From: Armatimonadia bacterium | GTDB taxonomy: Bacteria > Armatimonadota > Zipacnadia > Zipacnadales > JABUFB01 | Length of the DNA: 64,000 nucleotides | Assembly: GCA_039679385.1 (NCBI GenBank) | Contig: JBDKVB010000017.1 | Span: 5,399 to 69,398 of the forward strand | Direction: 5' to 3' | Shown here: one piece after another, positions 1 to 64,000 of the stretch | Layout: the number at the start of each line of letters is the position of its first letter | Position numbering within the stretch: the first letter of the stretch is position 1 | Notes under the pieces: generated by a model | Database searches by the model: none | Told to the model about the DNA's origin: nothing | What the model saw: only the letters and a program-made list of their open reading frames with translations | Position numbers and translations under genes: made by a program

Positions 1-2120
1 CCTCCCTCAAGCAGAGCCAGACGCTGACCTCGCTGACCTACACGTGCCGGGGTCCCGATCTGCCGGTGGAGGTCACCTATTCCTTCCATGCGCCCTTCTA
101 CCCGCAGGACCTGAAGCTGTGCGTCGCCCCGTACCTGCTGCTGGATGTGACCGTGCGCAACCTCACCTCGGCCGAGCGCAAAGGGACCGTTGTGGTCGGC
201 CAGTCCCTGCGCGGCACCGACACGGCCCAGGCGGCCCGGGGCAAGGGCTGCTTCGGCGTGCAGTACAACCTGCCGATCTTCCAGAAGCTCACGCAGCAGG
301 CCTGGCTGGTTGACCAGAAGGCTTCCGACGGGGTGACCGCTCACGTGGGGACCCTGGGGATCCCGGCCGGCGGCAAAGTGCAGAGCGCTGCAACGACGAC
401 CGACGCCGATGGTCGCACACAGCTCGCCTCGACCTGGGCCGACTCCGCCAGCGGCCTAACCTGGGACTTCACGGTGGCTCCCCAGGCCTCGTCGACGCGC
501 ACTTTCGCCTATGTGGGCTGGATGGGCGGGCAGATTCTTGAGGTCAAGGGCGTGCCGTACCACTTCAAGTACGCCGACCTGTTCACGGACCTGTTCGACG
601 TCGCCCGCTATGGCTTCGACCAGAGAGCGGAGATCGACCGGAAGGTCGCGCTCTTCGAGAGCACCGTTGCGGACTCCTCAGCCCCGAAGGCCCTGCGCGA
701 GTTTCTGGCCTTCAGCTTCCAGAGCTGGGTGCAGAACACGTTCTACTGCGCCGACCCGGAAGGCAAGGACTGGTTCAGTGTCTGGGAAGGCTGCTGCAAG
801 TTCCACTCGACGGTGGACGTGGAGTACAACGTCGCGCCGCTGTACTTCGACTACTGGCCGCAGTTGATGAAGCTGACCTTGCAGGAGTGGACGGGCTACA
901 TCCACGAGGGCATCCTGTCGCATGACATGGGGATGGGGCTCCAGGCCAACGGCATGAAGTACGGGCATGACATGGAGGTGGAGGAGAACACCAACTTCGT
1001 GCTGCTGCTGCACCAGTACTGGCGGCAGACCGGTGATACAGCGGCGCTCGAGGAGTTGTTCCCGGCGGCGCAGACGCTGCTGGATCACGTGACGGCCTGC
1101 GATACCGACGGCGACGGTTTCCACGAACTGGGGACCTACAACACCATCGACCAGGGCTCGGCAGCCGTCCAGTATGCGCAGAATCAGACCTATCTGGCGA
1201 TGCGGGCGCTGTGTGCCTATGTGTGCGGAGCGCAGATGGCGGAGAAGCTCGGCCAGACCGCCAAGGCGCAAGAGTGGGCACAGAAGGCCCAGGTCACGGC
1301 CAAGACTCTGAATGAACAGGCCTGGCAGGACGACCACTTTGTAGTGACCCTCAACAAGCAGCCACAGACTCAGGAGATCGCTGCCGCTACCGCGCCGGGG
1401 GGCAATGGCGACCCGGACTACGGCGGGCTGATGGAGGGCGAGTACAACGGCAACGGTGGCGGCTACCGGGGGAACAACGGACAGTACAACGGCGGCTACT
1501 CACAGTCCTATGCGCCGAAGCCGGTGCAGGGCTGGGACGGCTACTCGATCTACACCAGCAACGGGATGCTGTACCCGATGCGGGTCGGGCTGCAGGTGCC
1601 GGGGCTCGATCTGAATCGCCTGCGGACCGATCTCACCCGTGCAACCCTGGAGACCCTGAAGCGCTACGGGAGCCCGCACACTGACCGCGAGAACAACATG
1701 TGGGTGTCGCAGAACCTGTGGCGGGACATGGCGGCTGCCTATCTCGGCATGGACCTGTCGGATACCGTCCAGGGCTACTGGGACCTGGAGAAGTACATCA
1801 ACCGGGCGAAGCGGGGCTGCTTCACGGATGTGTATGTGTATGGCAATGACAGCATCTCGCTCGACTACTACCCCCGGGGAGTGGCGGCCTTCGGGTTGCT
1901 GCCTGCCCTGGCGGGGCTGCAGGTGGACAAGGTATCCGGCCTGGTGTCCGTGGCGCCGGTGCGCACGCCGCTGCGAGTGCCCCTTCTGACCTACGCCGAC
2001 TGGGCGGCGGAGAAGGTGCCCTGGCTGACCCTCGTGCCGAAGGACGGTCAGACGCAGGTGAGCGTCGACGGCCAGGTTCCGGTGCCGGTGAAGCTTCGTG
2101 AAGCCGGCAAGCCCTGGTAG
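1..2120 (+). CDS. Putative six-hairpin glycoside hydrolase-like protein, 5'-partial (frame continues off the window start); carries an internal Gly/Asn-rich low-complexity insert
   Basis: Frame 3 is open from nt 3 with no stop before 2120. Long protein with DTDGDGF / GTYNTIDQG alpha-toroid-like GH motifs; family not resolved. Followed by a hairpin. Confidence 0.55.
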   Translation, partial: SLKQSQTLTSLTYTCRGPDLPVEVTYSFHAPFYPQDLKLCVAPYLLLDVTVRNLTSAERKGTVVVGQSLRGTDTAQAARGKGCFGVQYNLPIFQKLTQQAWLVDQKASDGVTAHVGTLGIPAGGKVQSAATTTDADGRTQLASTWADSASGLTWDFTVAPQASSTRTFAYVGWMGGQILEVKGVPYHFKYADLFTDLFDVARYGFDQRAEIDRKVALFESTVADSSAPKALREFLAFSFQSWVQNTFYCADPEGKDWFSVWEGCCKFHSTVDVEYNVAPLYFDYWPQLMKLTLQEWTGYIHEGILSHDMGMGLQANGMKYGHDMEVEENTNFVLLLHQYWRQTGDTAALEELFPAAQTLLDHVTACDTDGDGFHELGTYNTIDQGSAAVQYAQNQTYLAMRALCAYVCGAQMAEKLGQTAKAQEWAQKAQVTAKTLNEQAWQDDHFVVTLNKQPQTQEIAAATAPGGNGDPDYGGLMEGEYNGNGGGYRGNNGQYNGGYSQSYAPKPVQGWDGYSIYTSNGMLYPMRVGLQVPGLDLNRLRTDLTRATLETLKRYGSPHTDRENNMWVSQNLWRDMAAAYLGMDLSDTVQGYWDLEKYINRAKRGCFTDVYVYGNDSISLDYYPRGVAAFGLLPALAGLQVDKVSGLVSVAPVRTPLRVPLLTYADWAAEKVPWLTLVPKDGQTQVSVDGQVPVPVKLREAGKPW

Positions 2121-2146
2121 CAGGCCGGTCGGCAAGGAGACCCTTG

Positions 2147-2180
2147 AGCGCCCCTTCTTGACGGAGGGGCGCTTTGCTTT
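2147..2180 (+). terminator. Candidate intrinsic terminator after the GH gene (9-bp stem agcgcccct/aggggcgct, 9-nt loop, T-rich tail ttgcttt)
   Basis: Inverted repeat read directly from the sequence, 27 nt after the stop at 2120. Confidence 0.35.
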
Positions 2181-2279
2181 GGGACGCCAAGAAAGATACA
2201 TGGCGGCGCCAAGGACTCGCAAAGCATCAATAAGAGAGGCTTGCAGGCGTCAACACCCCACCTGTGGAGGAGAGCCTGC

Positions 2280-2906
2280 ATGCCTAGTGAGACCTACCGT
2301 CAGGACATGATCGACCGTGTCGTCGCCCACGCCCTTGCTGCCGTGAAGGCCAGCCAGGACGGGAAGACGCACCTCGTGCTCGGAGATGGGATGACATCTC
2401 AGCGTCTGAGTCTGCGCGAGGGAGGCTACTGCGCCCGGTTTGTGCGGCAGGTGTATGAGACCGGCTGCGAGTTCGGCGAGGGACGCTGGCGCTATGCCGC
2501 CGGGACTGCGCTGGAGATGTGCAAGAAACTCGCCGACGACAAGCACGAGGTGGCCGACGGCTCGCTGACGCCGGGGGACATCGTCGGCATCAACCGCAAC
2601 TGCGGCGCCTATGGTCACGTGGCGCTGTACGTGGGCAAGATCCAGGGCAAGGACATGATCGCTGAGAACACCAGCAGCGGCACTCGCGGGAACCCTCGCC
2701 GCGCTGGGACGAAGCTGACACCCTTCGAGGAGTTGCGGCCGCGGATCACCGGGGTCTACCGGCTGCTCACGGGAGTAAAGGCGGCACACTGGCCGGGATT
2801 CCGCGCCTTCCTGTACTCGGGGAAGCAGTGCCAGGAGATCGAGCTCATGCCCAACGGCGACCACCGTCTCGACCAGGGGAAGACCTACTGGCGGCTGCGC
2901 CAGTAG
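2280..2906 (+). CDS. CHAP / NlpC-P60-like cysteine peptidase or amidase (likely cell-wall hydrolase)
   Basis: Start chosen at the ATG 7 nt after GGAGGAG. Conserved Cys (GGYCARFVRQV) and His (GAYGHVALYVG) spacing typical of the CHAP papain-like fold. Confidence 0.6.
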   Translation: MPSETYRQDMIDRVVAHALAAVKASQDGKTHLVLGDGMTSQRLSLREGGYCARFVRQVYETGCEFGEGRWRYAAGTALEMCKKLADDKHEVADGSLTPGDIVGINRNCGAYGHVALYVGKIQGKDMIAENTSSGTRGNPRRAGTKLTPFEELRPRITGVYRLLTGVKAAHWPGFRAFLYSGKQCQEIELMPNGDHRLDQGKTYWRLRQ

Positions 2907-3020
2907 GAGCCGGAGAAGTGTCCGGCTCCCGAAGACCGGGCAGAGGAACTGCGAGGGCCGAAGGGGCCACCCCAGGGTGGTGACTCCTTCGGCCCTCTGG
3001 TTAGCCCAAGAAGGGTCAGG

Positions 3021-4643
3021 TCAGGCTCCGAGAACGGTTCCGACTCCGGGATGGCGATTGGCGCTGCCGTCGATGGTGACGACGCCGTTCACCAGCACGT
3101 AACGAATCCCCAGCGGGTACCGATGCGGGTCCTGGTAGGTCGCGGTGTCCAGCAGCGACTGGGGATCGAAGACCACGAGGTCGGCCTTCATCCCCTCGCG
3201 GATCAGCCCGCGGTCGGTGAGTCCGAGACGAGAGGCGGGGAGACTCGTACACTTGCGCACGGCCTCCGAGATCGTCATGAGGCCTTCGTCCCGAGCGTAT
3301 CGGCCGATCACTCGCGGGAAGGTGCCATAGGCGCGGGGATGTGGCTTGCCGCGTGACAGCGGGCCGTAGGGTGCGAAGACCAGGCTATCGGTGCCGACGC
3401 AGCCCAGGGGATGCTTCAGACAGGTGCGCATGACCTCTTCGCTTTGCGAGAACTGCACGATGCTCACATGGCCGTTCTCGGCAACCAGCAGGTCGAAGGA
3501 GACGTCGAGCGGATCGGCGTCCTTCTCCTGAGCGATCTGGGTGAGTGACTTGCCGACCGTCCACTGGTTCTCGGGTGTCGCGACCTCGGTGATGACCAGA
3601 CCGTCGAAGTCCATCTGGAAGATCCCGGGGTCGTCGCTGCCGGCCTTCCACTCCTCCAGCTCGTCGCGGAGTCGCTGACGGCAGTCAGGGTCCTGCAGTC
3701 GGGCCATGACAGCCTCGTTGCCGCCGTCATGCACCCAGGCGGGCAAGGACCCGGAGAGGTGTCGGCTGCCCGCGGTGTAGGGGTAGACATCGAAGCCGAC
3801 ATCGATCCCCTCCTGATGGGCGGCCTCGACGACTTCCATCGCCGGAGGCAGGTTGCCCCACCAGCGCTTGCCGGAAGCCTTGAAGTGGTCGATCTGCAGG
3901 CGCAGCGGGGCTAGGGAGCTGACACGCCGAGCGATACCGATCATCGCCTCGACACTCTCGACCAGCTTGGAGCCCTCGCTGCGCAGGTGTACGGTGAAGA
4001 GCTTGCCCTTCCGTGCGGCGACCTCGGCGAGGGCTTCGACCTCATCGTCGGCGGCGAAGCTGCCCAGTGGATAGGCAAGCCCGACGGAGATGCCAAGGGC
4101 GCCTTCATCGAGGGCCTCTGCACCTACTGCGGCAATCCCGGCGATCTCCTTCGGCGTGGCAGGCCGGTTGTCGAAACCCATCACCCAGGCGCGTAGAGCG
4201 CTGTGACCGACTAGCTGGCCGACGCTGATGCTCGGACGGGCGGTAGCCACTCGGGACAGGTACTCGGAGGTGCGCAGCCAGGTCCAGGCCGGCTTCTCAG
4301 TGATGAAGGGGCACAGGGCATCGAGTTCGTCCTGCCGGCCCGCGCGCACCGGGAAGGGGGTGAACCCGCACTGGCCATTGACCTCCAGCGTCACTCCCTG
4401 CCGGACCTTGCTCTCCGCCGCCGGGTTCACAAGAATCGTGAAGTCCGAGTGGCTGTGTAGGTCGATGAAGCCGGGACTGACTGCGAGCCCCGGAGCCTCG
4501 AGAGTCTGAGTGGCCGAGGCCTGCGGGAGCGTGCCCACGGCTTTGATGGTGTCGCCGACGATCCCCACATCGCCGGTCCGCGGCGGAGCGCCGGTGCCGT
4601 CGAGAATCTGCGCCCCGCGGACCAGAACGTCGAACTGTGGCAT
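3021..4643 (-). CDS. N-acyl-D-amino-acid deacylase (D-aminoacylase), amidohydrolase superfamily
   Basis: 540 aa. N-terminal GFIDLHSHSD metal-binding motif. Full-length similarity to D-aminoacylases (VNGVVTIDG C-terminal beta-sandwich). Confidence 0.85.
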   Translation of the reverse strand: MPQFDVLVRGAQILDGTGAPPRTGDVGIVGDTIKAVGTLPQASATQTLEAPGLAVSPGFIDLHSHSDFTILVNPAAESKVRQGVTLEVNGQCGFTPFPVRAGRQDELDALCPFITEKPAWTWLRTSEYLSRVATARPSISVGQLVGHSALRAWVMGFDNRPATPKEIAGIAAVGAEALDEGALGISVGLAYPLGSFAADDEVEALAEVAARKGKLFTVHLRSEGSKLVESVEAMIGIARRVSSLAPLRLQIDHFKASGKRWWGNLPPAMEVVEAAHQEGIDVGFDVYPYTAGSRHLSGSLPAWVHDGGNEAVMARLQDPDCRQRLRDELEEWKAGSDDPGIFQMDFDGLVITEVATPENQWTVGKSLTQIAQEKDADPLDVSFDLLVAENGHVSIVQFSQSEEVMRTCLKHPLGCVGTDSLVFAPYGPLSRGKPHPRAYGTFPRVIGRYARDEGLMTISEAVRKCTSLPASRLGLTDRGLIREGMKADLVVFDPQSLLDTATYQDPHRYPLGIRYVLVNGVVTIDGSANRHPGVGTVLGA

Positions 4644-5338
4644 TACTTATCCCCTGATTCCTCGCGGCTCCTGAAGGCTCGAATGACGATATCGGCCGCC
4701 TGCTCAATGGTGAAGTGCTCGGTGTTGATGACAAGGTCATAGCCCATCGGGTTGGAGGGATCGCAGCCGAAGCGCCCCCGGACGAACTGGTAGCGTTCGT
4801 GGTCGCTCTCGAGCACCTTCCGCCGGGCGGTCTTCAGGTCCATATCGTGCAACTCGGCGATACGGGCTACCCGCAGGGCCTCCGGGGCAAGGATGCGCAC
4901 GCGGAAGGAGTCCTGCAGGATGCAGGTAGCAGCTCGGCCCACGATCACAGCCTTCCCCTGCTTGGAGATCTGCTTCATCACCTTGACCAGTGTGCGCAGA
5001 TAGGTGGTCTCCGTAGGTCTGTGGCCCTCAAGCAGTTGCAGCAAGAGATTGCTGACGACGTCGGGGCTGTGCTCATCATGCTGCCGAACGTGGGCCACGT
5101 CGATTCCGGCCGTCTCGGCCACGTGGTCGATGAGCTCCTTGTCGTAGAACCTGAAGTCGAGTTCCCGGGCCACCAGACTGGCCACGTTGGTGCCGCCACT
5201 TCCCCACTGGCGCGAGATGGTGATCACATCGCGCCCGGCGCCATGGATGACAGTATCTCTTTCGAACCGCTGGTGCAGCCTTTGGTCAATCTCCCAGCGC
5301 CGCATCTGTCTGCCGACCAAGTGCTCATGGACTTCCAC
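4643..5338 (-). CDS. Cytidylate kinase-like family protein (P-loop NTPase, COG1102-like)
   Basis: ITISRQWGSGGTNVASLVARELDFRFYDKELI motif. Its stop overlaps the D-aminoacylase start in a TAATG junction, indicating translational coupling. Confidence 0.7.
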   Translation of the reverse strand: MEVHEHLVGRQMRRWEIDQRLHQRFERDTVIHGAGRDVITISRQWGSGGTNVASLVARELDFRFYDKELIDHVAETAGIDVAHVRQHDEHSPDVVSNLLLQLLEGHRPTETTYLRTLVKVMKQISKQGKAVIVGRAATCILQDSFRVRILAPEALRVARIAELHDMDLKTARRKVLESDHERYQFVRGRFGCDPSNPMGYDLVINTEHFTIEQAADIVIRAFRSREESGDK

Positions 5339-5454
5339 CGTCGGTCACCTTCTTTCCCTGGGCTGACCGCTGGACGAAGCCTCACTTCAAGGGTCTGGGG
5401 CTCTGTAAGTGCAACCAGTTGCGAGTCGAGTTTACCCGGAATCTGCGGCGGTAC

Positions 5455-6312
5455 CTACCAGGCAGTCCAGCCTCCTTCGAGCGGGAGGTTCGCCCCGGTG
5501 ACGTACGCCGAGGCCTCCGACGCCAGGAACAGTGCGACGCCCTTGATGTCCTCTTCCCCGGCCATGCGCCCCAGGGGCGTGCGCCGGCAGTAGTTGTCCA
5601 CGAACTCCTGGGGCTGGTTGCTGAAGTATCCGCCGGGGCTGATTGCGTTCACGCGAACTCCGCGGGGAGCATAGAAGGCGGCCAGGTAGCGAGTGAGGTT
5701 GATCAGGCCTCCCTTGGCAAAGGCGTACTCGGCTGGATTCTTCATGCCCGTGCTGCCGTAGACGTCGAACTGTGGGCCGACCATTCCGTAGATAGAAGCG
5801 ATGTTGATGATGCTTCCGGTTCCCCGGGGGCCAATCTGACCGCCGGCGCCGACGGTGCCCTCAGGACGCGAGACAGCGATGACCTCGCCCAGGAGGCGAG
5901 TGGCTAGCAAGATCCCGGTGGAGTTGACTTTGAGGGTCTCCTCCCACTGCGCGGCACTGACGGTCGAGAAGTCGCCGCCGGTGGAGCGTGCGACCGCGTT
6001 GTTGACCAGAACGTCGAGACGGCCGTAGTCGGCCATCAGATGGTCGGCGAGGGCTTTGACTGATTCCTCGTCGGCGATGTCCACCTGCGCTGCGACCCCA
6101 TCAAGGTTCTGGGCCCGAAGCTCGGCCGCCTTCTGTTCGCAGGTGTCGAGGCTGCGGGAGGCGATGACGACCTTCGCCCCGGCCTCAGCGAGGGCGGTGC
6201 TGATGCCCGATCCGTACATTCCGGCGCCGCCGGTGACGACGGCGACTCGGCCCTCCAGAGAGTAAAGCTCGCCCACTTTGCGGGGCGCCCCGAAACTGTG
6301 TCGACTGTCCAT
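5455..6312 (-). CDS. Short-chain dehydrogenase/reductase (SDR) family oxidoreductase
   Basis: VAVVTGGAGMYGSGI Rossmann motif; NNAV; YxxxK (YAFAKGG). Start trimmed to the ATG at 6312, preceded by AAAGGAG with 8-nt spacing. Confidence 0.85.
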   Translation of the reverse strand: MDSRHSFGAPRKVGELYSLEGRVAVVTGGAGMYGSGISTALAEAGAKVVIASRSLDTCEQKAAELRAQNLDGVAAQVDIADEESVKALADHLMADYGRLDVLVNNAVARSTGGDFSTVSAAQWEETLKVNSTGILLATRLLGEVIAVSRPEGTVGAGGQIGPRGTGSIINIASIYGMVGPQFDVYGSTGMKNPAEYAFAKGGLINLTRYLAAFYAPRGVRVNAISPGGYFSNQPQEFVDNYCRRTPLGRMAGEEDIKGVALFLASEASAYVTGANLPLEGGWTAW

Positions 6313-6584
6313 TGCGGCGGCTCCTTTGACTGCCCGGCAGTGCTCGGGCTGCGGGTTTCTGCAGTCCGCCCTACGCACTGAGGGTCTGTCCATCGGTATC
6401 CTCAGTGCCGAGGGCACCTTTCGTCATCAGGTGGCAGCCATCCTGCCTCAAGGCCGGGACAGGTACTGTTCTGGCTGGATGCGGAAGATTGCCCGGATAC
6501 AGGAAGGACCCAGGCGCCTGGACGCCGAAACGTCCTCTGCAAATCGCTGTGTGGCACAGGGACCCGTACCAGGAGGTTGATCTC

Positions 6585-7892
6585 GTGTCGACGGACGTCT
6601 ATCCCAGTGAGATGGAGAACCTGCTTCAGAACGTTGAGCCCCAGACGCGGTCTGTGTGGCTCATGGAACGGGCAGGTGAGAGGTTAGGTCTTCCCACCCA
6701 CGAGATCCACGAGTTGGTCGCCCCGCAGCAGGTGACGGCCTTCCGGATCCCGTGCAAGATACTCGGGAAGGTCGTGAACTTCTGGGGCTGCCTGTCGCTA
6801 CACAACTCGGCGCGTGGTCCCTTCAAGGGCGGGATTCGTCTCGCCTCGGACGTGACCATCTGGGAGACGATTGAGCTCTCTCGGCTGATGACACTCAAGT
6901 GCGCCGTGTGTGACGTGGAGTTCGGCGGCGGCAAGACGGGCATCCGGGTCGACATGGCCCAGATGTACGAGCTCTTCGGCCGCAAGCCGCGCGACCTGGC
7001 CTTTGAGAAGATCATCTCGCTGGACGCCGTGGAGTACTACGCGCAGCACTTCCGCGATGTCTTCAGCAGGCACACCTACATCCCTGCCCCCGACATGGGC
7101 ACCGGGCCGGATGAGATGGCCTTCATCTACAACGAGACCCAGGACCCGGCGTCGGTCACGGGCAAGGGTGACGGAGTACAGGGTTGGCTGCCGGGTCGTA
7201 AGGAGAGCACGGGGATCGGCTGCTCCTATGTGACTTTGCGGATGCTGCAGGAGGGGCTCGGCATCGATCCTGCCGGGGCGTCGGTGGCGATCCAGGGCTT
7301 CGGCAACGTTGGCCGCCCACTGGCCGTCGACCTGGCAGCCCACGGGTGCCGCATCGTGGCGATCACGGACCTGTATGGCGGCGTCTATAACTCTGACGGT
7401 CTCGACATCGATGGGCTGCTGGAGCATTTCGGTAAGGAGGCCACGGTCGGGGGCTTTGCCGGAGGTCAGCCGATGGAGGGCAAGAGTCTGTTCCGTGTCG
7501 AGGCGGATGCGGTGATTCCGGCGGCAGCAGGCGGCGTCATCAACCAGGAGGTTGCCTCTGAGCTGGCGGCGCGGTGCGTGGTGGAAGCCGCCAACATGCC
7601 CACGACTGTGCAGGGCATGCAGGTGCTCGAGGAGCGCAAGATTCCGGTCGTGCCGGATATCCTGGCCAACGCCGGCGGCGTGATCGCGTCGATGCTCGAG
7701 TACTCGAGCTCGCTGTCGGCGATCAAGCCGAGCCGGGAGGGCGTATATCAGGTGGTGCGGGAGAAGATCGGCGAGAACTTCGACCTGGCGTCGGAACGGT
7801 GCCGGAGCGAACAGGTGAGTCTGACACAGGCTGCGGTGGAAATCGCCGTAGAACGGGTATACAAGGTAATGAAGGGACGGCGAATGCTCTAG
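6585..7892 (+). CDS. gdh: Glutamate dehydrogenase (Glu/Leu/Phe/Val dehydrogenase family)
   Basis: KGGIRLASDVTIWETIELSRLMTLKCAV...FGGGKTGI catalytic-lysine region; C-terminal NAD(P) Rossmann GFGNVG. GTG start at 6585, 8 nt after AGGAGG. About 435 aa. Confidence 0.85.
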   Translation: MSTDVYPSEMENLLQNVEPQTRSVWLMERAGERLGLPTHEIHELVAPQQVTAFRIPCKILGKVVNFWGCLSLHNSARGPFKGGIRLASDVTIWETIELSRLMTLKCAVCDVEFGGGKTGIRVDMAQMYELFGRKPRDLAFEKIISLDAVEYYAQHFRDVFSRHTYIPAPDMGTGPDEMAFIYNETQDPASVTGKGDGVQGWLPGRKESTGIGCSYVTLRMLQEGLGIDPAGASVAIQGFGNVGRPLAVDLAAHGCRIVAITDLYGGVYNSDGLDIDGLLEHFGKEATVGGFAGGQPMEGKSLFRVEADAVIPAAAGGVINQEVASELAARCVVEAANMPTTVQGMQVLEERKIPVVPDILANAGGVIASMLEYSSSLSAIKPSREGVYQVVREKIGENFDLASERCRSEQVSLTQAAVEIAVERVYKVMKGRRML

Positions 7893-8058
7893 CCGGGCGT
7901 TTTGGCCTGAGAGGGCCTGGCTCGGAGCGAGTTCCCCGGCCTTGCAGCAAGGTCAGTGGCGGCAGGGCGCGGAATAGGTCTGGTGCAGAGCCGCCGGGAC
8001 GCCTGGCCGGGGCGTATGTTACCGGCTTGTGGAAGCCGTTTGCAGGGCGGAGGCATGC

Positions 8059-8087
8059 TGGACAGTTGTGCCGAATACTGCTATTCT
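8059..8087 (+). promoter_or_regulatory. Candidate sigma70-type promoter (TGGACA-N17-TATTCT) for the low-complexity protein locus
   Basis: Hexamers and 17-nt spacing read from the sequence. The predicted TSS near 8094 leaves room for a GGGAGG RBS at 8133-8138. Confidence 0.35.
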
Positions 8088-8146
8088 AGCACATAGAACA
8101 AATGGCGGACGCATCGCTTGCGTACCCCACTTGGGAGGCGAGCCTC

Positions 8147-9223
8147 TTGCGGTGCCCACTTACCGGTACTGTGCTACTTCTGTGCGTAATTCTGAGCGTA
8201 GGTTACGCGCAGGAGGTCAAGGTCGAGTATTTCGCGGCGGACCCGGCAAAAGCGATTGACCTGAATGCTCCAGACCTCAAGAGCGAGATGCTCGATCTGG
8301 GCATTGTCATCGCGAATGTGTCGGACAATGCGGCGGTAATGGACCAGGTCCTGGCCCAGACCCGCGAGAAGCCGGTGAAAGCGGTCTGCTACGCGGTACG
8401 GATCACCAACCAGACCGGTAGCCCGATTCCGCTGAGCTACGACACCGTCAATCTTGCCTCGGGAACCTGGCAAGAGGTGGACGCTGACTTCACCAATCCC
8501 ACCTTCGACAAGGCGAGTCCGGTGACGGAGTGGGCCGGTGCGAAGTCTATCTTCGCCAAGGGCAAGACCCTTGCGGATGGCGCGACGGTGGACGGTGTGG
8601 TGTTCTACGAGCTGCCCAAGGAGACCGCGTCGACCGGCGGGATGCTGGGCGCTTCCATGGGCTCTGGGATGGACATGGGCGGCATGATGGCGGCAGCCCC
8701 GGCGCCGCAGGAGCCGCCACGCCGCATCCAGTACGTTGCGCCCGCGTCCCTGAAGGTCAAGGCTGCCGAGCCGCGTGAGGCACCGGATCTTCTGCAGGAC
8801 CTCGACCTGGAGTGGACGAGCGTTTCGTCGCTCAGCGCGCCTCCGGGTGGCAAGCCCCGGATCTTCCCGGGCATGGGCAATGTGGATGACAACACGCCCC
8901 TGCGCGTGGGGACGCCGGGTGCTCTGAAGGCCGCTCCGAAGAGCCCGGTTGAGGCCAGCGTGAACCTTGTGGGCGAGCAGCCGGCAGCCGGAATGGGTGG
9001 CATGCCTGGGATGTCGGGCATGGGCGGCAGCATGGACATGATGGGGATGCCCAGCGGAATGCCCGGGATGCCTGGAATGCCTGGTATGGGCGGCGGCATG
9101 CCGGGGATGCCCGGAGCGCCTGGTGGTCCGGAGATGGCGCCCGGTGCGCCGTCTATGCCTGGCGAGATCCCGGAAACAGGCGGAAAGCGTCCGCGTCGCC
9201 CAGGTGCGGGGCCGGAAGAATAG
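8147..9223 (+). CDS. Secreted hypothetical protein with a C-terminal Met/Gly/Pro-rich low-complexity tail (MPGMPGMPG, MGGM repeats)
   Basis: TTG start 8 nt after GGGAGG gives the signal peptide MRCPLTGTVLLLCVILSVGYA-QEV; the ATG at 8102 is the alternative. Last ~70 aa are almost only M, G, P, S, A. No recognisable domain. Confidence 0.6.
   Translation: MRCPLTGTVLLLCVILSVGYAQEVKVEYFAADPAKAIDLNAPDLKSEMLDLGIVIANVSDNAAVMDQVLAQTREKPVKAVCYAVRITNQTGSPIPLSYDTVNLASGTWQEVDADFTNPTFDKASPVTEWAGAKSIFAKGKTLADGATVDGVVFYELPKETASTGGMLGASMGSGMDMGGMMAAAPAPQEPPRRIQYVAPASLKVKAAEPREAPDLLQDLDLEWTSVSSLSAPPGGKPRIFPGMGNVDDNTPLRVGTPGALKAAPKSPVEASVNLVGEQPAAGMGGMPGMSGMGGSMDMMGMPSGMPGMPGMPGMGGGMPGMPGAPGGPEMAPGAPSMPGEIPETGGKRPRRPGAGPEE
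9049..9115 (+). repeat. 9-bp periodic tandem repeat (ATGCCnGGn) encoding MPG/MGG units
   Basis: Direct reading: agcggaatgcccgggatgcctggaatgcctggtatgggcggcggcatgccggggatgcccgga. A similar repeat (cccggaatg x2) occurs at 9541-9585 in the next gene. Confidence 0.7.
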
Positions 9224-9465
9224 CTAAAGGCGGGTCGCCGTTGAGGTGTGCCCACCGTGGGGCTCGAAGTAGCCCGCTGCCACAAGAAGAGTCGCAGGGA
9301 CCGCCAGCCTGGCAACGGGCTGGTGCCTGCGGTTGTAGCCTAGTGTGATGTTGCACGGACGGCACGAAGCTCCCGGTCGTGGCCGTCTGAAAGAGGTGTA
9401 CCGACGTTGCTCCCGCGGCCTCTGTCGCCGCGACCTCCGATGCAGAACGCAGGGAGAGCTGACCG

Positions 9466-12400
9466 ATGAGATCACGCATGCAGTGGACCGCCTGCCTGGC
9501 ACTCACCCTCCTGGTGACTAGCGGCGCCCTGGCACAATTCCCCGGAATGCCCGGAATGCCGGGCGGAGGCGCAATGCCCGGGGACCTGAGCCAGTTACTG
9601 GGGCAGTTGGGTGGCATGATGGGTGGCGGCATGGAAGGCGCAGGGATGGGCATGGCGGCGGCGCCCGCCCCCAGCAAGTACATCTCCCCGCTGGTTCCCC
9701 TGTGCTGGGCAGTGGGCCGGTCGCAATACCCCGGCATCGCCTGCCTGTACGCGACCAAGCAGCAGAAAGCCCAGCTTGAGGCCCTGATTCGTCAGGTCGC
9801 CCCGAGCATCGAAGGGCGCTACTGGGTCAAGTTCGCCGACGTCACCGTTGATACCGATCCCCCCAGCTTCATCCGTGAGGTGCTCGCCGCCAAGTACCGC
9901 CTCCCCAAGGGCGGCGGCGGTGCGGCTGGAGCGGCCGCCGGTATGGAAGGCGGCAGCGCCGAGGCCGGTGCAATGGGAATGGGCATGGGGATGGAGGGCT
10001 CCGGCATGGCTGGAGCGGCGGCTGCCGGCAGCGTCTCCGATAAGGAACTCAAGGTCGAGGCCCGGCGTGCGGCTCCCTGCATCGTCATCTTCGGCAAGGA
10101 CATGTTCAGCCAGGGCGCAGGCGCTGCGACACCCGCTGCAGCAGCAACCGCCGCGATGCCCATGGAAGGCGGCAGCATGGACGCCAGCGGGATGATGGGT
10201 GGCGCCATGGGCGGCACTGCAGCTCCGGCGGCCGGCGGCAGCAAGTGGTCCCTGATGGACCGCAGCTTCATGGTCTACTGGTCCTTCGTCGGCAACAAGG
10301 AAGTCCCGACCCCGGAAATCCTGCGCTTCGTCCTCGACGCCGTGGGCGACCGTCAGGCCGGCATCGACCGCTTCGCGCGGCAGCTCAAGCAGGACAACAA
10401 GAACGCGAGTGTGACGCTGGAACTGGCTCGCGCTTACGTCCGCGCTCTGGAGCGCGGCAAGTCCTTCCTGCCGGGGCTCGGACTTAGCGCCGACCCGGCT
10501 CGTGCCCGGGTCGTCCAGCAGAATCAGTACATGGCGGACTACCTCCTGGCCCGCGCGGAGACCCTTGGCGGCGGCCGAAGCCTCGTGCGTGATATCCGCG
10601 ACGAGCAGGCCAAGCTCGCGGGCTCCTTCCGCTACTGCCCGCCGACAAGCCTCACTCCTATGCTGAGCCAGTACTTCCCGGGCATCGTGGGCTACTACCA
10701 GAATCAGGGCCAGCGTCTGCAGCTAGAGGCCTTGCTCGACACGCCCGCCGTCCAGCAGCAGATGAACAACGGCCACTACTGGTGCAAGCTGGTTAACCTC
10801 GTCTCGAAGGACACCGCCAAGGACACCAGCGTCATCGGCATGGTTCAGGACGAGAAGCTGGACGCCGAGATTGAGAACTACCCGGCCCTGGTCCTTTGCG
10901 GCCAGGACATCTTCAAAGAGGGCGACCCGGTCACTCCTGCCCAGGCAGCAGCAGCCGGTGCAAGCGCCGGCGGAGCAGGGATGGGCATGGAGGGGATGGC
11001 GGGCGCGCCTTCCGGTTCCGGCATGGAGACCGGCGGAGCGGCCGCGACACCCCAGGGCTCGACCTCCACTGATGACGGCAAGCTGACCGGCTGGATCCTC
11101 GGTGGCGCCGGAGCCGCTGCAGCCGGCACGACCACGGCGGCCATGCCCGGTGGTGCCAGCGGCAGCGCACCGGAGGGCATGCCCTCTGGTGGCGAGGCGA
11201 TGGCTGAAGGCACGATGCAGACCGCTGCGTCGGCCGTCGGCGAGATGACCTGGAGCGACTGGGACTATCGCCAGCCCAACCGCATGGCGTACCTGATGCA
11301 GTACGTCCTGTTCCAGGGCGCTCGAAGCGCCAAGGCCATTCCGAGCAGCGCAGACCTGGCCGCCAAGATGCAGACGGCCGTCACCATCGACAACGCCGCT
11401 CGTGCACTCAAGAACGACAAAGAGCATGACGACATCGATCTTCTCCTGACCGTCGGTCAGGGCTTCGTCGACCTCAAGCAGCACTACATGGCGGACTACT
11501 TCCTGGCTCGCGCAGAGAAGTGCGCCAAGGATCTGGACAAGAAGATCGCCGAGACCGAGAAGCGCCTCGCCGACGACGAGTTCGTCTCGGACTCCGAGCG
11601 CAACACCTGGAAGGACCGCTACGCCCGGCAGCGCGATGAGTTCGTCGTCTACCGCGATCGCATTCGCCAGCTCCGCATCGCCCTGCTCACGAGCTTCGGC
11701 AACGAGCAGCCGACGAACCAGATACCGGTTCTCCTCACCGACTTCCCCGGCATCATCGTCTTCTACGAGGGCGACTCCAGCTATGACCCGTCAGCAGCGG
11801 CCGAAGAACCGGATGCCAAGACGCCGGTCGTCAGCCGCCAGTCGGGCGCGGTTCGCTCCCTGCTGAGCCAGCCGCACATCGCCAAGTACATCGAAGACAA
11901 GTACTGGGTGAAGTACATCCGGGTCAAGTCCAGTGACAAGGATCCGCGGCCCGGTATCACGCCCAAGCCAGACTGGATGACCCGGCTCCCGGCAGTGCTC
12001 ATCATGGGCGCCGACCTCTTCCATACTGTCGGCCCGCGGGTAGCCGGTGGTAAGACGGCTGCCGGAGCGGCCGCAGCAGGAAGCGCTGAGACAGGCGCGA
12101 TGGCCGGCGGCGTGGCACCCGGCATGGAGATGGGCGCCGGCTCGATGGGCCCCGGTATGGAGGGTGCCGCAGGTGGCGCCGCTGCCGGTGTGTCCTCAAC
12201 AGGCGACCCGGCTGAGTGGCTCCCGCCTGCAGGTGGTGGAGCAGCAACCACCGCTCAGGCTGGCGCTGAGGGCTCGATGAGTGCTGAGGCCGGGGGCGCC
12301 ATGCCCATGGCAACCGCGGCAGCTCCTGCCGCCGGTGGGCCTCCGCAGCCGATCGGCATCCTCACCGGCACCTCGCCGATGGACGGCATGTTCGCCCAGT

Positions 12401-13713
12401 GGGCAGACTATGGTCACGAGAACCAACTGGGTCTGCGCCAGGGCTATGTGATGGTGCACTGGTCCTACATGGGCCGCAGCCAGCTCCCGCGGGAGTGGAA
12501 CCAGCAGGCGCACAGCGCCAGCCAGAAGCCGGAAGACTTCGACTACTTCCGCCGGCTCCTGGAGCGCACCTACGAGGTCGATCGCCTTGCGCACCAGGCC
12601 TACGAGGAGGAGCGACTGGCCTCGGGGATGACGCCCGCAGCCACTCCTGCCGCCACGACGGTGCTTGACCTGGCCTCCGAGTACGTTGGCCTCCCCGGAG
12701 CCTACATGGCTGAGTACATGCTGTCGCGCGCCGAGTACCTGGTGCAGCAGAAGTGGGAACCGGTGACCTCTCGCGTCACGAAGGCTGCAGACGCGGCCCT
12801 CGCCGAGCAGGCCAAGGGACGAGACTTCACCGGCGGCGACTACCTGGTAGAGATCCGCAACTTCCTGCAGCAGACACCCGAGGACCGGTCGGCCTGGATG
12901 GCCTCTCCGGCCCCGAAGGCATGGTTGGCGGCAACCGTCGCGCTCCGCCGCATGGGGATGCTTCCGACCGTCTACCTGCCGCAGTATGTGTCCCTGCAGT
13001 ACGCTTCAGCCGCCGGTGACGGGCAGGGCGCCATCGCCTCCTCCTCGCTGATGGGCCGCCCGATCCCGGCGTACTTCCAGCTCCCGCCGGAGAAGCTGAC
13101 CGACACCCAACTCAGGGAGGTTCGCACCTCTGCGATGAACGCGCTGTCGGCCGGCGCGATCGGCGTGGACCCGAAGGCGCTGTGGTCGCGGCTCCTGCTG
13201 GTTGAGACCGAACTGCGCGCTCGCCGCGGTGCCACCGACATCGATAGCTCCTGGCGCGAGATCATGTCCCTGTGGACGAGCCGCCAGCAGACCAGCACCG
13301 GCTACTCCGACAAGATACTCGAGGCGCTGGACAGGGCAGTCGACGGCGAGATCAACGTCCTCCGGGCCCTCAACGATGCGGGCATGCGCATGCAGGCAGC
13401 GCCGGGCTCCGGTGCGGACATGGCGAACCGGACGATGAGCGCCGCCACGGAGGAGAACCCGGACTGGGCGGGCAGCCCGCTGAGCGAAGTCGCCAGTCTG
13501 CGCGACTACCTCAAGGCCCGGCCGCACGATCGCGCTGCGGACCAGGCCCGTTACCTGATGGGCGTCATGCTCGAGACCGGGCCGACGGCAAACGACATGC
13601 GGCCGCTCACCAACGCAGCCTCTGAGCAGTACGGCAAGCTCAAGCCGATGGACACTCCGCCGCACTGGTGGCGTTTCGGCTATGGCCGCTGGGACCGCTT
13701 CCAGGCCAACTAA
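9466..13713 (+). CDS. Giant secreted hypothetical protein (1415 aa) with three tandem ~360-aa modules separated by Gly/Ala/Met-rich low-complexity linkers, plus a unique ~265-aa C-terminal region
   Basis: RBS AGGGAGAG 7 nt upstream. Signal peptide MRSRMQWTACLALTLLVTSGALA-QF. Motifs recur three times: YWVKFADV / YWCKLVNL / YWVKYIRV; MVYWSF / YLMQYV / VMVHWSY; YMADYLLARAE / YMADYFLARAE / YMAEYMLSRAE. No known family recognised. Confidence 0.8.
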   Translation: MRSRMQWTACLALTLLVTSGALAQFPGMPGMPGGGAMPGDLSQLLGQLGGMMGGGMEGAGMGMAAAPAPSKYISPLVPLCWAVGRSQYPGIACLYATKQQKAQLEALIRQVAPSIEGRYWVKFADVTVDTDPPSFIREVLAAKYRLPKGGGGAAGAAAGMEGGSAEAGAMGMGMGMEGSGMAGAAAAGSVSDKELKVEARRAAPCIVIFGKDMFSQGAGAATPAAAATAAMPMEGGSMDASGMMGGAMGGTAAPAAGGSKWSLMDRSFMVYWSFVGNKEVPTPEILRFVLDAVGDRQAGIDRFARQLKQDNKNASVTLELARAYVRALERGKSFLPGLGLSADPARARVVQQNQYMADYLLARAETLGGGRSLVRDIRDEQAKLAGSFRYCPPTSLTPMLSQYFPGIVGYYQNQGQRLQLEALLDTPAVQQQMNNGHYWCKLVNLVSKDTAKDTSVIGMVQDEKLDAEIENYPALVLCGQDIFKEGDPVTPAQAAAAGASAGGAGMGMEGMAGAPSGSGMETGGAAATPQGSTSTDDGKLTGWILGGAGAAAAGTTTAAMPGGASGSAPEGMPSGGEAMAEGTMQTAASAVGEMTWSDWDYRQPNRMAYLMQYVLFQGARSAKAIPSSADLAAKMQTAVTIDNAARALKNDKEHDDIDLLLTVGQGFVDLKQHYMADYFLARAEKCAKDLDKKIAETEKRLADDEFVSDSERNTWKDRYARQRDEFVVYRDRIRQLRIALLTSFGNEQPTNQIPVLLTDFPGIIVFYEGDSSYDPSAAAEEPDAKTPVVSRQSGAVRSLLSQPHIAKYIEDKYWVKYIRVKSSDKDPRPGITPKPDWMTRLPAVLIMGADLFHTVGPRVAGGKTAAGAAAAGSAETGAMAGGVAPGMEMGAGSMGPGMEGAAGGAAAGVSSTGDPAEWLPPAGGGAATTAQAGAEGSMSAEAGGAMPMATAAAPAAGGPPQPIGILTGTSPMDGMFAQWADYGHENQLGLRQGYVMVHWSYMGRSQLPREWNQQAHSASQKPEDFDYFRRLLERTYEVDRLAHQAYEEERLASGMTPAATPAATTVLDLASEYVGLPGAYMAEYMLSRAEYLVQQKWEPVTSRVTKAADAALAEQAKGRDFTGGDYLVEIRNFLQQTPEDRSAWMASPAPKAWLAATVALRRMGMLPTVYLPQYVSLQYASAAGDGQGAIASSSLMGRPIPAYFQLPPEKLTDTQLREVRTSAMNALSAGAIGVDPKALWSRLLLVETELRARRGATDIDSSWREIMSLWTSRQQTSTGYSDKILEALDRAVDGEINVLRALNDAGMRMQAAPGSGADMANRTMSAATEENPDWAGSPLSEVASLRDYLKARPHDRAADQARYLMGVMLETGPTANDMRPLTNAASEQYGKLKPMDTPPHWWRFGYGRWDRFQAN

Positions 13714-13729
13714 GGTACTCACGACGAGG

Positions 13730-13758
13730 GACCTTCTTCTCTCAGAGTGAAGAAGGTC
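13730..13758 (+). terminator. Hairpin (10-bp stem gaccttcttc/gaagaaggtc) immediately after the giant gene
   Basis: Perfect inverted repeat 17 nt after the stop. No strong U-tract, so it may be a stabiliser rather than a terminator. Confidence 0.35.
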
Positions 13759-13782
13759 TCCTCTGTCTCCAGGACGAACTAG

Positions 13783-13818
13783 CAGGCCGCGGCTGATACA
13801 GTCGCGGCCTGTCCTTTT
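13783..13818 (+). terminator. Intrinsic terminator (9-bp stem caggccgcg/cgcggcctg, 11-nt loop, tail tcctttt)
   Basis: Inverted repeat plus T-tract read from the sequence. Confidence 0.55.
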
Positions 13819-13908
13819 GTAGCGCGCGCTGAGCAAGCGCGGGAGGCATGTGCACGCCCTGCGGGCCGATCTGTGCCGCAAGGCGACCATCCCTGGCCTT
13901 CGCGTTGC

Positions 13909-13938
13909 TTGACGGGTTGCGTGGAATGCGGCTATACT
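13909..13938 (+). promoter_or_regulatory. Near-consensus sigma70 promoter TTGACG-N18-TATACT driving the third low-complexity gene
   Basis: Hexamers read directly. Almost identical in architecture to the ilvD promoter at 40292. Confidence 0.5.
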
Positions 13939-14001
13939 CATTTGGCGAGCCACTTCCATATAGCCCTCGAGTCGCCGCAAGCCTTTCGAGGTGGTTTCTT
14001 C

Positions 14002-15363
14002 ATGCGCTTTAAACGGCTGCTGCCCTACGCAATCGCCATCGTCGTTGTGGGCTTTGCGTGCTCCGTCGTCACCGTGACCAAGCCCTTCGCCCAGGGAGAG
14101 CCCAGTGCCGCGCCTCCCACCGATGCCGCAAGCGGCGCGCCGCCTGAGGCAGCCAGCGGCTCGCCCTCCGGCGAACCCGGCGCAGGGCCCGCTCAGGGCG
14201 CTGCCGGTGGTGGCGGTGCAGGTTATTCCTGGAGCGAGGCGACCATGCCGGAAGAGCTCCTCATGACCTATGGGGAGTTCCTGACCCAGGAGGCCCAGGC
14301 TCCGGTGCCGCTTCCGGAGTTCTACCTGCTAGAGGACAACGGGACGCCCAAGAAGTACACGCGCAACCAGTGGTACGGCCTCAGCCGGATCTATGCCGAC
14401 CAGCCGGTCAAGCCCGACGTGAAGCTCGTCGGCACCCCCGGCAACAGCCTGTGGAACCAGGTCTACCTGGAGGCTGCGGTCAAGCACAATGAGGTCAATG
14501 CCATGTGGTCGTGCTGGCAGGATGCGACCACCAACTTCTGGTTCGAGGTTGGGTACCCGCGCATCGGCCCGCAACTGCTGCAGTATGACTGGACGCGCAA
14601 GGCCATCCGCAACCCGGACGGGACCATCCGCTGGGGACGCTGGGAGGCCACGCTGCCCGACCGCTTCACCATCGTGGTGCCGGTGGTCATGCATGTGAAG
14701 GACCGCTGCCAGCAGACCTTCGGTACGCGGTTCTACAACCGCATGAAGCCCTTCGATAACATGGGCGATGGCCGCTCGCCCTTCAAGTTCATGACCTACT
14801 CCGGCGGCTACTACCGCCCCAACACCTTCTACCTGGCCGATGAGGCCATCCAGGTGTGGGCGGGTCTCTGGAGTGACCTGCGGGTCCAGCTCCGTCTGTT
14901 CGATCCGACGAACACTGAGGTTGTCAGGGCAGCCCAAGGCTCGGGCCTCAGCCCGGCGATCTTCACTCAGATGGTGCATCCGCCAGTCATCAACTACCAG
15001 CCCCGCTACCGGCTCCTCCTGCCTCATGAGGACGACCGGTTCAAGGGTGGCCGTTTGGCGCTCGAGGGTCAGGAAGGCTGGTACTTTGAGTTCTCCTTCA
15101 CCCTCACCCGCGACCAGTTGCGCTCCGTCACCAACGCGGAGGCTCGCCTCGTGTGCATGGTGAACGGCGCTCCGACACCGCCGCAGCGCATGAAGTTCCT
15201 GGCCGGTGCAGCAGGCGCAGCCGGTGGCGCTGCGGGTGCTGCCGGCGCCCCTGGTGCCCCTGGCGCCCCGTCCGGTATGCCGGGAGAGCCGGGCGCACCC
15301 GGCGGCAGTGCCGAAGCACCCAGTGGTTCGCCTTCCGAACCGGCGCCCGCTGTGGCTCCCTAA
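14002..15363 (+). CDS. Hypothetical protein with an N-terminal signal-anchor, Ala/Pro/Gly/Ser-rich tracts at both ends and a central ~330-aa Trp/Tyr-rich domain of unknown function
   Basis: ATG at 14002 (MRFKRLLPYAIAIVVVGFACSVV TM helix) preferred over the in-frame GTG at 13873. C-terminus is GAAGAAGGAAGAAGAPGAPGAPSGMPGEPGAPGG. No recognised family. Confidence 0.7.
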   Translation: MRFKRLLPYAIAIVVVGFACSVVTVTKPFAQGEPSAAPPTDAASGAPPEAASGSPSGEPGAGPAQGAAGGGGAGYSWSEATMPEELLMTYGEFLTQEAQAPVPLPEFYLLEDNGTPKKYTRNQWYGLSRIYADQPVKPDVKLVGTPGNSLWNQVYLEAAVKHNEVNAMWSCWQDATTNFWFEVGYPRIGPQLLQYDWTRKAIRNPDGTIRWGRWEATLPDRFTIVVPVVMHVKDRCQQTFGTRFYNRMKPFDNMGDGRSPFKFMTYSGGYYRPNTFYLADEAIQVWAGLWSDLRVQLRLFDPTNTEVVRAAQGSGLSPAIFTQMVHPPVINYQPRYRLLLPHEDDRFKGGRLALEGQEGWYFEFSFTLTRDQLRSVTNAEARLVCMVNGAPTPPQRMKFLAGAAGAAGGAAGAAGAPGAPGAPSGMPGEPGAPGGSAEAPSGSPSEPAPAVAP

Positions 15364-15404
15364 GGCCGGACAACAACTCGCTGCACATCCATAGGCAGAA
15401 CAAA

Positions 15405-15429
15405 GGGCTCGCCGCGTGCGAGCCCTTTT
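15405..15429 (+). terminator. Intrinsic terminator (stem gggctcgc/gcgagccc, loop cgcgt, tttt)
   Basis: Perfect 8-bp hairpin plus U-tract 42 nt after the stop at 15363. Confidence 0.6.
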
Positions 15430-15461
15430 CGTACCCATCGACCTGTCGGCAGGTGAGACCC

Positions 15462-16610
15462 ATGAAGGACTTCGCGATCCGCAGTCCACAGGAAGTGCGT
15501 TTCGGTTGGGGGGCGATTGGTGGCCTCCCGCAGGCTGTGGCCCGTTTGGGTGCGCGTCCGCTGGTGGTGACCGGCGGGGCCTCGATCGAGGCTGGTGGCC
15601 GGCTGGCAACCATCCTCACCTCGCTGACCGACGCCGGTCTCACACCCGTCCGTTTCCGGGGCGTTGAGCACGACCCCTCAGTGGAAACAATCGACCGTGG
15701 GCGCGGTGTGCTGGCTGCAGAGGGATGCGACTGCGTGGTCGCGATCGGTGGCGGAAGCGTGATGGATGCTGGGAAGGCTATCGCGGGGCTTGCCGGGGAG
15801 TCTGCGCCCACGGCCGACTTCGTCGCGGGCAGGGCCATCACCGGTCGCTGCCTGCCGATGGTGGCCTGCACCACGACCTCGGGCACCGGCTCCGAGGTGA
15901 CCCATGTGGCGGTGCTGACGGACTCTTCGCGTCAGGTCAAGGCCAGCATCCGCACCGAGGGGATGATGCCTGCGGTCGCGATCGTGGACCCGGAGCTAAC
16001 GGTGTCGATGTCTCCGGAGACGACTGCCTTCACCGGGCTTGATGCCCTCACGCAGGCCCTTGAGTCCTATATCTCCGTCGGCGCGAATCCCTTCAGTGAC
16101 CCGCTTGCCCTGCAGGCTGCGACCCTTCTCACGGGGTCGGTACGGAAGGCTGTGCGAGAGGGCAGCGACCGTGCCGTCCGCGAGAACATGGCTGCCGGGA
16201 GCATGCTTGCGGGTCTGGCCCTGGCGAGTGCCAGACTGGGCCTGGTGCACGGCCTGGCTCATCCCCTGGGGGTGCTGTACCACCTCGCCCACGGGCAGGC
16301 CTGTGCGCTGCTGCTTCCGCACGTGCTGGAGTTCAACGCCCCGGTGGCCGAGGCCAAGCTCGCGTGTCTTGCCCGTGCCTGCGGCATCTCCTCCAACCCG
16401 GTCGACACTGCAGCCGCCTACATGCTGGTTGTATGGGTGCGCGAGTTGTGCGCCGAACTGGGCTGCCTGCAGCCACTGGCGGACCTGGGTCTTCGGCGAG
16501 AGGACTTCGGCGCCATCACGGCGGCCACAATGGCCTCGGGTTCCACCAAGGCCAATCCCCGCCCCGTCACCGAGGCCGATGTGACCCGTATCCTCAATCG
16601 TGCCGCCTAA
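15462..16610 (+). CDS. Iron-containing (group III) alcohol dehydrogenase
   Basis: GGGSVMDAGKAIA glycine motif and two conserved His-rich regions (HGLAHPLG...H). Start trimmed to the ATG at 15462; the listed ORF runs further upstream. Confidence 0.8.
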   Translation: MKDFAIRSPQEVRFGWGAIGGLPQAVARLGARPLVVTGGASIEAGGRLATILTSLTDAGLTPVRFRGVEHDPSVETIDRGRGVLAAEGCDCVVAIGGGSVMDAGKAIAGLAGESAPTADFVAGRAITGRCLPMVACTTTSGTGSEVTHVAVLTDSSRQVKASIRTEGMMPAVAIVDPELTVSMSPETTAFTGLDALTQALESYISVGANPFSDPLALQAATLLTGSVRKAVREGSDRAVRENMAAGSMLAGLALASARLGLVHGLAHPLGVLYHLAHGQACALLLPHVLEFNAPVAEAKLACLARACGISSNPVDTAAAYMLVVWVRELCAELGCLQPLADLGLRREDFGAITAATMASGSTKANPRPVTEADVTRILNRAA

Positions 16611-16693
16611 CCCCACGTCTAACTCTGTCCCAAAGGAAAGCGGGCGTCCCACTGGGACGCCCGCTTTTGTGTCTGGTCAGGAGACGAGGCCGG

Positions 16694-17692
16694 TCAGAAC
16701 CCAAGCTCAAGTCGGCCGTCAGGCAGCCATTGCTTGCAGTACTCGGCGCTCTCCCGCAGTTGGTCGAGCAGGACCTCTGTGGGGGTCAGCGGATCGGGTC
16801 GCACATCGACGATCAGCCAGTGTACGTCCGTCGGCTCCAGGACCTCAGATACCCAGCTATCGGCGAAGTGCTCGTGAGCCTGCACGAGAGACTCAATGAT
16901 CGCGTCGAGGCGCAGGTATCCCTGCTGGTTGTACTCCTCGGTGAAGGGCCAGAACCGGCAGGCCTCGGGTGTTGTCTGCTGCAGGCGGATGACCTCGGCG
17001 AAGGGTCCCAGGGCACGGAGCCACTCGCGGTAGTCCAGGTCCTTGCCATGCAGCCCGTGGTGCATTCCCGCCATCTGTCCGAGGTTCAGGGACAGTCGGA
17101 TCGGGCAGCCAGAGTTCTTGCGGTTAGCCTCGATCAGGAACTCCTCGGCCTGCTTGAGGGTCCAGGGCACGCAGGAGGGAACGCAGCCCTGATCCTGCGA
17201 GATCGAGGCCAAGCCCTTGTCGCGCCCGATCTGCGCCAGGTCGCGCAACAGCTCGATGAGCCGCTTGACGGCCTGCTTGCAGCCGTACTCCCCGCTCTCA
17301 AGGACCTCGGCGGAGATCGTGTCCCAGTGGCCGGCGATGCGGTTGGTACCGACCTCACGCGCCAGGTCCATACAGGTGACGATCCACTCAATCATCTTCT
17401 GTCGAGGGATCGGGTCGGCATGTGAGATCCCGTGAAACAGTCGCGGCGCGAGACCCGCGTAGACATCGGAGACAACGACATTGTACTCTTCGGTTGCTTC
17501 GCGTGCCTCCCGGGCCTGTGAGAGTTGAAAGTGGCGATCCCCTGAGAAGAAGGGGTCAAGGACATCCGTATTCAGTTCGTGACAGGAGTAACCAAGCTCG
17601 GAAGTCAGGCGGATCCAGTTCTGCGGCTGCTCCCAGCGGCCGACACAGAAGGCGCCGCTGAGGCCAAGGTGCAACTGCAACGTGCGGGGCAT
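16694..17692 (-). CDS. Sugar phosphate isomerase/epimerase (xylose isomerase-like TIM barrel)
   Basis: Length and an overall pattern of Asp/Glu/His metal-ligand spacing typical of the AP endonuclease 2 / xylose isomerase-like fold. Moderate confidence. Confidence 0.6.
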   Translation of the reverse strand: MPRTLQLHLGLSGAFCVGRWEQPQNWIRLTSELGYSCHELNTDVLDPFFSGDRHFQLSQAREAREATEEYNVVVSDVYAGLAPRLFHGISHADPIPRQKMIEWIVTCMDLAREVGTNRIAGHWDTISAEVLESGEYGCKQAVKRLIELLRDLAQIGRDKGLASISQDQGCVPSCVPWTLKQAEEFLIEANRKNSGCPIRLSLNLGQMAGMHHGLHGKDLDYREWLRALGPFAEVIRLQQTTPEACRFWPFTEEYNQQGYLRLDAIIESLVQAHEHFADSWVSEVLEPTDVHWLIVDVRPDPLTPTEVLLDQLRESAEYCKQWLPDGRLELGF

Positions 17693-17914
17693 TCGACTCT
17701 CCCATAAGGTCGCAGACCATCGAGGCAGAGCCTAGGATCGGCAGGAGGCGGACGAGAGCTCCCTCAACCGCCCGGACGTGCGGTCCACGTGACCGCTGAC
17801 TCGCGGGCAGTACCGGGGCCGGAGCCACCTGCCGTTCAACTGCGGGCTCTGGGGCAGAGCTAACGAACGCCGACCCGGCCGGACCAACTCACTGGTCGGT
17901 TGCCGGGGCCGGCG

Positions 17915-18430
17915 TCAAGAGGTGACGTGCTGCACCATAGCTTCCAAGGGTCTGCGATCGCGTGCCGCCGGGCTCTCTGCCGGATAGCCCAGCGGGGTTA
18001 GTACAACAGGCTCCAGCTCCTCGGGCAGGCTCAGGGCGCTCGAGAGCGCCTTTGCATCGAAGGCGCCGATCCAGCAGGTTCCGAGCCCCTCCGCGGTAGC
18101 TGCGAGAATGATATGGTCCATCACGATTGCGGCGTCAACATCGGCGAAGCACTTGCCGTCGGAGCGCGTCCAGGCACGATCCGACTGCGAGCAGACGACG
18201 ATCACTGCGGGAGCGCTCCAGCACCACTCACGTCCGTAGGCGGCCTTGAGCTTCTCCCGCGCTGCACCAGTGATCACGAGGATCTGCACCGGCTGGCGGT
18301 TGGCGGCAGTCGGTGCCAGACGACCGGCTTCGAGAACGCGGTTGAGTTTGTCGGCCTCGACCGCGTCAGGCTTGTAGGCGCGAATACTGCGACGCGACTG
18401 AATCACATCGTACAGCTCCACCCTACCCAC
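17915..18430 (-). CDS. Nitroreductase family protein
   Basis: RRSIRAYKPDAV...APTAANRQP FMN-binding motifs. 171 aa. Confidence 0.8.
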   Translation of the reverse strand: MGRVELYDVIQSRRSIRAYKPDAVEADKLNRVLEAGRLAPTAANRQPVQILVITGAAREKLKAAYGREWCWSAPAVIVVCSQSDRAWTRSDGKCFADVDAAIVMDHIILAATAEGLGTCWIGAFDAKALSSALSLPEELEPVVLTPLGYPAESPAARDRRPLEAMVQHVTS

Positions 18431-18436
18431 CTCCTG

Positions 18437-18733
18437 CTAGTTGCCGGGTGTGACCGGCTGGTCGGCCGGACTCTGGGGCACCGTCTCCTGGGGCGGCTCG
18501 GGAGCAGGCCCTGCCGGAGCCACGTTCTCAGGCGCGGCGACCTCAGGGGCTGCGTTCTCTTCAGGGATGGCTGCCGGAGCTTCCGCGGACGGTCCCTCCG
18601 GTGTGGCTTCGTTGAGGCTCACGCTGGGCGCCGAGGGAATATCGTCGACAGCACTCGGATTGCCGCAGCCGCCCAGCATCCATGTCAGGCTCACGAGTCC
18701 GCCCAGGCACACCAACCACAGGCCCGTTCGCAT
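18437..18733 (-). CDS. Small putative lipoprotein with a Pro/Ala/Glu-rich tail
   Basis: Signal peptide plus lipobox (LGGC). Low-complexity remainder. Its stop lies 6 nt upstream of the nitroreductase start, suggesting an operon. Confidence 0.45.
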   Translation of the reverse strand: MRTGLWLVCLGGLVSLTWMLGGCGNPSAVDDIPSAPSVSLNEATPEGPSAEAPAAIPEENAAPEVAAPENVAPAGPAPEPPQETVPQSPADQPVTPGN

Positions 18734-18797
18734 CCGCCCTTACCTCCTGCTTCTCGAGGTATGCACCCGGCTCTTTGGCCCGGGCCTCGAAGCGCAT

Positions 18798-19622
18798 CTA
18801 GTGCATGGTCTGTCCGCCGTCAACGTTTAGTGCCTGACCGGTCACGTAGGAGGACTCATCGCTGGCCAGGTACAGAAGCACTGCGCAGACATCCGCGTAG
18901 GCGCAGCCGCGCTTCATCGGGACCTTGTCGACGTACATGGACCGGACTTCCTCGACCGTCTTGTTCCAGCGCTTCGCGTATTGCTCGTACAGACTGTCCT
19001 GCCACAGCGGCGAATCCAGCAGGTTGCCGGGGCAGATAGAGTTGACGCGGATGCCGTGCTCGGCGAGCTCCAGGGCCAGGCTCTGGGTCAGGCCGATGCC
19101 GCCGAACTTGCTGGCAGCGTAGGCGCTGTTTTTGCTGCTGCCGGTCTTGCCCGACTTGCTGTTGATCTGGATGATGGCGCCGGACTTCTGCGCAATCATC
19201 ATCTTGGCGGCGTGCTTGGCCATGACCATGTAGCCGACCAGATTGACGTCGATGACCTTGCGCCACTTGGCGACCTCGAACTCGGTGATGGGGCCCGAAG
19301 TGAGGATCCCGGCGTTGCTCACGAGAAGGTCGAGGCGGCCGAAGCGCTCGCGGAGCTTGTCGAAGGCGCCCAGCACCTGGGCTTCGTCGGTGATGTCGCA
19401 GCCGAGGCCGAAGGCCTGCACTCCGTACTTGTCGGTCAGCAGGCGTGCGACTTCCTCGACACCGACGGCGTTGACGTCAGTGAGCATGAGGTTGCAGCCG
19501 TGGGAGGCCAGGCAGGCTGCGATGGCCTCGCCCAGGCCCTGCGCGGACCCGGTGACGATGGCGTACTTACCCGACAGACGCGGCGCCGGGTTGGGTTGTG
19601 GATAGGTGTCAGGTGTTGCCAT
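18798..19622 (-). CDS. SDR family oxidoreductase (polyol / sugar-acid dehydrogenase-like)
   Basis: KYAIVTGSAQGLG; NAG; YAASKFG...K catalytic tetrad region. Confidence 0.85.
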   Translation of the reverse strand: MATPDTYPQPNPAPRLSGKYAIVTGSAQGLGEAIAACLASHGCNLMLTDVNAVGVEEVARLLTDKYGVQAFGLGCDITDEAQVLGAFDKLRERFGRLDLLVSNAGILTSGPITEFEVAKWRKVIDVNLVGYMVMAKHAAKMMIAQKSGAIIQINSKSGKTGSSKNSAYAASKFGGIGLTQSLALELAEHGIRVNSICPGNLLDSPLWQDSLYEQYAKRWNKTVEEVRSMYVDKVPMKRGCAYADVCAVLLYLASDESSYVTGQALNVDGGQTMH

Positions 19623-19721
19623 GGGTCAGGACCTCTCGGTTCGGTATGACGCTCTGCGTCAGGGTGGTTCGTCAGGCGAAGGTCGGGCCGACGGATCAGC
19701 CGGTCGACCCGACCTCGGTCC

Positions 19722-21458
19722 TCACGGAAGGAAGTGCTCGATGAGCGCCTGCTCGGCTTCCTTGGTCCAGGCACCCTCGGGGCTCAGCTTGGCCGCGACC
19801 TCGGGAAGGGAGTCCTTCAGGTCTTCGAGCGGGGTCAGAGGCAGGTCCTTGATCTGCGGGTAGATGACGACCTTGCCCGTGAAGCGGGCTGCCTTGACAC
19901 CTGCGAGGCCCTCATGCGCCGCGGGCAGGCCACCAACGGCAGCCACGGAGCGGTTCGGAGAGAGCTCGCCCTCCTCGGCCATGTGGAGGACCTTGCGCAG
20001 GTCGTCGATGGAGGAGCCGCTGCTGCCGGTGTAGCGGACCTTGCGCAGCGCAACGTCGCTGACATCGAGGTTTGCCATGGTCCCGCGTGCCACGCCGGCG
20101 AAGATATTGAGCCATCCGCCGTCGGCAACGTAGTCCGCGCCCTGAGAGACGAGCACCGGAGCCGGAACCAAGACGACGACGTCATCGAAGCCCTCCGGGG
20201 CGATTTCCCGGAGCTTGGCGTCAAACTCCTCCGGGGTCATCTCTTTGGGGTTCAGGCAGAGGAGCTGCTTGCCCTTCGCCTTGGCCGCTGCGCCGAAGCG
20301 CTCCGGCAAGGTTGCGAGGCGCTCGCCGTCGATGTCGCTGGCGACGACCACGGAGGGGCCATCGGAGGTCTCGACGGCCAACTGCACGTGCATCTGCCCC
20401 ATCGGACCTGCGCCACCGAGGAACCAGGCTTTGCCGCCGCGCTTGAACTCGGGGCCACGGGTGCTGTAGTAGCCGGCGGAAACGTCGGAGCCGCTGGCGC
20501 CCTGGTAGAAGTGGCCGTCGTAGTGGATGCGGCCCACGTCGATGCTGAGCTTGCGGGCCAGCTTGTTGCGCGTGATGAGGTTGAGCACGCCGTGCTTGCC
20601 CAGCCGTGCCGCAGCCATCTCGACCAGCTCGGGCGACGGGTCGCCGAGGATGAAGATGTCGTCGGCTCCGGCCTCACCGAGAAGGGCCTCGGGATCGAGC
20701 TCGGACAGCGGCTTGGTCTCCTCGACCGTGATGCCCGCCGTGTAGCACAGGCTCTTGAGGTCGCCGGCGACGGAGGCCGGGACATCAGTCAGCAGTACCT
20801 TGGCCGGGAAGACGCTGGCGTACTCGAAGGAGCCGATGCTGTAGCCGGTCTTCTCGCAGCCCGGGGCGCCGATTGCCCAGACGACTCCGCCCTGCTTGAG
20901 GACCTTGCGCGGCCGCACCCGATAGGCGCAGACGACACAGGCCCAGGGCTCGGCCAGGGCGGCCTCAGCATAGCCCGCCTCATCGGCCATCGGGATCAGA
21001 TAGCAGCCATCGTCGCCCTCAAGCAGCTCCGGGCCGAGGATGGTGTACTCCTCAAGCGCGCCCGGAAGCATGTACCCGAAGGCGAGGTTCTTGCCCTTGT
21101 AGTAGGCCTCGGCCTGGACCACGAAGCGTTCGCCGACGTTGTACTTGCCCTTGTAGTTGTCGCCGACTTTGACGATGGTGATGGCCGCCTCATGACCGAT
21201 CACGATGGGGTCGTTCGCCAGATCGCGGCTGTACAGTCGCGGGTGCTCGCCGCCAAGGTTGAGGATCTTGATGTCGGAGAAGCACAGTCCCGCCGCATCG
21301 ACGCGCGCGAGAAGCTGATCGGGACCGACCTCGTAGGTCGGGATCTCGACCGGCTTGCCGCCCTTGCCGAAGGACTCCAGGTCCTTCCCGAAGACCTGCC
21401 ATGCCAACATCCTCGGAGCAATATCACCGGCGCCGGCTTTGTATTCGTCGAAGGTCAT
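19722..21458 (-). CDS. Zinc-binding alcohol dehydrogenase (MDR) family protein, unusually long (578 aa)
   Basis: GroES-like catalytic domain (CFSDI...GHEAAITIV) and Rossmann domain with insertions. Ends ...GKVVIYP plus an ~50-aa extension. Confidence 0.75.
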   Translation of the reverse strand: MTFDEYKAGAGDIAPRMLAWQVFGKDLESFGKGGKPVEIPTYEVGPDQLLARVDAAGLCFSDIKILNLGGEHPRLYSRDLANDPIVIGHEAAITIVKVGDNYKGKYNVGERFVVQAEAYYKGKNLAFGYMLPGALEEYTILGPELLEGDDGCYLIPMADEAGYAEAALAEPWACVVCAYRVRPRKVLKQGGVVWAIGAPGCEKTGYSIGSFEYASVFPAKVLLTDVPASVAGDLKSLCYTAGITVEETKPLSELDPEALLGEAGADDIFILGDPSPELVEMAAARLGKHGVLNLITRNKLARKLSIDVGRIHYDGHFYQGASGSDVSAGYYSTRGPEFKRGGKAWFLGGAGPMGQMHVQLAVETSDGPSVVVASDIDGERLATLPERFGAAAKAKGKQLLCLNPKEMTPEEFDAKLREIAPEGFDDVVVLVPAPVLVSQGADYVADGGWLNIFAGVARGTMANLDVSDVALRKVRYTGSSGSSIDDLRKVLHMAEEGELSPNRSVAAVGGLPAAHEGLAGVKAARFTGKVVIYPQIKDLPLTPLEDLKDSLPEVAAKLSPEGAWTKEAEQALIEHFLP

Positions 21459-21521
21459 GTCACATTTCCTTTCCTACCAGAGAACGCACCCGGGAGGCCG
21501 GTTCGCGGCCCGCGACGCGTT

Positions 21522-22283
21522 CTATCCTCGCTTTTCCAGGATTGCCATGCGGTACTTCTCGTCCGGCCGGGCGAAGATGGCGTCGACCTGCTCCTGCGAG
21601 AAGAAGTTCGGGCCGCCCAGGGCATAGGTGCCGACGAGGATGCGAGCGGTCTTGCAGGCCATGTGGGTCGCGTTCTCGACCTCGGCCGGCGTGCCTCCCA
21701 GGGTAATGAGCCCGTGGTTCTGGACCAGGATGGTCTTCGGGCGCATTCCGTAGCGCTCCACGTAGGCCTCGACCTCGGCCTTCACTTTGCGGGCCAGGGG
21801 CACACCCGGATCGGTGTAGGGGATCCAGACCGGGGCGACACCGCAGCAGACGATCTCGTCCGGGAAGATGCGACCCTCGAAGGCCTTCTGCCCGTCCCGT
21901 GCGCAGGTGATGATGTTGATCGCGGTCGGGTGGGTGTGAGCGACGAAGTTCACGCCCTCCATGCTCAGCATGATGGCATGCAGCAGGGCCTCCACCGAGG
22001 GGCGACGACCCTTGGCGTTGACGGAGGCATCGGCGAAGCCCTTCTTGACTGCGGCGTCGGAGATGTCGGTAGCGTCAAGCAGCTCGAGCACCTTGTTGAA
22101 GCGCACGCGGACAAAGCCTTCGGCGGTGATGGTGCGCAGCTCAGTCCCGGAGGCCTTCACGCAGAAGGTCTCGTCGTCCATCCGAGCGGAAGTGTTGCCC
22201 TCGCCCAGGATTGCGAAGTCATTGGACGGGTCGCCCAGACGGTTGGACATGGCCACCAGATCGGCAAGCACAGCGTCAGACAT
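21522..22283 (-). CDS. Class II aldolase/adducin family protein (fuculose/rhamnulose/ribulose phosphate aldolase-like)
   Basis: EGNTSAR...HTHP metal-binding His motif typical of class II aldolases. Confidence 0.8.
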   Translation of the reverse strand: MSDAVLADLVAMSNRLGDPSNDFAILGEGNTSARMDDETFCVKASGTELRTITAEGFVRVRFNKVLELLDATDISDAAVKKGFADASVNAKGRRPSVEALLHAIMLSMEGVNFVAHTHPTAINIITCARDGQKAFEGRIFPDEIVCCGVAPVWIPYTDPGVPLARKVKAEVEAYVERYGMRPKTILVQNHGLITLGGTPAEVENATHMACKTARILVGTYALGGPNFFSQEQVDAIFARPDEKYRMAILEKRG

Positions 22284-22434
22284 GGAATCTCGCCAACTCC
22301 TTTGTTATGCACACGTAACGGATAGTGGAAGGTTCCCCGGACGCTGCCGCTTTCCCTTGTCCAACCAGCCGCAATCGGCCTGCAGGGATCGGGCAAGCCG
22401 GGCAAGCTGCCGAGGGGTCTGCCTGGTCTCGTGA

Positions 22435-23922
22435 CTAGCGTACCGTTACCCGCAACTCCTGGAAGCCGCGCAAGGTGGTGTACTGGGAGTCGGGGACGAT
22501 CTCAGCCCACAACTGGTGCGGCCCACGTTTGGCCTTCCAGGGGACCGAAACGGTGACGATCCCAAAGCCCTCTCTGCGCAGGGTCTCGGCCGGCTCCTTG
22601 CTGCGGGTGTTGAGCCCGTCCGGGTCGACCCACCGAGCTGCGGGCAGCCGCGTGATGAACTGCGGCCCGCCGATCGGTTCGCCACCCTTCGCGGGGTCGC
22701 CGTCCCAGAATCGCACGCGGACCTGCCGAGCGTCCATTCCCCCAACGTTATGAACCGTCGCCTGAAGCCTCACGGTTCCCTGGTCCACCGGCTGGTGGTC
22801 GGAGAGCGTCAGGTCGCCCTCCGAGAAGAAGCCGACCACCGGGCGGACGAAGTAGCGGAAACAGCACTCGTTGGCACGCTTCAGGACCGCGTCGCTGCAG
22901 CGGCCGGTAGTGAAGAACGCCAGGCCGCGCATCTCGGGGCCCTGCATACGCACTCGACGGACCTGTTCCTCGAGCTCCTCCGGGGTCACGTCGCCGAAGT
23001 CGCTGGAGATCGACAGGCCAAGGATGGTCTTCTTGATCACCTGCATCGAGCGGGCAACCTGGACGCGCTGAGTCAGGTAGTCCTCGAAGGAGTGTAGGTC
23101 ATTCCAGGCGCGGAAGTAGTTCTCGTACACCTCACACAGGATGACGTCGGCGCTGTCGCGGAAGAGGTTGCACTCCAGCGGTGTGAGGGAGCCGAACTGC
23201 CAGACGGCCACGAACTGGTCGGGGCGATCGAGCCGGGCCTGCTTGAGGATCTTACCGAACTCCAGGGCCAGGGCCGTCTGCTCCGGATGCTGGTCCCACA
23301 TCCCCAGCTCGTCGATGGCGATGCCGTCCCAGGGCCGGGTGTCAGTGTAGTCTTTGAGGATACGAGGCGCAAGGGCACCCATGTCCAGCCCCGGCGGGAT
23401 GTGCTCCCAGCGGGTGCCGCCGAAGTAGCTCACTCCGTCGGCCCTCTTGAGCGCTACTACGCCACGGGCATGGAGGGCCTCGATCTCGGCGGCTGAAGCG
23501 GTGAGATGATGGGTCATCCACTCCACTTCGGGGCGTGTGGGGCCATACCAGCCGAAGAACACGGGCTGCGCCACCACGGGAAGCAGGAGCCTCGCTACCG
23601 GCTGACCTGCCTCGGTCTGGCGCACGATCACGCGGTAGAGGCCGGGGAGACCAGCGCGCCATTCGACGCTCGGCTCGAAGGGTCGGTTGGGGTCAGGGGC
23701 GACTCGGGTCTTGCCGACGGGGCGCTCTCGACCCTCCTGCTCCACAGAGAAGATGACATCCCCGGAGATGGGCGCGGAGGCTGCGGCGGTCGGACAGGCG
23801 GCCAGGCGGATCACGTCGCCACTGCAGGGCACGCGACTGGAGACCGCGATCTGCAGCGGGATATCGGCCGCGAAGCAGACTGCCATCATCATGGACAGCC
23901 CGGCGGCCAGCAGCCCTCTCAT
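22435..23922 (-). CDS. Secreted hypothetical protein; possible TIM-barrel glycoside-hydrolase-like domain plus a C-terminal CARDB/Ig-like beta-sandwich
   Basis: Signal peptide MRGLLAAGLSMMMAVCFAADIP. C-terminal LQATVHNVGGMDARQVRVRFWDG resembles a CARDB-like domain. Assignment tentative. Confidence 0.6.
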   Translation of the reverse strand: MRGLLAAGLSMMMAVCFAADIPLQIAVSSRVPCSGDVIRLAACPTAAASAPISGDVIFSVEQEGRERPVGKTRVAPDPNRPFEPSVEWRAGLPGLYRVIVRQTEAGQPVARLLLPVVAQPVFFGWYGPTRPEVEWMTHHLTASAAEIEALHARGVVALKRADGVSYFGGTRWEHIPPGLDMGALAPRILKDYTDTRPWDGIAIDELGMWDQHPEQTALALEFGKILKQARLDRPDQFVAVWQFGSLTPLECNLFRDSADVILCEVYENYFRAWNDLHSFEDYLTQRVQVARSMQVIKKTILGLSISSDFGDVTPEELEEQVRRVRMQGPEMRGLAFFTTGRCSDAVLKRANECCFRYFVRPVVGFFSEGDLTLSDHQPVDQGTVRLQATVHNVGGMDARQVRVRFWDGDPAKGGEPIGGPQFITRLPAARWVDPDGLNTRSKEPAETLRREGFGIVTVSVPWKAKRGPHQLWAEIVPDSQYTTLRGFQELRVTVR

Positions 23923-24006
23923 GGTGTCCGGCCTCCCGGAATCGGGTGGTCTCCAGCAGACTCGGGCATCGCAGCAAGGGCCGTCGATGCCGGTCTCTGG
24001 GGCCTC

Positions 24007-25794
24007 TTAGCGGAAGAACTCCTGCAACTCCTGGACGAACAGCCAGTGCCCGCGGTCGTCCGGGTGGTTGATACCGTTGGTGAGCAGCGTCATGTAGGGC
24101 AGGCCCTCCTGCCACAGGTGTGCCCAGCGTCGCGAGGCATCGGCAAGCCCTACGTTGTTCTCCGCGGCGAACTCCTTGAGGAAACCCACGGCTGCCCGGG
24201 TCTCACCGGTTCGCAGGTCGGTCGTGCCCATCATGTCGGGGCGCGTGAAGTGGGGGGTCAGGATGATGACCTCGCCGCCCTGCGCACGGATCTTGCTCAC
24301 GGCCTCCGTGTAGTTGCGGAAGATCTGGTCGCGGCCCATGCCCATGTCATTGACGAACTCGATGATGACCAGATCGGGCCTTTTGTCGAGCACTTCCTGC
24401 TGGAAGAGCGGAAGCTTGCTCTGGGTGTTCCAACCGCCCGTCCCCGAGTTGATCGAATTGATGCGGGTCTGCGGGTAGCGGTCGCGGAGCCAGGTGGTGA
24501 AGGCTCGCGTGAACATCTTCTCCGGGACGCTGGAGTCGCCACCGCAAGTCACCGAATCACCCCAGAACACCAGGGTGAAGTCGCCGCCGGCTTCCAGCTT
24601 CTCGCGGGTCTTGGCCACAGTGGCGGCCCTTGCCTGGAGTTCGGCCTGACCGGGCTCCGGGAAGGGGATACCGACGGGGTATAGCTCCGCCGCGGTGAGC
24701 TCCGTGCAGTGGTAGGGGAGGTAGAGGTTGCACAGCGCCCGGGCTCCGGCATCCACAGCGGGCGGCTCGGGAATGGACTTGTGCTCAGCGCCAGTGCGGA
24801 GGACGACCTTGCCGTCGGAGCGCACCTCGAGCGTGTCGACGCGCAGGAGGCTGTAGTCATAGTCGGCGTAGACGGTGGTCGTGGCGGTGACTGGGCTCTC
24901 CGGCATCCGGCCGACCTTGCCCCAGAGCTTGTCGGCGCGCCAGTCCGTGCCCTCGGCGAGTCGACGGCCTTCCGGTCCGGCAGCGGCCTTGATCACCAGC
25001 GAGTCGGGTACCAGACAGCCGGCCAGGGTCGTACCCCGGGAGACGCAGCCACGCAGCGACGTGCCCTTACCCCAGCCCTTCGGCGCATCCTCGCTGAGGG
25101 TGAGCGCTTCATCGCGCACCGAGACTGTTCGGGCCGGTGCGAGCTCAAGGACGGTCTCCGCAGCCACCGTCACTGCTACACCATCCACATCGATGGTACC
25201 CGGCGCCACACGGACTTTCATCCCGCCGGCCGGTGTCACGTCCAGGCCCTCGCGCACGTAGGGGTTGATGCGAATCCCGTCCTGCACGGTCAACTCCCCC
25301 ATTTCCCGTTCAAGGGTTACGTTGTCCCAGTAGATCACGCAGCCGCCGAGTCCCGCGCGCTGGCCGGACTGGAAAAGCTGCAGCCGCAAGCGAGGCAGGT
25401 TGAGGTTGCGGTACTCGACCTTGAGCTGCACCCACTTGCCGGTCTCGGTGCTGATGGACTGGGCGACCTGCTGCCAGTCCGTCTGCGAGAAGGCCAGGGC
25501 AGCCTTGTTCAGAGCCTGGCCTTCCGGCACGTAGACCCAGGCGCCGGCGCGGTACGTGGCCCCCGGAGTGGCAGGGAACTCCGCATACCACACCGACAGC
25601 CCGTACTTGTCCTCGACGGTCTCTTTGACCGCCCACTTGCCGTCCTGGGCCAACTCCTGAGAGCGTTCGGCCTTGCCCCAGGTGGTCTGCCAGCTTACGG
25701 GGCCTGGCGTTTCAAAGGAATCCGTGAACATGACCTCGGCCTGCGCGACGACGGCAACCAGCAGCAGCGTCACTGCGACGTAGAGGGTTTTCAT
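24007..25794 (-). CDS. SGNH/GDSL hydrolase family protein with an N-terminal carbohydrate-binding-like domain, secreted
   Basis: Signal peptide. GDSVTCGG block I with catalytic Ser. HPDDRGH block V (Asp-x-x-His) at the C-terminus. Confidence 0.8.
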   Translation of the reverse strand: MKTLYVAVTLLLVAVVAQAEVMFTDSFETPGPVSWQTTWGKAERSQELAQDGKWAVKETVEDKYGLSVWYAEFPATPGATYRAGAWVYVPEGQALNKAALAFSQTDWQQVAQSISTETGKWVQLKVEYRNLNLPRLRLQLFQSGQRAGLGGCVIYWDNVTLEREMGELTVQDGIRINPYVREGLDVTPAGGMKVRVAPGTIDVDGVAVTVAAETVLELAPARTVSVRDEALTLSEDAPKGWGKGTSLRGCVSRGTTLAGCLVPDSLVIKAAAGPEGRRLAEGTDWRADKLWGKVGRMPESPVTATTTVYADYDYSLLRVDTLEVRSDGKVVLRTGAEHKSIPEPPAVDAGARALCNLYLPYHCTELTAAELYPVGIPFPEPGQAELQARAATVAKTREKLEAGGDFTLVFWGDSVTCGGDSSVPEKMFTRAFTTWLRDRYPQTRINSINSGTGGWNTQSKLPLFQQEVLDKRPDLVIIEFVNDMGMGRDQIFRNYTEAVSKIRAQGGEVIILTPHFTRPDMMGTTDLRTGETRAAVGFLKEFAAENNVGLADASRRWAHLWQEGLPYMTLLTNGINHPDDRGHWLFVQELQEFFR

Positions 25795-25935
25795 ATTCCC
25801 TTATCCCCTGGTAGATTCGGCCCTCAGCCTACCACTTCTCAGGGTGCAAGGGAAGGCGTTAGCGGTCTGGCGCTCACCCACTTTGGCCGCTGGAAGGCCC
25901 AACGGCACCTCACCAGGAAGTGGGTAGCAGCCCGG

Positions 25936-26706
25936 TTAGCCATGCCGCAGAAGCAGCGCTCCCTGGCCCCCTGAGCGCAAGGGAAGGACGCCGTCAATGC
26001 GCACCACCAGGTCGAAGACATCCAACCGCGAAGCGAACTCCACGTCCGTGCCAAGGCCGAGACGAGCGAGGCGCAAGCCGTTCTGCGACTGCGTGAAGCG
26101 CTCCGTCACCCACTCCTGGGTGCCGTCGCCGAAGGCCAGTCGACAGACCTCGGCGCGGTCATTGCCGACGCTGACCGTAGCGCCCTGGTTCTCGCAGGCC
26201 GCCAGGATCGCTCCGGCCGCCACATGGTCTTCGATGGTCAGCAACGCCTCGTCGTCGGCGGAGCCCGCCGTGACGATCACGAGCTCCTGCTTGCCGACGT
26301 TCTCACAGATCGCCAGGACCGTCCGAGCGACTGCGGTAGCGTTGACTGTGCTTGCCAGGAAGGCGGGCAACCCGGCGACACCCACGCAGCAGCGGGAGCA
26401 GTTCGAGGAACTGAAGAGGAGCTTGCTGATATCGCGGTCGGGGGCCTGTTGCAAGGGGCTGTTGCCGAGGTCGAAACCGGGCACCATCGGTCCGCCACGC
26501 TCGCCCACGAGGAGCACACCAGTCTGTCCTTCGCGCTCGGCGAAGGCTTCCTCGACCTCACGCACTACCAGCAGGCGCTGCGTACCATAGTGGAACAGAG
26601 AGGTGACCATAGCGCTGGCACGCAGGGCGTCGACTACCAGGGTGACCGTCCCGCGCTGCCTCGCCAACTCACATCCGGCGAGTCCGTTCTCGACGAAGAC
26701 TTCCAC
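25936..26706 (-). CDS. 2-phosphosulfolactate phosphatase (ComB) family protein
   Basis: GFDLGNSP and VVDALRASAM motifs match the ComB family. The N-terminus of the long ORF (to 27132) is rejected. Start placed at the GTG 6 nt after GGAGGG; the ATG at 26841 is the alternative. Confidence 0.5.
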   Translation of the reverse strand: MEVFVENGLAGCELARQRGTVTLVVDALRASAMVTSLFHYGTQRLLVVREVEEAFAEREGQTGVLLVGERGGPMVPGFDLGNSPLQQAPDRDISKLLFSSSNCSRCCVGVAGLPAFLASTVNATAVARTVLAICENVGKQELVIVTAGSADDEALLTIEDHVAAGAILAACENQGATVSVGNDRAEVCRLAFGDGTQEWVTERFTQSQNGLRLARLGLGTDVEFASRLDVFDLVVRIDGVLPLRSGGQGALLLRHG

Positions 26707-26908
26707 GTCCAGCCCTCCCAGGCGTGTTGCTCTTGGTGCGGTCGGCAGGATGTTGTAAGATGGTCGCTGGTCGTCCCGCCAGACCAAGGCATTGTACCAC
26801 GAAAGACAACCGCGAAGGTGGCTGCAGGGGCTTCCAGACATGCTCGGAAGGTCCCTGGCGGTTGCCTGTGATTCTGCCCGGAGGGCATCCGCCCGAGGTG
26901 ATTGATCT

Positions 26909-27964
26909 GTGAAAGGCGTAATCCTCGCTGCCGGCAAGGGGACGCGCATGCTGCCCCTCACCGAGCGACGCCCCAAGCCGCTCGTACCCGTGCTTGACCG
27001 CCCCATGCTGGAGCACATCGTCACCGGCGCCCGGGATGCCGGCGTGGACCATTTCGCCCTTATCGTCGGGCACCTGGGTGACATGATTCGCGAGTACTTC
27101 GGGGACGGCGGCCGCCTTGGTGTGAGGATCACCTACCTCGTGCAGGAGGAGATGAAGGGGACGGGTGCCGCCGCGCTACTTGCCGAGGAATTCATCGGCG
27201 GCGAGCCCTTCTTCATGTCCTGGGGCGATATCATCGTTCCACCACGGAACTACAAGAAGGTCATCAGCGCCTTTGAGCCGGGCAAGACCGACGCGGTGCT
27301 ATCACTGAACTGGGTGGAGGACCCCTACGAGGGTGCTGCAGTCTACGTGCAGGACGGCTTCGTGGAGAGGATTGAGGAGAAGCCGCCGAAGGGCACTGCC
27401 GCGACGCACTTCAACAACGCCGGGCTCTTCGTCTACACGGCGGATATCCTGGATCGCGTGAAGACGCTCAAGCCCTCGAAGCGCGGCGAGATTGAGCTTC
27501 CGGAGGCCGTGCAGCAGATGGTCCAGGAGGGCAAGCGTATCCGTGCGGTGGAGCTGGAAGGCTACTGGTCGGATGTAGCCCGGCCGAGCGCGGTGATAGC
27601 CCTCAACGAGATGATCATGCAGGACCGCTATGGAGACGCACGAGGCGTGTACTTCGCACCCAGCGCCAAGATCTCCGATGACAGCATCTTCCGTCCGCCG
27701 GTCTATGTGGGTGAGGGGTGCGAGGTCACAGACGCCAAGCTGGGCCCCAATGTGGTGCTGATGGACGGCTGCCGAGTGGAGCCCGGGGCAGAGATCAAGG
27801 ATATTGCGGTGTTCACCGGAGGGCAGGTGGCGAAGGGCGCCAAGGCTCACGATTGCGTGGTCGAGGAGGGCGCCACGGTGCCGGAGGGTGCGAAGATCGC
27901 CGGCGAACGGGCCTTCCCCAAGATCGTGTGCGCAGACGGGACGATTCAGGAAGTGCCCCGTTAG
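26909..27964 (+). CDS. Sugar-phosphate nucleotidyltransferase with C-terminal left-handed beta-helix (GlmU/RmlA-like)
   Basis: GVILAAGKGTRMLPLT signature. GTG start 8 nt after GAGGTG. C-terminal hexapeptide repeats. Confidence 0.8.
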   Translation: MKGVILAAGKGTRMLPLTERRPKPLVPVLDRPMLEHIVTGARDAGVDHFALIVGHLGDMIREYFGDGGRLGVRITYLVQEEMKGTGAAALLAEEFIGGEPFFMSWGDIIVPPRNYKKVISAFEPGKTDAVLSLNWVEDPYEGAAVYVQDGFVERIEEKPPKGTAATHFNNAGLFVYTADILDRVKTLKPSKRGEIELPEAVQQMVQEGKRIRAVELEGYWSDVARPSAVIALNEMIMQDRYGDARGVYFAPSAKISDDSIFRPPVYVGEGCEVTDAKLGPNVVLMDGCRVEPGAEIKDIAVFTGGQVAKGAKAHDCVVEEGATVPEGAKIAGERAFPKIVCADGTIQEVPR

Positions 27965-27991
27965 CTCGGGCCGTCGCACACAGGGCCCAGA

Positions 27992-28147
27992 CTAGGCAGC
28001 GAGCTCCTCCTCCGCAGCCAAGGCCGCTTGCCTCCGGCCAGAGGGTCTCAGGCGCTCTGCAGCTACCTCGGCACGGGCTGCGGCGGCACAGGCGGATAGT
28101 CCGAGGAGGCCACATACCAGGAAAACGAGAGTCGCTGCAAGGATCAT
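27992..28147 (-). CDS. Candidate small lipoprotein (51 aa); not in the supplied ORF track because it is under 60 aa
   Basis: Manual translation gives MILAATLVFLVCGLLGLSAC... with lipobox LSAC, followed by an Ala-rich helix. GGGAG lies 9 nt upstream. Speculative. Confidence 0.25.
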   Translation of the reverse strand: MILAATLVFLVCGLLGLSACAAAARAEVAAERLRPSGRRQAALAAEEELAA

Positions 28148-28239
28148 CCTGACCAGCTCCCGTGGGCGTTATGTTCTCTGTATCGGCACGCTCACGGCGT
28201 CGCTTGAGCACCTAATCTGGTCCCGCGCGGGGGATCGGC

Positions 28240-29274
28240 ATGTCGCAGGAACCGCTTGAGCTCCGGCCGATGACGATCGCGGACATCATCGACGCGACCA
28301 TTCGTCTGTACCGGCACAACTTCGGGCCGCTGCTGGGGATCGCAGCGATCGTGCAGGTGCCGCTGATGGTGCTGCAGGTGGCCGCTTCCTTCTTCATCTT
28401 CCGCCGGGCAATGACGGCACCGGGCGAGGAGATCCCCTGGGACCAATTGGCCGTCGGTGGTGCGGGGTTCCTGGTCGCCTTCTTCATCGCGCTGTTACTC
28501 CTGCCGTTGGGAGAGGCAGCGCTGGCGCTGGCCATCTCGGACCGCTACCTAGGCTACCCCATCACCGTCTCGGGAGCCTACCAGGCCGCCCTCAAGCACT
28601 GGGGAGCAGTCCTGTGGACCTCGCTGGTCGTGGGCCTTTGGGTGTACCTCTGCTTCGCTATCGGACTGGTGCTGCTCATCCTCCCCGGCCTGGTCGTGCT
28701 CGTGTGGCTGTATATCCGCTACATGTTCGCCCCCTCCATTGTGGTTGTGCTCGAAGGTCGCCGGGGCCTTGATGCCATGCGGCGCAGTTGGGACCTCACC
28801 TCGGGGTACTTCTGGCCGGTCCTGGGGACCATGACCATCCTGGTGCTCATGATCAGCGTCGGCAGTCAGGGCATCACCTGGCCGCTGCAGATGGTGCTCA
28901 TGGTGGTCACCGGCCATCCCGAGAAGTTCGCGATGGCCCAGGTCATCACCCAGGCGGTGGCGGCTACTCTGGCAGTTATCCTGCGTCCGGTGATGATGCT
29001 GGGGCAGGTGCTTCTGTACTACGATCTGCGCATCCGCAAGGAGGGCTTCGACCTGATGAGGATGGCTGAGGCCCTCGGCAGGCCGTCGCCCGTAGTGCCT
29101 GCGCCGACCGTGGAGCAGCCCCTGTGGCCGACCCAGGGCCTGCCGCAAACGGAGCAGCCCGCAGCCAAGACGCCGAGCACCACCACACTGCAGGAGCCGG
29201 TGAACCCGCTGATGCCGCCGGTGCCGCCACCACCGCCGCTGTTCACGCCGCCACAGGACGAAGGCAAGAAGTAG
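28240..29274 (+). CDS. Polytopic membrane protein of unknown function with a Pro-rich C-terminal tail
   Basis: Six or more hydrophobic segments. C-terminus PLMPPVPPPPPLFTPPQDEGKK. Confidence 0.65.
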   Translation: MSQEPLELRPMTIADIIDATIRLYRHNFGPLLGIAAIVQVPLMVLQVAASFFIFRRAMTAPGEEIPWDQLAVGGAGFLVAFFIALLLLPLGEAALALAISDRYLGYPITVSGAYQAALKHWGAVLWTSLVVGLWVYLCFAIGLVLLILPGLVVLVWLYIRYMFAPSIVVVLEGRRGLDAMRRSWDLTSGYFWPVLGTMTILVLMISVGSQGITWPLQMVLMVVTGHPEKFAMAQVITQAVAATLAVILRPVMMLGQVLLYYDLRIRKEGFDLMRMAEALGRPSPVVPAPTVEQPLWPTQGLPQTEQPAAKTPSTTTLQEPVNPLMPPVPPPPPLFTPPQDEGKK

Positions 29275-29357
29275 GCGGACCGCGTCGCAAGATCAGCAAA
29301 CCACGGCGACCGCTGCCCGCAAGAGCGCTCGTCTCCACCACAGAACGGAGTTGTCGC

Positions 29358-29792
29358 ATGTCCAACGTCCGCCCCGGCGTCATCTACACCGACGGAGCCT
29401 GTCTCAAGAACCCCGGGCCTGCCGGAGCAGGCTTTGTCATCTACGATCAGAAGGGCACCCCGCTTACCGAGGGGTCGATCCCCCTCGGGCAGGGAACGAA
29501 TAACATCGCCGAGTACAGTGCCGTGATCGCGGCCCTGGAAGCGGCTCACTCGCTGAGCCTCACACACCTGGTCATCCGCTCCGACAGCGAGTTGCTGGTC
29601 AAGCAGATGAACGGACAGTACCGGGTCAAGGACGCTCAGCTACGCCGCCTGCACCTACAGGTGCGGGAGCTGATGCCGCGGTTTGGGAAGGTGGTCTTCG
29701 AGCACATCCGCCGGATGCACAACGAGCGGGCCGATGAGCTGGCCGGCGAGGCCGCCAAGGTGTCCGCCAAGACGAAAGCCGGCGTCTCCTAG
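29358..29792 (+). CDS. rnhA: Ribonuclease HI
   Basis: DEDD catalytic residues in the canonical context (YTDGAC, AEYSAVIAALE, IRSDSELLV, HNERADELA). Start trimmed to the ATG at 29358 (GGAG 7 nt upstream). Confidence 0.85.
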   Translation: MSNVRPGVIYTDGACLKNPGPAGAGFVIYDQKGTPLTEGSIPLGQGTNNIAEYSAVIAALEAAHSLSLTHLVIRSDSELLVKQMNGQYRVKDAQLRRLHLQVRELMPRFGKVVFEHIRRMHNERADELAGEAAKVSAKTKAGVS

Positions 29793-29828
29793 GGCAAACC
29801 CCGGTCCATCACTGCAGGGAGCCGGATC

Positions 29829-30320
29829 ATGTCTCGTCTGCCAAGCCTTCCGGAATCCGCCGACTGGGTCCTTGACGGGCAACTGGCCGCCATGCCCCTG
29901 CCCTCCCGGGAGGAGCTGCAGGAGCTTCAGCGAGCGGGCTTCGGCCTGGTGGTGAACCTGACGGAGAAGCCCGGGCCGACCGCGATGGCCGCCGCTGCGG
30001 GCCTCAAGGGCGCTCACATCCCCTTCGAGGACCTCTCCGCACCGACCCTGGAGCAGATGCAGGACTTCGTGGCTACGGTGACGCGCTACCTGGACCTGGG
30101 TCGGCCGGTGATGGTTCACTGCATGGGCGGTCGTGGGCGAACGGGGACGATGATCGCCGCCTACTTGGTCCACCGGGGCATGAAGCCCTGGGCCGCCATT
30201 GACGAGGTGCGGCGGCGACGCCGAGGCGCCATCGAGACCCAGGAGCAAGAGTCTGCGGTGGTCGCCTACGCCCGGCATCTGCGGCGGGAGTCCGAGCGGA
30301 GCTGGCCGACGACCCCGTGA
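29829..30320 (+). CDS. Dual-specificity / Tyr protein phosphatase (CX5R P-loop)
   Basis: VHCMGGRGRTG matches the HCxxGxxRS/T active-site signature. Confidence 0.75.
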   Translation: MSRLPSLPESADWVLDGQLAAMPLPSREELQELQRAGFGLVVNLTEKPGPTAMAAAAGLKGAHIPFEDLSAPTLEQMQDFVATVTRYLDLGRPVMVHCMGGRGRTGTMIAAYLVHRGMKPWAAIDEVRRRRRGAIETQEQESAVVAYARHLRRESERSWPTTP

Positions 30321-30342
30321 GAAGCGCAAGCGGAGACAGCGC

Positions 30343-31263
30343 ATGACGCAAGTGACGCAGGCACTCACACCGGCGGCGGTGGCGAAGCTCACCACCATGC
30401 AACTGCGAGCCCGGGCGATCGTGGAAGGCCATTTCTCCGGCCAACATCGCAGCCCGTACCGTGGCGCCAGTGTGGAGTTTGCCGACCACCGCGAGTACAC
30501 CCCCGGCGACGAGACCCGGCACATCGACTGGAAGGTCTACGGTCGCCGCGACCGGTTCTTCGTGAAGGAGTACGACGCGGAGACCAACCTCAACGTGCAC
30601 CTGATGGTGGATGTCAGCGGCTCGATGAACTACGGTGCGCCGGTGCGCAAGCTGGAGTATGCCGCTTATCTGGCGGCCGGTCTGGCCTACCTCGCCACCC
30701 ATCAGCGCGATGCCACCGGGCTGCTGCTCTTCGACCACCGACTGCGACTGCAGCTACCTCCCCACACCAAGCCGGCCCACCTGCAGCGGATCTTCGACAC
30801 CCTCGATGCCGCCTGTCGAGGTGCGCTTCCACCCTCCGACGACGACCTCTCGCGCGAGACTGACCTGACGGCGGCGCTGGAGGCTGCGACGCCGACCATC
30901 ACCCGCCGCGGCCTGGTGGTGGTGATCTCCGATCTACTGGATGATCTCGACCGCGTACTGCGAGCCCTGGCCTATCTGCGACACCGCGGGCATGACGTGA
31001 TGGTGCTGCAGGTGATGGATGCCGAGGAGTTGGAGTTCCGCTTCCGTGGCCCGGCGCTGTTCGAGGATCTGGAGACCGGGCAACGTCTGGCGGCCCAGCC
31101 CGAGCAGCTTCGGCGCGACTATCTGAGGGCGCTGCACGAGTTCCTCGCCCAGGTTCGCGACGGCTGCCGCAAGCTCGCAATCGATCAGGAACTCCTCGAC
31201 ACGAGCCGCCCCTTCGACCAGGCGCTGACAGCGTACCTGGGGAGACGAAGCAGGGCCCGGTGA
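30343..31263 (+). CDS. DUF58 domain protein (vWA-like, normally a MoxR-ATPase partner)
   Basis: HRSPYRGASVEFADHREYTPGDETRHIDWKVYGRRDRFFVKEY...VDVSGSM signature of DUF58. Start trimmed to 30343. Confidence 0.8.
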   Translation: MTQVTQALTPAAVAKLTTMQLRARAIVEGHFSGQHRSPYRGASVEFADHREYTPGDETRHIDWKVYGRRDRFFVKEYDAETNLNVHLMVDVSGSMNYGAPVRKLEYAAYLAAGLAYLATHQRDATGLLLFDHRLRLQLPPHTKPAHLQRIFDTLDAACRGALPPSDDDLSRETDLTAALEAATPTITRRGLVVVISDLLDDLDRVLRALAYLRHRGHDVMVLQVMDAEELEFRFRGPALFEDLETGQRLAAQPEQLRRDYLRALHEFLAQVRDGCRKLAIDQELLDTSRPFDQALTAYLGRRSRAR

Positions 31264-31312
31264 AGCACCGAGCCCTGCCGAAGAGCGTGCGAGATTGCGA
31301 GGTCGAGGAGAC

Positions 31313-32668
31313 TCAGAAGGCCGTCGCGCTGCTGAAGTTGAAGCCCTCGATTCGCAGCGGCGGCACCCAGGCGTAGTCGAAGGCGACACCCTCGCTGCCG
31401 ATCATGTCCACGTGGCTGAGGGCTTCGAGGATGCTCTGGGTGAACCGCATGTTCTTGAGCCCGCCCACGATCTGACCGTTCTCGATCAGGAAGGTGCCGT
31501 CGCGGGTCATGCCGGTGAGGACGGTGCGCGCCGGATGGACCATGTTCGTGTAGTGGAAGCGAGTCACCAGCACCCCGCGTTCGGTCTCCGCGATCATCTG
31601 CTCCAGGCTGTAGTCGCCCGGCTTCAGGAACACGTTCATCGGAACCGGTCCCCAGGTGTTCGGCGCCGGCAGGGCATGGCCGGTGTTCACAGCCCCTTCC
31701 TCGCGGCCAGCGGTGAAGGAGTCGTAGGTGACAGCCTTGAGGACCCCGTTCTCAATCAGGGTCACCGGCTTTCGGACAACGCCCTCGAAGTCATAGGGGT
31801 GGCGATGGGTGCGCGGATCGCAGCCGTCATCCCACAGTGTTATGTTGTCGCCGCAGACCTTCTCGCCCAAATGGCCCGAGGTGAAGGACCGGCCCTCCTG
31901 GTGAGCCAAAGCGTTCATATCGTATACCGTCAGTGTGGAGACCATGTCCTCCACTGCGAGGGGCTCGAGGATGACCGTGTAGGCACCAGGCTCGAGCTCT
32001 TTGGGGCCGGCGGAGGTCACGGCCTTGCTGGCCGCTGTCGACCCGACCTCCCTGGCTAACAGACTCTGCACATCGTCTGATACGGCCTCGGCGAAGCCGG
32101 TCGAGTCGGCGCCCTGCATGACCACTCGCATCCGGGCGTTGCTGACGGCCCAGTAGGCCTCGATACCGAGGGAGTTGGCGATCAGGAAGGCGTCGTCGCT
32201 CGTCGCCACTTGGCCTGCCGCAGACAGCGACTGGCCCCGGGCGATGTCGATCATCTCGCGCACGGACTCGGCACGCTGCTCTGGTCCGCAGTTCACGGTG
32301 GCGGGCACGGGCGAGACTTCACAGCCCGCAGCTCCTGCGGGAGAGGGCAGCGAGACGAACTCCTCGTTCGGCTGTGCATGTCGGGCGAGTTCGTAGGCTC
32401 GGGCCGCCAGGTCTTTGAGCGCCTCCGGTGAGGGGTCGTTGCCCCAGGCGACACCGATCTTCTTGCCGATCACCGCTCGCACCGAGCAGTCTACGGAAGC
32501 CTCGTGCACGTTCTGATGGATGGCGTTGTTGGCGAAGCGCGTGAGGCCGCCACGAGCGTTGAAGACGATCACTTCGGTCTGGTCGGCACGGGAAGCCTCC
32601 AGGATCGTCTGGGCCATGCGCAACATTTCCTCGCGACCGGGTCCGGCCGCAGCAGGCTGGCTACTCAT
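31313..32668 (-). CDS. pmbA: PmbA/TldE-family metallopeptidase
   Basis: TldD/PmbA fold. Start at 32668, 8 nt after GAAGGAGG and 2 nt downstream of the tldD stop. Confidence 0.8.
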   Translation of the reverse strand: MSSQPAAAGPGREEMLRMAQTILEASRADQTEVIVFNARGGLTRFANNAIHQNVHEASVDCSVRAVIGKKIGVAWGNDPSPEALKDLAARAYELARHAQPNEEFVSLPSPAGAAGCEVSPVPATVNCGPEQRAESVREMIDIARGQSLSAAGQVATSDDAFLIANSLGIEAYWAVSNARMRVVMQGADSTGFAEAVSDDVQSLLAREVGSTAASKAVTSAGPKELEPGAYTVILEPLAVEDMVSTLTVYDMNALAHQEGRSFTSGHLGEKVCGDNITLWDDGCDPRTHRHPYDFEGVVRKPVTLIENGVLKAVTYDSFTAGREEGAVNTGHALPAPNTWGPVPMNVFLKPGDYSLEQMIAETERGVLVTRFHYTNMVHPARTVLTGMTRDGTFLIENGQIVGGLKNMRFTQSILEALSHVDMIGSEGVAFDYAWVPPLRIEGFNFSSATAF

Positions 32669-34145
32669 TCCCCTCGCCTCCTTCACCGGACTCTTGCATG
32701 ACCCCGCAGCGAACCTTGCGGAACCGTGCCGGTGCGACGCCATGCCCGACGTGAGCGCTCTGGCCCGGCTCGCCCTTGCCGCAGTTGGGGACGCCCCAGA
32801 TGACCCATTCGCCCTTGCCGCGACCGGAGACAGCGTCGCAGGAGCCCCAGAACTCCGGCGTGATTCCTTGGTAGGTGGCGTTGCGGTACATCTGCCCCAG
32901 GTCGCCGTCGGTGATCTCGTAGGCGGCCTCGGTGCCGAACTGGAAGTTGAGGCGCTTGTCGTCGATGCTCCAGGAGGTGTTCGTGCACAGCAAGAACCCG
33001 TGGCGAGTGTCGCCGATGATCTCGTCGAGGGTCCACTCGCCGGGCTCGAGGTTCACGTTGGTCATGCGGATGATCGGGGTGCGTGCCCAGCCGTCGGCTC
33101 GCATCGCGCCCTGACTGACGCGACCGATGACCGGGGCCGTCTCGCGAGAGGTCAGATAGCCGCAGAAGATGCCCTGCTCGACGATCTGCGTGCGCTGCCC
33201 GGGAACGCCCTCGTCGTCGTAGGCGAAGCTCCCCAGGCCACCGGGCAGAGTCGCATCGGCGTTGATGCTCACCGCCTCCGACCCGTAGCGGAAGTTGCCC
33301 AGTTTCTCGGGCGTGAGGAAGCTCGTCCCGGCGTAGCTGGCCTCGGAGCCCAGTACACGGTCGAGCTCAATCGGGTGACCGCAGGACTCATGAAGCTGGA
33401 GGGCAAGCTGCGAGCCTTCGAGGATGAGGTCGAAGTTGCCCGCGGGGAAGTGCGGGGCCTTGAGGAGCGCGTCCGCCTCTTTGGCGATGCGCTCGGCCTC
33501 GGAGGGCAGGTCAAGTTCCTCGACCAGCTCCCAGCCGCGGGTTCCCATCTGGCCGCCGTGAGAGTTGGGGAAGGTGCGACGCTGAGTCTCGTGGCCGTCG
33601 GTCGCGGTGGCCTCGATCCCTGCGCCGGTCTCGATGCGGTCCTGGTGGATCTCGGCGCCCTCGGTGCTGGCGAAGAACTTCTCGATCCGCAGGGCCCTGA
33701 TGAAGCCCTGGCGCAGGCGCACCTCGGCAGCCTGCTCCATCAGCTTGTCGCACTCCAGCAGTAGGCCGATGCGCTCGTCGAGGGGTACGTCGAAGGGGTC
33801 CTTGCGTGCGGTATGGGCGACGCGGTCGGTGGCGGGCTCCAGCTCGGAAAGCACCACCGGCTTCTGGGCGGTCGTCGCACTGGACTTTGCGATGCGCACC
33901 GCCAACTGCGCCGTCTCGCGCAAGGCTTCTGGTGTCAGCACGGAGGTTGCGGCGAAGCCCCAGGCGCCGTCGGCAATCACACGGACGCCGATGCCCCGAC
34001 TCTGGGAGGACGCCAGTCCCTCTACCGTGCCGTTCTTGGTCTCGACCTGCTCCGCGCGGCTACTAACATAGCGGGCATCTGCATAGGAGGCACCCGCTGC
34101 CGTTGCCGCCTCCAGCGCCAGTCTGCACAGGTCTTCCATCGGCAA
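32661..34145 (-). CDS. tldD: TldD-family metallopeptidase
   Basis: HESCGH zinc-binding motif; about 490 aa; adjacent paralogue. Confidence 0.85.
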   Translation of the reverse strand: MPMEDLCRLALEAATAAGASYADARYVSSRAEQVETKNGTVEGLASSQSRGIGVRVIADGAWGFAATSVLTPEALRETAQLAVRIAKSSATTAQKPVVLSELEPATDRVAHTARKDPFDVPLDERIGLLLECDKLMEQAAEVRLRQGFIRALRIEKFFASTEGAEIHQDRIETGAGIEATATDGHETQRRTFPNSHGGQMGTRGWELVEELDLPSEAERIAKEADALLKAPHFPAGNFDLILEGSQLALQLHESCGHPIELDRVLGSEASYAGTSFLTPEKLGNFRYGSEAVSINADATLPGGLGSFAYDDEGVPGQRTQIVEQGIFCGYLTSRETAPVIGRVSQGAMRADGWARTPIIRMTNVNLEPGEWTLDEIIGDTRHGFLLCTNTSWSIDDKRLNFQFGTEAAYEITDGDLGQMYRNATYQGITPEFWGSCDAVSGRGKGEWVIWGVPNCGKGEPGQSAHVGHGVAPARFRKVRCGVMQESGEGGEGNE

Positions 34146-34226
34146 TCACCTGCCCTGAAGGGTGTACCGGGCAAGTCGCCGGAGCGATACCGGCGGCCGC
34201 CCTCGGTGAGATGGAAACCGTCTCGT

Positions 34227-35108
34227 CTAGTCGCCGTTCTCGAACATCGCGTCGGCGTACTCATCGGAGGAGAACAGCCGCAGGCCGTCGAGCTTCTCCC
34301 CCATCCCCAGGAGCTTGACGGGAATGCCGAACTCCTTCACCAGGCTCAGCACGATGCCGCCCTTGGCCGTGCCGTCGAGCTTCGTGACCATGAGGCCCGT
34401 CACGCCGACCATCTCATGGAACTGCTTGACCTGACTGATGGCGTTCTGCCCGGTGGTCCCGTCGATCACCAACAGCTTCTCATCGGCAGGCCGGCCGAGC
34501 TCGCGCTCGATGACGCGGTCGATCTTGGCCAGCTCCTCCATGAGATTGTGCTTGGTGTGGAGCCGACCGGCCGTGTCGATCACCAGCAAGTTCGCCCCAC
34601 GGGTCTTCGCCGCCTGCAGCGCGTCGTAGACCACGGCGCTGGGGTCGGAGCCCTGCTGCTGACGGATGACCTCGCAGTTGACCCGGCGTCCCCACTCCTC
34701 CAACTGTTCCGCGGCGGCGGCCCGGAAGGTGTCCCCGGCAACGATGAGGACCTTGTAGCCGGCCTGGTGGTACCAGTTCGCGATCTTGGCGATGCTGGTG
34801 GTCTTCCCGACGCCGTTGACGCCCAGGATGAGGAAGGTCGTCGGCGCGGTCGGCCCGGTGTTGAGTTGCTTCTCGGCAGGCTTGAGGATAGCCTTGACCT
34901 CGCCGCGCAGCAGCGCGAAGAGGCCCTCGGGATCGGTGATGTGCTGCTTCTCGGCCCGCTCGCGCAGGTGCTGGACGATCTCCAGCGCCAGGTTCACGTT
35001 CACGTCGGCCTGGATCAGCGCTTCCTCGATCTCATCCATCAGATCGTCATCTACGACCGTCCGCCCACGAATGGCGGCCCCGACTCGCTTGAAGAGCCCT
35101 TTGAGCAA
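34227..35108 (-). CDS. ftsY: Signal recognition particle receptor FtsY (NG domain only, short form)
   Basis: GVNGVGKTT P-loop; DTAGR; TKLDGTAKGG; conserved SRP GTPase motifs. Confidence 0.9.
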   Translation of the reverse strand: MLKGLFKRVGAAIRGRTVVDDDLMDEIEEALIQADVNVNLALEIVQHLRERAEKQHITDPEGLFALLRGEVKAILKPAEKQLNTGPTAPTTFLILGVNGVGKTTSIAKIANWYHQAGYKVLIVAGDTFRAAAAEQLEEWGRRVNCEVIRQQQGSDPSAVVYDALQAAKTRGANLLVIDTAGRLHTKHNLMEELAKIDRVIERELGRPADEKLLVIDGTTGQNAISQVKQFHEMVGVTGLMVTKLDGTAKGGIVLSLVKEFGIPVKLLGMGEKLDGLRLFSSDEYADAMFENGD

Positions 35109-35183
35109 GGAGGTTCGTCCTTTCAGAAGGTATCGCGGTTGGTGCGGGCCGGTGGTAGACCGGCCGACGCTGAGTCCTGCGCC

Positions 35184-38100
35184 CTAGGTGGTGGTGGGTA
35201 GCACACGGCTTCCGGCATGGGGATTATGGACCGCAGCCACCCGGTCCTCGGCCTCCGCCAGGAAGTCCTCCCACTCACGCAGCTCGAGCCGGATCAGCCG
35301 CGATACACCGGCATCTTGCATGGTGATTCCGAACAAGGTATCGGCACACTTGATCGTGGCCGGGTTGTGGGTCACGATGATGAACTGCGACTGCTCGGCG
35401 AAATCGGCCAGGACGTTCACGAAGCGCTCGACATTGGCCTCGTCCAGAGCGGCGTCGATCTCGTCGAGCACCACAAAGGGAGAGGGCCGCACGCGCAGCA
35501 TCGCAAAGAGCAAGGCGGAGGCCGTCAGGGAGCGCTCTCCACCGGACAGCAGCAGCAGGTTCTGCTGCCGCTTGCCGGGCACCTGGACGATGACATCGAC
35601 GCCCGAATCCAGCGGGCTCTCAGGGTTGGTCAGCTTCAGCTCGGTAGTGCCGCCGCCGAAGAGGCGCTCGAACATCCCCTGGAACTCCGTCTGCATGCGC
35701 TCGAAGGCCAGCAGGAATTCCTCGGTCGCCGCGTCGTCGATCTCCTTGATGACCTGCAGCAGATCGGCCTTGGCGGCTTCGAGGTCGGCCAACTGGGCCG
35801 ACAGGAACTCCTCGCGGGCACGCAGGCGGTCGCACTCATCAATGGCGCTGAGGCTCACCGGACCAAGCTTGCGGATGTTCTCGCGCAGCTCGTTGGCCTC
35901 GCGGCGAATCTCCTGCTCGTTGAACTCCTCGTCACGCTCGGCGAAGGCCTCTTCGGGCGTCACATCATAGGTGTCCTTGAGACGCTCGGCGATGGCCTCC
36001 AGTTGCGTGTCCTCGCGGGCCAGTCCCAGTTCCGAGCGATGGAGGCGGTCGGTCTGCTCCTGGGCCACCTGGTTGAGGCGACCGCGCATGGTCTCCAGCT
36101 CCGCCGACTTCTCGCGCAGGTCGGATAGAGCGGCGGCTCGCTCGTTCACGTGAGCCCTTGCAGCACCCGCCGTCTGCTCGAGTTCGTGCAGGTCGACGCC
36201 GGGGCTGTCGAGTTCGCTCTGGAGCTCCTCCTGGGCCTCGTAGGCCGCCTTGAGTTCGGCCTCGGCCTGGGCGATCTCCTGGGTCACGCGCTGCAGCTCG
36301 GAGGTGAAGCGCTGCCGCAGGTGCTGCACCGACCGCTCTTTCTCCGCGAGCTCCGCCGCACGAACCTGGGCATTGACCTGCTGCGCTCGCAGGGCATCGA
36401 CTTCGGCCTGCCCGACTCCCTGGCGCCGCACTTGCTCAATCTGCTCGCCGACAGTCTTCGCCTCGGCGCTGAGCTTCTCACTGTTCTCCTGTGCGGTCTG
36501 ACGGCGCTGTCCTGCCTCGGCCAGTCGCTCGTCGATCCCGTCAGCTTCGGTGGTCAGTTCGGCGCTGGCCTTCTGGGCGGCCCGAAGCTGATCGGCCAAA
36601 TGGTTCGCGTCGGAGTCGGTGGCCGCTCGCTCGGAGCGCAGTCGAGACAACTCGGCCTCGGCCACGCGGATGTCCTCGCTGCAGCGTGTGCAGTGCAGAT
36701 CGAGGTCTTCCTCGCACTTCCACATGTCTTCGAGGGCCGCCCGCATGATATCCAGTTCGCGGGTAACGCTCTCCAACTCGCGACGGCGTGCGAAGGCCTG
36801 GCTACCTGCGCCCTGCTCACCACCGGCGGTGATGACGCCGTTTGCGTCGACGACCTCGCCAGCGAGGGTCACCATGCGCACTCGGACGCCCATGCGCTGT
36901 CGGGCGCTGAGAGCGGTCTCCAGATCGCGCACTACGAGCGTTGACCCTATCAGGTGAGCCAGCAGCGGCTCATGGTCGCGCTGATAGCGCACCAGCTTCA
37001 GCGCCGGGCCGAAACTGCCGGGAACCTGTACCGAGGGGGTCTCCGCAGGCATCCCGGTGAACCCTGTCAGCGGGACGAAGGAGACCTTGCCGACTTCTCG
37101 TCCCCGAAGGTGCAGCGCGCCAGCGGCCGCCTGCTCCTCGCTCTGCGTGAGCACCCACTGCAGGGACTCACCGAAGGCGGCCTCGATCGCGCGCTCAAAC
37201 TTGGCGGGGACGTTGACCACGTCGGCGACGACCCCCAGGACGCCGGTGAGTTCGCCCTCCTCCGCAGCGGTGATGGCGGCCTTGGCACCGTCGCTGAAGC
37301 CCTCATGGGAGCGCTCCAACTCTTCCAGCAACTCCTGCCGGGTCTCGGCGGCGGTCACGGCACCGGAAAACACATTGCACTTCTGGCGATGCTCGGTCAG
37401 GTCACGACTGCTCTGGGCCAGATCCTGGCGCAGGGCCTGGAGGTCTTCCTGCCGGGCTGCATAGGCCTGGCTGAGCTCCTCCCTGCGAGCCTGGGCAGCA
37501 GCCACCCGTTCACCCAGTTCCACCTGCCGCTGAGCCATCGCCTCCGCCTGACGAGACAGGCGCTCCGAGCGCTCCGCAAGGTCCTGCTCCAGGCTACTCA
37601 GGGCCAGGGCCTCGTTCTCGAGAGCCCGGGCCTTCTCCAGGATGGTTGCCTGTGTCCGCTCAAGCTCGCGGACCGTCTGCATCTTCTCCTGGAAGGCGGC
37701 CTGCTTCTCTTTGAGTTCGGCGTCGAGCCGGGCGCGCTCCTGTTGGGCCTTGCCGTGGGCCTCGACGACCTGAGCATACTCGACCGCAACGTTCTCCACC
37801 TGCTCAGACAGCTCGACGGAGCGACGCTTCCGGCCTTCGAGGGCAACCTGAAGGTCCTCCTGACGAGCCGCAGCGGCTCGTACTCGCTCCTGGGCGAGAG
37901 CCTGGGCCTGTCGCGTCTGATCCAACTCGCGCTCGGCGGCCGTGGCAGCATCCCGCAGGTGGTCCACCTCGTCCGCCAGTCGCGCCATCTCGAACTGCAC
38001 GCGCTCGTACTCGCTGTCCACCTTGGAGAGCTGGTTGCGGGTGCCCTGCAAGTCGGCCTTGGTGATCTCCAACTCGTTGGCGAGGCGTCCGACCCGCTGG

Positions 38101-38813
38101 CGACGCCGCTGGTAATCCCCGGCCAGCAGGTGTAGCTCCAGCTCGCGCAGCCGGTCGGCGTACTCGTTGTACTTCCGGGCCGTCTCGGCCTCTTTCTCCA
38201 GGGGCTCGCGCTGGGAGGTCAACTCGGCCACGATGTCGGCCACGCGGGTCATGTTGGCTTCAGTGGCATCGAGCTTGCGGTTCGTCTCATCGCGCCGGAT
38301 GCGGTACTTGCGCACCCCGGCAACCTCTTCGAGCAGCTCGCGCCGGTCCTCGGAGCGGATGCTGAGGATTGCGTCGATCTCGCCCTGGCCGACAACCGAG
38401 TAGGCGCCGGGACCGACACCCGTATCGAGGAACAGGTCGCGGATGTCGCGCAGGCGCGCATTGCTGCGGTTCAGCAAGTACTCGCTCTCGCCCGAGCGGA
38501 AGAGCCTGCGGGACACGATGACATCGCTGTAATCGACACTCAGGGCGCTGTCGGTGTTGTCGATCGTCAGCGCCACCTCGGCCATCCCGAGGGGACGTCT
38601 CTGCTCGGAGCCGGCGAAGATGACATCGTGTGAGGCCTCGGTGCGCAGGGCACGGTTGCTCTGCTCGCCCAGGACCCACTGGATGGCGTCGGAGATGTTA
38701 CTCTTGCCGACGCCGTTCGGACCGACGATGGCAGTGACGCCCGGCCCGAAGTCCAGCTCGGTTCGGTCTGCGAAGGTTTTGAACCCGCGCATCTCAAGCT
38801 TCTTCAGATACAC
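35184..38813 (-). CDS. smc: Chromosome segregation protein SMC
   Basis: N-terminal Walker A (GPNGVGKSN); long coiled coils; C-terminal LSGGE signature and Walker B (VLDEIDAALD). Confidence 0.9.
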   Translation of the reverse strand: MYLKKLEMRGFKTFADRTELDFGPGVTAIVGPNGVGKSNISDAIQWVLGEQSNRALRTEASHDVIFAGSEQRRPLGMAEVALTIDNTDSALSVDYSDVIVSRRLFRSGESEYLLNRSNARLRDIRDLFLDTGVGPGAYSVVGQGEIDAILSIRSEDRRELLEEVAGVRKYRIRRDETNRKLDATEANMTRVADIVAELTSQREPLEKEAETARKYNEYADRLRELELHLLAGDYQRRRQRVGRLANELEITKADLQGTRNQLSKVDSEYERVQFEMARLADEVDHLRDAATAAERELDQTRQAQALAQERVRAAAARQEDLQVALEGRKRRSVELSEQVENVAVEYAQVVEAHGKAQQERARLDAELKEKQAAFQEKMQTVRELERTQATILEKARALENEALALSSLEQDLAERSERLSRQAEAMAQRQVELGERVAAAQARREELSQAYAARQEDLQALRQDLAQSSRDLTEHRQKCNVFSGAVTAAETRQELLEELERSHEGFSDGAKAAITAAEEGELTGVLGVVADVVNVPAKFERAIEAAFGESLQWVLTQSEEQAAAGALHLRGREVGKVSFVPLTGFTGMPAETPSVQVPGSFGPALKLVRYQRDHEPLLAHLIGSTLVVRDLETALSARQRMGVRVRMVTLAGEVVDANGVITAGGEQGAGSQAFARRRELESVTRELDIMRAALEDMWKCEEDLDLHCTRCSEDIRVAEAELSRLRSERAATDSDANHLADQLRAAQKASAELTTEADGIDERLAEAGQRRQTAQENSEKLSAEAKTVGEQIEQVRRQGVGQAEVDALRAQQVNAQVRAAELAEKERSVQHLRQRFTSELQRVTQEIAQAEAELKAAYEAQEELQSELDSPGVDLHELEQTAGAARAHVNERAAALSDLREKSAELETMRGRLNQVAQEQTDRLHRSELGLAREDTQLEAIAERLKDTYDVTPEEAFAERDEEFNEQEIRREANELRENIRKLGPVSLSAIDECDRLRAREEFLSAQLADLEAAKADLLQVIKEIDDAATEEFLLAFERMQTEFQGMFERLFGGGTTELKLTNPESPLDSGVDVIVQVPGKRQQNLLLLSGGERSLTASALLFAMLRVRPSPFVVLDEIDAALDEANVERFVNVLADFAEQSQFIIVTHNPATIKCADTLFGITMQDAGVSRLIRLELREWEDFLAEAEDRVAAVHNPHAGSRVLPTTT

Positions 38814-38989
38814 GTAGGCACATCCCGTATAGCGGTAATCGGATTACGGTCTTTGGTAAGTAGTTCCTGTGCGGCCCGGAGGAGTACAGTGGTGGCCCTG
38901 GCACAGAGGCTGATGCGCCTCCCCACAGCAACGCCCGGGGCGTGACTGCCGGGAGGATCTGACGGAGGACCCGCAGCGACCGGGTCGCT

Positions 38990-40171
38990 CTACCCCACAC
39001 ATCCGGCGCCCTGTGACGGGCGGGTCACGAAGGTGCGGCCCTGAAGCTCACACCGTGAGGTATATCGTTGGGTGACCTGCGAGCAGAACCGGTCCACCTC
39101 ATCCAGGTCAACCAGTGCCAGGACGCAGCCACCGAAGCCGGCACCCATCAGCCGGGCGCCTCGGCACCCCGGCGCCTCGCAGGCGATCTCCACCATCGCA
39201 TTGAGCTCGTCGCAACTGACCTCGTAGTCGTCGCGCAGACTGGCGTGCGAGTCGAGGAGCAACCGGCCCAGACGGGCGCAGTCACCACTCCGGAGCGCCT
39301 CGACGCCCTGCATGACACGCTCGTTTTCCGTCACCACGTGGCGCGCCCGGCGGAAGGTGTCGGGGTCGAGGCTGTCGCGATGGCTCAGGAGCACCTCCAG
39401 GGAAGCGTCGCGAAGCGAGGTGACGCCCAACTGCGCGGCAGCTCGCTCGCACTGAGCCCGGCGGGCGTTGTACTCCGACTTCACCAAGCCCCGGGGCTTG
39501 CGGGTATCACACACCACAAAGACAGCTTCCTGATGGCCGAAGTCGATGGTCGTGATGTCGCGGCTGCGGCAGTCGATCAGGAGCGCTGCTCCCTCACTGC
39601 CAAAGACGCTGGAGAACTGGTCGAGGATCCCGCACTTGACGCCCACGAACTCGTTCTCGGCCCGCTGACATAGCAGGGCGAGCTCGGTCGGGTCGAGCGT
39701 GGTCTCGTTGCACTGCAGGAGAGCCTGGGCGAAGCCGATCTCGACGGCGGCTGAGGAGGCCAGTCCGGCGCCGATGGGCAGGTCGCCGATGATCGCGGCA
39801 TCCAGGCCGCCGATGGGGATTCCGATCTCCTGCAGCGCCCAAACGACGCCACGAATATAGGTACCCCACTGCCGCTCACCGTTCAGCGGCTCCAGGCCGT
39901 TGACGCTGAACTGCTCGCGTGCCCGGAAGGCCGCCGACCATACCCGAACCTGTCCATCCTCGCGGGGCAAGGCGGCCACGTAGGTGGCCTGCACGGTTGC
40001 GGCGGGAAGCACAAAGCCCTCGTTATAGTCGGTGTGCTCGCCGAGTATGTTGATGCGCCCCGGGGCACGCGCGACCTTGCACTCACGTCCGCACCGGTCC
40101 GGGAAGGCTTGGGTCCATTCATGACGGGCCAGTGCGACCAGTCCGTCCCAGGTTTGTACAGGGCCTGCCAT
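38990..40171 (-). CDS. galK: Galactokinase (GHMP kinase)
   Basis: GRINILGEHTDYNEG galactokinase signature; GHMP motif PIGAGLASSAA; C-terminal LMGAGFGG. Confidence 0.8.
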   Translation of the reverse strand: MAGPVQTWDGLVALARHEWTQAFPDRCGRECKVARAPGRINILGEHTDYNEGFVLPAATVQATYVAALPREDGQVRVWSAAFRAREQFSVNGLEPLNGERQWGTYIRGVVWALQEIGIPIGGLDAAIIGDLPIGAGLASSAAVEIGFAQALLQCNETTLDPTELALLCQRAENEFVGVKCGILDQFSSVFGSEGAALLIDCRSRDITTIDFGHQEAVFVVCDTRKPRGLVKSEYNARRAQCERAAAQLGVTSLRDASLEVLLSHRDSLDPDTFRRARHVVTENERVMQGVEALRSGDCARLGRLLLDSHASLRDDYEVSCDELNAMVEIACEAPGCRGARLMGAGFGGCVLALVDLDEVDRFCSQVTQRYTSRCELQGRTFVTRPSQGAGCVG

Positions 40172-40291
40172 CTTGGGTAATCGTATCCGGTCTCACAGAA
40201 TCAGACACACAACTAGCGGGGAATTATAGCCCGCGCCGGAAGCGCATGTCAAACCAGCGAGGACCTTCGGCGGCCTCAGGTGGTCGCGGCC

Positions 40292-40321
40292 TTGACCAAA
40301 GGGAGGGGGCTCGTCTATACT
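40292..40321 (+). promoter_or_regulatory. Near-consensus sigma70 promoter TTGACC-N18-TATACT for the ilv operon leader
   Basis: Hexamers read directly; about 8 nt upstream of the inferred leader start. Confidence 0.55.
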
Positions 40322-40328
40322 GAAGGCG

Positions 40329-40641
40329 TAGGACAATATCGTAGAAGGCTGTGACGGGGAAGAGTAGGCGTACAACGCGATCCACAGAGAGCCGGCGAGA
40401 AGGTGAGAGTGCCGGCGGTTGCGTCCGCTGAAAGTCACCCCTGAGCCACGTGGCTGAACGGTAATGCGATCGCATCCCGAGCTCAAACCGGGGTGTGGTT
40501 GGCCAGTAAGCCAGGTCGGGTACGCCCGTTATCGCGTGAGAGAGCCGTCCCGCATGGCGGGACGGAACTTGGGTGGTACCGCGGGAAGCACAACGCCTCT
40601 CGTCCCAAGCGCCTTGCTGCGCCTGGACGAGGGGCGTTTTT
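40329..40641 (+). ncRNA. T-box riboswitch leader (tRNA-sensing transcription attenuator) upstream of ilvD
   Basis: T-box consensus AACTTGGGTGGTACCGCGGGAAG at 40566-40590. Terminator hairpin acgcctctcgtcc/ggacgaggggcgt plus ttttt at 40593-40641. Stem I elements in the correct order: AG bulge AGAGAG (40386-40391), distal loop GGTGA (40402-40406), candidate specifier GAAA-GTC-A (40430-40437). Confidence 0.7.
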
Positions 40642-40761
40642 CGTATGTCCCCATTGACCGGCCTGCCACGCACGCGAGCCCCAGGGCAGAGCGTAGTGAG
40701 AACTGGCAGGCCATGCCCGGAGCGCCCATCCCGGGCCCAACAGAAGAGGAGCGACGGAATC

Positions 40762-42417
40762 ATGCGTAGCGACCAAGCCAAATCCGGTCTGACGCAGGCG
40801 CCGAGTAGGGCCTTGCTATACGCCTGCGGCTTCACGCCCGACCAGGTCAAGGGCCTCCACATCGGCATCGCCGACAGCTCGTCGGACATCGTCCCCGGGC
40901 ACGTGGGGATGCAGATGCTTGTCCAGCACGTCATGCTCGGGATCGCCGCCGGTGGTGGCGCCCCGATGCGCTTCGGCATCCCGGCAATCTGTGACGGCAT
41001 CGCCATGGGCCACAGGGGCATGTTCTACTCCCTGCCCTCCCGTGAGCTCATCGCCGACTCGGTGGAGAGCATGGCCGAGGCCCACGCCCTCGACGGTCTG
41101 GTTCTCGTCAGCAACTGCGACAAGATCACCCCGGGCATGCTGATGGCTGCGGGACGCCTCGACATCCCCTGCATCGTCGTCACCGCCGGTCCGATGTACT
41201 CCGGTCGGCTCGAAGGCCGCCGTCTGGACCTCGTCAAGGACACCTTTGAGGCTGTCGGACGGGCGCAGGCCGGCGTCATCAGCGAGGAGGACGTCGAGCG
41301 TCTTGCCATGGAAGCGTGCCCCGGCTGCGGATCGTGCCAGGGCCTTTACACCGCCAACACCATGGCCTGCGTCACCGAGGCCCTGGGTATGAGCCTGCCG
41401 GGTTGCGGTACTGCTCTCGCCGGTCAGGCCCAGAAGATGCGGATCGGCTACGACAGCGGCGTGCGCATCTGCGAGCTCGTCCGCCAGGGCATCACGACCC
41501 GCCAGATCATCACTGAGCCCGCCATCCGCAACGCCATCCGCATTGATATGGCCCTGGGCGGCTCGACGAACACCTGCCTGCACATCCCGGCCGTCGCTCA
41601 CGAGGCCGGCGTGGATATCCCGCTGGAAGTCTTCGACGAGATCAGCAAGGCTACGCCGCAGATCGCCTACCTGCGCCCCGCCGGGGAGCACATGATGGAG
41701 GACTTCCACTGGGCCGGTGGCGTTCAGGGTGCCCTGAGCGTGCTCAAGGACTCGCTGGACGATGCCCCGACCGTTAGTGGCAAGACCGTCAGGCAGCTCG
41801 TCGCCGAGGCCAGGGTCATCAACTCCGACGTTATCCGCTCGCTGGACAACGTCTACCGCCCGGAAGGCGGGATTGCCGTCCTGCGTGGCAACGTCTGCCC
41901 CGACGGCGCCGTGGTGAAGCAGTCGGCGGTAAGCCCGGATATGCGCAAGTTCCACGGCAAGGCCCTCTGCTTTGACGGCGAGGAGCAGGCCATGGAGGCC
42001 ATCATGGCCGGGAAGATCACCGACGGCTCCTGGGTCATCGTTCGCTACGAAGGCCCGAAGGGTGGTCCCGGCATGCGCGAGATGCTCAACGCGACCGCGG
42101 CCCTGACCGGCATGGGCAAGGAAAGCTCGGTAGCCCTGCTCACCGACGGACGGTTCAGTGGCGGCACCCGTGGGCCCTGCATCGGCCACATCTCCCCGGA
42201 GGCCGCTGAGGGCGGTCCGCTGGCCCTGGTCCAGGATGGCGACGAGATCAGCCTCGACCTGGATGCCCGCAAGATCGAGCTGCACGTGGACGACGCCGAG
42301 CTGGCCCGCCGCAAGGCCAACTGGGTCGCCCCGGCCCCCAAGGTCACGAAGGGCTGGCTCGGACGCTACGCACGTCTGGTCAAGAGCGCTGCGACCGGCG
42401 GAGTCATGGAGTCCTAA
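40762..42417 (+). CDS. ilvD: Dihydroxy-acid dehydratase
   Basis: 552 aa. CDKITPGM cluster-ligand motif and SGGTRGP region typical of IlvD/Edd. ATG at 40762, 9 nt after AGAAGAGGAG. Confidence 0.9.
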
Positions 42418-42551
42418 GTTCGCTTCACAGGCTAGGAGCCGCGGGAACGAGTGATACTGAGGCACGCTTGCAGTGGTGGACTGGGCTCGTTCCCCCGGCA
42501 ACCGTCTGAGGTCGAAGGGCAAGGCTACCTTGCCCGGGAGAGGTAACAGAC

Positions 42552-44261
42552 ATGAGCAACCGCACCTTCACCGGCGCCGATGGGATGCTGAGGGTCTTCG
42601 AAGAGGAAGGCGTGGACGTGATCTTCGGCTTCCCCGGTGGGTCCGTCATTCCCATCTACGACAAGATCTATCACGCGGTGGCCGAGGGCCGAATCCGCCA
42701 CATCCTGCCGCGCCATGAGCAGGGCGGCATCCATGCTGCCGACGGCTATGCGCGCTCGACGGGCAAGGTCGGCGTAATGGTCGCCACCAGTGGCCCCGGC
42801 GCGATGAACCTGGTGACGGGCCTGGCAACCGCCTATATGGATTCGGTACCGATCGTCGCCGTCACCGGTCAGGTCAAGACCTCGGCCATCGGCAAGGACG
42901 CCTTCCAGGAGGCCGACACGATCGGCGTCACGATGCCGGTGACCAAGCACAACTACCTGGTCAAGAGCGTGGCCGACCTTCCGGAGATCACCCGAGAGGC
43001 CTTCTACATCGCCCGCACGGGGCGTCCCGGACCGGTGGTCATCGACGTGCCCTTCGATGTCAGCGCCGGTCCCTGCAACTGGGTTGATGCCCCGCGTAAG
43101 GAGATCCCCGGCTATGCACCGCCCGGCAAGGGTGACCCGGAGGCCATCCGCAAGGCCGCCGAGATGATCTCCAAGGCGGAGAGGCCGATCCTGTACGTGG
43201 GTGGCGGAATCATCGCTGCCGACGCCGCTCCCCTGCTGAAGGAACTCGCCGAGAAGGCCAACCTCTTCGTGGTTCACACCATGATGGGCAAAGGCGCCTT
43301 CCCCGAGACCCATGACCTGTCCATGGGGATGCCGGGCATGCACGGGATGGCCTACGGGAGCCATGCGCTCCAGCACGCGGGCCTGATCATCGCCATCGGC
43401 GCACGCTTCGATGACCGCGTTACCGGCGACCCGACCAAGTTTGCACCTGAGGCCGAGGTCATCCACATCGACATCGACCCCGCCGAGATCAACAAGGTCC
43501 GGCGGGCGCAGGTTGCGATCGTCGGCAATGCTCGCCTCGTGCTCGAGGAGCTCCTGCCGCAGATCCAGCCCCGTCAGCCGGGAGAGTGGGAAGCGCACCT
43601 GCGCGAGTGGCGTGCCGCCCATCAGCTCTCCTACAACGCAGACCCGGAGGACGGCGTCTCGCCGCAGTACGTCATCGAGCAACTCTGGGAAGCGACGAGG
43701 GGCGAAGCGATCGTCTGCACCGAAGTCGGTCAGCACCAGATGTGGGCCGCGCAGTACTACCGCTGCCAGTTCCCGCGCCAGTTCATCTCCAGCGGCGGCC
43801 TCGGCACGATGGGCTTCGGCTTCCCGGCGGCCATCGGTGCGCAGGTCGGCAACCCGGGCAAGGTCTGCGTGGACATTGCCGGCGACGGCTCCATTCAGAT
43901 GTGCATCCAGGAACTGGCAACCGCCGTCATCAACAAGCTGCCGGTCAAGGTGGTCATCCTCAACAACGGCTACCTGGGGATGGTGCGCCAGTGGCAGGAC
44001 CTCTTCTACGGCAAGCGCTACAGCGGCGTTGACCTGACCGGCAACCCGGACTTCGTCAAGCTCGCCGAGGCCTACGGCGCAACGGGATACCTGGTGACAG
44101 ACAAGTCGCAGGTGCGGCCGACGCTGGAGAAGTCCCTGGAGATCACCGACCGGCCGTGCGTCATCGACGTTCGCACGCCGCCGGAAGAGAACGTGTTCCC
44201 GATGATTCCGGCCGGCGCGACCTTCGCAGACATGATGGAAACCGCGCCCGTGGGCATCTAG
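42552..44261 (+). CDS. ilvB: Acetolactate synthase (AHAS) large catalytic subunit, copy 1
   Basis: ThDP-enzyme motifs GDG...NN; HEQGGIHAADGYAR; 569 aa. Confidence 0.9.
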   Translation: MSNRTFTGADGMLRVFEEEGVDVIFGFPGGSVIPIYDKIYHAVAEGRIRHILPRHEQGGIHAADGYARSTGKVGVMVATSGPGAMNLVTGLATAYMDSVPIVAVTGQVKTSAIGKDAFQEADTIGVTMPVTKHNYLVKSVADLPEITREAFYIARTGRPGPVVIDVPFDVSAGPCNWVDAPRKEIPGYAPPGKGDPEAIRKAAEMISKAERPILYVGGGIIAADAAPLLKELAEKANLFVVHTMMGKGAFPETHDLSMGMPGMHGMAYGSHALQHAGLIIAIGARFDDRVTGDPTKFAPEAEVIHIDIDPAEINKVRRAQVAIVGNARLVLEELLPQIQPRQPGEWEAHLREWRAAHQLSYNADPEDGVSPQYVIEQLWEATRGEAIVCTEVGQHQMWAAQYYRCQFPRQFISSGGLGTMGFGFPAAIGAQVGNPGKVCVDIAGDGSIQMCIQELATAVINKLPVKVVILNNGYLGMVRQWQDLFYGKRYSGVDLTGNPDFVKLAEAYGATGYLVTDKSQVRPTLEKSLEITDRPCVIDVRTPPEENVFPMIPAGATFADMMETAPVGI

Positions 44262-44323
44262 GCAGGCACTGCCCACATCGTCGCACAACCTGAGCACTGA
44301 TCCAAAACACCAGGAGACCGTGG

Positions 44324-46033
44324 ATGTCTGAGGCGACCTTCTTCGGCGCAGATGCCGTCATCAAGGTCCTGGAGAGCGAGCAGGTGGACGTCATCTTCGG
44401 CTTCCCCGGAGCGGCGGTCATCCCCATCTACGACCGCCTCTACCATGCCGAGGCCGAGGGCAGGATCCACCACGTACTCACTCGTCATGAGCAGGGCGCC
44501 GTCCATGCTGCGGACGGCTATGCGCGGGCGACCGGCAAGGTCGGCGTATGCATCGCCACCAGCGGCCCCGGCGCGATGAACCTGATAACCGGCATCGCCA
44601 CGGCCTACATGGACTCGGTTCCCCTGGTCGCCCTTACCGGCCAGGTGCGCACCGGGATCATCGGTAAGGACGCCTTCCAGGAGGCCGATACCTTCGGCGT
44701 CACGATGCCGATTACCAAACACAACTACCTGGTGAAGGATGCCGGCAGACTCGCGGAGGTGCTGCGCGAAGCCTTCTACATCGCTCGCACAGGCCGGCCG
44801 GGACCGGTGCTGGTCGATATCCCCGTGGATCTCACCAACACTCCTTGCGAGTGGCACGAGGATGGGCACAAGCAGATTCCCGGCTACAACCCGCCGGGCA
44901 AGGGTGACCCCGAGGCACTCCGCCAGGCAGCCGAGCTGATCTCGAAGGCCGAGCGCCCGGTTCTGTACGTCGGCGGCGGCGTGATCGCCTCCGGCGCGTC
45001 AGACCTCGTGCGGCAACTCGCCGAGAAGGCCAGCCTGTACACGGTGCACACCCTGATGGCGAAGGGCGCCTTCCCTGAGGACCACGAGCTATCCATGGGC
45101 ATGCCCGGGATGCACGGGACCGCCTACGCCACTCACGCGATGCATCACGCGGGGCTCATCATCTCGGTCGGCGCACGCTTCGACGACCGTGTCACCGGCG
45201 ACCCGAGCAAGTTCGCTCCTGAGGCCGAGGTCATCCACATCGATATCGACCCCGCCGAGATCAACAAGGTCCGTCGGGCACGGGTCGGAATCGTCGGAGA
45301 CGCCCGCGAAGTCCTGGAGGAGCTCTTGCCGCTCGTGAAGCCGCGCCGACCTGGTGAGTGGGAAGCGCACCTCAAGGAGTGGCGTGCCGATCATCCGCTC
45401 AGCTACAACGCCGATCCGGAGGACGGCGTCTCGCCGCAGTACGTCATCGAGCAACTCTGGGAAGCCACGAAGGGCGAAGCCGTCGTCTGTACCGAGGTCG
45501 GTCAGCACCAGATGTGGGCCGCCCAGTACTACCGATGCCGATACCCGCGCCAGTTCATCAGCAGCGGCGGCCTGGGGACGATGGGCTATGGGTTTCCCGC
45601 AGCCATCGGCGCACAGATCGGGTGCCCGGACAGGACCGTGGTAGACATCGCCGGTGACGGTTCGATCCAGATGTGCATCCAGGAACTGGCGACCGCCGTC
45701 ATCCAGAAGCTGCCGGTCAAGATTGTCATTCTCAACAACGGCTACCTGGGAATGGTGCGGCAGTGGCAGGACCTGTTCTATGGCAAGCGCTATAGTGGCG
45801 TCGACCTGAGCGGCAATCCGGATTTCGTCAAGCTTGCCGAGGCCTACAGTGCTGCCGGTTTCCTGGTCACCGACAAGGCGCAAGTGCGGCCGACGCTGGA
45901 CAAGGCGATGCAGATCACGGATCGGCCCTGCCTGATCGACGTTCACACGCCGCCCGAGGAGAACGTGTTCCCGATGATCCCGGCCGGCAAGACCTTTGAG
46001 GACATGATGGAGACCGCCCCGGTCGGGGTGTAG
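44324..46033 (+). CDS. ilvB: Acetolactate synthase large subunit, tandem paralogue (copy 2)
   Basis: 569 aa. About 78-80% amino-acid identity to copy 1 by eye, with long identical nucleotide runs (for example gaggacggcgtctcgccgcagtacgtcatcgagcaactctgggaagc in both). Confidence 0.9.
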   Translation: MSEATFFGADAVIKVLESEQVDVIFGFPGAAVIPIYDRLYHAEAEGRIHHVLTRHEQGAVHAADGYARATGKVGVCIATSGPGAMNLITGIATAYMDSVPLVALTGQVRTGIIGKDAFQEADTFGVTMPITKHNYLVKDAGRLAEVLREAFYIARTGRPGPVLVDIPVDLTNTPCEWHEDGHKQIPGYNPPGKGDPEALRQAAELISKAERPVLYVGGGVIASGASDLVRQLAEKASLYTVHTLMAKGAFPEDHELSMGMPGMHGTAYATHAMHHAGLIISVGARFDDRVTGDPSKFAPEAEVIHIDIDPAEINKVRRARVGIVGDAREVLEELLPLVKPRRPGEWEAHLKEWRADHPLSYNADPEDGVSPQYVIEQLWEATKGEAVVCTEVGQHQMWAAQYYRCRYPRQFISSGGLGTMGYGFPAAIGAQIGCPDRTVVDIAGDGSIQMCIQELATAVIQKLPVKIVILNNGYLGMVRQWQDLFYGKRYSGVDLSGNPDFVKLAEAYSAAGFLVTDKAQVRPTLDKAMQITDRPCLIDVHTPPEENVFPMIPAGKTFEDMMETAPVGV

Positions 46034-46077
46034 CGCTCCGGTGCGACCTCACCAACTTTGACGGGAGGCAAGCTGGT

Positions 46078-46563
46078 ATGAAACACACCATCTCAGCCAG
46101 GGTCGAGAACAAGCCGGGCGTGTTGGCGCGGATGTCCGGGCTGTTCGCTCGCCGTGGCTTCAACATCGACAGCCTGGCCGTCAGTACCACCGAGGACCCG
46201 GGCGTGTCTCGCATGACGATCACGGTCACCGGCGACGAGTTCACGCTGGAGCAGATCTGCAACCAACTGGTCAAGCTAGTGGACGTAATCGAGGTCGTTG
46301 ACCACACCAACGACGCCTACGTGGACCGCGAACTGTGCTTGTGCAAGGTCTGCTGCGACGCCCAGACTCGCCACGACATCATCGACCTGTGCAACATCTT
46401 CCGCGCGGACGTGGTCGATGTCGGCAACGAGACCCTGATCCTGCAGATCACCGGCGACGAGGACAAGATTGACGCCTTCGTTCGCACGATGGAGCAGTTC
46501 GGTGTCCGTGAGATGGTCCGCACGGGCAAGATTCTCCTGGTCCGAGGAGTGCAGCGAACCTAG
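46078..46563 (+). CDS. ilvN: Acetolactate synthase small regulatory subunit (ACT domain)
   Basis: MKHTISARVENKPGVLARMSGLFARRGFNIDSLAV motif. Confidence 0.85.
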   Translation: MKHTISARVENKPGVLARMSGLFARRGFNIDSLAVSTTEDPGVSRMTITVTGDEFTLEQICNQLVKLVDVIEVVDHTNDAYVDRELCLCKVCCDAQTRHDIIDLCNIFRADVVDVGNETLILQITGDEDKIDAFVRTMEQFGVREMVRTGKILLVRGVQRT

Positions 46564-46588
46564 GGTAGTCGACCGGAGGTGTTCGGCC

Positions 46589-47335
46589 ATGGCTCCCGGC
46601 GTCGTCCGCTTCTGTGTTGTGTTGTTGTGTTGTCTGGTGACCGTCAGCTCATGGGCGCAGCTCGGTTACCAGGACCGTCGCGAGGACATGCTGGTACGGG
46701 TCGACTTCAGCCGGTCGCAGGTGAAGGACTGTCTGCTCACGGGTGCCACCTTCACCTCAACGAACCTGCGGGAGGCCGGCTTCGAGCGCAGCGACCTCAG
46801 CTCGGCGAAGCTGCGGAACTGCAAACTCGACGGCGTCAGCCTCACAGAGGTGGCCGGTGACGGTCTCCAGGCCCAGCGGCTGACGCTGACCAGGCCGAAG
46901 CTCAGTAGCAGCTCTCTCACGGCGCTGGAGTGGGACTCAGGGACCTTGAGCGGACGGCTGCAGAGCATTGAAATCACGGGGCTGAAGTTGTATCGTTGCG
47001 AGAGCCGCGATCTGCTCCTTGACCACCTGACCTGCCGCGACCTGGTGGCCACGGGATTGGATATCGACGGGCTGCGCGCCTCGGACTGCGAGCTCTCCGA
47101 CGTGCAACTCAGCAACGTACAGATGGCCGGTTCACGCTGGTCGCGAGTCGAAGCGCAGCGCTCGCGCCTCGAGGACGTGGAGCTGCAGGACAGCCGACTC
47201 GAGGACTGCGACCTGTCCTATGTCCGGGCCGAAGGCTGCGACCTAAGTCATGCGCGGTTCGACAGGTGCGACCTCCGGGGCCTGGTCATCAACGGCTACG
47301 ACATCGAGGAGCTGATCCGTCGGGCCGGAAGGTAG
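46589..47335 (+). CDS. Secreted pentapeptide-repeat protein
   Basis: Signal peptide MAPGVVRFCVVLLCCLVTVSSWA-QL, then A(D/N)LxxA(D/N)Lxx-type 5-residue periodicity throughout (RSDLSSAKLRNCKLDGVSLTEVAGD...). Start at 46589, 6 nt after GGAGGTG. Confidence 0.75.
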   Translation: MAPGVVRFCVVLLCCLVTVSSWAQLGYQDRREDMLVRVDFSRSQVKDCLLTGATFTSTNLREAGFERSDLSSAKLRNCKLDGVSLTEVAGDGLQAQRLTLTRPKLSSSSLTALEWDSGTLSGRLQSIEITGLKLYRCESRDLLLDHLTCRDLVATGLDIDGLRASDCELSDVQLSNVQMAGSRWSRVEAQRSRLEDVELQDSRLEDCDLSYVRAEGCDLSHARFDRCDLRGLVINGYDIEELIRRAGR

Positions 47336-47361
47336 CCCAACGGACAGCCGAGGTCAGTCAC

Positions 47362-47715
47362 ATGGGCGACATGCAGGAACTCATCACGATCGAGGGCTTC
47401 GGCCGCACACTGGGCATCCTGTGTGTGCTCTGGTCCGTGGTGAGCCTGGTCCTCGCTGCGATTGCAGCCGCGAGAGGTCAGCGCCGGGGTCTGTGCAAGG
47501 GGCTGATCTGGGCACTGCTCGGGCCCCTGACCTGGGGGCTTTGGAAGTACTATGGCTGGATGGTGCGCGTGGTTCCTGAGACGGGCTACGTGGGCCTGCA
47601 CCGGACCTCGGTGTTCGCCATCAACCTGCTGGTGTTCCTGGTTGTCGGGGCAGGAGTGGGGTATGTGTTGGGAAGGCTCTACCACCGTTCGCCTGCGGCG
47701 AACGAAGACTCGTAA
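47362..47715 (+). CDS. Small membrane protein (117 aa, 3 predicted TM helices), unknown function
   Basis: Hydrophobic segments LGILCVLWSVVSLVLAAIAAA, LIWALLGPLTWGLW and VFAINLLVFLVVGAGVGYVLG. Sits inside the ilv operon. Confidence 0.5.
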   Translation: MGDMQELITIEGFGRTLGILCVLWSVVSLVLAAIAAARGQRRGLCKGLIWALLGPLTWGLWKYYGWMVRVVPETGYVGLHRTSVFAINLLVFLVVGAGVGYVLGRLYHRSPAANEDS

Positions 47716-47765
47716 CACACTCAGACGCAACTGGTGTCACTCACCGATACAGGGAGGAATAGACA

Positions 47766-48764
47766 ATGGCCGCAAAGATGTTCTATGACGACGATGCTGA
47801 CCTGTCACTGCTTGATGGGAAAAAGGTAGCCATCATTGGCTACGGTATCCAGGGCCGGGCGCAGTCCATGTGCCTGCGGGACAGCGGCGTAGACGTCATC
47901 ATTGCAGAGCTCAAGGGCACGCCGAACTACGAGCAGGCTGTCGCCGACGGCTGGGACATTCAGGACACCGAGAGCGCTGCCAAGGCCGCCGACATGATCC
48001 AGGTTCTCACCCAGGATCACCTGCAGGCCATGGTATTCAAGAACTTCATCCAGCCGAACCTGTCCGAGGGCAACGCACTGATCTTCTCGCACGGGTTCAA
48101 CATCCGCTACGGCGGCATCGTCCCGCCGGCCTTCGTCGACGTGTTCATGATCGCCCCGAAGGGCCCGGGCGCACTGGTCCGCGAGTGCTACGTCAACGAC
48201 ACCGGCGTCCCCTCCCTCGTCGCAGTGGAGCAGGACTTCACCGGCAAGGCTCTGGACTATGCCCTGGCCTACGCCAAGGCTCTCAAGGCCACTAAGGCCG
48301 GCGTCATCCAGACCACCTTCACCGAAGAGACCGAGACTGACCTCTTCGGCGAGCAGGCCGTGCTGTGCGGCGGCGTCTCCGAGCTCATCACCGCCGGCTT
48401 CGACACTCTCGTTGCCGCGGGCTACCAGCCGGAGATCGCGTACTTCGAGGTCTGCCACGAGCTCAAGCTCATCATGGACCTCATCTACAACTACGGCATC
48501 CAGGGCATGCGCGAGCGCGTGTCCGACACCGCCGCCTACGGCGACATCAGCCGTGGCAAGCGGATCGTCACCGACGCAACCCGTGCCGAGATGGCCAAGA
48601 TGCTGCGCGAGATCCAGGACGGCTCCTTCGCCAAGGAGTGGACGCTGGAGAACATGACCGGCCGCACGGTCTACAACAGCCTCCTCAAGGAGGGCGAGAA
48701 GTCGCAGATCGAGGAAGTCGGTTCCCGCCTGCGCGCCATGATGCCCTTCCTGAAGAAGGGTTAG
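47766..48764 (+). CDS. ilvC: Ketol-acid reductoisomerase
   Basis: [22 protein letters not shown] Rossmann motif. Class I KARI length (332 aa). GGGAGG RBS. Confidence 0.9.
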
Positions 48765-48789
48765 TCAGTCCAACCACGAGGCACCAAAA

Positions 48790-48820
48790 GGCCGAGGGCA
48801 CAGTCGCCCTCGGCCTTTTT
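48790..48820. terminator. Intrinsic terminator (10-bp stem GGCCGAGGGC/GCCCTCGGCC, loop acagtc, ttttt), probably bidirectional for ilvC and the convergent CBS gene
   Basis: Perfect hairpin flanked by AAAA on one side and TTTTT on the other. Confidence 0.7.
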
Positions 48821-48860
48821 CGTTCTTGCCTCTCGAACGGTGCGGCGGCTGTCTTCTGCC

Positions 48861-49238
48861 CTAATCGAGCATCGCCTTGATGACGTCCGTGCGGCTGACC
48901 ACACCAGCCAGGCTGCCGTCCTCCTTGAGGATAAGGGCGCGCTTGATCTTCTTCCCGGCGAGGAGCTCAGCCGCGTCCTTGATACTCGACTCGGGGCAGA
49001 TGGTGATGGGATCGGCGGTCATCACCGACTTGACAGAGGCCGTCTTGCGAGCCTGCAGCACGTCCGCTTCGCTGATCACGCCAACGACCTTCCCGGCGTC
49101 GTCGACTACCGGCAGACCGCTTACCTTCTTGGCAACCATCAACGCCATTGCGTCGCCAACCTTCTCCTTCGGGCTGCAGGTGACCAGCTTAGCCCCCTTC
49201 GTCATGATGTCCTTGACGGCTTTCTTCGCTGCTGCCAT
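48861..49238 (-). CDS. CBS domain pair protein
   Basis: Two CBS motifs (GLPVVDDAGKVVGVISEADV and GVVSRTDVIKAM). Confidence 0.75.
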   Translation of the reverse strand: MAAAKKAVKDIMTKGAKLVTCSPKEKVGDAMALMVAKKVSGLPVVDDAGKVVGVISEADVLQARKTASVKSVMTADPITICPESSIKDAAELLAGKKIKRALILKEDGSLAGVVSRTDVIKAMLD

Positions 49239-49550
49239 CCGACTTCACCTTCCTCCTTCGGATTATGCAGTGCGGATGAACCGCCCCGTGCGCCGGACAC
49301 AGGACGGACCTGCACCGCCCGGCTTCCCAATGGATGACGACGGATGATAGCAGTTGAGGCACAAGGATGGCCGGCGCTCTACTGCTGCCTCAACTAGTGT
49401 GTTCGCCTCCTGATTCGAATCACCTGCAACAAAGTGCTAACGTGTCTGCCCTCTGACTCGCGCCAAGGTCTCCGAGCATCTTGCGGCGAAATGCCTCTAG
49501 CTTGTTGCACGGTTTTCGCCCTTGCGTCAGTGTCCCAGAGGAGTGATCGC

Positions 49551-50669
49551 ATGATCAGCCGCCAGGCGATGGTCGACGAGTTCTGTGAGCTGGTCCAGAT
49601 CGACAGCTTGTCCGGTAAAGAGGGACGGGTGGCCGAGGTCCTCGCGAGGAAGCTGACCGACCTTGGCCTGTCGGTGCACTTCGACAACGCTCACGAGGCC
49701 ATCAAGGGCGAGGTAGGTAACCTGATTGCCTATCTCCCCGCCACCGACGCGAGCCTGCCCACTCTCATGCTGCAGTCGCACATGGATACCGTGGCCCCGG
49801 GTGAGGGCATCCAGCCTCTCGTCAGCGACACCTATGTCACCAGCGGCAGCGACACGATTCTGGGTGCAGACGCCAAGTCTGGTATCACCGTCATCCTGCA
49901 CGCCCTGCGTGAAGTGATCGCCGCGGGTGTCCCGCACGGTGAGCTGCAGGTCGTGTTCTGCATCTCTGAGGAGACAGGCCTGCTCGGGGCCTACCACCTC
50001 GACTACACGAAGGTGAACCCGAAGTACTGCTTCGTCTTCGACGGTGGCAGGCAGCCGGGGATCATGACCACCTGCGCACCCTCGGCCTTCAAGATGACGT
50101 ACCGCCTCAAGGGCCTCGCGTCGCACGCCGGTGTGCACCCCGAGCGTGGCATCAGCGCCATCCAGGCGGCCGCCCAGGCCATCGCGCGGATGAAGCTCGG
50201 ACGCATCGACTTCGAGACGACCGCCAACATCGGCGTCATCCAGGGCGGAACCGCGCGCAACATCATCCCCGATTCCTGCACGCTTCTCGCCGAGGCCCGC
50301 AGCCACGACGAGAACAAGCTCCAGCGCCAGATGGACCACATGGCGATGTGCCTGCGGCACGCTGCTCTCGAGAGCGGAGCAGAGCTGCTCGAACCCGAGG
50401 TCCTCGCTTCCTATCGGCGGTTCTTCCTGCCCGATGACGCGGAGATTGTGCAGATCGCCTGGCGCGCTGCCGAGGCTCTCGGCTATGAGCCCAGGACTGA
50501 GGTCGGCGGCGGAGGAAGCGACGCCAACGTGTTCAACGAACGCGGCATCCCGGCGCTCATCTGTCCGACTGGTGGAGAGGGCGCTCACACTTTGCAGGAA
50601 CGTCTCGACATCGACGCCTTCGTCGGCTGCGCCCGGTTTCTGGTGCAGATCATCAGCACAGCCCGGTAG
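49551..50669 (+). CDS. Peptidase M20 family (peptidase T-like tripeptidase / metallohydrolase)
   Basis: HMDTV metal-ligand motif and SEETG (catalytic Glu) motif. 372 aa. Start at 49551, 7 nt after AGAGGAG. Confidence 0.8.
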   Translation: MISRQAMVDEFCELVQIDSLSGKEGRVAEVLARKLTDLGLSVHFDNAHEAIKGEVGNLIAYLPATDASLPTLMLQSHMDTVAPGEGIQPLVSDTYVTSGSDTILGADAKSGITVILHALREVIAAGVPHGELQVVFCISEETGLLGAYHLDYTKVNPKYCFVFDGGRQPGIMTTCAPSAFKMTYRLKGLASHAGVHPERGISAIQAAAQAIARMKLGRIDFETTANIGVIQGGTARNIIPDSCTLLAEARSHDENKLQRQMDHMAMCLRHAALESGAELLEPEVLASYRRFFLPDDAEIVQIAWRAAEALGYEPRTEVGGGGSDANVFNERGIPALICPTGGEGAHTLQERLDIDAFVGCARFLVQIISTAR

Positions 50670-50776
50670 TCGCTGCTCGGCGGCCTTCGCTGCAGTAGCT
50701 AACCCTTGTCGCGCTGGACAGTCTTGCCGCAGCGCACCGTGCAGCCGGAGGTCACTTTCCCCAGGGAGGGACTCTC

Positions 50777-52102
50777 ATGTCTCCGCTCCAGGCCGGTATT
50801 GCGACCGTCGACATCACCCCCTACATTGGGATCTGGCTGGCCGGTTTCGCCGGCCGCAAGAAACCCAGCCAGGGAGTTCATGACCCGTTGCGCAGTCGCG
50901 CTCTCGTCCTCGAGGATGGCGAGAAGCGGCTGTGCCTGATCACCAACGACATGCTCAGCATCAACTACGAGACCGCGGATGAGATCAAGGCCGCGATCCA
51001 GGCGGAGTGCGACCTGCCACCTGAGTGCGTGATGATCAACCACAGCCACACGCATTCCGGTCCCACTGCTCGCAAGGGGGTCTCGGCGGTCGGTCACAAG
51101 CCCGACGACTGCTACATGGAAGTCTACGTGCGCAAGATCGTGAGCGCTGTGACGCTGGCGCTCCAGAACCTCCAGCCTGCGCGTCTGGGCTATGCTCGCA
51201 CGCCTGTCCAGATCGGCATCAACCGGCGAGAGCGGACGGCAGAGGGCGGCACCCGGATCGGACGCAACCCGGACCTTCCCGTGGCGCCCTACGTCGATGT
51301 CTACCGCATCGACTCGGAGTCCGGGGCTCCCCGGGCGGTCCTGTTCACCCACGCGTGCCACGCCGTAACCCGTGCAGCCGACAACTACTTCATCTCCGCC
51401 GACTACCCGGGGCAGGCGCAGGCAGTGGTCGAGACCGTGTTCCCCGGTGCGCAGGCGCTCTTCGCCCAGGGATGCGCGGGGAACATCAACTCCGAGCCCG
51501 TCGGGGGTAGCTTCGAGGACGTGTGGCGATTGGGTACCATCCTCGGCGGCGCCGTAGTCCAGGCAGCCGCCACCTGCAGACCAGAGGCCGAAGTGAAGCT
51601 GGGTTCGGTGCTGCGGTCGGTGCAGGTGCCGCTGCAGGATCCTCCGTCGCTTGAGGAGGCCCAGGCGCAGCATGAGGCGGCCGAGGCACGCCTCCGCGCC
51701 ATCGAGCAGGAGGGCGACCCGACACAGATCCGCATCCAACAGGGGACCGTGAATTGGACCGGTCGCGTTCTCAAACTTGCCGAAGATGGTGCTAAGAACC
51801 TCGGAATGCGTTATGATATACAGGCCTTCGCCCTCAATGACGCCGTGATCGTCGGGCTCGCCGGGGAGGTCTTCGTCGAGTACCAACTGAACATCGCCAA
51901 GGCCTCGCCCTTCGACTTCACCAGCGTCCTGGGCGTGACCAACGGTTGCCCCGCCTACCTTCCCACGGCCGCAGAGATGCCCTTTGGCGGGTATGAAGTC
52001 CAGGACTCGATGCGCTTCTACGGCACCACCCAGTTGGCGCCCGCCTGTGAGCAGACGATCCTGGACGCCGCTGCGGGAGTGCTGCAGGAGCTCAAGAGCT
52101 AG
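50777..52102 (+). CDS. Neutral/alkaline ceramidase N-terminal-domain-like hydrolase (short bacterial form)
   Basis: VDITPYIGIWLAGF....GVHDPLRSRALVL resembles the ceramidase N-terminal catalytic region. 441 aa, so it lacks the C-terminal tail of eukaryotic enzymes. Confidence 0.55.
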   Translation: MSPLQAGIATVDITPYIGIWLAGFAGRKKPSQGVHDPLRSRALVLEDGEKRLCLITNDMLSINYETADEIKAAIQAECDLPPECVMINHSHTHSGPTARKGVSAVGHKPDDCYMEVYVRKIVSAVTLALQNLQPARLGYARTPVQIGINRRERTAEGGTRIGRNPDLPVAPYVDVYRIDSESGAPRAVLFTHACHAVTRAADNYFISADYPGQAQAVVETVFPGAQALFAQGCAGNINSEPVGGSFEDVWRLGTILGGAVVQAAATCRPEAEVKLGSVLRSVQVPLQDPPSLEEAQAQHEAAEARLRAIEQEGDPTQIRIQQGTVNWTGRVLKLAEDGAKNLGMRYDIQAFALNDAVIVGLAGEVFVEYQLNIAKASPFDFTSVLGVTNGCPAYLPTAAEMPFGGYEVQDSMRFYGTTQLAPACEQTILDAAAGVLQELKS

Positions 52103-52150
52103 GCACGGCCACCACAGCGGAGTGCACCGAAGGCTTCAGGAGAGAGCATA

Positions 52151-53038
52151 GTGATCAACCCCTTCAAACTGCCGGGACGCTTCCTGCGGGGAAACCTGCA
52201 CTTGCATACGACGGTCTCTGATGGCGATCTGGCGCCACAGCAGGCTGTTGACCTGTACCGTGAACATGGCTACGACTTCCTGGCCATCACCGATCATGGG
52301 CGGCTGGTTCCGCCGAGCTCCCTCCGCGCCGAAGGTATCACCTTGCTGCCGGGCATGGAGCTCCACCCGGGACAGGGCGAACTCGGTCAGGCTCACCATG
52401 TGGTCGCCATCGGCATGGAGACGCCCATCGAGGTGCCCCAGACGCAGTCGCTGCAGACCGGGCTGGCCCACATCGTTTCCCGCTGCCGCTTCGCCTTCAT
52501 TGCCCATCCCTACTGGACCTCGGTCACCTATCGTGACCTGCTGGGCATGGGTGGGCACATCGGCATCGAGGTGTTCAACTACACCTGCGAGGTGGGGATC
52601 GGTCGCGGAACCAGCGATGAGACCTGGGATGCGCTTCTCGCGCGGGGCGAGCGCTGCCTGGGCTTTGCCGTCGACGATGCCCACATGCATTACCCGGACG
52701 CCCTCGGCGGCTGGATCATGCTCAAGTCGGCCAACACCGAGGCGGAGTCGATCATCAGCGCGATCATGTCCGGCGCCTTCTACGCCAGCAGTGGCCCGTC
52801 GATCGAAGACGTGACCTTCCACGACGGGCACGTGACGGTACGCTGCTCGCCCTGTCAGTCCGTGCATGTGATCTGTCCGCAGCCGGGTGCAGGGACGAAC
52901 TCGCGCCGTTCGGGACCAACCGCTACACCGATCACCGAAGTCACCCTGCCGGTCTCCGAAAAGTGGACCACGGTCCGAATCGAGTGTGTGGACCTGCAGG
53001 GACGCAGGGCCTGGTCGAACCCCTTTTGGTTTGACTGA
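52151..53038 (+). CDS. PHP domain (polymerase/histidinol-phosphatase-like) metal-dependent phosphoesterase
   Basis: GNLHLHTTVSDGD N-terminal His motif. AITDHG. D-x-H motifs later in the protein. Confidence 0.7.
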   Translation: MINPFKLPGRFLRGNLHLHTTVSDGDLAPQQAVDLYREHGYDFLAITDHGRLVPPSSLRAEGITLLPGMELHPGQGELGQAHHVVAIGMETPIEVPQTQSLQTGLAHIVSRCRFAFIAHPYWTSVTYRDLLGMGGHIGIEVFNYTCEVGIGRGTSDETWDALLARGERCLGFAVDDAHMHYPDALGGWIMLKSANTEAESIISAIMSGAFYASSGPSIEDVTFHDGHVTVRCSPCQSVHVICPQPGAGTNSRRSGPTATPITEVTLPVSEKWTTVRIECVDLQGRRAWSNPFWFD

Positions 53039-53142
53039 TCCACGCGGAAACATGTGGTAACCGGCTGCACAGGCCTCGGCCTTCAGTCGACGGGAAGGCC
53101 GGACCTCCCGCGTGAGGAGCGGGGCGTCACCAGGAGCAGAGT

Positions 53143-55260
53143 GTGCACGACGACGAACCGGGAGGCCCACGGCGGGCTTCGTACAACTGGACGCTTGGGG
53201 TCCTGGTGGCCTACCTGGTGCTCGCAGCTATCTTGCGGTGCTTCGGTCTGACCTGGGGATTTCCGTACTCGGCGTCTTCGGAGGAGTGTCTGGCGCTGGA
53301 GGCTGCCCGGCACCTCGGTGCCGGTCCTGGCGGCCTGGATGGCTCCTTCTCGGCCTTCGGGACCCTTCCTCTCTATCTGACCTTGCTGGGCGCAGGTGTT
53401 GTGCGTGTCCTGGGGAGCCTCGGCGGTCACGTCTGGGCTGAGGGCGAGGACCTGCTCCTTGCCGGCCGCGGGCTGTCGGCTGTGGCGGACCTGATCTGCG
53501 TCTACCTGGTATTTCTGATCGGTCGAAGGGGAGGCCGTCAGGTCGCACTCTGGGGTGCCGCCCTGTACGCCGTGGCCCTGATTGGCGTGCGTGCCTCGCA
53601 CTTCGCCGCACCGGCGGCGGTCGCCACCTGTGTGTTGGTCCTCTATGTGTACGCCATACTCAGGCTCGCGGAGTACCCCTCGCCTCGAGCCTATGCGCTG
53701 ACCGGCCTGGCTCTGGGAGCGGTTGCTGCGACCAGACTGGTGATGGTGCCCGTCGCGGTTCTGGGGCTGGTTGTCCTCGCTTTGCAGATCCGTGAAGCCT
53801 CCCACCACGGTGGGGACCCGCGTCCCTTCCGCATGGCCGCTGCTGCACGCTGGATTCGTGGCGGCCTCGCCGCCTTCGTGGTCCTCTGTCTGCTTCCCGT
53901 GTCGGTCTGGGAGGTAGGTAGGCGCGGCTTCAAGACCCAGATGAGCAGCGCCCTCGTTGATACGGTTGACTCCTCGCGCATCGACGCCCACAGTCCTGAG
54001 TTCTGGGCCTCGCAGGTCGACTCCGTGTACAACGGCATCGCGCTTGTGCTGATGGCGGTCGCAGTCGTCGGCCTGCTCAGCGCCCTCGGAGTCTTGCTGT
54101 GGATCTCGCATGAGCGAGGTCCGCGCACTTGCTATGAGGCTTTTGTCCGCCTGCGCAACCTCGGCCTCCACCTCGGCGTCGCGGCAGGAGTGTTCCTGGT
54201 CCTGACACCGGCGGCGGCTCTGCATCCCCTCGGTTACTGGGCGCCGGCGGGTCCCGGCCGCTTCACCTGGAACCTGCTCGTCGCTCTGGGGGCCTTGCGG
54301 CCCTGGCCAGTTGCCACGCTGCACTTCGCCCACACCTGGCCGGTTGTGTACCAGCTCCTCCACGTATGGCCCTACGCCTTCGGAGTCCCACTCGCCCTTC
54401 TCTTGCTGGGGGCGTTGGTCTGGGGTCTTGTGGCATTGCTTCGGGGCACGGCCGGCTCCCTGTGGCCTGTCGCTCTTGGCGCGCTGCTGGTGACCGGCGC
54501 CGGTAGTCTGCTATCGGTGAAGACCGTCAGCTACCTGTCGCCGGCAGCTCCTCTGCTGTGCGTACTGGCGGGCGCCATGATCGCGAGCTGGTACCGGGGT
54601 GCCTCGGGACTCAAGGCCTGGGGAGTATCGCTGTCGGCCGGCCTGGTGGTGCTGCTCTCGCTGGCCTGGACCGTGGGCTACCTGGGGATCTATCGCGTGC
54701 CGGACAACCGACTCGCGGCCATCGAGTGGCTCGCCAGTCACGCCCGGCCCGGGGAGCTGGTTCTGGTAGAGCGGGATGAGGCCTGGAGTCCCGATCTTCT
54801 CGCCGCCCTCAAGGACAGGGGCCCTTACCGGGTTGAGCGCTATGAGCCCCTGGCTGTCATGCAGGACCGCCCTGAGGGTTGGAACGAGGATGATGTCCGC
54901 GCCAAGAGGGCCTACCTGCAGTCGCGGCTGTCAGAGGCTGACTGGCTTGTTCTGACCGACACCAACCGCTCACGCATGGCCACTCTCAAGCGCCAGTTTC
55001 CGGTCATCAATGACTTCTACGAGGGGCTACGGCAGAAAAGGACACCCTTCACAGAAGCTGCTGCCTTCGCGGCTGGACCTTCGCTTCTGGGGTTGACGCT
55101 GGAGGATTCGGGCGCCGAACTGAGCTTTCGCATGGCCGACCATCCGACCGTGCGGCTGTATCGCCGTACAGCGCCCGCACCCCAGGCCATGCCCGCGGCG
55201 AGTCAGCAAAAAAGGCCGAACCCCGTCACCAAGGACAGGGCTCGGCCCAGATCGAGCTAA
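53143..55260 (+). CDS. GT-C fold glycosyltransferase (ArnT / PMT, GT39/GT83-like) integral membrane protein
   Basis: At least 12 TM segments in the N-terminal two thirds, with an early DE-like acidic loop (SSEECLALE). C-terminal soluble domain. Confidence 0.65.
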   Translation: MHDDEPGGPRRASYNWTLGVLVAYLVLAAILRCFGLTWGFPYSASSEECLALEAARHLGAGPGGLDGSFSAFGTLPLYLTLLGAGVVRVLGSLGGHVWAEGEDLLLAGRGLSAVADLICVYLVFLIGRRGGRQVALWGAALYAVALIGVRASHFAAPAAVATCVLVLYVYAILRLAEYPSPRAYALTGLALGAVAATRLVMVPVAVLGLVVLALQIREASHHGGDPRPFRMAAAARWIRGGLAAFVVLCLLPVSVWEVGRRGFKTQMSSALVDTVDSSRIDAHSPEFWASQVDSVYNGIALVLMAVAVVGLLSALGVLLWISHERGPRTCYEAFVRLRNLGLHLGVAAGVFLVLTPAAALHPLGYWAPAGPGRFTWNLLVALGALRPWPVATLHFAHTWPVVYQLLHVWPYAFGVPLALLLLGALVWGLVALLRGTAGSLWPVALGALLVTGAGSLLSVKTVSYLSPAAPLLCVLAGAMIASWYRGASGLKAWGVSLSAGLVVLLSLAWTVGYLGIYRVPDNRLAAIEWLASHARPGELVLVERDEAWSPDLLAALKDRGPYRVERYEPLAVMQDRPEGWNEDDVRAKRAYLQSRLSEADWLVLTDTNRSRMATLKRQFPVINDFYEGLRQKRTPFTEAAAFAAGPSLLGLTLEDSGAELSFRMADHPTVRLYRRTAPAPQAMPAASQQKRPNPVTKDRARPRSS

Positions 55261-55272
55261 TCGACCGACAGG

Positions 55273-55977
55273 TTAGTCGCTGATCTCGAACTTGTAGCCA
55301 ACACCCCAGACAGTGGCCAGACTCCAGGGCAGATCGCGACCCTCTTCGAGCTTCTTCCGCAGTCGCTTGACGTGGGTGTCCACAGTGCGCAGGTCCCCGC
55401 CGGGCGTATTGTAGCCCCAGACTTCCTCCACGATCTCCTCGCGGGTGAACACGCGGCGCGGCTGTGAGGACAGGTGGAACAGCAGGTCGAACTCTTTCGG
55501 AGTGAGGTGAACTTCCTCGCCCTCCAGGCGGACGGAACGCGTCGGAAGGTCGATCTCCAAAGACGGGTAGACCATGTGCTTCTTCTGGGCTGCCGCCTTC
55601 TCAGTGATAACGGTGCGGCGCAGCATGGCGCGCACACGAGCTACCAACTCGCGCGGACCAAAGGGCTTGACCACATAGTCGTCAGCACCCAGTTCGAGAC
55701 CGACGACCTTGTCAACCTCTTCCTGGCGAGCAGTCAGCATGATGACCGGAATCTCGTGCCGCGCGCGAATTCGCCGGCACACCTCAAGGCCGTCGATGCC
55801 GGGCATAATCAGGTCGAGCAGCACCAGGTCGGGCTGTGCCGTCTCCAGCAGTTCGAGCCCCTTCTCCCCATCCGTAGCCTCAACAACCTGATAGCCCTCG
55901 TTCCGAAGCACGGTCGTGACCAGCACGCGATCCTGCTCCTCGTCCTCAATAACCAGGATCTTGTCCTTCTCCACCAA
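55273..55977 (-). CDS. OmpR-family two-component response regulator
   Basis: Receiver domain (ILVIEDEE...DLVLLDLIMPGIDG...K) plus a winged-helix C-terminus. Confidence 0.9.
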   Translation of the reverse strand: MVEKDKILVIEDEEQDRVLVTTVLRNEGYQVVEATDGEKGLELLETAQPDLVLLDLIMPGIDGLEVCRRIRARHEIPVIMLTARQEEVDKVVGLELGADDYVVKPFGPRELVARVRAMLRRTVITEKAAAQKKHMVYPSLEIDLPTRSVRLEGEEVHLTPKEFDLLFHLSSQPRRVFTREEIVEEVWGYNTPGGDLRTVDTHVKRLRKKLEEGRDLPWSLATVWGVGYKFEISD

Positions 55978-56211
55978 CTCGGATCATCCTTTCCAGACTA
56001 CTCGCTGACAACGCCTCGTTCACAACCGGAATCGGCGGTGTTTAGGTATTGTGAACACCATACCACACTTCACATCCGCCTGCAACCAGAAACATGCGCC
56101 ACAGCCGCGAGTCGCTTACATCCCTCCTGTCGCGTTCTGCGGACGGCGATAGACTAAGATGAAGGTCCCTGTTGTGCCCGTTAGGAAAACCAGAGCCGCT
56201 CGGCGAGAGGG

Positions 56212-57366
56212 ATGCGACCCTTCGGGGAGGAAGAGGACCTCGTACCGCTGCAGCGTGGCGCAGCAGTCTTCCGGGAGGTGCTGGTGGCCTTGCCTCGTCG
56301 CATCGCACGTAACCTGACAGCCCTGATCCTGCTTTCTGCACCGGCGGTCGTTTGCGCGCAACAGCCGAAAGCGCCGCCGACCAACGCCGCACCGGTGGAC
56401 TCCTCACCGACGCAAGCGGCCCTGGGAGCGCTGGTTACCCCGCAGACCCTGGCTGAGCGGATCGGCACCCTCGTGCTGATTCTCCTCGTCTCCTATGTGT
56501 GTTACCGCGTCATCCTCGGGAGCCTGCGCAAGGCCATGAAGGCCGCCCAGGCCCGAGCCGAGAACCTGACCGGTGCTGCTCGGCAGCGGCAGCAGCGCGC
56601 CGTGACTCTCATCGCCCTCCTTAGTAACATCGTGCGCTGGACAATCACCTTCCTGGCACTCATCTGGGCCCTGGCAGCACTCGGGATCAACCTGGTACCC
56701 GTGCTGACCGGCGTGGGCTTTCTGGGCGCCGCCATCGCTTTCGGCTCGCAAGCCCTGGTGCGGGACATCGTCAGCGGCTTCTTCATGCTTCTGGAGGGCC
56801 AGTACACCGTTGGCGACTACGTGGAGCTCAACGGCAAGTTCGGCATGGTGCAGACGGTCGGACTGCGCACCACGGTGCTGCGGGACACCCGAAACCAGAT
56901 TCACCACATCCCCAACGGTTCCATCACAGTCTGCACCGTCTACGAGCAGCACTCCGTCAGCTACGTGCTTCACGTGCCCCTGCCGGATGCCGCCGATGCC
57001 GAGGCAGCCATGCAGGCCCTCGAGGCCGCCGGCGAGGTCGCCCGGCAGCAGCTTCCCGAGTACCTGCTTGCCGCGGGGCCAGCACGGATCGCGCCCGGCG
57101 CAGACACCTTCGCCGAAGTCGTGCTGCCCTTCTCGGTTTTCCCAACCCAGGAGTGGGTGGCGACGACCGAGCTACCCGCTCGGGCCAAGGCGGCACTCAC
57201 CCGAGCCGGGATCACGCTCCCCGAAGGCAGCACTCCCTACGCTCAGCCCGATCTGTCTGATATGCCCGTCCCGCCGATGGAGGAACTCCGGGTCGAAGGC
57301 AAGGGCACGGAAACGCCTGGGCCGGACTCGGAGGAAGACCAGGCCACGGGGGATGAACATGCCTAG
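56212..57366 (+). CDS. Mechanosensitive ion channel (MscS family)
   Basis: Conserved MscS beta-domain motif GDYVELNGKFGMVQTVGLRTTVLRDTRNQIHHIPNG. The exact start is uncertain. Confidence 0.8.
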   Translation: MRPFGEEEDLVPLQRGAAVFREVLVALPRRIARNLTALILLSAPAVVCAQQPKAPPTNAAPVDSSPTQAALGALVTPQTLAERIGTLVLILLVSYVCYRVILGSLRKAMKAAQARAENLTGAARQRQQRAVTLIALLSNIVRWTITFLALIWALAALGINLVPVLTGVGFLGAAIAFGSQALVRDIVSGFFMLLEGQYTVGDYVELNGKFGMVQTVGLRTTVLRDTRNQIHHIPNGSITVCTVYEQHSVSYVLHVPLPDAADAEAAMQALEAAGEVARQQLPEYLLAAGPARIAPGADTFAEVVLPFSVFPTQEWVATTELPARAKAALTRAGITLPEGSTPYAQPDLSDMPVPPMEELRVEGKGTETPGPDSEEDQATGDEHA

Positions 57367-58381
57367 CGTCCTCAGCCAGAGGCTGCGCCGGGATCTGGGC
57401 ATGACCGTTGCGGTCTGGTTCGCCCCGGATACAGCGCCGGAGACCGCCCTGGGATTCCTGCGCCAAACCCTCGACGATGCGGAGCTCTTCGTGGACCCGC
57501 AGAACGTGGTGCTGGTCGTGGACGGGTGTCCGGGGGCTGTGGATCCGGTTCTGAGGGCGGCCGAGGAGATGCAGGAGCGGTGCGGGAGCTCCCCGCGAGT
57601 CGACGTACAGGAGCAGAACCTCGGGCAAGGTGGCGCGGTGGCTCGCGGGCTCGAGGTGCTTCTGGACACCACTGAGGCCCAGTATCTTTGTACGCGAGAC
57701 GTAGACGGTGACCACGACCTCTACGATCTTCCGCAACTGGCACGCCGGTTGGAGCAACTGCGGGACAGCGAAGGCCAGGAGGGGGTCTTCGTGGTTGGCA
57801 GTCGTGCAGATCGTCATCGGCCGATGGGGTATGCTCGCGGAGAGCTGGAGGAGTTGCTCAATGAGGTGACGGTGCAGACGCTCACAGCCCTTGGCTCGCC
57901 GCCTGACCTGAGGCACTGCCGGCTGTACGAAGGCTACGCCGACTTCCAGAGCGGGTACAAGGTCTACACGCGCCAGACCGCGCAAGAGGCGGCTCAGGCC
58001 CTGCGCGTGGCGGACGCAACAGAGCCCTCAGAGGAAGTGCTGCGCTGGGGCGTGCAGTTCATCAGCACCGTCGAGCTTCTGCGGCAAGGCGCGGTGCCGG
58101 CGTCCGTCAACCGCCTCACCTACGACCAGCAGCCTCAGACCACCTTCGAGGGCCATGACGACCTTCCACGAGCCTTCGGACGGCAACTGGCCTGGCTGTT
58201 CCGCCATCTCCAGGTCCGCCCGGAACTCGCCTGGCCGATCCTGGACACCGCCCTTGCCGGGACACTTCTCGCCACCGTCCCTGGCGGATCAGAGACGCTC
58301 CTGAACCTGCGCGAATACGTGGCGCAGCACACCTGGAGGCAGTCCGCTCCCCGACCCTGGCCGAGGGGCATGATGTTCTGA
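57353..58381 (+). CDS. Divergent GT-A (GT2-like) glycosyltransferase candidate / hypothetical protein
   Basis: Order VVLVVDGCPG ... QNLGQGGAVARG ... TRDVDGDHD resembles the GT2 layout. It overlaps the mscS stop by 14 nt, and its stop overlaps the next start (ATGA). The listed N-terminal extension to 56810 is rejected. Confidence 0.45.
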   Translation: MNMPSVLSQRLRRDLGMTVAVWFAPDTAPETALGFLRQTLDDAELFVDPQNVVLVVDGCPGAVDPVLRAAEEMQERCGSSPRVDVQEQNLGQGGAVARGLEVLLDTTEAQYLCTRDVDGDHDLYDLPQLARRLEQLRDSEGQEGVFVVGSRADRHRPMGYARGELEELLNEVTVQTLTALGSPPDLRHCRLYEGYADFQSGYKVYTRQTAQEAAQALRVADATEPSEEVLRWGVQFISTVELLRQGAVPASVNRLTYDQQPQTTFEGHDDLPRAFGRQLAWLFRHLQVRPELAWPILDTALAGTLLATVPGGSETLLNLREYVAQHTWRQSAPRPWPRGMMF

Positions 58382-58845
58382 TGTCGGCACAGTCTGTTCT
58401 GGGGAACCTGCGCCGGTGGCTGCAGGGGATTCTGACCGTGCCGGAGATCCCGCTGGCAACGGGAGAGAGTCGCCGCCGAGCCCCAGAGGTGCCGCGCTCA
58501 CACCTTGGCACAGGGGCCGAGGAGGCTGCCCTGCGTCACCTGAGGGCGAAGGGTCTGCGCCTCATGTGCAGGAATCGCGCCAACGTCTGCGGCGAGCTTG
58601 ACCTGGTGATGGAGCAGGGAGAGACGGTGGTGATCGTCGAGGTCCGGGCCAGGACGGTCGGCTCGGCGGTCTCCAGCCATGATGCGGTCGGCCCGCAGAA
58701 GCTGGCGAAGGTCAGACGGACGGCCGAGCTGTTCCTGCGCCAGCACAGACTTGAGAAGCGCAAGGTGCGGCTGGATGTCGTCGCGGTGGAGATGAGCCAC
58801 CAGGGTACAGTCACCAGCCTGGAACACTTCGAAGCCGTGGCCTGA
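58381..58845 (+). CDS. YraN family (UPF0102) predicted endonuclease
   Basis: EAALRHLRAKGLRLMCRNRANVCGELDLVMEQGETVVIVEVRAR matches the UPF0102 core. The start may be later than 58381. Confidence 0.65.
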   Translation: MSAQSVLGNLRRWLQGILTVPEIPLATGESRRRAPEVPRSHLGTGAEEAALRHLRAKGLRLMCRNRANVCGELDLVMEQGETVVIVEVRARTVGSAVSSHDAVGPQKLAKVRRTAELFLRQHRLEKRKVRLDVVAVEMSHQGTVTSLEHFEAVA

Positions 58846-58874
58846 AGCCGGAACAGCTCGACCTGATCCGTGCG

Positions 58875-60107
58875 CTAAGACTCGCTGAAGATCGACTTCC
58901 CCGCACTCAGACAGGCCGCAAGTTGCCGGTCAGCGGCCTCGATAGCCTCCCAGGCCACACGGTCCACAGGATCGCTGCGATCCAGCCCGCAGGTGTGCTC
59001 CAGCACGTAGGGCACGCCCTGGGAGAAGACCTCCTCACCAAAGGCCGTGTCGGGAGCGAAGGGCTCACCATGCTCGTCGAGGGCATGGAAGCGCATGCCG
59101 GCCGCTGCGCACAGAGCCGTGAAGCGTCCGGCCCCGCCGTACTGGATCTGCAGCAGAAGCGGCCCGATGACCCGGTCCTCGCGGCTCAGCTTGCGGGTCA
59201 CGTCTCGGCCGACGCGGTAGATGGTATCGCCCAGAGCCTGGTTGCAGAAGCGGCCGAGCAGGTCCTCGATATGCTCGCCTAGGCCGGCCTCGCTGAACTC
59301 CTCCGGGTACTGTGCACTCAGCGCGCGGGCCGATTCCCACATGCCGGATCGCGTTGCTTCCCCGACCGTGCGGTGCTCGATTGCCTGCCAGGTGTAGACC
59401 AAATCGGGGGCTTCGAGATGCGCGAAGTAGGCACACAGCGCATGGCCGAAGTTGTGGATGAAGCTCTTGCGGTCGACGTAGGCGACCATGTTGTCCTTGG
59501 GGTCGAGACCGGGCACCGCGGGAATCGGGTTCTTGAAGCCGCGCCGATCGCAGATGAGGGTGTTGTAGGCCTCGGCATAGACCAGCAGCGGGTCGGTAGC
59601 CCGGACCTCCTGGGGCATGATCGGCACCATCTTGCCGATGCTGGTTTCGACCAGGCCGACCCAGTCCTCCAGCGGGAAGCCTTCCGGCAGCAGCTTGCGC
59701 AGGCCGTTTTCCATATGGCTCGCGGCGTCACGGAGATTCTCGCACAGGATGATGTCCAGAGGTGGCAAATTGGCGTCGCGCCGTCGCTGCAGCGCTGCAG
59801 CAATCGCGGGCTGTGTCGTCGGTAGTGCCTTCGGGCCGACCGAGGTGCCGCAGAGCGTGCAGGTGGTCAACTCCTCGGCCACGGCGTCCAGGTCCCGGCC
59901 GTTGACGGCCCTAAGGTTCTCGACCCAGAAGGTCTGCGGAGTACGGTCCTTGATCTCCACACGGTAGCGCTTCTGCTCGTTCAGCGCCCTGACGACCTCC
60001 TCCACCACATCGACAAAGACGACCTCGAACCCGGCTCGCGCGAAAAGCTGGCCGATGAAGGAGCGGCCGATGTTGCCTGCACCGAACTGCACGTACTTGG
60101 CTTGCAT
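58875..60107 (-). CDS. mtlD: Mannitol-1-phosphate 5-dehydrogenase (mannitol dehydrogenase family)
   Basis: N-terminus MQAKYVQFGAGNIGRSFIGQLFARAGFEVVFVDV closely resembles MtlD. Start trimmed to 60107. Confidence 0.7.
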   Translation of the reverse strand: MQAKYVQFGAGNIGRSFIGQLFARAGFEVVFVDVVEEVVRALNEQKRYRVEIKDRTPQTFWVENLRAVNGRDLDAVAEELTTCTLCGTSVGPKALPTTQPAIAAALQRRRDANLPPLDIILCENLRDAASHMENGLRKLLPEGFPLEDWVGLVETSIGKMVPIMPQEVRATDPLLVYAEAYNTLICDRRGFKNPIPAVPGLDPKDNMVAYVDRKSFIHNFGHALCAYFAHLEAPDLVYTWQAIEHRTVGEATRSGMWESARALSAQYPEEFSEAGLGEHIEDLLGRFCNQALGDTIYRVGRDVTRKLSREDRVIGPLLLQIQYGGAGRFTALCAAAGMRFHALDEHGEPFAPDTAFGEEVFSQGVPYVLEHTCGLDRSDPVDRVAWEAIEAADRQLAACLSAGKSIFSES

Positions 60108-60281
60108 GGCTTCAACCTGGTTCCCTGGGAAGTGGTGCGCCCGACAAACGGGACGATTGTACCGCAAAGCGCAGCAGGAGGCGAATCCTGTGGCCGCCGG
60201 CGTCTTGACGCACCGTCGTGCCTGCGGCATAGTAGGCATCGTCTTCCGGTCTGACCTGGCAAGGATGAGGAGTGATGGAGT

Positions 60282-60692
60282 TTGCAGCTCTTGCTTGAGT
60301 GGCTAAGCTATCTCGGCGTCGGTTTGCTTGTGGGCACCTTCTCTGGGCTGTTCGGAGTCGGCGGCGGCGTCATAATGGTCCCGCTCATCGTGCTCATCTG
60401 GAAGCATGACCCGAAGATCGCCATCGGGACTTCCCTTGCGGCAATGGTGCCGACGTCCTTCGTGGGTGCCCTGCGTCACTATGGCCTCGGCAACGTCAAT
60501 CTGCATCTGGCGGCCTGTCTGGCCGTCGGAGCCGCCCTGGGCACAGCCTTCATCGGCGCGCCGCTGGTGAAGTACCTGCCCAGCGAACTGCTCAAGAGGA
60601 TGTTCGGCGTTGTGATGATCGTTTCCGGTCTGCAGTGGTCGGGTCTTGTCGAACTGGTCAAGAGCCTCTTTGTGCACAGCCCGAGTTCCTAG
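60282..60692 (+). CDS. TauE/SafE (TSUP, DUF81) family membrane protein, half-size single-repeat form
   Basis: GLFGVGGGVIMVPLIVL and AIGTSLAAM motifs. Only 136 aa (4 TM). Confidence 0.6.
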   Translation: MQLLLEWLSYLGVGLLVGTFSGLFGVGGGVIMVPLIVLIWKHDPKIAIGTSLAAMVPTSFVGALRHYGLGNVNLHLAACLAVGAALGTAFIGAPLVKYLPSELLKRMFGVVMIVSGLQWSGLVELVKSLFVHSPSS

Positions 60693-60730
60693 ACCAACCC
60701 GGCCTGCGCCGCCCTTCCGGCAGAACCAAA

Positions 60731-60757
60731 GTAGCCCCCTGAGACCCAGGGGGCTAC
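60731..60757. terminator. Perfect 11-bp hairpin (gtagccccctg/cagggggctac) between convergent genes; rho-independent terminator for the minus-strand PEP-CTERM gene (UUUGGUU tail on the minus strand)
   Basis: Inverted repeat read from the sequence. Confidence 0.5.
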
Positions 60758-60783
60758 AACTGTCTGTCGAAGGTAGTGGCGCG

Positions 60784-61929
60784 TCAGGCCGACTTGCGTC
60801 GCCGCCGTAGGAACCCAAGCCCGGCCAGGCCCAGCCCCATCAGGGCGAAGGTGCCAGGCTCCGGAACATCGTAGCTCACCCGCAGGTTGGACTCCGCACC
60901 GTCGTTACGGCACCCTGAAGTCCAATGCACGCCGATCCAGTCGTCCGTGCCGGACAGGGCTGTGAAGTCCGGCAGGAGCGACAGCGGGATCCTCACACCG
61001 ATCTGATAGACGTCGTAACCGTCCTCGACAAGCACGTCGCCACTCTTGGTCAGACGGTAGTACTCGACGTCAGCGTTGCCCAGGTACTGGTCTGCGGGCA
61101 GCGACGCGCCCTCGAAGTTCGTGTACAGCAGGTTCCCCTGCTCGGTCGTACCGCCATCCTCGGCCGCGTAGTTCAGCCCGGCCGAGACGTACCAGTCGCC
61201 CGCGATGTACGGATACCCCAACTGCCCTGGATCAGTGTCCAGCACAGTCTCGTAGACCTTGTCGCCCAGCATGCTCTGCTTGGGCTCGCCCACACCGTCG
61301 CTGATACTGGTGCCGATGTTGTCCATCGTGTCGGCCAGATTGATGTCGACACCGTAGGCGTAGTCCTTGCCCTTGAGGTGGATCGCGAGGTCGCCACTCG
61401 CGATGTAGAAGGAGTCATACATGTCGATCCGACTCTCGCCGTATCCGCTGGGCTGCGGGAAGGAGGTCACGATCGACACATACAGGTAGTCGGGGTCAAG
61501 GCCCAGATACATGGCCTCGACGTCGTAGGGCTCTTCACCCTCAGGGCGGTGGTACGTCGGGTTATTGGTTGAGTGGGTGCTGTCCAGGTTCTGGTACTGG
61601 AAGGCCTCCCACGCCCCGGTCTGGCTATCCCAGTCGTCATCAGCGCCGGGAAGCCCCGGTGCCGTCGACGGTGATCCATACCAGTTGTCGACGGCCCAGT
61701 TGCCGCCGATACTCGTCGTGGGTGCCCAGTCGTTGACGAAGGCGTCAGTGACGTTGTGAGTGGTGCCCTTGGTATCGGTCAGCGTCGTGGAGCCGACATC
61801 GAGGAGAACCCCGAAGGTCTTATACAGCATGCAGTCTGATACATCGGCGTCGCCCCAGTAGGTCGCCGCCGAGGAGACGGTGCATAGGAGAGAGAGTATA
61901 AGTGCTGCCCATAGCGGTACTGATCGCAT
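60784..61929 (-). CDS. PEP-CTERM sorting-domain secreted protein (exosortase substrate)
   Basis: C-terminal VPEPGTFALMGLGLAGLGFLRRRRKSA is the PEP motif plus TM plus basic tail. N-terminal signal peptide MRSVPLWAALILSLLCTVSSAA. Start trimmed to 61929. Confidence 0.8.
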   Translation of the reverse strand: MRSVPLWAALILSLLCTVSSAATYWGDADVSDCMLYKTFGVLLDVGSTTLTDTKGTTHNVTDAFVNDWAPTTSIGGNWAVDNWYGSPSTAPGLPGADDDWDSQTGAWEAFQYQNLDSTHSTNNPTYHRPEGEEPYDVEAMYLGLDPDYLYVSIVTSFPQPSGYGESRIDMYDSFYIASGDLAIHLKGKDYAYGVDINLADTMDNIGTSISDGVGEPKQSMLGDKVYETVLDTDPGQLGYPYIAGDWYVSAGLNYAAEDGGTTEQGNLLYTNFEGASLPADQYLGNADVEYYRLTKSGDVLVEDGYDVYQIGVRIPLSLLPDFTALSGTDDWIGVHWTSGCRNDGAESNLRVSYDVPEPGTFALMGLGLAGLGFLRRRRKSA

Positions 61930-62125
61930 CGGTAAAGCCTTTCGGCGAAAGCCAACACCCAACCCAGACAAGCGTCTGCCGGCCCTCTGACCCGCCCGCC
62001 ATCGCCTGCCTGGCTTCAATTCTTGACCACCGACTATGTTCTTACCCTAAGGAGGCGGACATGTCAAGGCTTCGCCGTACATACCTCAGTCCTTCGGCCA
62101 TATGCGACGAAGCCTGAGGGCCCGA

Positions 62126-62821
62126 TCACTCCGGGGCGTCCTGGCCCTGCTTCGCCCAGAAGGTGAGACGCAACCCGGTGTAGATGAAGGCGATGCCCAG
62201 CAGGGCGATGACGATCCCGCAGGCGTAGATCAGCCCGTGGTAGATGTCATCGGTGAGCCAGTTGCGCCCCGTCACGATGACCGCGCCAACGATCAGGTAC
62301 CAGGAGAAGTCGGAGGCTTCGTGACCCAGGTAGAAGGACAGATACTCCGGGACCGTCCGCGGCGCCATCGTCGCGAGTTGACCTGCGCCGACCGTCGCCC
62401 ACCAGGCGGTGAAGTAGGGATTGGCGGCGCATACTGCAGCGCCCCAGAGGATCAGTTGCGGCCAGGAGTAGACTTGGGCTCCTGCCTGACTCAGGTCCAG
62501 CGTCAGGTGCGGCACACTGCGGACCATGTCGAAGCCCATCCAGGCGAGACCGGCTCCACCCAGAAGTCCAATCGCTCCGCGGACGCGAGGTCTTCCCAGC
62601 ATCGCCTGCAGCCCCATCGCGAGCAAGGCGACGGTGACCAGCTCCAGGAGCGCGTGCCCGGTGATCAGCCCGACCACACCCCGGAGTCCCTGCAGCACTG
62701 TCTGCCCGATAACCGCCACCAGCAGCGGCCCCGGCATGATGGCGCCGGAGAAGCCGGTGATGAAAGCCAGCCCGAAGAGCTTGGGCAGGACTGAAGGCGA
62801 GCGGCCAGGAGCTTCTGACAT
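62126..62821 (-). CDS. LysE/RhtB-family amino-acid efflux transporter
   Basis: Six TM. N-terminal FITGFSGAIMPGPLL motif typical of LysE-type translocators. Confidence 0.75.
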   Translation of the reverse strand: MSEAPGRSPSVLPKLFGLAFITGFSGAIMPGPLLVAVIGQTVLQGLRGVVGLITGHALLELVTVALLAMGLQAMLGRPRVRGAIGLLGGAGLAWMGFDMVRSVPHLTLDLSQAGAQVYSWPQLILWGAAVCAANPYFTAWWATVGAGQLATMAPRTVPEYLSFYLGHEASDFSWYLIVGAVIVTGRNWLTDDIYHGLIYACGIVIALLGIAFIYTGLRLTFWAKQGQDAPE

Positions 62822-62901
62822 GACCCACTTCCAAGACGAGAGGCATGCAGGACCACGTAGCGATTACCCTACCACAAAGCGGCCTGCGCACTCCAGAGCT
62901 C

Positions 62902-63450
62902 TCAGAGAGATCTGACGCCTCCGGGAGGTCGCCACAGCCCGCGGAGGATCTGCTCGTGATCGCGCTCGATCCGCAAACGTTCCTGCTCGAGACTCGCCAG
63001 TTGCTCATCAGTCAGTCGGCCCTCGGCGCGCGCCGCATCGACTTCCTCCTGGTCCAGCACGGTGAGGTTCCCGGCGGCATCGAACCACAGGTCCAGGAGA
63101 AGGTCGAGGTAAGTCACCGTCTCGTCCTGGATCACCGGCGGCTCGCTGAGGTGATAGCAGTACCCGTGCAGTGCGCGCTCCGGGCCGTACATCTCCCACA
63201 GCACGTGGGCCACGCCCTCTCGGTAGTGAGCGATCGTCAGCGACCCGGCCAGGATCACAAAGGGCCCCAGGTGGGTGTCCCGGGTCACATCATAGCGAAG
63301 GACCACGTAGCCCGGTTCGCGGTGCAGCAACTCGCACCAGTAGGACTCGTCCGGCACGTTCAGCTTGCGAGCGATCTCCAGTACCTGCACCCGGAAGGCC
63401 TCCGGCGGGAGAGTTGGGGCATTACGGCCACCTTTCTCTGCCCTGTCCAC
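62902..63450 (-). CDS. DUF402 family protein (RNase G/E-associated-like)
   Basis: YLDLLLDLWFD acidic motif and overall size fit DUF402. Low-moderate confidence. Confidence 0.5.
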   Translation of the reverse strand: MDRAEKGGRNAPTLPPEAFRVQVLEIARKLNVPDESYWCELLHREPGYVVLRYDVTRDTHLGPFVILAGSLTIAHYREGVAHVLWEMYGPERALHGYCYHLSEPPVIQDETVTYLDLLLDLWFDAAGNLTVLDQEEVDAARAEGRLTDEQLASLEQERLRIERDHEQILRGLWRPPGGVRSL

Positions 63451-63561
63451 GGGTCCCTGCTCGAGACTCCCGTGTCGCGGAGGTGATGGCGACGGCGGGA
63501 GGGAAATCGGAAGCGTTGCGGTCGCAGCCCTGGACGCGACTGCAGAGAGGAGCCGAACAGC

Positions 63562-64000
63562 ATGACCCGCCCTTACTCCCTTCTACTCGCACTCCTGGTG
63601 GCAGTCGGCACCCTTGTCCCTTGCCACGCCGAGAACGCCTTCGCACGTAACCTCACCGACTACGGCCTGCCGCTCCTCGGGCTCGGCGTGGTTGCGAAGG
63701 GCCTGACCAACGAGGGCAAGGACAAGGAGACGATCAGGATCGCCGCGGAGGCAATGCTTGCCAGCGAGGCAGTGGTCCAGGTACTCAAGCCCTTGGTGGG
63801 CGAGGACCGTCCCAACGGCAAGTCCGGCTACAGCTTTCCCAGTAGCCACGCTTCACTGGCCTTCGCCGGTGCGACCGTCCTGGCCGAGAACCACCCGAAG
63901 CAGAAGTGGTGCTGGTATGCGCTTGCCGCAGGCATTGCGTGGTCACGGGTGGACCTCCGAGCACATCACACCCACGACGTCGTCGCTGGCGCCCTGTTAG
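63562..64000 (+). CDS. PAP2-superfamily phosphatase (phosphatidic acid phosphatase type 2 / haloperoxidase fold), 3'-partial
   Basis: KxxxxxxRP (KPLVGEDRP), PSSH (SFPSSHAS) and SRxxxxxHxxxD (SRVDLRAHHTHD) motifs. Signal peptide. ORF runs off the end of the window. Confidence 0.75.
   Translation, partial: MTRPYSLLLALLVAVGTLVPCHAENAFARNLTDYGLPLLGLGVVAKGLTNEGKDKETIRIAAEAMLASEAVVQVLKPLVGEDRPNGKSGYSFPSSHASLAFAGATVLAENHPKQKWCWYALAAGIAWSRVDLRAHHTHDVVAGALL

Follow-up and report, generated by a model that had tools for sequence, protein, structure and literature searches.

Outside the cytoplasm Cu(I) is handled by methionine rather than by cysteine, as in CusF, CueO, PcoE and SilE (see PMC5008109, PMC12041951, PMC12509749). 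The Met-rich segments of SilE, PcoE, CueO, CopA and CopI are of the Met/His(/Asp) type (PMC5008109, PMC13308877). Periplasmic binders of Cu(I)/Ag(I), namely SilE/PcoE, the CueO/PcoA inserts, the N-terminal IDR of PcoB and the Mets motifs of Ctr1, are exported, disordered and Met-dense, show MxM/MxxM spacing, and are hypervariable between species in segment length and sequence. MrpX of Azospira suillum is reportedly a small peptide encoded beside a reductase (MsrP/YedY) and a sigma/anti-sigma pair. Abductin, the (GGM)4M tails of GroEL, the GGMP repeats of Hsp70 and the Met-rich prion-like domains of Pbp1/ataxin-2 and the TDP-43 CTD are likewise disordered and composed of Gly and Met, some also of Pro and Ala; in all of them Met is almost the sole hydrophobic residue, and they are plausibly cohesive or weakly hydrophobic. 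Abductin is a Gly/Met-rich elastomer with the sequence GGFGGMGGGX (PMC13052691), and GGMP repeats have been described as G/M(/P) sequences in which Met is the only hydrophobic residue (PMC7926355).

Here we analyse three genes, p1, p2 and p3, in a 64-kb window, which is the whole stretch of DNA studied. Their products are genuine, exported and come from an uncultured member of the Armatimonadia; they fall into tiny families without known relatives and carry long disordered tracts rich in Gly, Met, Pro and Ala. Their role, whether as the scaffold of an envelope brush or gel or as a sink in which many thioethers take up copper or oxidants, is only a guess.

Gene organisation, export and distribution

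The genes and their predicted transcription signals are listed below.

8058..8087, plus strand: p1-p2 promoter, TGGACA, 17 nt, TGcTATTCT (extended -10), from a consensus scan
8147-9223, plus strand: p1, 358 aa, by ORF call (alternative ATG at 8102)
9466-13713, plus strand: p2, 1415 aa, by ORF call
13782..13812, plus strand: intrinsic terminator after p2, 14-bp stem then U-run, from a scan (-27.9 kcal/mol, z -6.3)
13909..13938, plus strand: p3 promoter, TTGACG, 18 nt, TATACT, from a consensus scan
14002-15363, plus strand: p3, 453 aa, by ORF call (alternative start at 13873)
15405..15429, plus strand: terminator-like hairpin after p3, stem GGGCUCGC/GCGAGCCC then UUUU (-19.6 kcal/mol, z -4.0)

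GC3 of the three genes is 0.77-0.83, matching that of the adjacent genes. Their products begin with a basic N-terminus followed by a hydrophobic segment, the 12-residue Kyte-Doolittle maxima being 2.0-2.8 against 0.95-1.2 in cytoplasmic neighbours, and signal peptide cleavage is predicted between GYA and Q in p1 and between ALA and Q in p2. The ORFs, GC3, hydropathy and basic N-termini thus bear out the proposal of an earlier note on this DNA that these are three coding genes with export signals. The start of p1 is most likely the TTG at 8147, given that its orthologues begin with MRC, that a GGGAGG precedes this codon by 8 nt and that the protein called by NCBI has 358 aa.

The scan returned 2 promoter-like sites against 0.6 expected. 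A 30-nt block at the p1-p2 promoter, CTGGACAGTTG.G..GA.TACTG.TAT.CT, stays invariant across 4 lineages, although identity between their p1 proteins is only 36-50%, and CTTGAC and TATACT upstream of p3 are kept in 6 lineages. The hairpin after p3 was missed by the terminator scan because it has only 4 U and the criterion was 5 T. Scanning, folding and promoter conservation agree with the suggestion that the locus has its own promoters (8059 and 13909) and terminators, and the two-transcript layout is confirmed.

Searches of Pfam, NCBIfam and PDB sequences gave no family match for p1-p3, and when 1.84 billion representative proteins were searched with HMMER profiles, only four real relatives of p2 emerged; by sequence, the proteins indeed have no recognisable family. 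All homologues of p1, p2 and p3 that were found belong to Armatimonadia. p1 and p2 occur together in the window and at the L007, L011 and L014 loci, of which L014 has no p3 nearby, and p3 occurs without p1-p2 at L002, L003, L015 and L017. Solo p3, in at least four lineages, always lies beside an Fe-ADH gene. This co-occurrence does not agree with a single three-gene unit as first described: p1-p2 is a conserved pair from which p3 is separable. It is well supported that the locus consists of two adjacent, separable units, the p1-p2 operon and p3 with its own promoter and terminator.

Tract composition and the metal or oxidant reading

Parts of p1 and p3 are as follows; those of p2 are given in the next section.

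p1 residues 1-21, plus strand: signal peptide
p1 residues 22-158, nt 8210-8620, plus strand: beta-rich N-domain
p1 residues 159-191, plus strand: short G/M tract
p1 residues 192-275, plus strand: conserved segment
p1 residues 276-340, nt 8972-9166, plus strand: (G-M-P)-rich tract
p1 nt 9167-9220, plus strand: conserved basic C-terminal motif RPRRPGAG
p3 residues 1-31, plus strand: hydrophobic helix and conserved VT(K/Q)PFAQ motif, probably a signal anchor
p3 residues 32-76, nt 14095-14229, plus strand: G/P/A/S tract
p3 residues 77-398, nt 14230-15195, plus strand: conserved alpha/beta core
p3 residues 399-453, nt 15196-15360, plus strand: G/A/P tail

The evidence supports p1 well as a secreted protein whose small N-domain resembles a beta-sandwich and whose (Gly-Met-Pro)n tail is followed by a basic RPRRPGAG C-terminus. 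DUF4352 (PF11611) matches the same region of the N-domain in 4 of 4 orthologues at sub-threshold level (best E 0.0013), the window p1 scoring 12.6 bits against a Pfam gathering cut-off of 25.9 bits. Equally well supported is p3 as a membrane-anchored or secreted protein with an alpha/beta core between two Gly/Pro-rich disordered tracts. Judged from its residues, the N-terminus of p3, a 20-residue hydrophobic helix followed by conserved KPFAQ, looks more like a signal anchor than a cleaved signal.

Defining a tract as at least 16 of 20 residues being G, M, P or A, we found tracts in only 3 of the 42 ORFs of the window, p1, p2 and p3, where they comprise 96, 273 and 69 residues respectively. All four extreme tracts quoted previously are present verbatim. 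Across 285 kb of related Armatimonadia loci, Met-bearing tracts are almost confined to homologues of these three proteins. The exception is one Gly-zipper-like segment at the L014 locus.

Pooled over 23 family members (3383 tract residues), the tracts contain 32% G, 17% A, 13% P and 13% M, with 4% ILV, 1.8% FWY, 1.7% Asp, 1.0% K, 0.4% Y, 0.1% H and no C. Met makes up about 2-3% elsewhere in the proteins. In every lineage its share is 12-23% in the tracts of p1 and 9-21% in those of p2, with a climb to 21-23% in the more distant lineages; outside the tracts it is 1.2-3.1%. Since ATG is the sole Met codon and the genome has 65% GC, this enrichment is selected rather than an effect of composition; that GC bias cannot account for it had been argued before. 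The counts of MxM/MxxM are 3/10 in p1, 10/4 in p2 and 11/12 in the p1 homologue of L014. In the window p3 the tracts are Gly/Ala/Pro/Ser-rich with about 3% Met (2 Met in 111 residues) and have neither motif; Met in p3 tracts spans 3-27% among orthologues and is 3-8% where p3 is co-encoded with p1-p2. The description of Met-rich tracts with MxM/MxxM clusters therefore stands for p1 and p2 and fails for the window p3. The ordered parts, said to be Trp-rich, have 0.8-2.6% W, which is inside the range of the window.

Collagen-like tracts were rejected, the longest G-X-Y run being 3-8 triplets and the repeat periods a mixture of 3, 4 and 5; generic linkers were rejected in the DNA sampled, as tracts occur in only 3 of 42 window ORFs and, across the 285 kb, Met-bearing ones belong almost entirely to homologues of p1, p2 and p3. 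These are the two outcomes that the earlier note had set against its own reading, and neither occurred.

A narrower version of the linker idea, which we hold to be unlikely, is that the tracts are lineage-specific flexible linkers or stalks of relaxed composition, the three proteins having unrelated functions that reside in the ordered domains and the clustering being mere synteny. It is consistent with the poor conservation of tract length and sequence beside far better conserved ordered parts, with the variable Met content of p3, with the independence of p3 from p1-p2 in most lineages under its own promoter and terminator, and with the p3 N-terminal tract, placed like a stalk between membrane anchor and globular domain. 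However, the Met density of p1 and p2 is upheld in all lineages, the p2 tracts are modelled as internal closed loops instead of inter-domain segments and contain conserved islands, and apart from the L014 segment such tracts are absent from all further proteins encoded in the roughly 285 kb of Armatimonadia DNA.

The same composition could serve a thioether sink, a reading that we regard as doubtful though worth weighing. In p1 and p2 the Gly/Met tracts would then form an extracytoplasmic buffer of high capacity and low affinity. Either Cu(I)/Ag(I) would be enclosed by groups of 3-4 Met thioethers, much as in Mets motifs, or Met would be spent in oxidation to sulfoxide by HOCl or H2O2, the way MrpX-type scavengers work; the ordered modules would do no more than display the loops. 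High Met in p1 and p2 tracts of every lineage, the MxM/MxxM spacing, Met as almost the sole hydrophobic residue despite its single AT-rich codon, and an extracytoplasmic location, in which Cu(I) is handled through Met and not Cys, all agree with it. Against this, the tracts are Gly-dominated, with His at 0.1% (0 in 621 tract residues of the L020 p2 homologue), no Cys and scarce Asp/Glu, where known binders are Met/His(/Asp), and they are neither small proteins nor oxidase inserts. No homology of p1-p3 to a known periplasmic Met-rich Cu(I)/Ag(I) binder was detected by sequence or structure. In the 64-kb window and the related loci checked (L007, L011, L014, L015 and L017) there is no gene for a P-type ATPase, CusCBA, multicopper oxidase or CopZ/CsoR/CueR, nor for MsrP/Q, MsrP/YedY-like proteins or MsrA/B; unlike SilE/PcoE-type binders, the genes adjoin no copper/silver operon or regulator, and unlike MrpX, these proteins of 358-1415 aa have no Msr gene or sigma/anti-sigma regulator nearby. 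The promoter spacers are an ordinary 17-18 nt, against 19-20 nt for MerR-type promoters. Known sponges are small, and for a sink the conserved scaffolds of 1400-2200 aa and their PT(D/E)WLP islands would be superfluous; in addition, the tracts of the window p3 are poor in Met. Copper or oxidant scavenging by the tracts is no more than a possibility.

Modular architecture of p2

In p2 the tracts are set within a repeated structure, as listed here.

p2 residues 1-23, plus strand: signal peptide (ALA, then Q)
p2 residues 24-72, plus strand: N-terminal G/M tract
p2 nt 9673-10647, plus strand: module R1, by inter-unit hmmsearch
p2 residues 146-192, nt 9901..10041, plus strand: loop 1a, G/A/M tract inside R1
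p2 residues 213-262, nt 10102..10251, plus strand: loop 1b, G/A/M tract between strands PCIVIFGKDMF and FMVYWSFVG
p2 nt 10648-11721, plus strand: module R2, by inter-unit hmmsearch and AF2 model
p2 residues 488-580, nt 10927..11205, plus strand: loop 2, disordered G/M/A tract, predicted between beta3 and beta4 of R2
p2 nt 11083-11106, plus strand: conserved island of loop 2, DDGKLTGWILGG, invariant in 3 orthologues
p2 nt 11722-12795, plus strand: module R3, by inter-unit hmmsearch
p2 residues 859-964, nt 12040..12357, plus strand: loop 3, G/M/A tract of R3
p2 nt 12205-12228, plus strand: conserved island of loop 3, GDPAEWLPP
p2 nt 12796-13710, plus strand: helical C-terminal domain ending in conserved PPHWWRxGxGRW, by orthologue alignment

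The units are homologous to one another with E of about 1e-10 to 1e-5 (hmmsearch). The AF2 model of R2 has the order beta-alpha-beta-alpha-beta-(loop)-beta-alpha, then helices, with a pLDDT of 20-30 in the loop and confident strands on either side. A tandem array of modules is well supported for p2; each is modelled as a thioredoxin-like alpha/beta domain without CxxC followed by a helical (TPR-like) bundle, and a disordered Gly/Met/Ala loop of 90-150 residues is predicted to split each beta3-beta4 hairpin. By these models the ordered domains of p2, previously said to match nothing, are not fold-less. There are 3 modules in the window p2, 4 in an intact ORF of 1896 aa at L020 and about 5 at L014, a variation typical of structural or ruler-like proteins. 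In the 1896-aa homologue, and likewise in P0021, every large loop has a single PT(D/E)WLP island at its centre, and this arrangement of one per large loop is kept across lineages sharing about 40-55% identity.

Cys-less thioredoxin-fold proteins (PDI b/b', calsequestrin) and the Trx+TPR chaperone CnoX/YbbN are the closest comparison families for p2, whose tandem alpha/beta domains are modelled with a thioredoxin-like topology, without CxxC and each followed by helical repeats. In the alignment, no module of any homologue has a Cys at the start of alpha1, in a CxxC, CxxS or CxxU motif. p2 has no Pfam match to a thioredoxin-like domain; a profile search of PDB sequences brought up peroxiredoxins with E of only about 0.6, and hhalign of the domain against E. 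coli TrxA gave a probability of 0.4%.

This likeness raises the possibility of an ATP-independent envelope holdase, whose modules, similar to CnoX/YbbN or PDI b/b', would act with Gly/Met 'methionine bristles', similar to the GGM tails of GroEL and GGMP of Hsp70, in binding unfolded exported proteins. The C-terminal tails of GroEL match the Gly/Met loops in composition. The topology of R2 in the AF2 model, weak TPR matches (TPR_19 E 0.047; MamA E 0.4) and G/M(/P) tracts with Met as the only hydrophobic residue, as in GGMP repeats (PMC7926355), fit this proposal. We nevertheless think it improbable, as the distribution, with just four real relatives in a set of 1.84 billion representatives, is extremely narrow for a general chaperone, no linked envelope-biogenesis genes were found in the window and the related loci examined, the likeness to CnoX and PDI is architectural only, without a significant sequence or profile match, and the obligate partner p1 and the conserved loop islands are left unexplained.

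A possible envelope brush or gel

The reading that we tentatively favour, and consider possible rather than probable, is that p1 and p2 build an extracytoplasmic bottle-brush scaffold forming a hydrated brush or gel with cohesion tuned by Met. p2 would be the elongated scaffold, its closed Gly/Met loops serving as flexible, weakly hydrophobic spacers, and the PT(D/E)WLP islands would be stickers that dock on helical domains of the same or neighbouring p2 molecules. p1 may be an adaptor tethered by its basic C-terminus to anionic envelope polymers. Together they would form a layer in the periplasm or at the cell surface, thioether-rich as a by-product of Met, which is the one hydrophobic residue that the loops tolerate. 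We favour this brush because of the export signals, the disordered loops between confident strands, the repeat architecture with varying module number, and the one conserved island per large loop across lineages. The conserved p1-p2 pairing and promoter, the basic p1 C-terminus, the confinement of tracts to these families, their abductin-like composition and the absence of metal/redox genes from the neighbourhoods examined also point this way.

Some observations argue against the brush. There are hardly any cross-linking residues (K 1.0%, Y 0.4%, C 0%), unlike in known elastomers, and the tracts have no counterpart to abductin's cross-linking through Phe, Tyr and Lys. In p2 tracts 2P+G is about 0.4-0.5, which by the proline/glycine rule is presumably below the usual elastomer range. 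That costly Met is used exclusively, when Val or Leu would be cheaper, speaks for a chemistry specific to Met, with which a metal or oxidant role agrees at least as well, and the Met-poor p3 tracts (3-8%) beside p1-p2 argue against Met-mediated co-assembly of all three proteins. The segments of abductin, GroEL, Hsp70, Pbp1/ataxin-2 and TDP-43 are not homologous to these tracts; they belong to eukaryotic matrix or are cytosolic tails, and none is a closed loop in a folded domain.

A bolder proposal, to which we give little credence, is that p1-p2 form an unseen kind of bacterial extracytoplasmic material, a Met-based cohesive hydrogel made by the loops of the p2 bottle-brush, each inserted in the hairpin of a redox-dead thioredoxin-like domain and bearing a PT(D/E)WLP sticker. 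Oxidation of Met could act as a switch on how cohesive the gel is or on how much Cu(I)/Ag(I) it carries. It would parallel FG-nucleoporin or abductin-like phases in a prokaryotic, extracellular setting.

The practical reach of these findings is limited, the families being confined to a few uncultured Armatimonadia lineages. The p2 models suggest that a thioredoxin-like hairpin may accommodate a disordered insertion longer than 100 residues. Should the Gly/Met loops be the functional element, they would be a bacterial, exported case of a Met-based low-complexity material, encoded compactly by two genes and built as closed loops on a scaffold of folded repeats, with one conserved docking island per loop, and their Cu(I)/Ag(I) capacity, oxidation-switchable cohesion and elasticity would be accessible in vitro with short constructs.

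Genes, transcripts and their signals

The three plus-strand genes p1, p2 and p3, whose products carry segments (tracts) rich in Gly, Met, Pro and Ala, were present as the earlier note had listed them. Their GC3 of 0.77-0.83 was the same as that of the neighbouring genes (window GC 65%), and their reading frames were kept in orthologues. The source is an uncultured member of the Armatimonadia (Armatimonadota). Identical proteins have been deposited as hypothetical proteins in 'Armatimonadia bacterium' MAGs, and all related genome contigs were classified as Armatimonadia/Armatimonadota. The start of p1 is most likely TTG 8147 and not ATG 8102, since orthologues open with MRC, GGGAGG sits 8 nt upstream and the NCBI annotation gives 358 aa. 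No paralogues of p1, p2 or p3 were found within the window. Opposite the coding tracts lie long antisense shadow ORFs rich in Pro, Ile, Met and Ala, e.g. PGIPGMPPPIPGIPGIPGIP (minus strand, 8605-9315, 9153-9758, 9819-10271, 10878-11213 and 11781-12251); they arise as by-products of the repeats, and an annotation could mistake them for genes.

8147-9223, plus strand, p1
9466-13713, plus strand, p2
13782-13812, terminator after p2, from the consensus scan (-27.9 kcal/mol, z -6.3)
14002-15363, plus strand, p3
15405-15429, hairpin after p3 (-19.6 kcal/mol, z -4.0)
15462-16610, same strand as p3, iron-containing alcohol dehydrogenase (Fe-ADH) gene

The consensus scan gave promoter-like sites at 8059 and 13909 (two found against 0.6 expected), exactly the two promoters that had been named by eye. 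Both terminators proposed earlier were also recovered, that after p2 by the scan and the hairpin after p3 by folding; the scan missed the latter because it has only four U. At p1, a 30-nt block (-35, spacer and extended -10; 8058-8087) was invariant in four lineages (the window, L007, L011 and L014) whose p1 proteins are 36-50% identical, and most of the 17-nt spacer was invariant as well. That the spacer is so conserved suggests that a regulator site overlaps the promoter; palindromes seen in the region did not exceed 4-5 bp. A further block in the p1 5' UTR, TTGCGTACCC, was conserved in three of the four lineages. Upstream of p3, CTTGAC and TATACT were conserved in six lineages. Since the promoters are conserved and terminators are present, the proposed layout of two transcripts, p1-p2 and then p3, is well supported.

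A hairpin in the p3 5' UTR (13963-13995), with CCCUCG opposite the Shine-Dalgarno region CGAGGUGG, had both arms conserved in six lineages; no compensatory changes were observed among them, and its stability was unremarkable (z -0.98). It could be a translational control element, or a conserved Shine-Dalgarno sequence plus chance. An Rfam search of 7800-15700 gave no match.

Families and architecture of the proteins

Searches of Pfam and NCBIfam with the whole proteins and with their ordered segments alone assigned p1, p2 and p3 to no family. PDB sequence searches with their profiles were empty or returned low-complexity matches only, such as Rv3716c (E 0.014) and C1q collagen. At the sequence level, the description of the proteins as having no recognisable family was thus borne out. 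The sole recurring Pfam signal was DUF4352, which the p1 N-domain matched below threshold in 4/4 orthologues (best E 0.0013). Matches to Pfam Metal_resist (CpxP/ZraP-like, E 0.03-0.11), located in a charged helix, were given by two orthologues and not by the window protein, and were dismissed as noise. Comparison of the p1 and p3 profiles revealed no shared domain.

The families are very small and lineage-restricted. For p3, 17 relatives were found among 5.8 billion clustered proteins. For p2 there were 3-4; the p2 search was redone with a tract-deleted alignment, the first having been swamped by low-complexity words. A tract-free p2-repeat profile (HMMER, 1.84 billion representatives) retrieved five proteins, one spurious, and a metagenome scan added one intact p2 homologue of 1896 aa (locus L020). 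P0023 (1157 aa, E 4e-12) was rejected as a p2 relative: it is a fragment of a YadA-like trimeric-autotransporter adhesin whose five identical 230-residue repeats sum weak scores against the profile, which shows how internal repeats can inflate the E-value of a whole sequence.

After its signal peptide (ALA-Q), p2 has a G/M tract at the N-terminus, three modules in tandem and a helical C-terminal domain, at the end of which a Trp-rich motif is conserved. The modules are as follows.

Residues 70-394, module 1
Residues 395-752, module 2
Residues 753-1110, module 3

The repeats had statistical support, hmmsearch between these units giving E of about 1e-10 to 1e-5 (small database). Each has a part A (motifs such as FPGIVGYY, YWVK and YPALVLCGQDIF), a central G/M/A tract of 90-120 residues and a part B (MVYWSFVG and YMADYLLARAE). 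Module 2 was modelled with AlphaFold2 from a 10-row alignment of modules. The predicted order was beta(12-17), alpha, alpha, beta(45-50), alpha, beta(80-86), a disordered loop at 92-214 (pLDDT 20-30), beta(216-223) and four long helices, with pLDDT 75-91 in the ordered parts and a pTM of 0.58. The model has the thioredoxin-fold order with a Pro before beta3, and the tract splits the beta3-beta4 hairpin. Foldseek listed mostly thioredoxin-fold proteins, none significant (best E 0.63); CxxC was found in none of the modules, and hhalign against E. coli thioredoxin aligned the cis-Pro strand alone, without significance. We therefore describe the modules as thioredoxin-like by predicted topology and redox-dead, and not as demonstrable family members. 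The earlier statement that the ordered domains match nothing holds for sequence families, but those of p2 have a predicted thioredoxin-like topology. A role as holdase, which we regard as unlikely, would draw by analogy on a likeness in architecture to Trx+TPR chaperones and on that of the tracts to the GGM tails of GroEL and the GGMP repeats of Hsp70 (PMC7926355).

Each large p2 loop contains one short conserved central motif (island). Those of the window read DGKLTGWILGG and GDPAEWLPP, and an island PT(D/E)WLP was observed in P0021, a fragment of the homologue at locus L014, and in 3/3 large loops of L020. The number of modules varies, being three in the window, four in the one unbroken ORF of L020 and about five in L014. 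The L014 homologue (8091-14907, ~2200 aa, five modules) is split into three overlapping ORFs. Its frame changes fall within the tracts that code for Gly/Met, the coverage of the contig is 3x, and these breaks most likely stem from errors in assembly or sequencing; the fragments P0021 and P0022 are reported by gene callers as separate proteins. p2 is a scaffold of repeats whose loops, closed in the model, carry conserved islands.

In p1 the signal peptide is followed by a beta-rich N-domain and by a middle segment that is conserved (LEW..PPGKPRIFPxMGN..DETP). Next come a (G-M-P)-rich tract, expanded in L014 to ~130 residues of GMGMP/GAMP repeats, and the basic, invariant C-terminal motif RPRRPGAG. 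p3 begins with a long hydrophobic helix followed by a conserved VT(K/Q)PFAQ; this is probably a signal anchor, since Pro at -3 makes cleavage doubtful. Its strongly conserved core of ~320 residues (motifs EAAVKHNE and FDNxGxGRSPF) is flanked by a variable G/P tract on the N side and a variable G/P/A tail. All three proteins are exported.

Low-complexity tracts

Tracts, defined by 16 or more G/M/P/A residues in a stretch of 20, occurred in 3/42 window ORFs, namely p1, p2 and p3 (96, 273 and 69 residues). When at least four Met per 20 residues were also required, a scan of ~285 kb of related loci found them only in p1/p2/p3 homologues, their antisense shadow ORFs and one L014 segment, a Gly-zipper-like stretch of a zinc-ribbon protein. 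Neither of the outcomes that the earlier note had named as counting against it was observed: the tracts are not generic linkers in the DNA available, because they are nearly confined to these families, and a collagen-like nature is rejected, as G-X-Y triplets run to no more than 3-8 in a row and periods 3, 4 and 5 are intermixed.

Over 23 family members (3383 residues), the tracts contained G 32.5%, A 16.8%, P 13.1% and M 12.8%, with I+L+V 4.1%, F+W+Y 1.8%, H 0.1% and C 0%; Met made up 1.2-3.7% of the non-tract parts. Among family members, Met density was maintained in p1 (12-23%) and p2 (9-21%). For p3 it ranged from 3 to 27% among orthologues, and the claim of Met-rich MxM/MxxM tracts failed for the window protein, which has 3% Met and neither motif. 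The Met-poorest tracts (3-8%) belong to p3 orthologues adjoining p1-p2. That the tracts are just linkers, a null reading which fits p3 best, is improbable for the system. DNA-level repeats reach only 2-4 copies, which rules out recent slippage arrays and indicates that the bias is kept at the protein level. The Gly/Met tracts are predicted to be disordered and are under selection for Met.

Locus organisation and possible function

Two other lineages, L007 and L011 with their duplicates, share the order p1-p2-p3-FeADH. In L014, p1 adjoins p2 and p3 is absent within 10 kb, and in four loci (L002, L003, L015 and L017) p3 occurs without p1-p2, next to an Fe-ADH gene or, in L015, a glutamate dehydrogenase gene. 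The two transcripts described earlier for the three-gene locus stand, but the locus is not one unit. From the distribution of p3, its separate promoter and the intervening terminator, p1-p2 is a conserved operon and p3 a gene independent of it, two transcription units of very narrow phylogenetic range. The Fe-ADH gene lies downstream of p3 on the same strand (L002-L007, L011, L017) in every lineage but the most distant, L015; a glutamate dehydrogenase gene also lies upstream of p1 in the window. These adjacencies are probably residual synteny.

The window is otherwise ordinary chromosome, with genes for GH116-like, amidohydrolase, SDR, glutamate dehydrogenase, Fe-ADH, xylose-isomerase-like TIM barrel, nitroreductase, SMC, FtsY, TldD/PmbA and galactokinase proteins and an ilv cluster. 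The latter includes tandem paralogous TPP-enzyme (acetolactate-synthase-like) genes (42552-44261 and 44324-46033, 569 aa each) and a pentapeptide-repeat protein gene (46469-47335) between those for the ALS small subunit and ketol-acid reductoisomerase. Three ORFs with coding-like GC3 had no Pfam match at E<=1e-5 (22435-23922, minus; 28240-29274, plus; 52151-53038, plus); that at 28240-29274 is somewhat Met/Pro-rich (4.7% M, 9.9% P) and has no low-complexity tract.

Copper, silver and methionine-sulfoxide-reductase genes and metal-sensing regulators were absent from the window and the related loci. As a tentative first choice, we propose that the system forms an extracytoplasmic brush or gel scaffold, because p2 is large, conserved and variable in repeat number, its putatively sticker-like islands lie in loops that may act as spacers, p1 would be an obligate partner with a basic, anchor-like C-terminus, and metal or redox context is absent. 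Ranked close behind, and somewhat more doubtful, is a thioether sink in which the p1/p2 tracts handle Cu(I)/Ag(I) or an oxidant. Exclusive, costly Met use in exported protein is the exact prediction of such Met-specific chemistry, but the lack of His, Cys and any genomic link weakens it.

None of the comparator systems passed its membership tests as a whole. By chemistry the closest are SilE/PcoE and the Met-rich regions of CueO/PcoB (PMC5008109, PMC12041951, PMC12509749); by composition they are abductin (PMC13052691), the GGM/GGMP tails of chaperones and phase-separating domains rich in Met (PMC8394241); and by predicted fold the p2 modules come closest to redox-inactive thioredoxin-like repeats. 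p1-p2-p3 is a real, unusual orphan system, the building blocks of which are already known and their combination new.

Follow-up and report, generated by a model that had tools for sequence, protein, structure and literature searches.

Here, we describe a secreted, multi-module protein of 1415 residues from a small and so far undescribed family. It is encoded in a 64,000-nucleotide stretch of DNA from an Armatimonadia bacterium (the window), and its architecture is well supported: a Sec-secreted "beads-on-a-string" in which three paralogous modules and a C-terminal domain are carried on flexible spacers. Its function is proposed with low confidence; the best explanation that we can offer, tentatively and at somewhat less than an even chance, is a secreted multivalent scaffold whose methionine-rich spacers bind soft ligands.

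Architecture of the giant protein

The open reading frame is present in the window at 9466-13713 on the forward strand, as a sequence-only reading had claimed, and has a GC3 of 0.83, as in real genes of this 65% GC window. Relative to its orthologues, the structured parts are ~60% identical and the linkers ~47%, with insertions and deletions falling mostly in the linkers. The signal peptide, which, as read from the sequence, resembles the Sec/signal peptidase I type and has an AxA cleavage site, is kept in orthologues. Based on this GC3, the orthologue-conserved signal peptide, and the conservation of the structured parts, we take the gene to be real and its product is predicted to be secreted. 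Its parts are as follows:

9466..9534, +, signal peptide, residues 1-23 (MRSRMQWTACLALTLLVTSGALA, followed by QF), read from sequence
9535..9672, +, N-terminal Met/Gly/Pro-rich low-complexity segment, residues 24-69, from composition analysis
9673..10113, +, alpha/beta part a1, residues 70-216, with a Gly/Ala/Met linker inserted at residues 150-190 (9913-10035), from alignments
10114..10239, +, Gly/Ala/Met linker, residues 217-258, from composition analysis
10240..10935, +, contiguous unit b1+a2, residues 259-490, from AlphaFold and multiplied in the relatives L011 and L012
10936..11250, +, Gly/Ala/Met linker, residues 491-595, from a three-ortholog alignment
11056-11106, +, conserved linker island STSTDDGKLTGWILGG, residues 531-547, an invariant block of the three-ortholog alignment
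11251..12045, +, contiguous unit b2+a3, residues 596-860, from alignments and ortholog comparison
12046..12345, +, Gly/Ala/Met linker, residues 861-960, from alignment and composition
12199-12234, +, conserved linker island TGDPAEWLPPAG, residues 912-923, from alignment
12346..12915, +, helical part b3, residues 961-1150, with VMVHWSY and YMAEYMLSRAE, from alignments and ortholog comparison
12916..13713, +, C-terminal domain, residues 1151-1415, and stop codon, conserved in six family members

Each module consists of an alpha/beta part "a" (with FPG, YWxK, and PxxxxxGxDxF) and a helical part "b" (with YMA[DE]YxLxRAE). Every motif on which the threefold repeat had been proposed sits at its stated place in the translation: YWVKFADV, YWCKLVNL, and YWVKYIRV at residues 119, 438, and 813; MVYWSF, YLMQYV, and VMVHWSY at 269, 609, and 995; and YMADYLLARAE, YMADYFLARAE, and YMAEYMLSRAE at 355, 674, and 1080. 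These recurrences are embedded in collinear modules. When profiles built from three orthologs per module, with the Gly/Ala/Met linkers deleted, were aligned pairwise by hhalign, all three pairs were collinear (M1-M2, probability 97.8%, E 9.7e-13; M1-M3, 97.8%, E 1.3e-12; M2-M3, 96.3%, E 2e-9), and 16 columns are invariant across the nine module copies. The internal triplication thus stands. There is next to no chance that low-complexity sequence and short motifs recurring by chance only mimic repeats without true domain duplication: BLASTP of the raw modules gives E 1e-6 for M1-M2 and E 1e-4 for M1-M3 but an insignificant E 0.5-2 for M2-M3, and 21-25% of the protein is linker, yet this reading is refuted by the linker-free alignments, the invariant columns, and the orthologues that every module type has in distant relatives.

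Several details of the earlier description need amending. Identity between modules, put at 30-40%, is 27-32% over aligned structured columns (21-26% by BLAST with linkers). "Cys/Tyr-Trp domain" is a misnomer, since no cysteine is conserved between modules. The count of three modules holds; their borders had been placed ~25-45 residues too far downstream, so that modules 2 and 3 lost their initial strand and helix (FPGIVGYY, FPGIIVFY), and are better set at residues 70-390, 391-745, and 746-1150 (9673-10635, 10636-11700, and 11701-12915), with module 1 having two linkers, one of them within its alpha/beta part. The view of the duplication as old and maintained is borne out: distant members of the family contain clear orthologues of each of a1/b1, a2/b2, and a3/b3 (33-76% identity; 69-76% for a1 in L010 and L011), whereas paralogous modules inside one protein share only ~20-40%, and the triplication is therefore older than the divergence of the family.

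The C-terminal domain was correctly singled out as a distinct domain of ~265 residues. It is helical, lies outside the repeat, is unrelated to the modules (hhalign probability ≤1.5% with each), and ends with PPHWWR[WF]GxGRW, a Trp-rich motif that is conserved. No match to it was found in Pfam or among PDB sequences.

The spacers total ~300 residues in the giant protein and 300-600 across the family. In every family member, the linkers contain 11-24% Met, as against 1.5-3% elsewhere, an enrichment that arises despite a 65% GC composition, which gives ATG codons no advantage. Compared with shuffled sequences, there is an excess of MxM and MxxxM spacings, and MM pairs are few. The spacers are acidic, without Lys, Arg, His, or aromatic residues and with few Asp, and they are likely disordered; they preserve composition but not sequence and often carry indels. 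The linkers of the window protein, at 12% Met, hold more Ala and Gly than Met, so that Met may matter less here than in relatives. Within them lie the conserved islands, and L010, L011, and L012 have "TDWLP" islands equivalent to STSTDDGKLTGWILGG in their own linkers. Met-rich segments within the window are confined to this gene and its upstream neighbour.

Folding unit and family

The unit of folding and duplication is probably one uninterrupted b(i)+a(i+1) stretch, bounded by linkers, rather than a+linker+b as originally framed. This is based on AlphaFold models and on the duplication of b+a segments in relatives. The model of residues 259-490 (b1+a2; m2e1a9352d9ff) has a pLDDT of 80.8 and a pTM of 0.79, whereas linker-deleted a1+b1 reaches a pLDDT of 59, with the post-linker strand below 50, a comparison that is confounded by alignment depth (21 vs 17 rows) and by the artificial linker deletions in one construct. 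The extra copies in 4- and 5-module relatives are whole b+a units of the b1+a2 type. Unit b1+a2 runs from the strand FMVYWSF through the helical part with YMADYLLARAE to the alpha/beta part with FPGIVGYY, YWCK, and YPALVLCGQDIF; b2+a3 comprises a helical part with YMADYFLARAE and a long charged helix, then an alpha/beta part with FPGIIVFY, YWVK, and LPAVLIMGADLF.

The helical part may be weakly TPR-like. Pfam TPR_19 aligns to it at E 0.052, and the best Foldseek matches of the confident model are MamA, consensus TPR proteins, SycD, and CHIP TPR domains (E 0.2-1.6), all below significance. Among 350,542 PDB chains, Foldseek found no fold match (best E 0.23); TM-scores stayed under 0.2 for most chains and never exceeded 0.34. 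Sequence searches gave no match in Pfam or NCBIfam and nothing at E up to 10 in a PDB sequence-profile search.

An exhaustive HMMER search of 1.84 billion representative proteins returned 8 true matches, all multi-module fragments, and genome and metagenome scans returned 7 loci, with all 4 named genome loci in Armatimonadota; the relatives' named source records are, all except one, Armatimonadota. Relatives carry 2 to 5 modules, and the single-module homologues that the sequence-only reading had suggested looking for were not present in the databases searched.

Gene neighbourhood and a conserved partner

Around the gene lie the following features:

8059..8087, +, promoter-like site TGGACA-17-TATTCT with TG, before the partner gene, by consensus pattern match
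8102..9223, +, partner gene, product of 373 residues, from translation
13782..13822, +, terminator-like hairpin whose 14-bp stem has 10 GC pairs, followed by CCTTTTGT, downstream of the giant gene, by pattern match
14002..15363, +, secreted 453-residue protein with Ala/Gly/Pro-rich tails, downstream, from synteny comparison

The partner is a small, presumably secreted protein. It begins with a hydrophobic signal or anchor, contains a beta-rich domain and an internal Met/Gly stretch, and ends in a Met/Gly/Pro tail of the (GMPGMPG) type. It has no Pfam or NCBIfam match at threshold; its N-terminal domain bears a faint likeness to the DUF4352 beta-sandwich of secreted bacterial proteins (PF11611; E 0.024, 15.4 bits against a Pfam gathering threshold of 25.9 bits), which lacks the partner's (MGMPG)n tail. 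Partner homologues lie directly upstream of the giant gene in L001, L003-L006, L011, and L013, representing four lineages, and the pair is kept wherever the upstream flank is visible.

It is possible that the promoter-like site starts a two-gene transcription unit. The consensus scan gave two sites in this region where 0.8 would be expected; a separate promoter could lie in the 242 bp that part the two genes. The gene for the 453-residue protein is preceded by a promoter-like site of its own (13909-13938). Its synteny is limited to close relatives, it is not downstream in L010 and L011, and for this reason it is probably outside the core pair. The Pfam annotation of the window, which covers most of its first 47 kb, is that of housekeeping metabolism.

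Possible roles in the cell envelope

In light of this architecture, what might the role of the protein be? A modular binding or scaffold role, as suggested from the sequence at the outset, is plausible, and the signal peptide, the beads-on-a-string build, the 2-5 modules, and the weakly TPR-like helical part would all fit it. For the spacers, parallels are offered by the Met-rich insert of CueO, CopA/PcoA-type multicopper oxidases, and the "Mets" motifs (MxM/MxxM) of Ctr1, which are likewise flexible, exposed, thioether-dense, extracytoplasmic segments. Dynamic Cu(I) binding by flexible Met-rich domains of periplasmic proteins has been described as a "Cu sponge" of low affinity and high capacity (PMC11840665). 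The copper-protein Met domains differ, however, in their usual His and Asp, and the spacers here are far longer, Gly/Ala-dominated, and placed between domains. The giant protein lacks cupredoxin and multicopper oxidase domains, and copA, cueO, cus, and csoR are absent near the gene in the Pfam annotation of the window and in the precomputed Pfam matches of L001-L006 and L011.

A second option, which we consider possible but unlikely, is a structural matrix or elastomer, in which the Gly/Ala/Met/Pro segments are entropic springs or self-associating "stickers" that form, with the partner tail, a gel, sheath, or condensate, either extracellularly or within the envelope, Met being a flexible hydrophobic residue that is possibly redox-tunable. 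Methionine-rich prion-like domains have been reviewed (PMC9312190). The conservation of linker composition without sequence, the frequent indels, and the similar low-complexity tail of the partner agree with this option, as does the (GX)n alternation strongly enriched in some relatives (174 residues in L012 vs 41 ± 15 in shuffles), but the window protein and P0002 show no such enrichment, and the window annotation has no sortase, S-layer, or secretion-system genes nearby. Scallop abductin is a Met/Gly-rich elastomer, the yeast ataxin-2 relative Pbp1 has a Met-rich phase-separating low-complexity domain, and these, with the G/M region of Sis1, resemble the spacers in composition and have been proposed to act in elasticity, self-association, and client binding; they belong to another kingdom and compartment, are not homologous, and are not spacers between repeated folded modules. 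The matrix option overlaps with the soft-ligand scaffold and does not exclude it.

It is improbable that the modules are tandem chaperones, each a thioredoxin-fold domain without CXXC joined to a TPR-like domain as in CnoX (YbbN), together forming an extracytoplasmic holdase whose Met-rich loops grip unfolded hydrophobic clients. Precedents are SRP54, where hydrophobic peptides bind to Met-rich surfaces, and the G/M-rich region of the Hsp40 Sis1. The two-part module is shared with CnoX and other thioredoxin-fold plus TPR/helical proteins, including GST-like layouts: a small alpha/beta domain (beta-alpha-beta-alpha-beta(-beta-alpha), with a linker before the last beta-alpha in the giant protein), an invariant Pro that immediately precedes strand 3, at the thioredoxin cis-Pro position, and paired helices of faint TPR character, the catalytic CXXC being absent from both. 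The one local match that hhalign made to thioredoxins keeps this register (YWVKFADV..D with KLTVAKLNID; APCIVIFG with IPTLLLF), but the module profile against an alignment of four thioredoxin sequences scored only 0.5% probability (E 0.12), Foldseek found no thioredoxin-fold or CnoX match among the PDB chains, and HMMER profiles against PDB and Pfam found no thioredoxin family up to E 10. The CnoX-like reading is not supported by these searches. Unlike CnoX-type proteins, which are cytoplasmic, the giant protein is predicted to be secreted, and it has modules repeated 2-5 times and long Met-rich low-complexity insertions between parts.

We see a slim chance that the spacers are a sacrificial oxidant sink of the envelope that scavenges hypochlorite or reactive oxygen species and is then re-reduced by a periplasmic methionine sulfoxide reductase. 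Family proteins expose dozens to >100 Met in flexible segments, and a precedent is MrpX of Azospira suillum, which is also secreted, Met-rich, and presumably unstructured, and is paired with YedY1, an MsrP-type methionine sulfoxide reductase (PMC4436054). MrpX is, however, a small peptide encoded beside that reductase and sigma/anti-sigma regulators, whereas the family consists of modular proteins of 1100-2200 residues with conserved folded domains, and a sink requires neither conserved globular modules, conserved linker islands, nor a C-terminal domain. In addition, no msrP, msrQ, msrA, or msrB family appears among the genes annotated in most of the first 47 kb of the window and in the precomputed gene tables of L001-L006 and L011.

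We return, then, to the multivalent scaffold with soft-ligand-binding spacers. The giant protein would act outside the cytoplasm, in the envelope or extracellularly, where its globular units and conserved "TDWLP" linker islands would supply specific docking. Being long, flexible, acidic, and rich in Met, the spacers may join the Met-rich tail of the partner in a dynamic network of thioether-rich chains. The most likely chemistry of such chains would be to bind soft ligands, chiefly Cu(I)/Ag(I), in a "statistical" manner, with low affinity and high capacity.

A secreted chain of three repeated modules

Window positions 9466-13713 (+) hold one open reading frame of 1415 codons, whose GC3 of 0.83 matches that of other real genes in this 65% GC window. 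An identical protein has been deposited as "hypothetical" from an Armatimonadia MAG (MEN6343958.1); lineage-specific hypothetical proteins are common in MAGs. The protein has no match in Pfam or NCBIfam. Its N-terminus (MRSRMQWTACLALTLLVTSGALA, followed by QF) reads by eye as a Sec-type signal peptide, kept in orthologues, and Gly/Ala/Met low complexity makes up about a quarter of the chain, which is laid out below (a1-a3 are the alpha/beta parts and b1-b3 the helical parts of modules M1-M3).

Parts of the 1415-aa protein, by residue
1-23: signal peptide
24-69: Met/Gly/Pro low-complexity segment
70-216: a1, interrupted by a linker at 150-190
217-258: linker
259-490: b1+a2, contiguous
491-595: linker with the conserved island STSTDDGKLTGWILGG
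596-860: b2+a3, contiguous
861-960: linker with the island TGDPAEWLPPAG
961-1150: b3
1151-1415: C-terminal domain, last residues PPHWWRFGYGRW

The sequence-only reading had seen here an old threefold duplication of a module made of an a-part, a linker and a b-part, and all of the motifs that it quoted are found in the protein. BLAST of the segments that it delimited gives collinear matches between M1 and M2 (E 1e-6) and between M1 and M3 (E 1e-4), with M2-M3 unconvincing, and self-BLAST of the whole protein returns the identity match alone. Since about a quarter of the chain is of low complexity, we deleted the linkers and compared module profiles built from three orthologues instead (hhalign), which aligned all three module pairs collinearly at probabilities of 96-98% and E values of 2e-9 to 1e-12. 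In the resulting alignment of nine sequences (three orthologues with three modules each), the paralogous modules are 27-32% identical and 16 columns are invariant: P9, the FPG pair, the Trp and Lys of YWxK, the Pro and the G-D-F of PxxxxxGxDxF, one Asp, and Y-A-Y-L-RA in the YMADYLLARAE helix. Given these collinear profiles and invariant columns, the triplication is real. The earlier observation is confirmed and refined: the module borders had been drawn 25-45 residues too far downstream, and the "Cys" label given to the N-terminal domain has to be dropped, as the modules share no conserved Cys. The interpretation that went with it is supported in part. No relation links the C-terminal domain to the modules (hhalign probability of at most 1.5%). 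A hint from MAFFT that it opens with a vestigial fourth alpha/beta part was rejected, at an hhalign probability of 3%.

The folding unit and its comparison with known folds

AlphaFold modelled the contiguous b1+a2 segment (aa 259-490) with a pLDDT of 80.8 and a pTM of 0.79, against a pLDDT of 59 and an unplaced post-linker strand for the linker-deleted a1+b1 of the earlier module frame; the two models derive from input alignments of unequal depth and are compared by their confidence values. The elements of the b1+a2 model run in the order strand, six helices, then beta-alpha-beta-alpha-beta. Because b1+a2 gives the better model and the same unit is duplicated in relatives, the prediction favours a globular bead composed of b(i)+a(i+1), in which case the low-complexity segments would be the true spacers between beads.

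Comparison of the b1+a2 model with 350,542 PDB chains (Foldseek) found nothing at E <=0.001 (best E 0.23). The top matches are mostly TPR proteins, cover the helical part only and have E values of 0.2-1.6, probabilities of at most 0.2 and TM-scores mostly below 0.2; matches obtained with the poor a1+b1 model were meaningless and were discarded. Searches of PDB sequences with the module profiles (E up to 10) were empty, and a Pfam hmmscan of nine linker-free modules, again at E up to 10, gave TPR_19 only, in one of the nine (E 0.052), at 14.3 bits where the cutoff is 25, which falls short of a TPR-repeat assignment.

We also considered a thioredoxin-fold module of the kind found, joined to TPRs, in the chaperedoxin CnoX (YbbN), an idea based on the beta-alpha-beta-alpha-beta-beta-alpha order, an invariant Pro preceding strand 3 and the lack of a CXXC. 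It gained no support from Pfam (the hmmscan described above gave no thioredoxin family), PDB HMM searches, Foldseek or hhalign, where a module profile matched a four-thioredoxin alignment at a probability of 0.5%, the local alignment nonetheless being in the expected register. Neither CXXC nor SXXC stands at the start of helix 1, where the three modules read ATKQQ, QNQGQ and EGDSS, and no Cys is common to the modules.

A small family with a varying number of modules

Word-indexed searches yielded three sequences with the full protein, and one fragment and then none with linker-free modules; between them they supplied two full-length orthologues of about 54-57% identity and a fragment. The word index was seemingly swamped by, or unsuited to, this protein. 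The exhaustive HMMER search with a linker-free module profile was the informative one and found eight true relatives among 1.84 billion cluster representatives, all of them fragments of multi-module proteins of the same type; none is a single-module homologue. A ninth match (P0011), an FN3-repeat protein, was spurious. Pattern scans covering GTDB species genomes and JGI metagenomes brought seven further loci. The loci in named genomes are all from Armatimonadota (4/4; Armatimonadia, 'Ca. Zipacnadia'), and the NCBI label of one cluster member (P0022), Acidobacteriota, possibly reflects mis-binning. As judged by sequence and profile comparison, this family is new in kind: neither Pfam, NCBIfam nor the PDB yields a detectable relative, and the 1.84 billion representatives yield only its own few members.

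We defined membership by a signal peptide, at least two a/b modules with FPG, YWxK, PxxxxxGxDxF and YxAxYxLxRA, Gly/Met-rich linkers with a 'TDWLP' island, and a C-terminal domain ending in PPxWWRxG. The full set occurs in the window protein, its relatives P0002/P0003, and the proteins of loci L010, L012 and L013. That of L011 has all but the signal peptide, since its first reading-frame piece starts within the N-terminal low-complexity segment.

Module number in the family
2 modules: L010, L013, L014; about 1130 aa, with a Zn-ribbon-like CPxC...CPxC insert
3 modules: window protein, P0002/P0003
4 modules: L012; intact 1897-aa ORF
5 modules: L011; about 2200 aa, in three frames broken in low-complexity DNA, on a contig of about 3x coverage

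An all-against-all comparison separates a1, a2, a3, b1, b2 and b3 into distinct types, each of which has orthologues throughout the family, and this upholds the description of the duplication as old. The additional copies of L011 and L012 are b1+a2 units, each contiguous; in two-module proteins, the final b-part resembles a b2/b3 hybrid. That the types are orthologous family-wide and that extra b1+a2 units occur together imply that the triplication is ancient and that copy number is still shifting by recombination.

The Zn-ribbon-like insert (CPECGKMLPADAVVGDRCPLC) follows the last helical part and precedes the C-terminal domain (L010, 97-3507; L013, 8042-11434; relative protein P0009) and does not occur in the proteins of three to five modules. 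The five-module homologue (L011, 8304-14907) is called as three overlapping ORFs, with the breaks inside Met/Gly low-complexity DNA; these are probably assembly frameshifts, and may instead be real pseudogenisation or programmed slippage.

Methionine-rich linkers, a partner gene and a possible role

The 303 linker residues of the window protein are 30% A, 28% G, 12% M, 7% P, 6% S, 5% E and 5% T, with one Lys and no Arg, aromatic residue, Cys or His. Every family member has 11-24% Met in its linkers and 1.5-3% in the rest of the chain, and the linkers of relatives approach pure (MG)n, (MGMPGG)n or (GMGA)n. GC-rich codons favour Gly, Ala and Pro and do not favour Met (ATG), so the Met enrichment points to selection. 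MxM and MxxxM spacings exceed those of shuffled linkers (spacing-2 pairs: 9 against 3.5 +/- 1.7 in the window protein, 32 against 11.6 +/- 3.0 in L010), and MM is rare. Between orthologues the linkers are 47% identical against 60% for the folded parts, keeping composition and not sequence; close strains differ by small linker indels, and the only tandem-repeat DNA in the linkers is short slippage-type arrays of 6-12 nt. A conserved Trp island (consensus 'TDWLP') lies in every linker between an a-part and the next b-part, from a2 on, and might serve for docking or add a strand. Silk-like (GX)n alternation was rejected as a family-wide feature, being enriched in L012 and L010 and not in the window protein.

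Across the 64-kb window, Met/Gly segments occur in this gene and the one just upstream, and nowhere else. A homologue of this upstream partner lies directly 5' of the large gene in every lineage with a visible flank, while the outer neighbours differ; a promoter-like site precedes the partner and a terminator-like hairpin follows the large gene. The secreted 453-aa protein downstream was excluded from the system: its synteny is limited to close relatives, and a separate promoter-like site serves it, with a terminator-like hairpin ahead of it. The remaining window genes serve housekeeping metabolism.

Neighbouring and other features of the window
8102-9223 (+): partner, secreted, 373 aa; signal or anchor sequence, beta-rich domain, (GMPGMPG) tail; below the gathering threshold of DUF4352 (PF11611; 15.4 bits, cutoff 25.9, E 0.024)
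9223-9465: non-coding gap, 242 bp
13714-14001: non-coding gap, 288 bp, with two GC-rich hairpins
14002-15363 (+): 453 aa, secreted or anchored; tails rich in Ala, Gly and Pro at both ends of a Trp-rich globular core; unmatched in Pfam and NCBIfam; identity about 65% in close relatives, not beside the large gene in distant ones
15153-16610 (+): Fe-ADH ORF; listed start about 110 codons before the Pfam domain, overlapping the preceding gene; true start probably near 15480, as homologues have 381 aa
29829-30320 (+): dual-specificity phosphatase-like protein (polymorphic-toxin-associated DSP-PTPase families)
30199-31263 (+): adjoining DUF58/VWA protein; this pair is unrelated to the present finding
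40342-40610 (+): T-box leader (RF00230; 116 bits, E 5e-25)
40573-42417: ilvD-like dehydratase, first gene after the leader
42552-44261 and 44324-46033: tandem acetolactate-synthase large-subunit paralogues
46078-46563: acetolactate-synthase small subunit

Both gaps are long for a bacterial genome; neither contains an Rfam family, and Rfam and tRNA scans gave nothing near the locus. The T-box leader stands directly upstream of the ilv operon, which suggests that an Armatimonadota genome controls its synthesis of branched-chain amino acids by tRNA sensing. S-layer and secretion-system genes are absent from the annotated window genes.

What might be the role of this secreted, modular, low-complexity-linked protein and its partner? 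We propose that it would be an extracytoplasmic multivalent scaffold, whose thioether-rich spacers would most plausibly bind soft ligands with low affinity and high capacity. We advance this general picture tentatively, and any specific ligand is more doubtful still. Its MxM/MxxM clusters, in an exposed extracytoplasmic segment of a protein with a signal peptide, are of the kind seen in Met-rich Cu(I)-binding domains (the 'Mets' of CueO, CopA and Ctr1). Met-rich periplasmic domains are described as a statistical 'Cu sponge' (PMC11840665), which matches the binding mode proposed for the spacers. Alternatively, the protein might form a self-associating matrix or elastomer, or act as a holdase. 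A further alternative is an oxidant sink like MrpX (PMC4436054). Copper-homeostasis families are absent from the Pfam annotation of the window genes and from the gene tables of L001-L006 and L011, as are Msr-type families (MsrP/YedY were sought) from the annotated window genes (about the first 47 kb) and the Pfam annotation of the same loci. This lack of cop and msr neighbours weighs against both the Cu(I) and the oxidant-sink chemistries.

A bolder version of the scaffold proposal, which we consider improbable, is that the two proteins are the first bacterial extracytoplasmic system built on methionine-rich disordered regions, the (MG/MGMPG)n chains of a string of folded modules and a small adaptor forming, in the Armatimonadota cell envelope, a gel or condensate that responds to redox conditions and/or Cu(I), with the a+b module as a fold absent from the PDB. 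Should the linkers be plain structural spacers, the family would be a tidy, minor lineage-specific curiosity. If the scaffold proposal is true, this would be an undescribed protein family, possibly with an undescribed fold, and would give a little-known phylum a definite candidate for buffering Cu(I)/Ag(I) or oxidants at high capacity. The protein would also be one of the rare secreted proteins of bacteria whose conserved functional hallmark lies in methionine-rich disordered segments and not in folded domains. The variants of two, three, four and five modules offer a natural series for the evolution of domain-repeat number through recombination in low-complexity DNA.

Follow-up and report, generated by a model that had tools for sequence, protein, structure and literature searches.

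Which signal controls the branched-chain amino acid genes that follow the 590-nt gap between galK (ATG at 40171, minus strand) and ilvD (ATG at 40762), at which level of expression does it act, and what does it say about a host with a GC content of 65%? These questions are raised by one locus in a 64-kb stretch of bacterial DNA, which was analysed as a whole and is referred to below as the window. In a first-pass annotation made from the sequence alone, the gap had been read as the leader of an ilv operon, containing a T-box riboswitch with an intrinsic terminator and a candidate Val (GUC) specifier. That reading is examined here through the family membership and architecture of the leader, its conservation among related loci, the structures that compete within it, the identity of its specifier codon, and the operon that it precedes.

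Family membership and orthologous leaders

The whole window was scanned against all 4227 Rfam families at the gathering threshold, and the sole match was the T-box leader family RF00230, the model against which the first-pass annotation had asked for the leader to be checked. With 116.2 bits (E 5e-25), the match exceeds the gathering score of 93, and it covers model positions 1-219 of 219 without truncation. On sequence and predicted structure, segment 40342-40610 is confirmed as a class I (transcriptional) T-box riboswitch, a type of regulator whose mechanism is already well known.

To place this leader among its relatives, IlvD homologues of graded identity were found, their contigs were fetched, and the regions upstream of ilvD were scanned with Rfam (the loci are named below by handles beginning with L). 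A T-box was present upstream of ilvD in every distinct relative fetched, amounting to ten leaders whose IlvD proteins are 83-70% identical to that of the window: L114/115 (83%, 97.8 bits), L117-119 (81%, 107.3 bits), L120 (80%, 103.6 bits), L121 (79%, 73.5 bits, with a 108-nt insertion in Stem II), L122 (79%, 88.9 bits), L124/125 (78%, 109.8 bits), L126 (74%, 70.4 bits), L128 (71%, 77.6 bits), L129 (71%, 110.9 bits), and L127 (70%, 93.3 bits). Because of insertions in Stem II or past the F-box, four of them (L121, L122, L126, and L128) score below the gathering score, yet they are clearly orthologous by alignment, with E values of 3e-13 or better. A scan of genome contigs for IlvD returned distant loci only (65% identity or less), among which only L025 carries a T-box core upstream of ilvD. 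A search of metagenome contigs with a specifier-free leader pattern, GCTGAAANNNACCCCTGAGCC, gave 31 matches, all 31 of them without a T-box core within 450 nt, and these were discarded as chance occurrences.

Architecture of the leader

The elements of the leader and of the genes around it are collected in Table 1. Within Stem I, the alignment to RF00230 identifies a K-turn with its GA motif, in which UGUGAC (40350-40355) faces UGA (40442-40444), and a specifier loop S-turn of the AGUA/GAA type, whose two halves are AAGAGUA (40360-40366) and GAAAGUCA (40430-40437). The AG bulge, AGAGAG, occupies 40386-40391, and the distal loop extends over 40398-40409 with GGUGA inside it at 40402-40406. Three of these elements had already been named as Stem I hallmarks, namely AGAGAG, GGTGA, and, on the 3' side, the DNA motif GAAAGTCA at 40430-40437; each lies where it had been placed and aligns to the family consensus. 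A consensus structure computed with RNAalifold from eight leaders contains 27 pairs in Stem I, ten of which keep pairing through two-sided changes, and its helices agree with those derived from the RF00230 alignment.

The apical part of Stem II (about 40460-40500 in the window) carries a lineage-variable insertion, whose length is 40 nt in the window and between about 5 and 108 nt across the orthologs; an additional insertion of 28-34 nt past the F-box occurs in L127 and L129. The Stem III hairpin appears in the minimum free energy fold, and the columns of Stem IIA, the F-box, and Stem III are invariant in the ortholog alignment.

Table 1. Features of the T-box leader, the operon that follows it, and the neighbouring galK gene (window coordinates)
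Feature	Coordinates	Strand	Evidence
galK, galactokinase	38990..40171	minus	NCBIfam
Sigma-70-type promoter, TTGACC-N18-TATACT	40292..40321	plus	consensus scan, 10/12 consensus matches
T-box leader RNA (RF00230), full length: Stem I, Stem II, Stem IIA/F-box, Stem III, antiterminator	40342..40610	plus	Rfam match
Stem I	40347..40447	plus	alignment to RF00230 consensus
Specifier codon GUC (Val), proposed	40434..40436	plus	RF00230 register and ortholog conservation
Stem II, with S-turn elements GAAC ... AGUA and a 40-nt apical insertion relative to the model	40449..40515	plus	RF00230 alignment
Stem IIA CGG/CCG (40517-40528), F-box CCCGUUA (40525-40531), linker, Stem III (about 40544-40565)	40517..40565	plus	RF00230 alignment
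T-box sequence and antiterminator	40569..40608	plus	RF00230 alignment and folding
Intrinsic terminator: 14-bp stem (40592-40605 with 40625-40638) and U tract (40637-40641)	40592..40641	plus	folding and terminator scan
ilvD, dihydroxy-acid dehydratase, first regulated gene	40762..42417	plus	TIGR00110, 723.8 bits (cut-off 618)
ilvB, acetolactate synthase large subunit, copy 1	42552..44261	plus	TIGR00118, 777 bits (cut-off 538)
ilvB', acetolactate synthase large subunit, copy 2	44324..46033	plus	NCBIfam; 79% identical to copy 1
ilvN, acetolactate synthase small subunit	46078..46563	plus	TIGR00119, 206 bits (cut-off 57)
Pentapeptide-repeat protein gene (as listed)	46469..47335	plus	PF00805, PF13599
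Small hydrophobic ORF, about 117 aa	47362..47715	plus	conserved in relatives
ilvC, ketol-acid reductoisomerase, last gene of the unit	47766..48764	plus	TIGR00465, 415.8 bits (cut-off 226)
Operon-end intrinsic terminator, 14-bp stem then T run	48786..48819	plus	terminator scan

Promoter and intergenic region

The promoter that had been proposed in the gap was recovered by a consensus scan at the expected positions, with the -35 hexamer TTGACC at 40292-40297, the -10 hexamer TATACT at 40316-40321, and a spacer of 18 nt. Two promoter-like sites were detected in the 750-nt region scanned, compared with 0.1 expected from shuffles, and a counterpart of the leader promoter (TTGACC-N17/18-TATACT, with TATAAT in L122) stands at the matching relative position in five of the six close orthologous leaders, L121 being the one in which no promoter was detected at that position. 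The transcription start is predicted at about 40328-40330, some 7 nt past TATACT. The minus strand of the same gap carries a perfect sigma-70 consensus, TTGACA-N18-TATAAT (12/12), at 40252..40223. This site points towards galK and is arranged divergently to the T-box promoter, with about 40 nt between their -35 boxes.

The terminator/antiterminator switch

The T-box sequence TTGGGTGGTACCGCGGGAAG, which the earlier reading had called canonical, is found at 40569-40588 as described there. In the overlapping segment AACUUGGGUGGUACCGCG (40566-40583), a 7-nt bulge, UGGUACC (40574-40580), begins with UGGN, as the family requires, and is near-invariant in the orthologs, position 6 of the bulge being A in L120 and L124. 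The antiterminator is built from helix A1, in which UGGG (40570-40573) pairs with CCCA (40604-40607), and helix A2, in which GCGGG (40581-40585) pairs with CUCGU (40599-40603); its computed energy is -16.6 kcal/mol when 40566-40612 is folded alone and -13.0 for a shorter segment. The arms of the terminator are ACGCCTCTCGTCC (40593-40605) and GGACGAGGGGCGT (40625-40637), and segment 40590-40645, folded alone, reaches -32.7 kcal/mol, the stem being followed by UUUUU.

Because both structures use strand 40599-40607, the antiterminator and the terminator are mutually exclusive. The alternative pairing suggested by the first-pass annotation was thus reproduced in the folding analysis, in which one strand serves as the 3' side of the antiterminator and as the 5' side of the terminator. 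When the full sequence is folded, the terminator outcompetes the antiterminator, which in this folding model is the "off" state that a class I T-box is expected to adopt by default. The mutually exclusive arrangement is kept in seven other leaders; the antiterminator has energies of -12.8 to -16.3 kcal/mol in all six close orthologs, and an overlapping terminator (-21 to -33 kcal/mol; -21 to -31 for the six close ones) with a U tract is present in all orthologs.

Taken by itself, a terminator would fit any form of attenuation, including ribosome-mediated attenuation through a leader peptide, of the type known for the enterobacterial ilvGMEDA and ilvBN operons, in which case the resemblance to a T-box would be incidental. 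The attenuators of that type are marked by a short, translated, ILV-rich ORF lying over alternative hairpins, and no ILV-rich leader ORF was found in 40322-40765: the longest leader ORFs contain 8-25% ILV, have no runs of these residues, and overlap the T-box helices. Amino-acid leader families gave no Rfam match even at E <= 1, and the score of the T-box model is far above chance. The probability of a leader-peptide mechanism is, on this evidence, close to negligible, and the proposal of tRNA-mediated attenuation stands.

The level at which the switch acts also has to be considered. The genome has 65% GC, and the best-known high-GC T-boxes, those of the actinobacterial ileS genes, regulate translation (PMC7778990, PMC11297988); a class II-like T-box of this translational kind would control the access of ribosomes to ilvD. 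The window leader resembles the ileS leaders in its high-GC host and in the sensing, here predicted, of a branched-chain aminoacyl-tRNA. In the ileS leaders, however, Stem I is truncated and the Shine-Dalgarno sequence is sequestered, whereas the window leader has a full-length Stem I with AG bulge and distal loop, and its competing helix is not a Shine-Dalgarno-occluding sequestrator but a 14-bp GC-rich hairpin followed by UUUUU. The Shine-Dalgarno sequence of ilvD, GAGGAG, lies about 105 nt past the terminator, outside the competing helix, which argues for control of transcription and not of ribosome binding. Furthermore, the U tract and the ilvD ATG are separated by 54 to 293 nt in the six close orthologs, and by entire genes in L126 and L127. 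Translational control is therefore very improbable for this leader. The 120-nt spacer between the terminator and ilvD shows only a moderate gain in folding over shuffled sequences (z = -2.2), without conservation of length.

Specifier codon and tRNA identity

The specifier codon of a T-box is read from the 3' half of the specifier loop. In the RF00230 register, this half of the window leader reads GAA-A-GUC-A, its last base being the purine A40437, after which the closing helix CCCC (40438-40441) begins. The same triplet, GUC, occupies the specifier position in all 11 distinct leaders upstream of ilvD (that of the window and the ten others, spanning 100-70% IlvD identity). The preceding base is variable (A, C, or U), with one additional base ahead of GUC in L128, and a purine, A or G, always follows. 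The ortholog comparison thus lends strong support to the Val specifier that had been advanced as a candidate. Val is also consistent with the amino-acid class of the downstream genes ilvD, ilvB, ilvN, and ilvC. In the Atrimonadaceae leader L025, the equivalent position upstream of ilvD carries CUC (Leu), indicating that the specifier position is free to differ between lineages, and this makes the constancy of GUC within the clade informative. GUC also agrees with the reported bias of Val T-boxes towards specifiers whose last base is C or A (PMC7778990).

The specifier loop sequence GAAAGUCA contains AGU and UCA in addition to GUC, and a register shifted by one base would have the T-box sense another tRNA, through AGU (Ser) on the upstream side or UCA (Ser) on the downstream side. 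The upstream register is excluded because its triplet is not conserved across the orthologs, where it reads AGU, CGU, or UGU (Ser, Arg, or Cys). The downstream register reads UCA or UCG, both Ser, and conservation alone is compatible with it; however, in this register the closing helix would follow the codon directly, lacking the intervening purine of the family consensus GAA-n-NNN-R-CCC. In either shifted register, the sensed amino acid would be at odds with the regulated genes, which make Val/Ile and not Ser. Bacterial tRNA-Ser has G73, which would favour UGGC in the T-box bulge over the UGGU observed. Family geometry, the pathway, and the UGGU bulge are the grounds, none of them experimental, on which the downstream register is rejected, and the sensing of another tRNA through a shifted register is considered highly unlikely compared with the reading of GUC.

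The UGGU bulge fits the discriminator base A73, as in bacterial tRNA-Val. A73 is common to tRNA-Ile and tRNA-Leu, so that the bulge alone does not select Val. No tRNA-Val gene was found in the window or in the 16 fetched loci, and the window and the fetched loci of the clade are devoid of tRNA genes altogether. In L121, ARAGORN reported a 92-nt "tRNA-Gln (CTG)" at 503-594, between the T-box terminator and ilvD, which had no Rfam tRNA match at E <= 0.001 and is probably spurious, the sequence there being GC-rich and repetitive.

The regulated operon

The genes downstream of the leader belong to the shared Val/Ile pathway. The order ilvD-ilvB-ilvB'-ilvN-ilvC given by the first-pass annotation holds in that all five genes are confirmed by NCBIfam, but two ORFs located between ilvN and ilvC had been missed. 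The first encodes a pentapeptide-repeat protein. As listed, this ORF overlaps ilvN, and the proteins of relatives are about 230 aa long; its true start is therefore probably further downstream, near 46640. The second, small and hydrophobic, has no Pfam or NCBIfam match but is 43% identical (E 2e-30) to a 114-aa ORF at the equivalent position of L122. A pair of ORFs stands at the equivalent site between ilvN and ilvC in L122/L123 and L124, with pentapeptide Pfam matches in L122/L123 only.

The transcription unit is most simply read as ilvD-ilvB-ilvB'-ilvN-(pentapeptide-repeat gene)-(small membrane ORF)-ilvC on one predicted transcript extending from about 40329 to about 48825, since no convincing internal promoter or plus-strand terminator was found between 42300 and 48780 and an intrinsic terminator lies past ilvC. 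A permissive Rfam scan for a second regulatory RNA in the operon gave only a sub-threshold sRNA match, located on the operon terminator.

Several variations on this organization were observed among the relatives. In L118 and L119, the second copy of the acetolactate synthase large subunit is placed after ilvN, unlike the tandem ilvB-ilvB' of the window, and a duplicated ilvB seems common in the clade. L117 and L118, which encode identical IlvD proteins, differ by about 760 bp in the spacer between ilvD and ilvB, which spans 7653-8725 in L117 and 7653-7965 in L118 (the ilvB starts being at 8725 and 7965, respectively), a difference that points to an indel polymorphism within the operon. In two more distant relatives, a gene stands between the Val T-box and ilvD, namely a Fic-domain gene in L126 (6595-7767) and an ORF of 152 aa without a Pfam match in L127 (7455-7913); if co-transcribed, both would come under tRNA-Val control.

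Proposed mechanism

Taken with the register and the switch described above, the leader is very probably a class I T-box specific for tRNA-Val that turns on the ilvD-led operon when tRNA-Val is uncharged; the binding of the tRNA, its identity, and the regulatory outcome are what we infer from the sequence comparisons. Following initiation about 7 nt past TATACT, the nascent leader would present the GUC specifier of Stem I to the GAC anticodon of tRNA-Val, while the AG bulge and the distal loop would stack on the elbow of the tRNA. If the bound tRNA-Val is uncharged, its free 3' end (A73-C-C-A) would pair with UGGU in the T-box bulge, and this pairing would stabilise the weaker antiterminator, allowing RNA polymerase to read through into ilvD-ilvB-ilvB'-ilvN, the two ORFs, and ilvC. 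With charged tRNA-Val, the stronger terminator and its U tract would form, and transcription would stop at about 40641.

Comparison with known T-boxes

T-boxes that sense Val and precede ilv genes are known from Clostridia, where they are listed for "valS; ilvDB" in C. phytofermentans and "valS; ilvBH1" in C. beijerinckii, and further clostridial Val T-box targets are "ilvC" and "ilvB1H2E1" (RegPrecise survey; PMC3766115, Additional file 2). The RNA family, the Val specificity, the pathway, and the ilvD-ilvB order at the head of the operon are shared with the window. Differences exist in the host, which is affiliated with Armatimonadota and has 65% GC, in contrast to the low-GC Firmicutes; in the length of the operon, which exceeds that of the clostridial ones and includes two ilvB copies, ilvN, two extra ORFs, and ilvC; and in Stem II, which, unlike that of the clostridial Val-ilv T-boxes, has a large insertion of variable length.

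The ilv-leu (ilvBHC-leuABCD) leader of B. subtilis, described by Marta et al. (1996) as cited in PMC2494555, is likewise a class I transcriptional terminator/antiterminator switch ahead of a branched-chain biosynthesis operon. It uses a CUC specifier (Leu) and its operon includes leu genes, whereas the window has GUC (Val), lacks leu genes in the operon, and has ilvD first. A third case is provided by L025 on the Atrimonadaceae chromosome CP184673.1, where a full-length RF00230 match of 130.9 bits (2726-2942) lies directly upstream of ilvD. Like the window, L025 combines a full-length T-box and a terminator upstream of an ilvD orthologue (59% identity), but it reads CUC (Leu), belongs to another phylum, and has a shorter leader without the Stem II insertion. 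Its genome is of Atribacterota type, another phylum outside the classical T-box list.

Host lineage and phyletic distribution

An IlvD protein identical to that of the window is encoded on the NCBI metagenome-assembled genome GCA_021372855.1. The organism-tagged IlvD homologues (about 65-71% identity) are all labelled Armatimonadota, Armatimonadia, Armatimonadetes, or "candidate division WS1", and the organism-tagged SMC homologues (47% identity and below) all carry Armatimonadota-type labels. Judged by these homologues, the window is affiliated with a lineage in or near Armatimonadota and not with Firmicutes. The use of the T-box itself to help place this high-GC organism, as had been suggested, proves weak: with an Armatimonadota-affiliated host, the T-box alone does not place the genome among the Firmicutes or the other classical T-box lineages, and it is IlvD and SMC that point to Armatimonadota.

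In the surveys of 2008 and 2013, T-boxes were recorded in Firmicutes, Actinobacteria, Chloroflexi, Deinococcus-Thermus, and a few delta-proteobacteria, and Armatimonadota are absent from both (PMC2494555, PMC3766115). The non-Firmicute T-boxes tabulated in the later survey concern only aminoacyl-tRNA synthetase genes and trpB (PMC3766115), and those of two delta-proteobacteria precede leuA (PMC2494555, PMC3766115). A literature search for T-box together with Armatimonad* found no such report among the papers searched, while the Rfam full alignments and TBDB, with its 23,535 T-boxes, may hold such sequences. The phyletic aspect is accordingly the only mildly novel point of this analysis, and the understanding of the mechanism is unchanged.

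For the annotation of an uncultured lineage, the value of the result lies in the assignment of a regulator, a proposed effector (uncharged tRNA-Val), and a transcription unit to its ilv operon, together with the placement of two previously unannotated ORFs, one encoding a pentapeptide-repeat protein and the other a small membrane protein, in a predicted transcript with valine biosynthesis genes. The pairing of a Val T-box with ilvD appears to be widely conserved in Armatimonadota-type genomes, down to an IlvD identity of 70%. Whether the Val (GUC) T-box upstream of ilvD is ancient and vertically inherited across much of Armatimonadota and their "WS1"-labelled relatives is, in our estimation, an evenly balanced matter. 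The consistent set of 11 high-GC, full-length Val T-boxes of Armatimonadota type, with their large and variable Stem II insertions, could feed T-box databases and tests of T-box origin, for which the question is whether T-boxes arose before the divergence of Firmicutes or spread by transfer; if the feature is indeed old and vertically kept, it would bring another Terrabacteria phylum and a biosynthetic regulon to that question.
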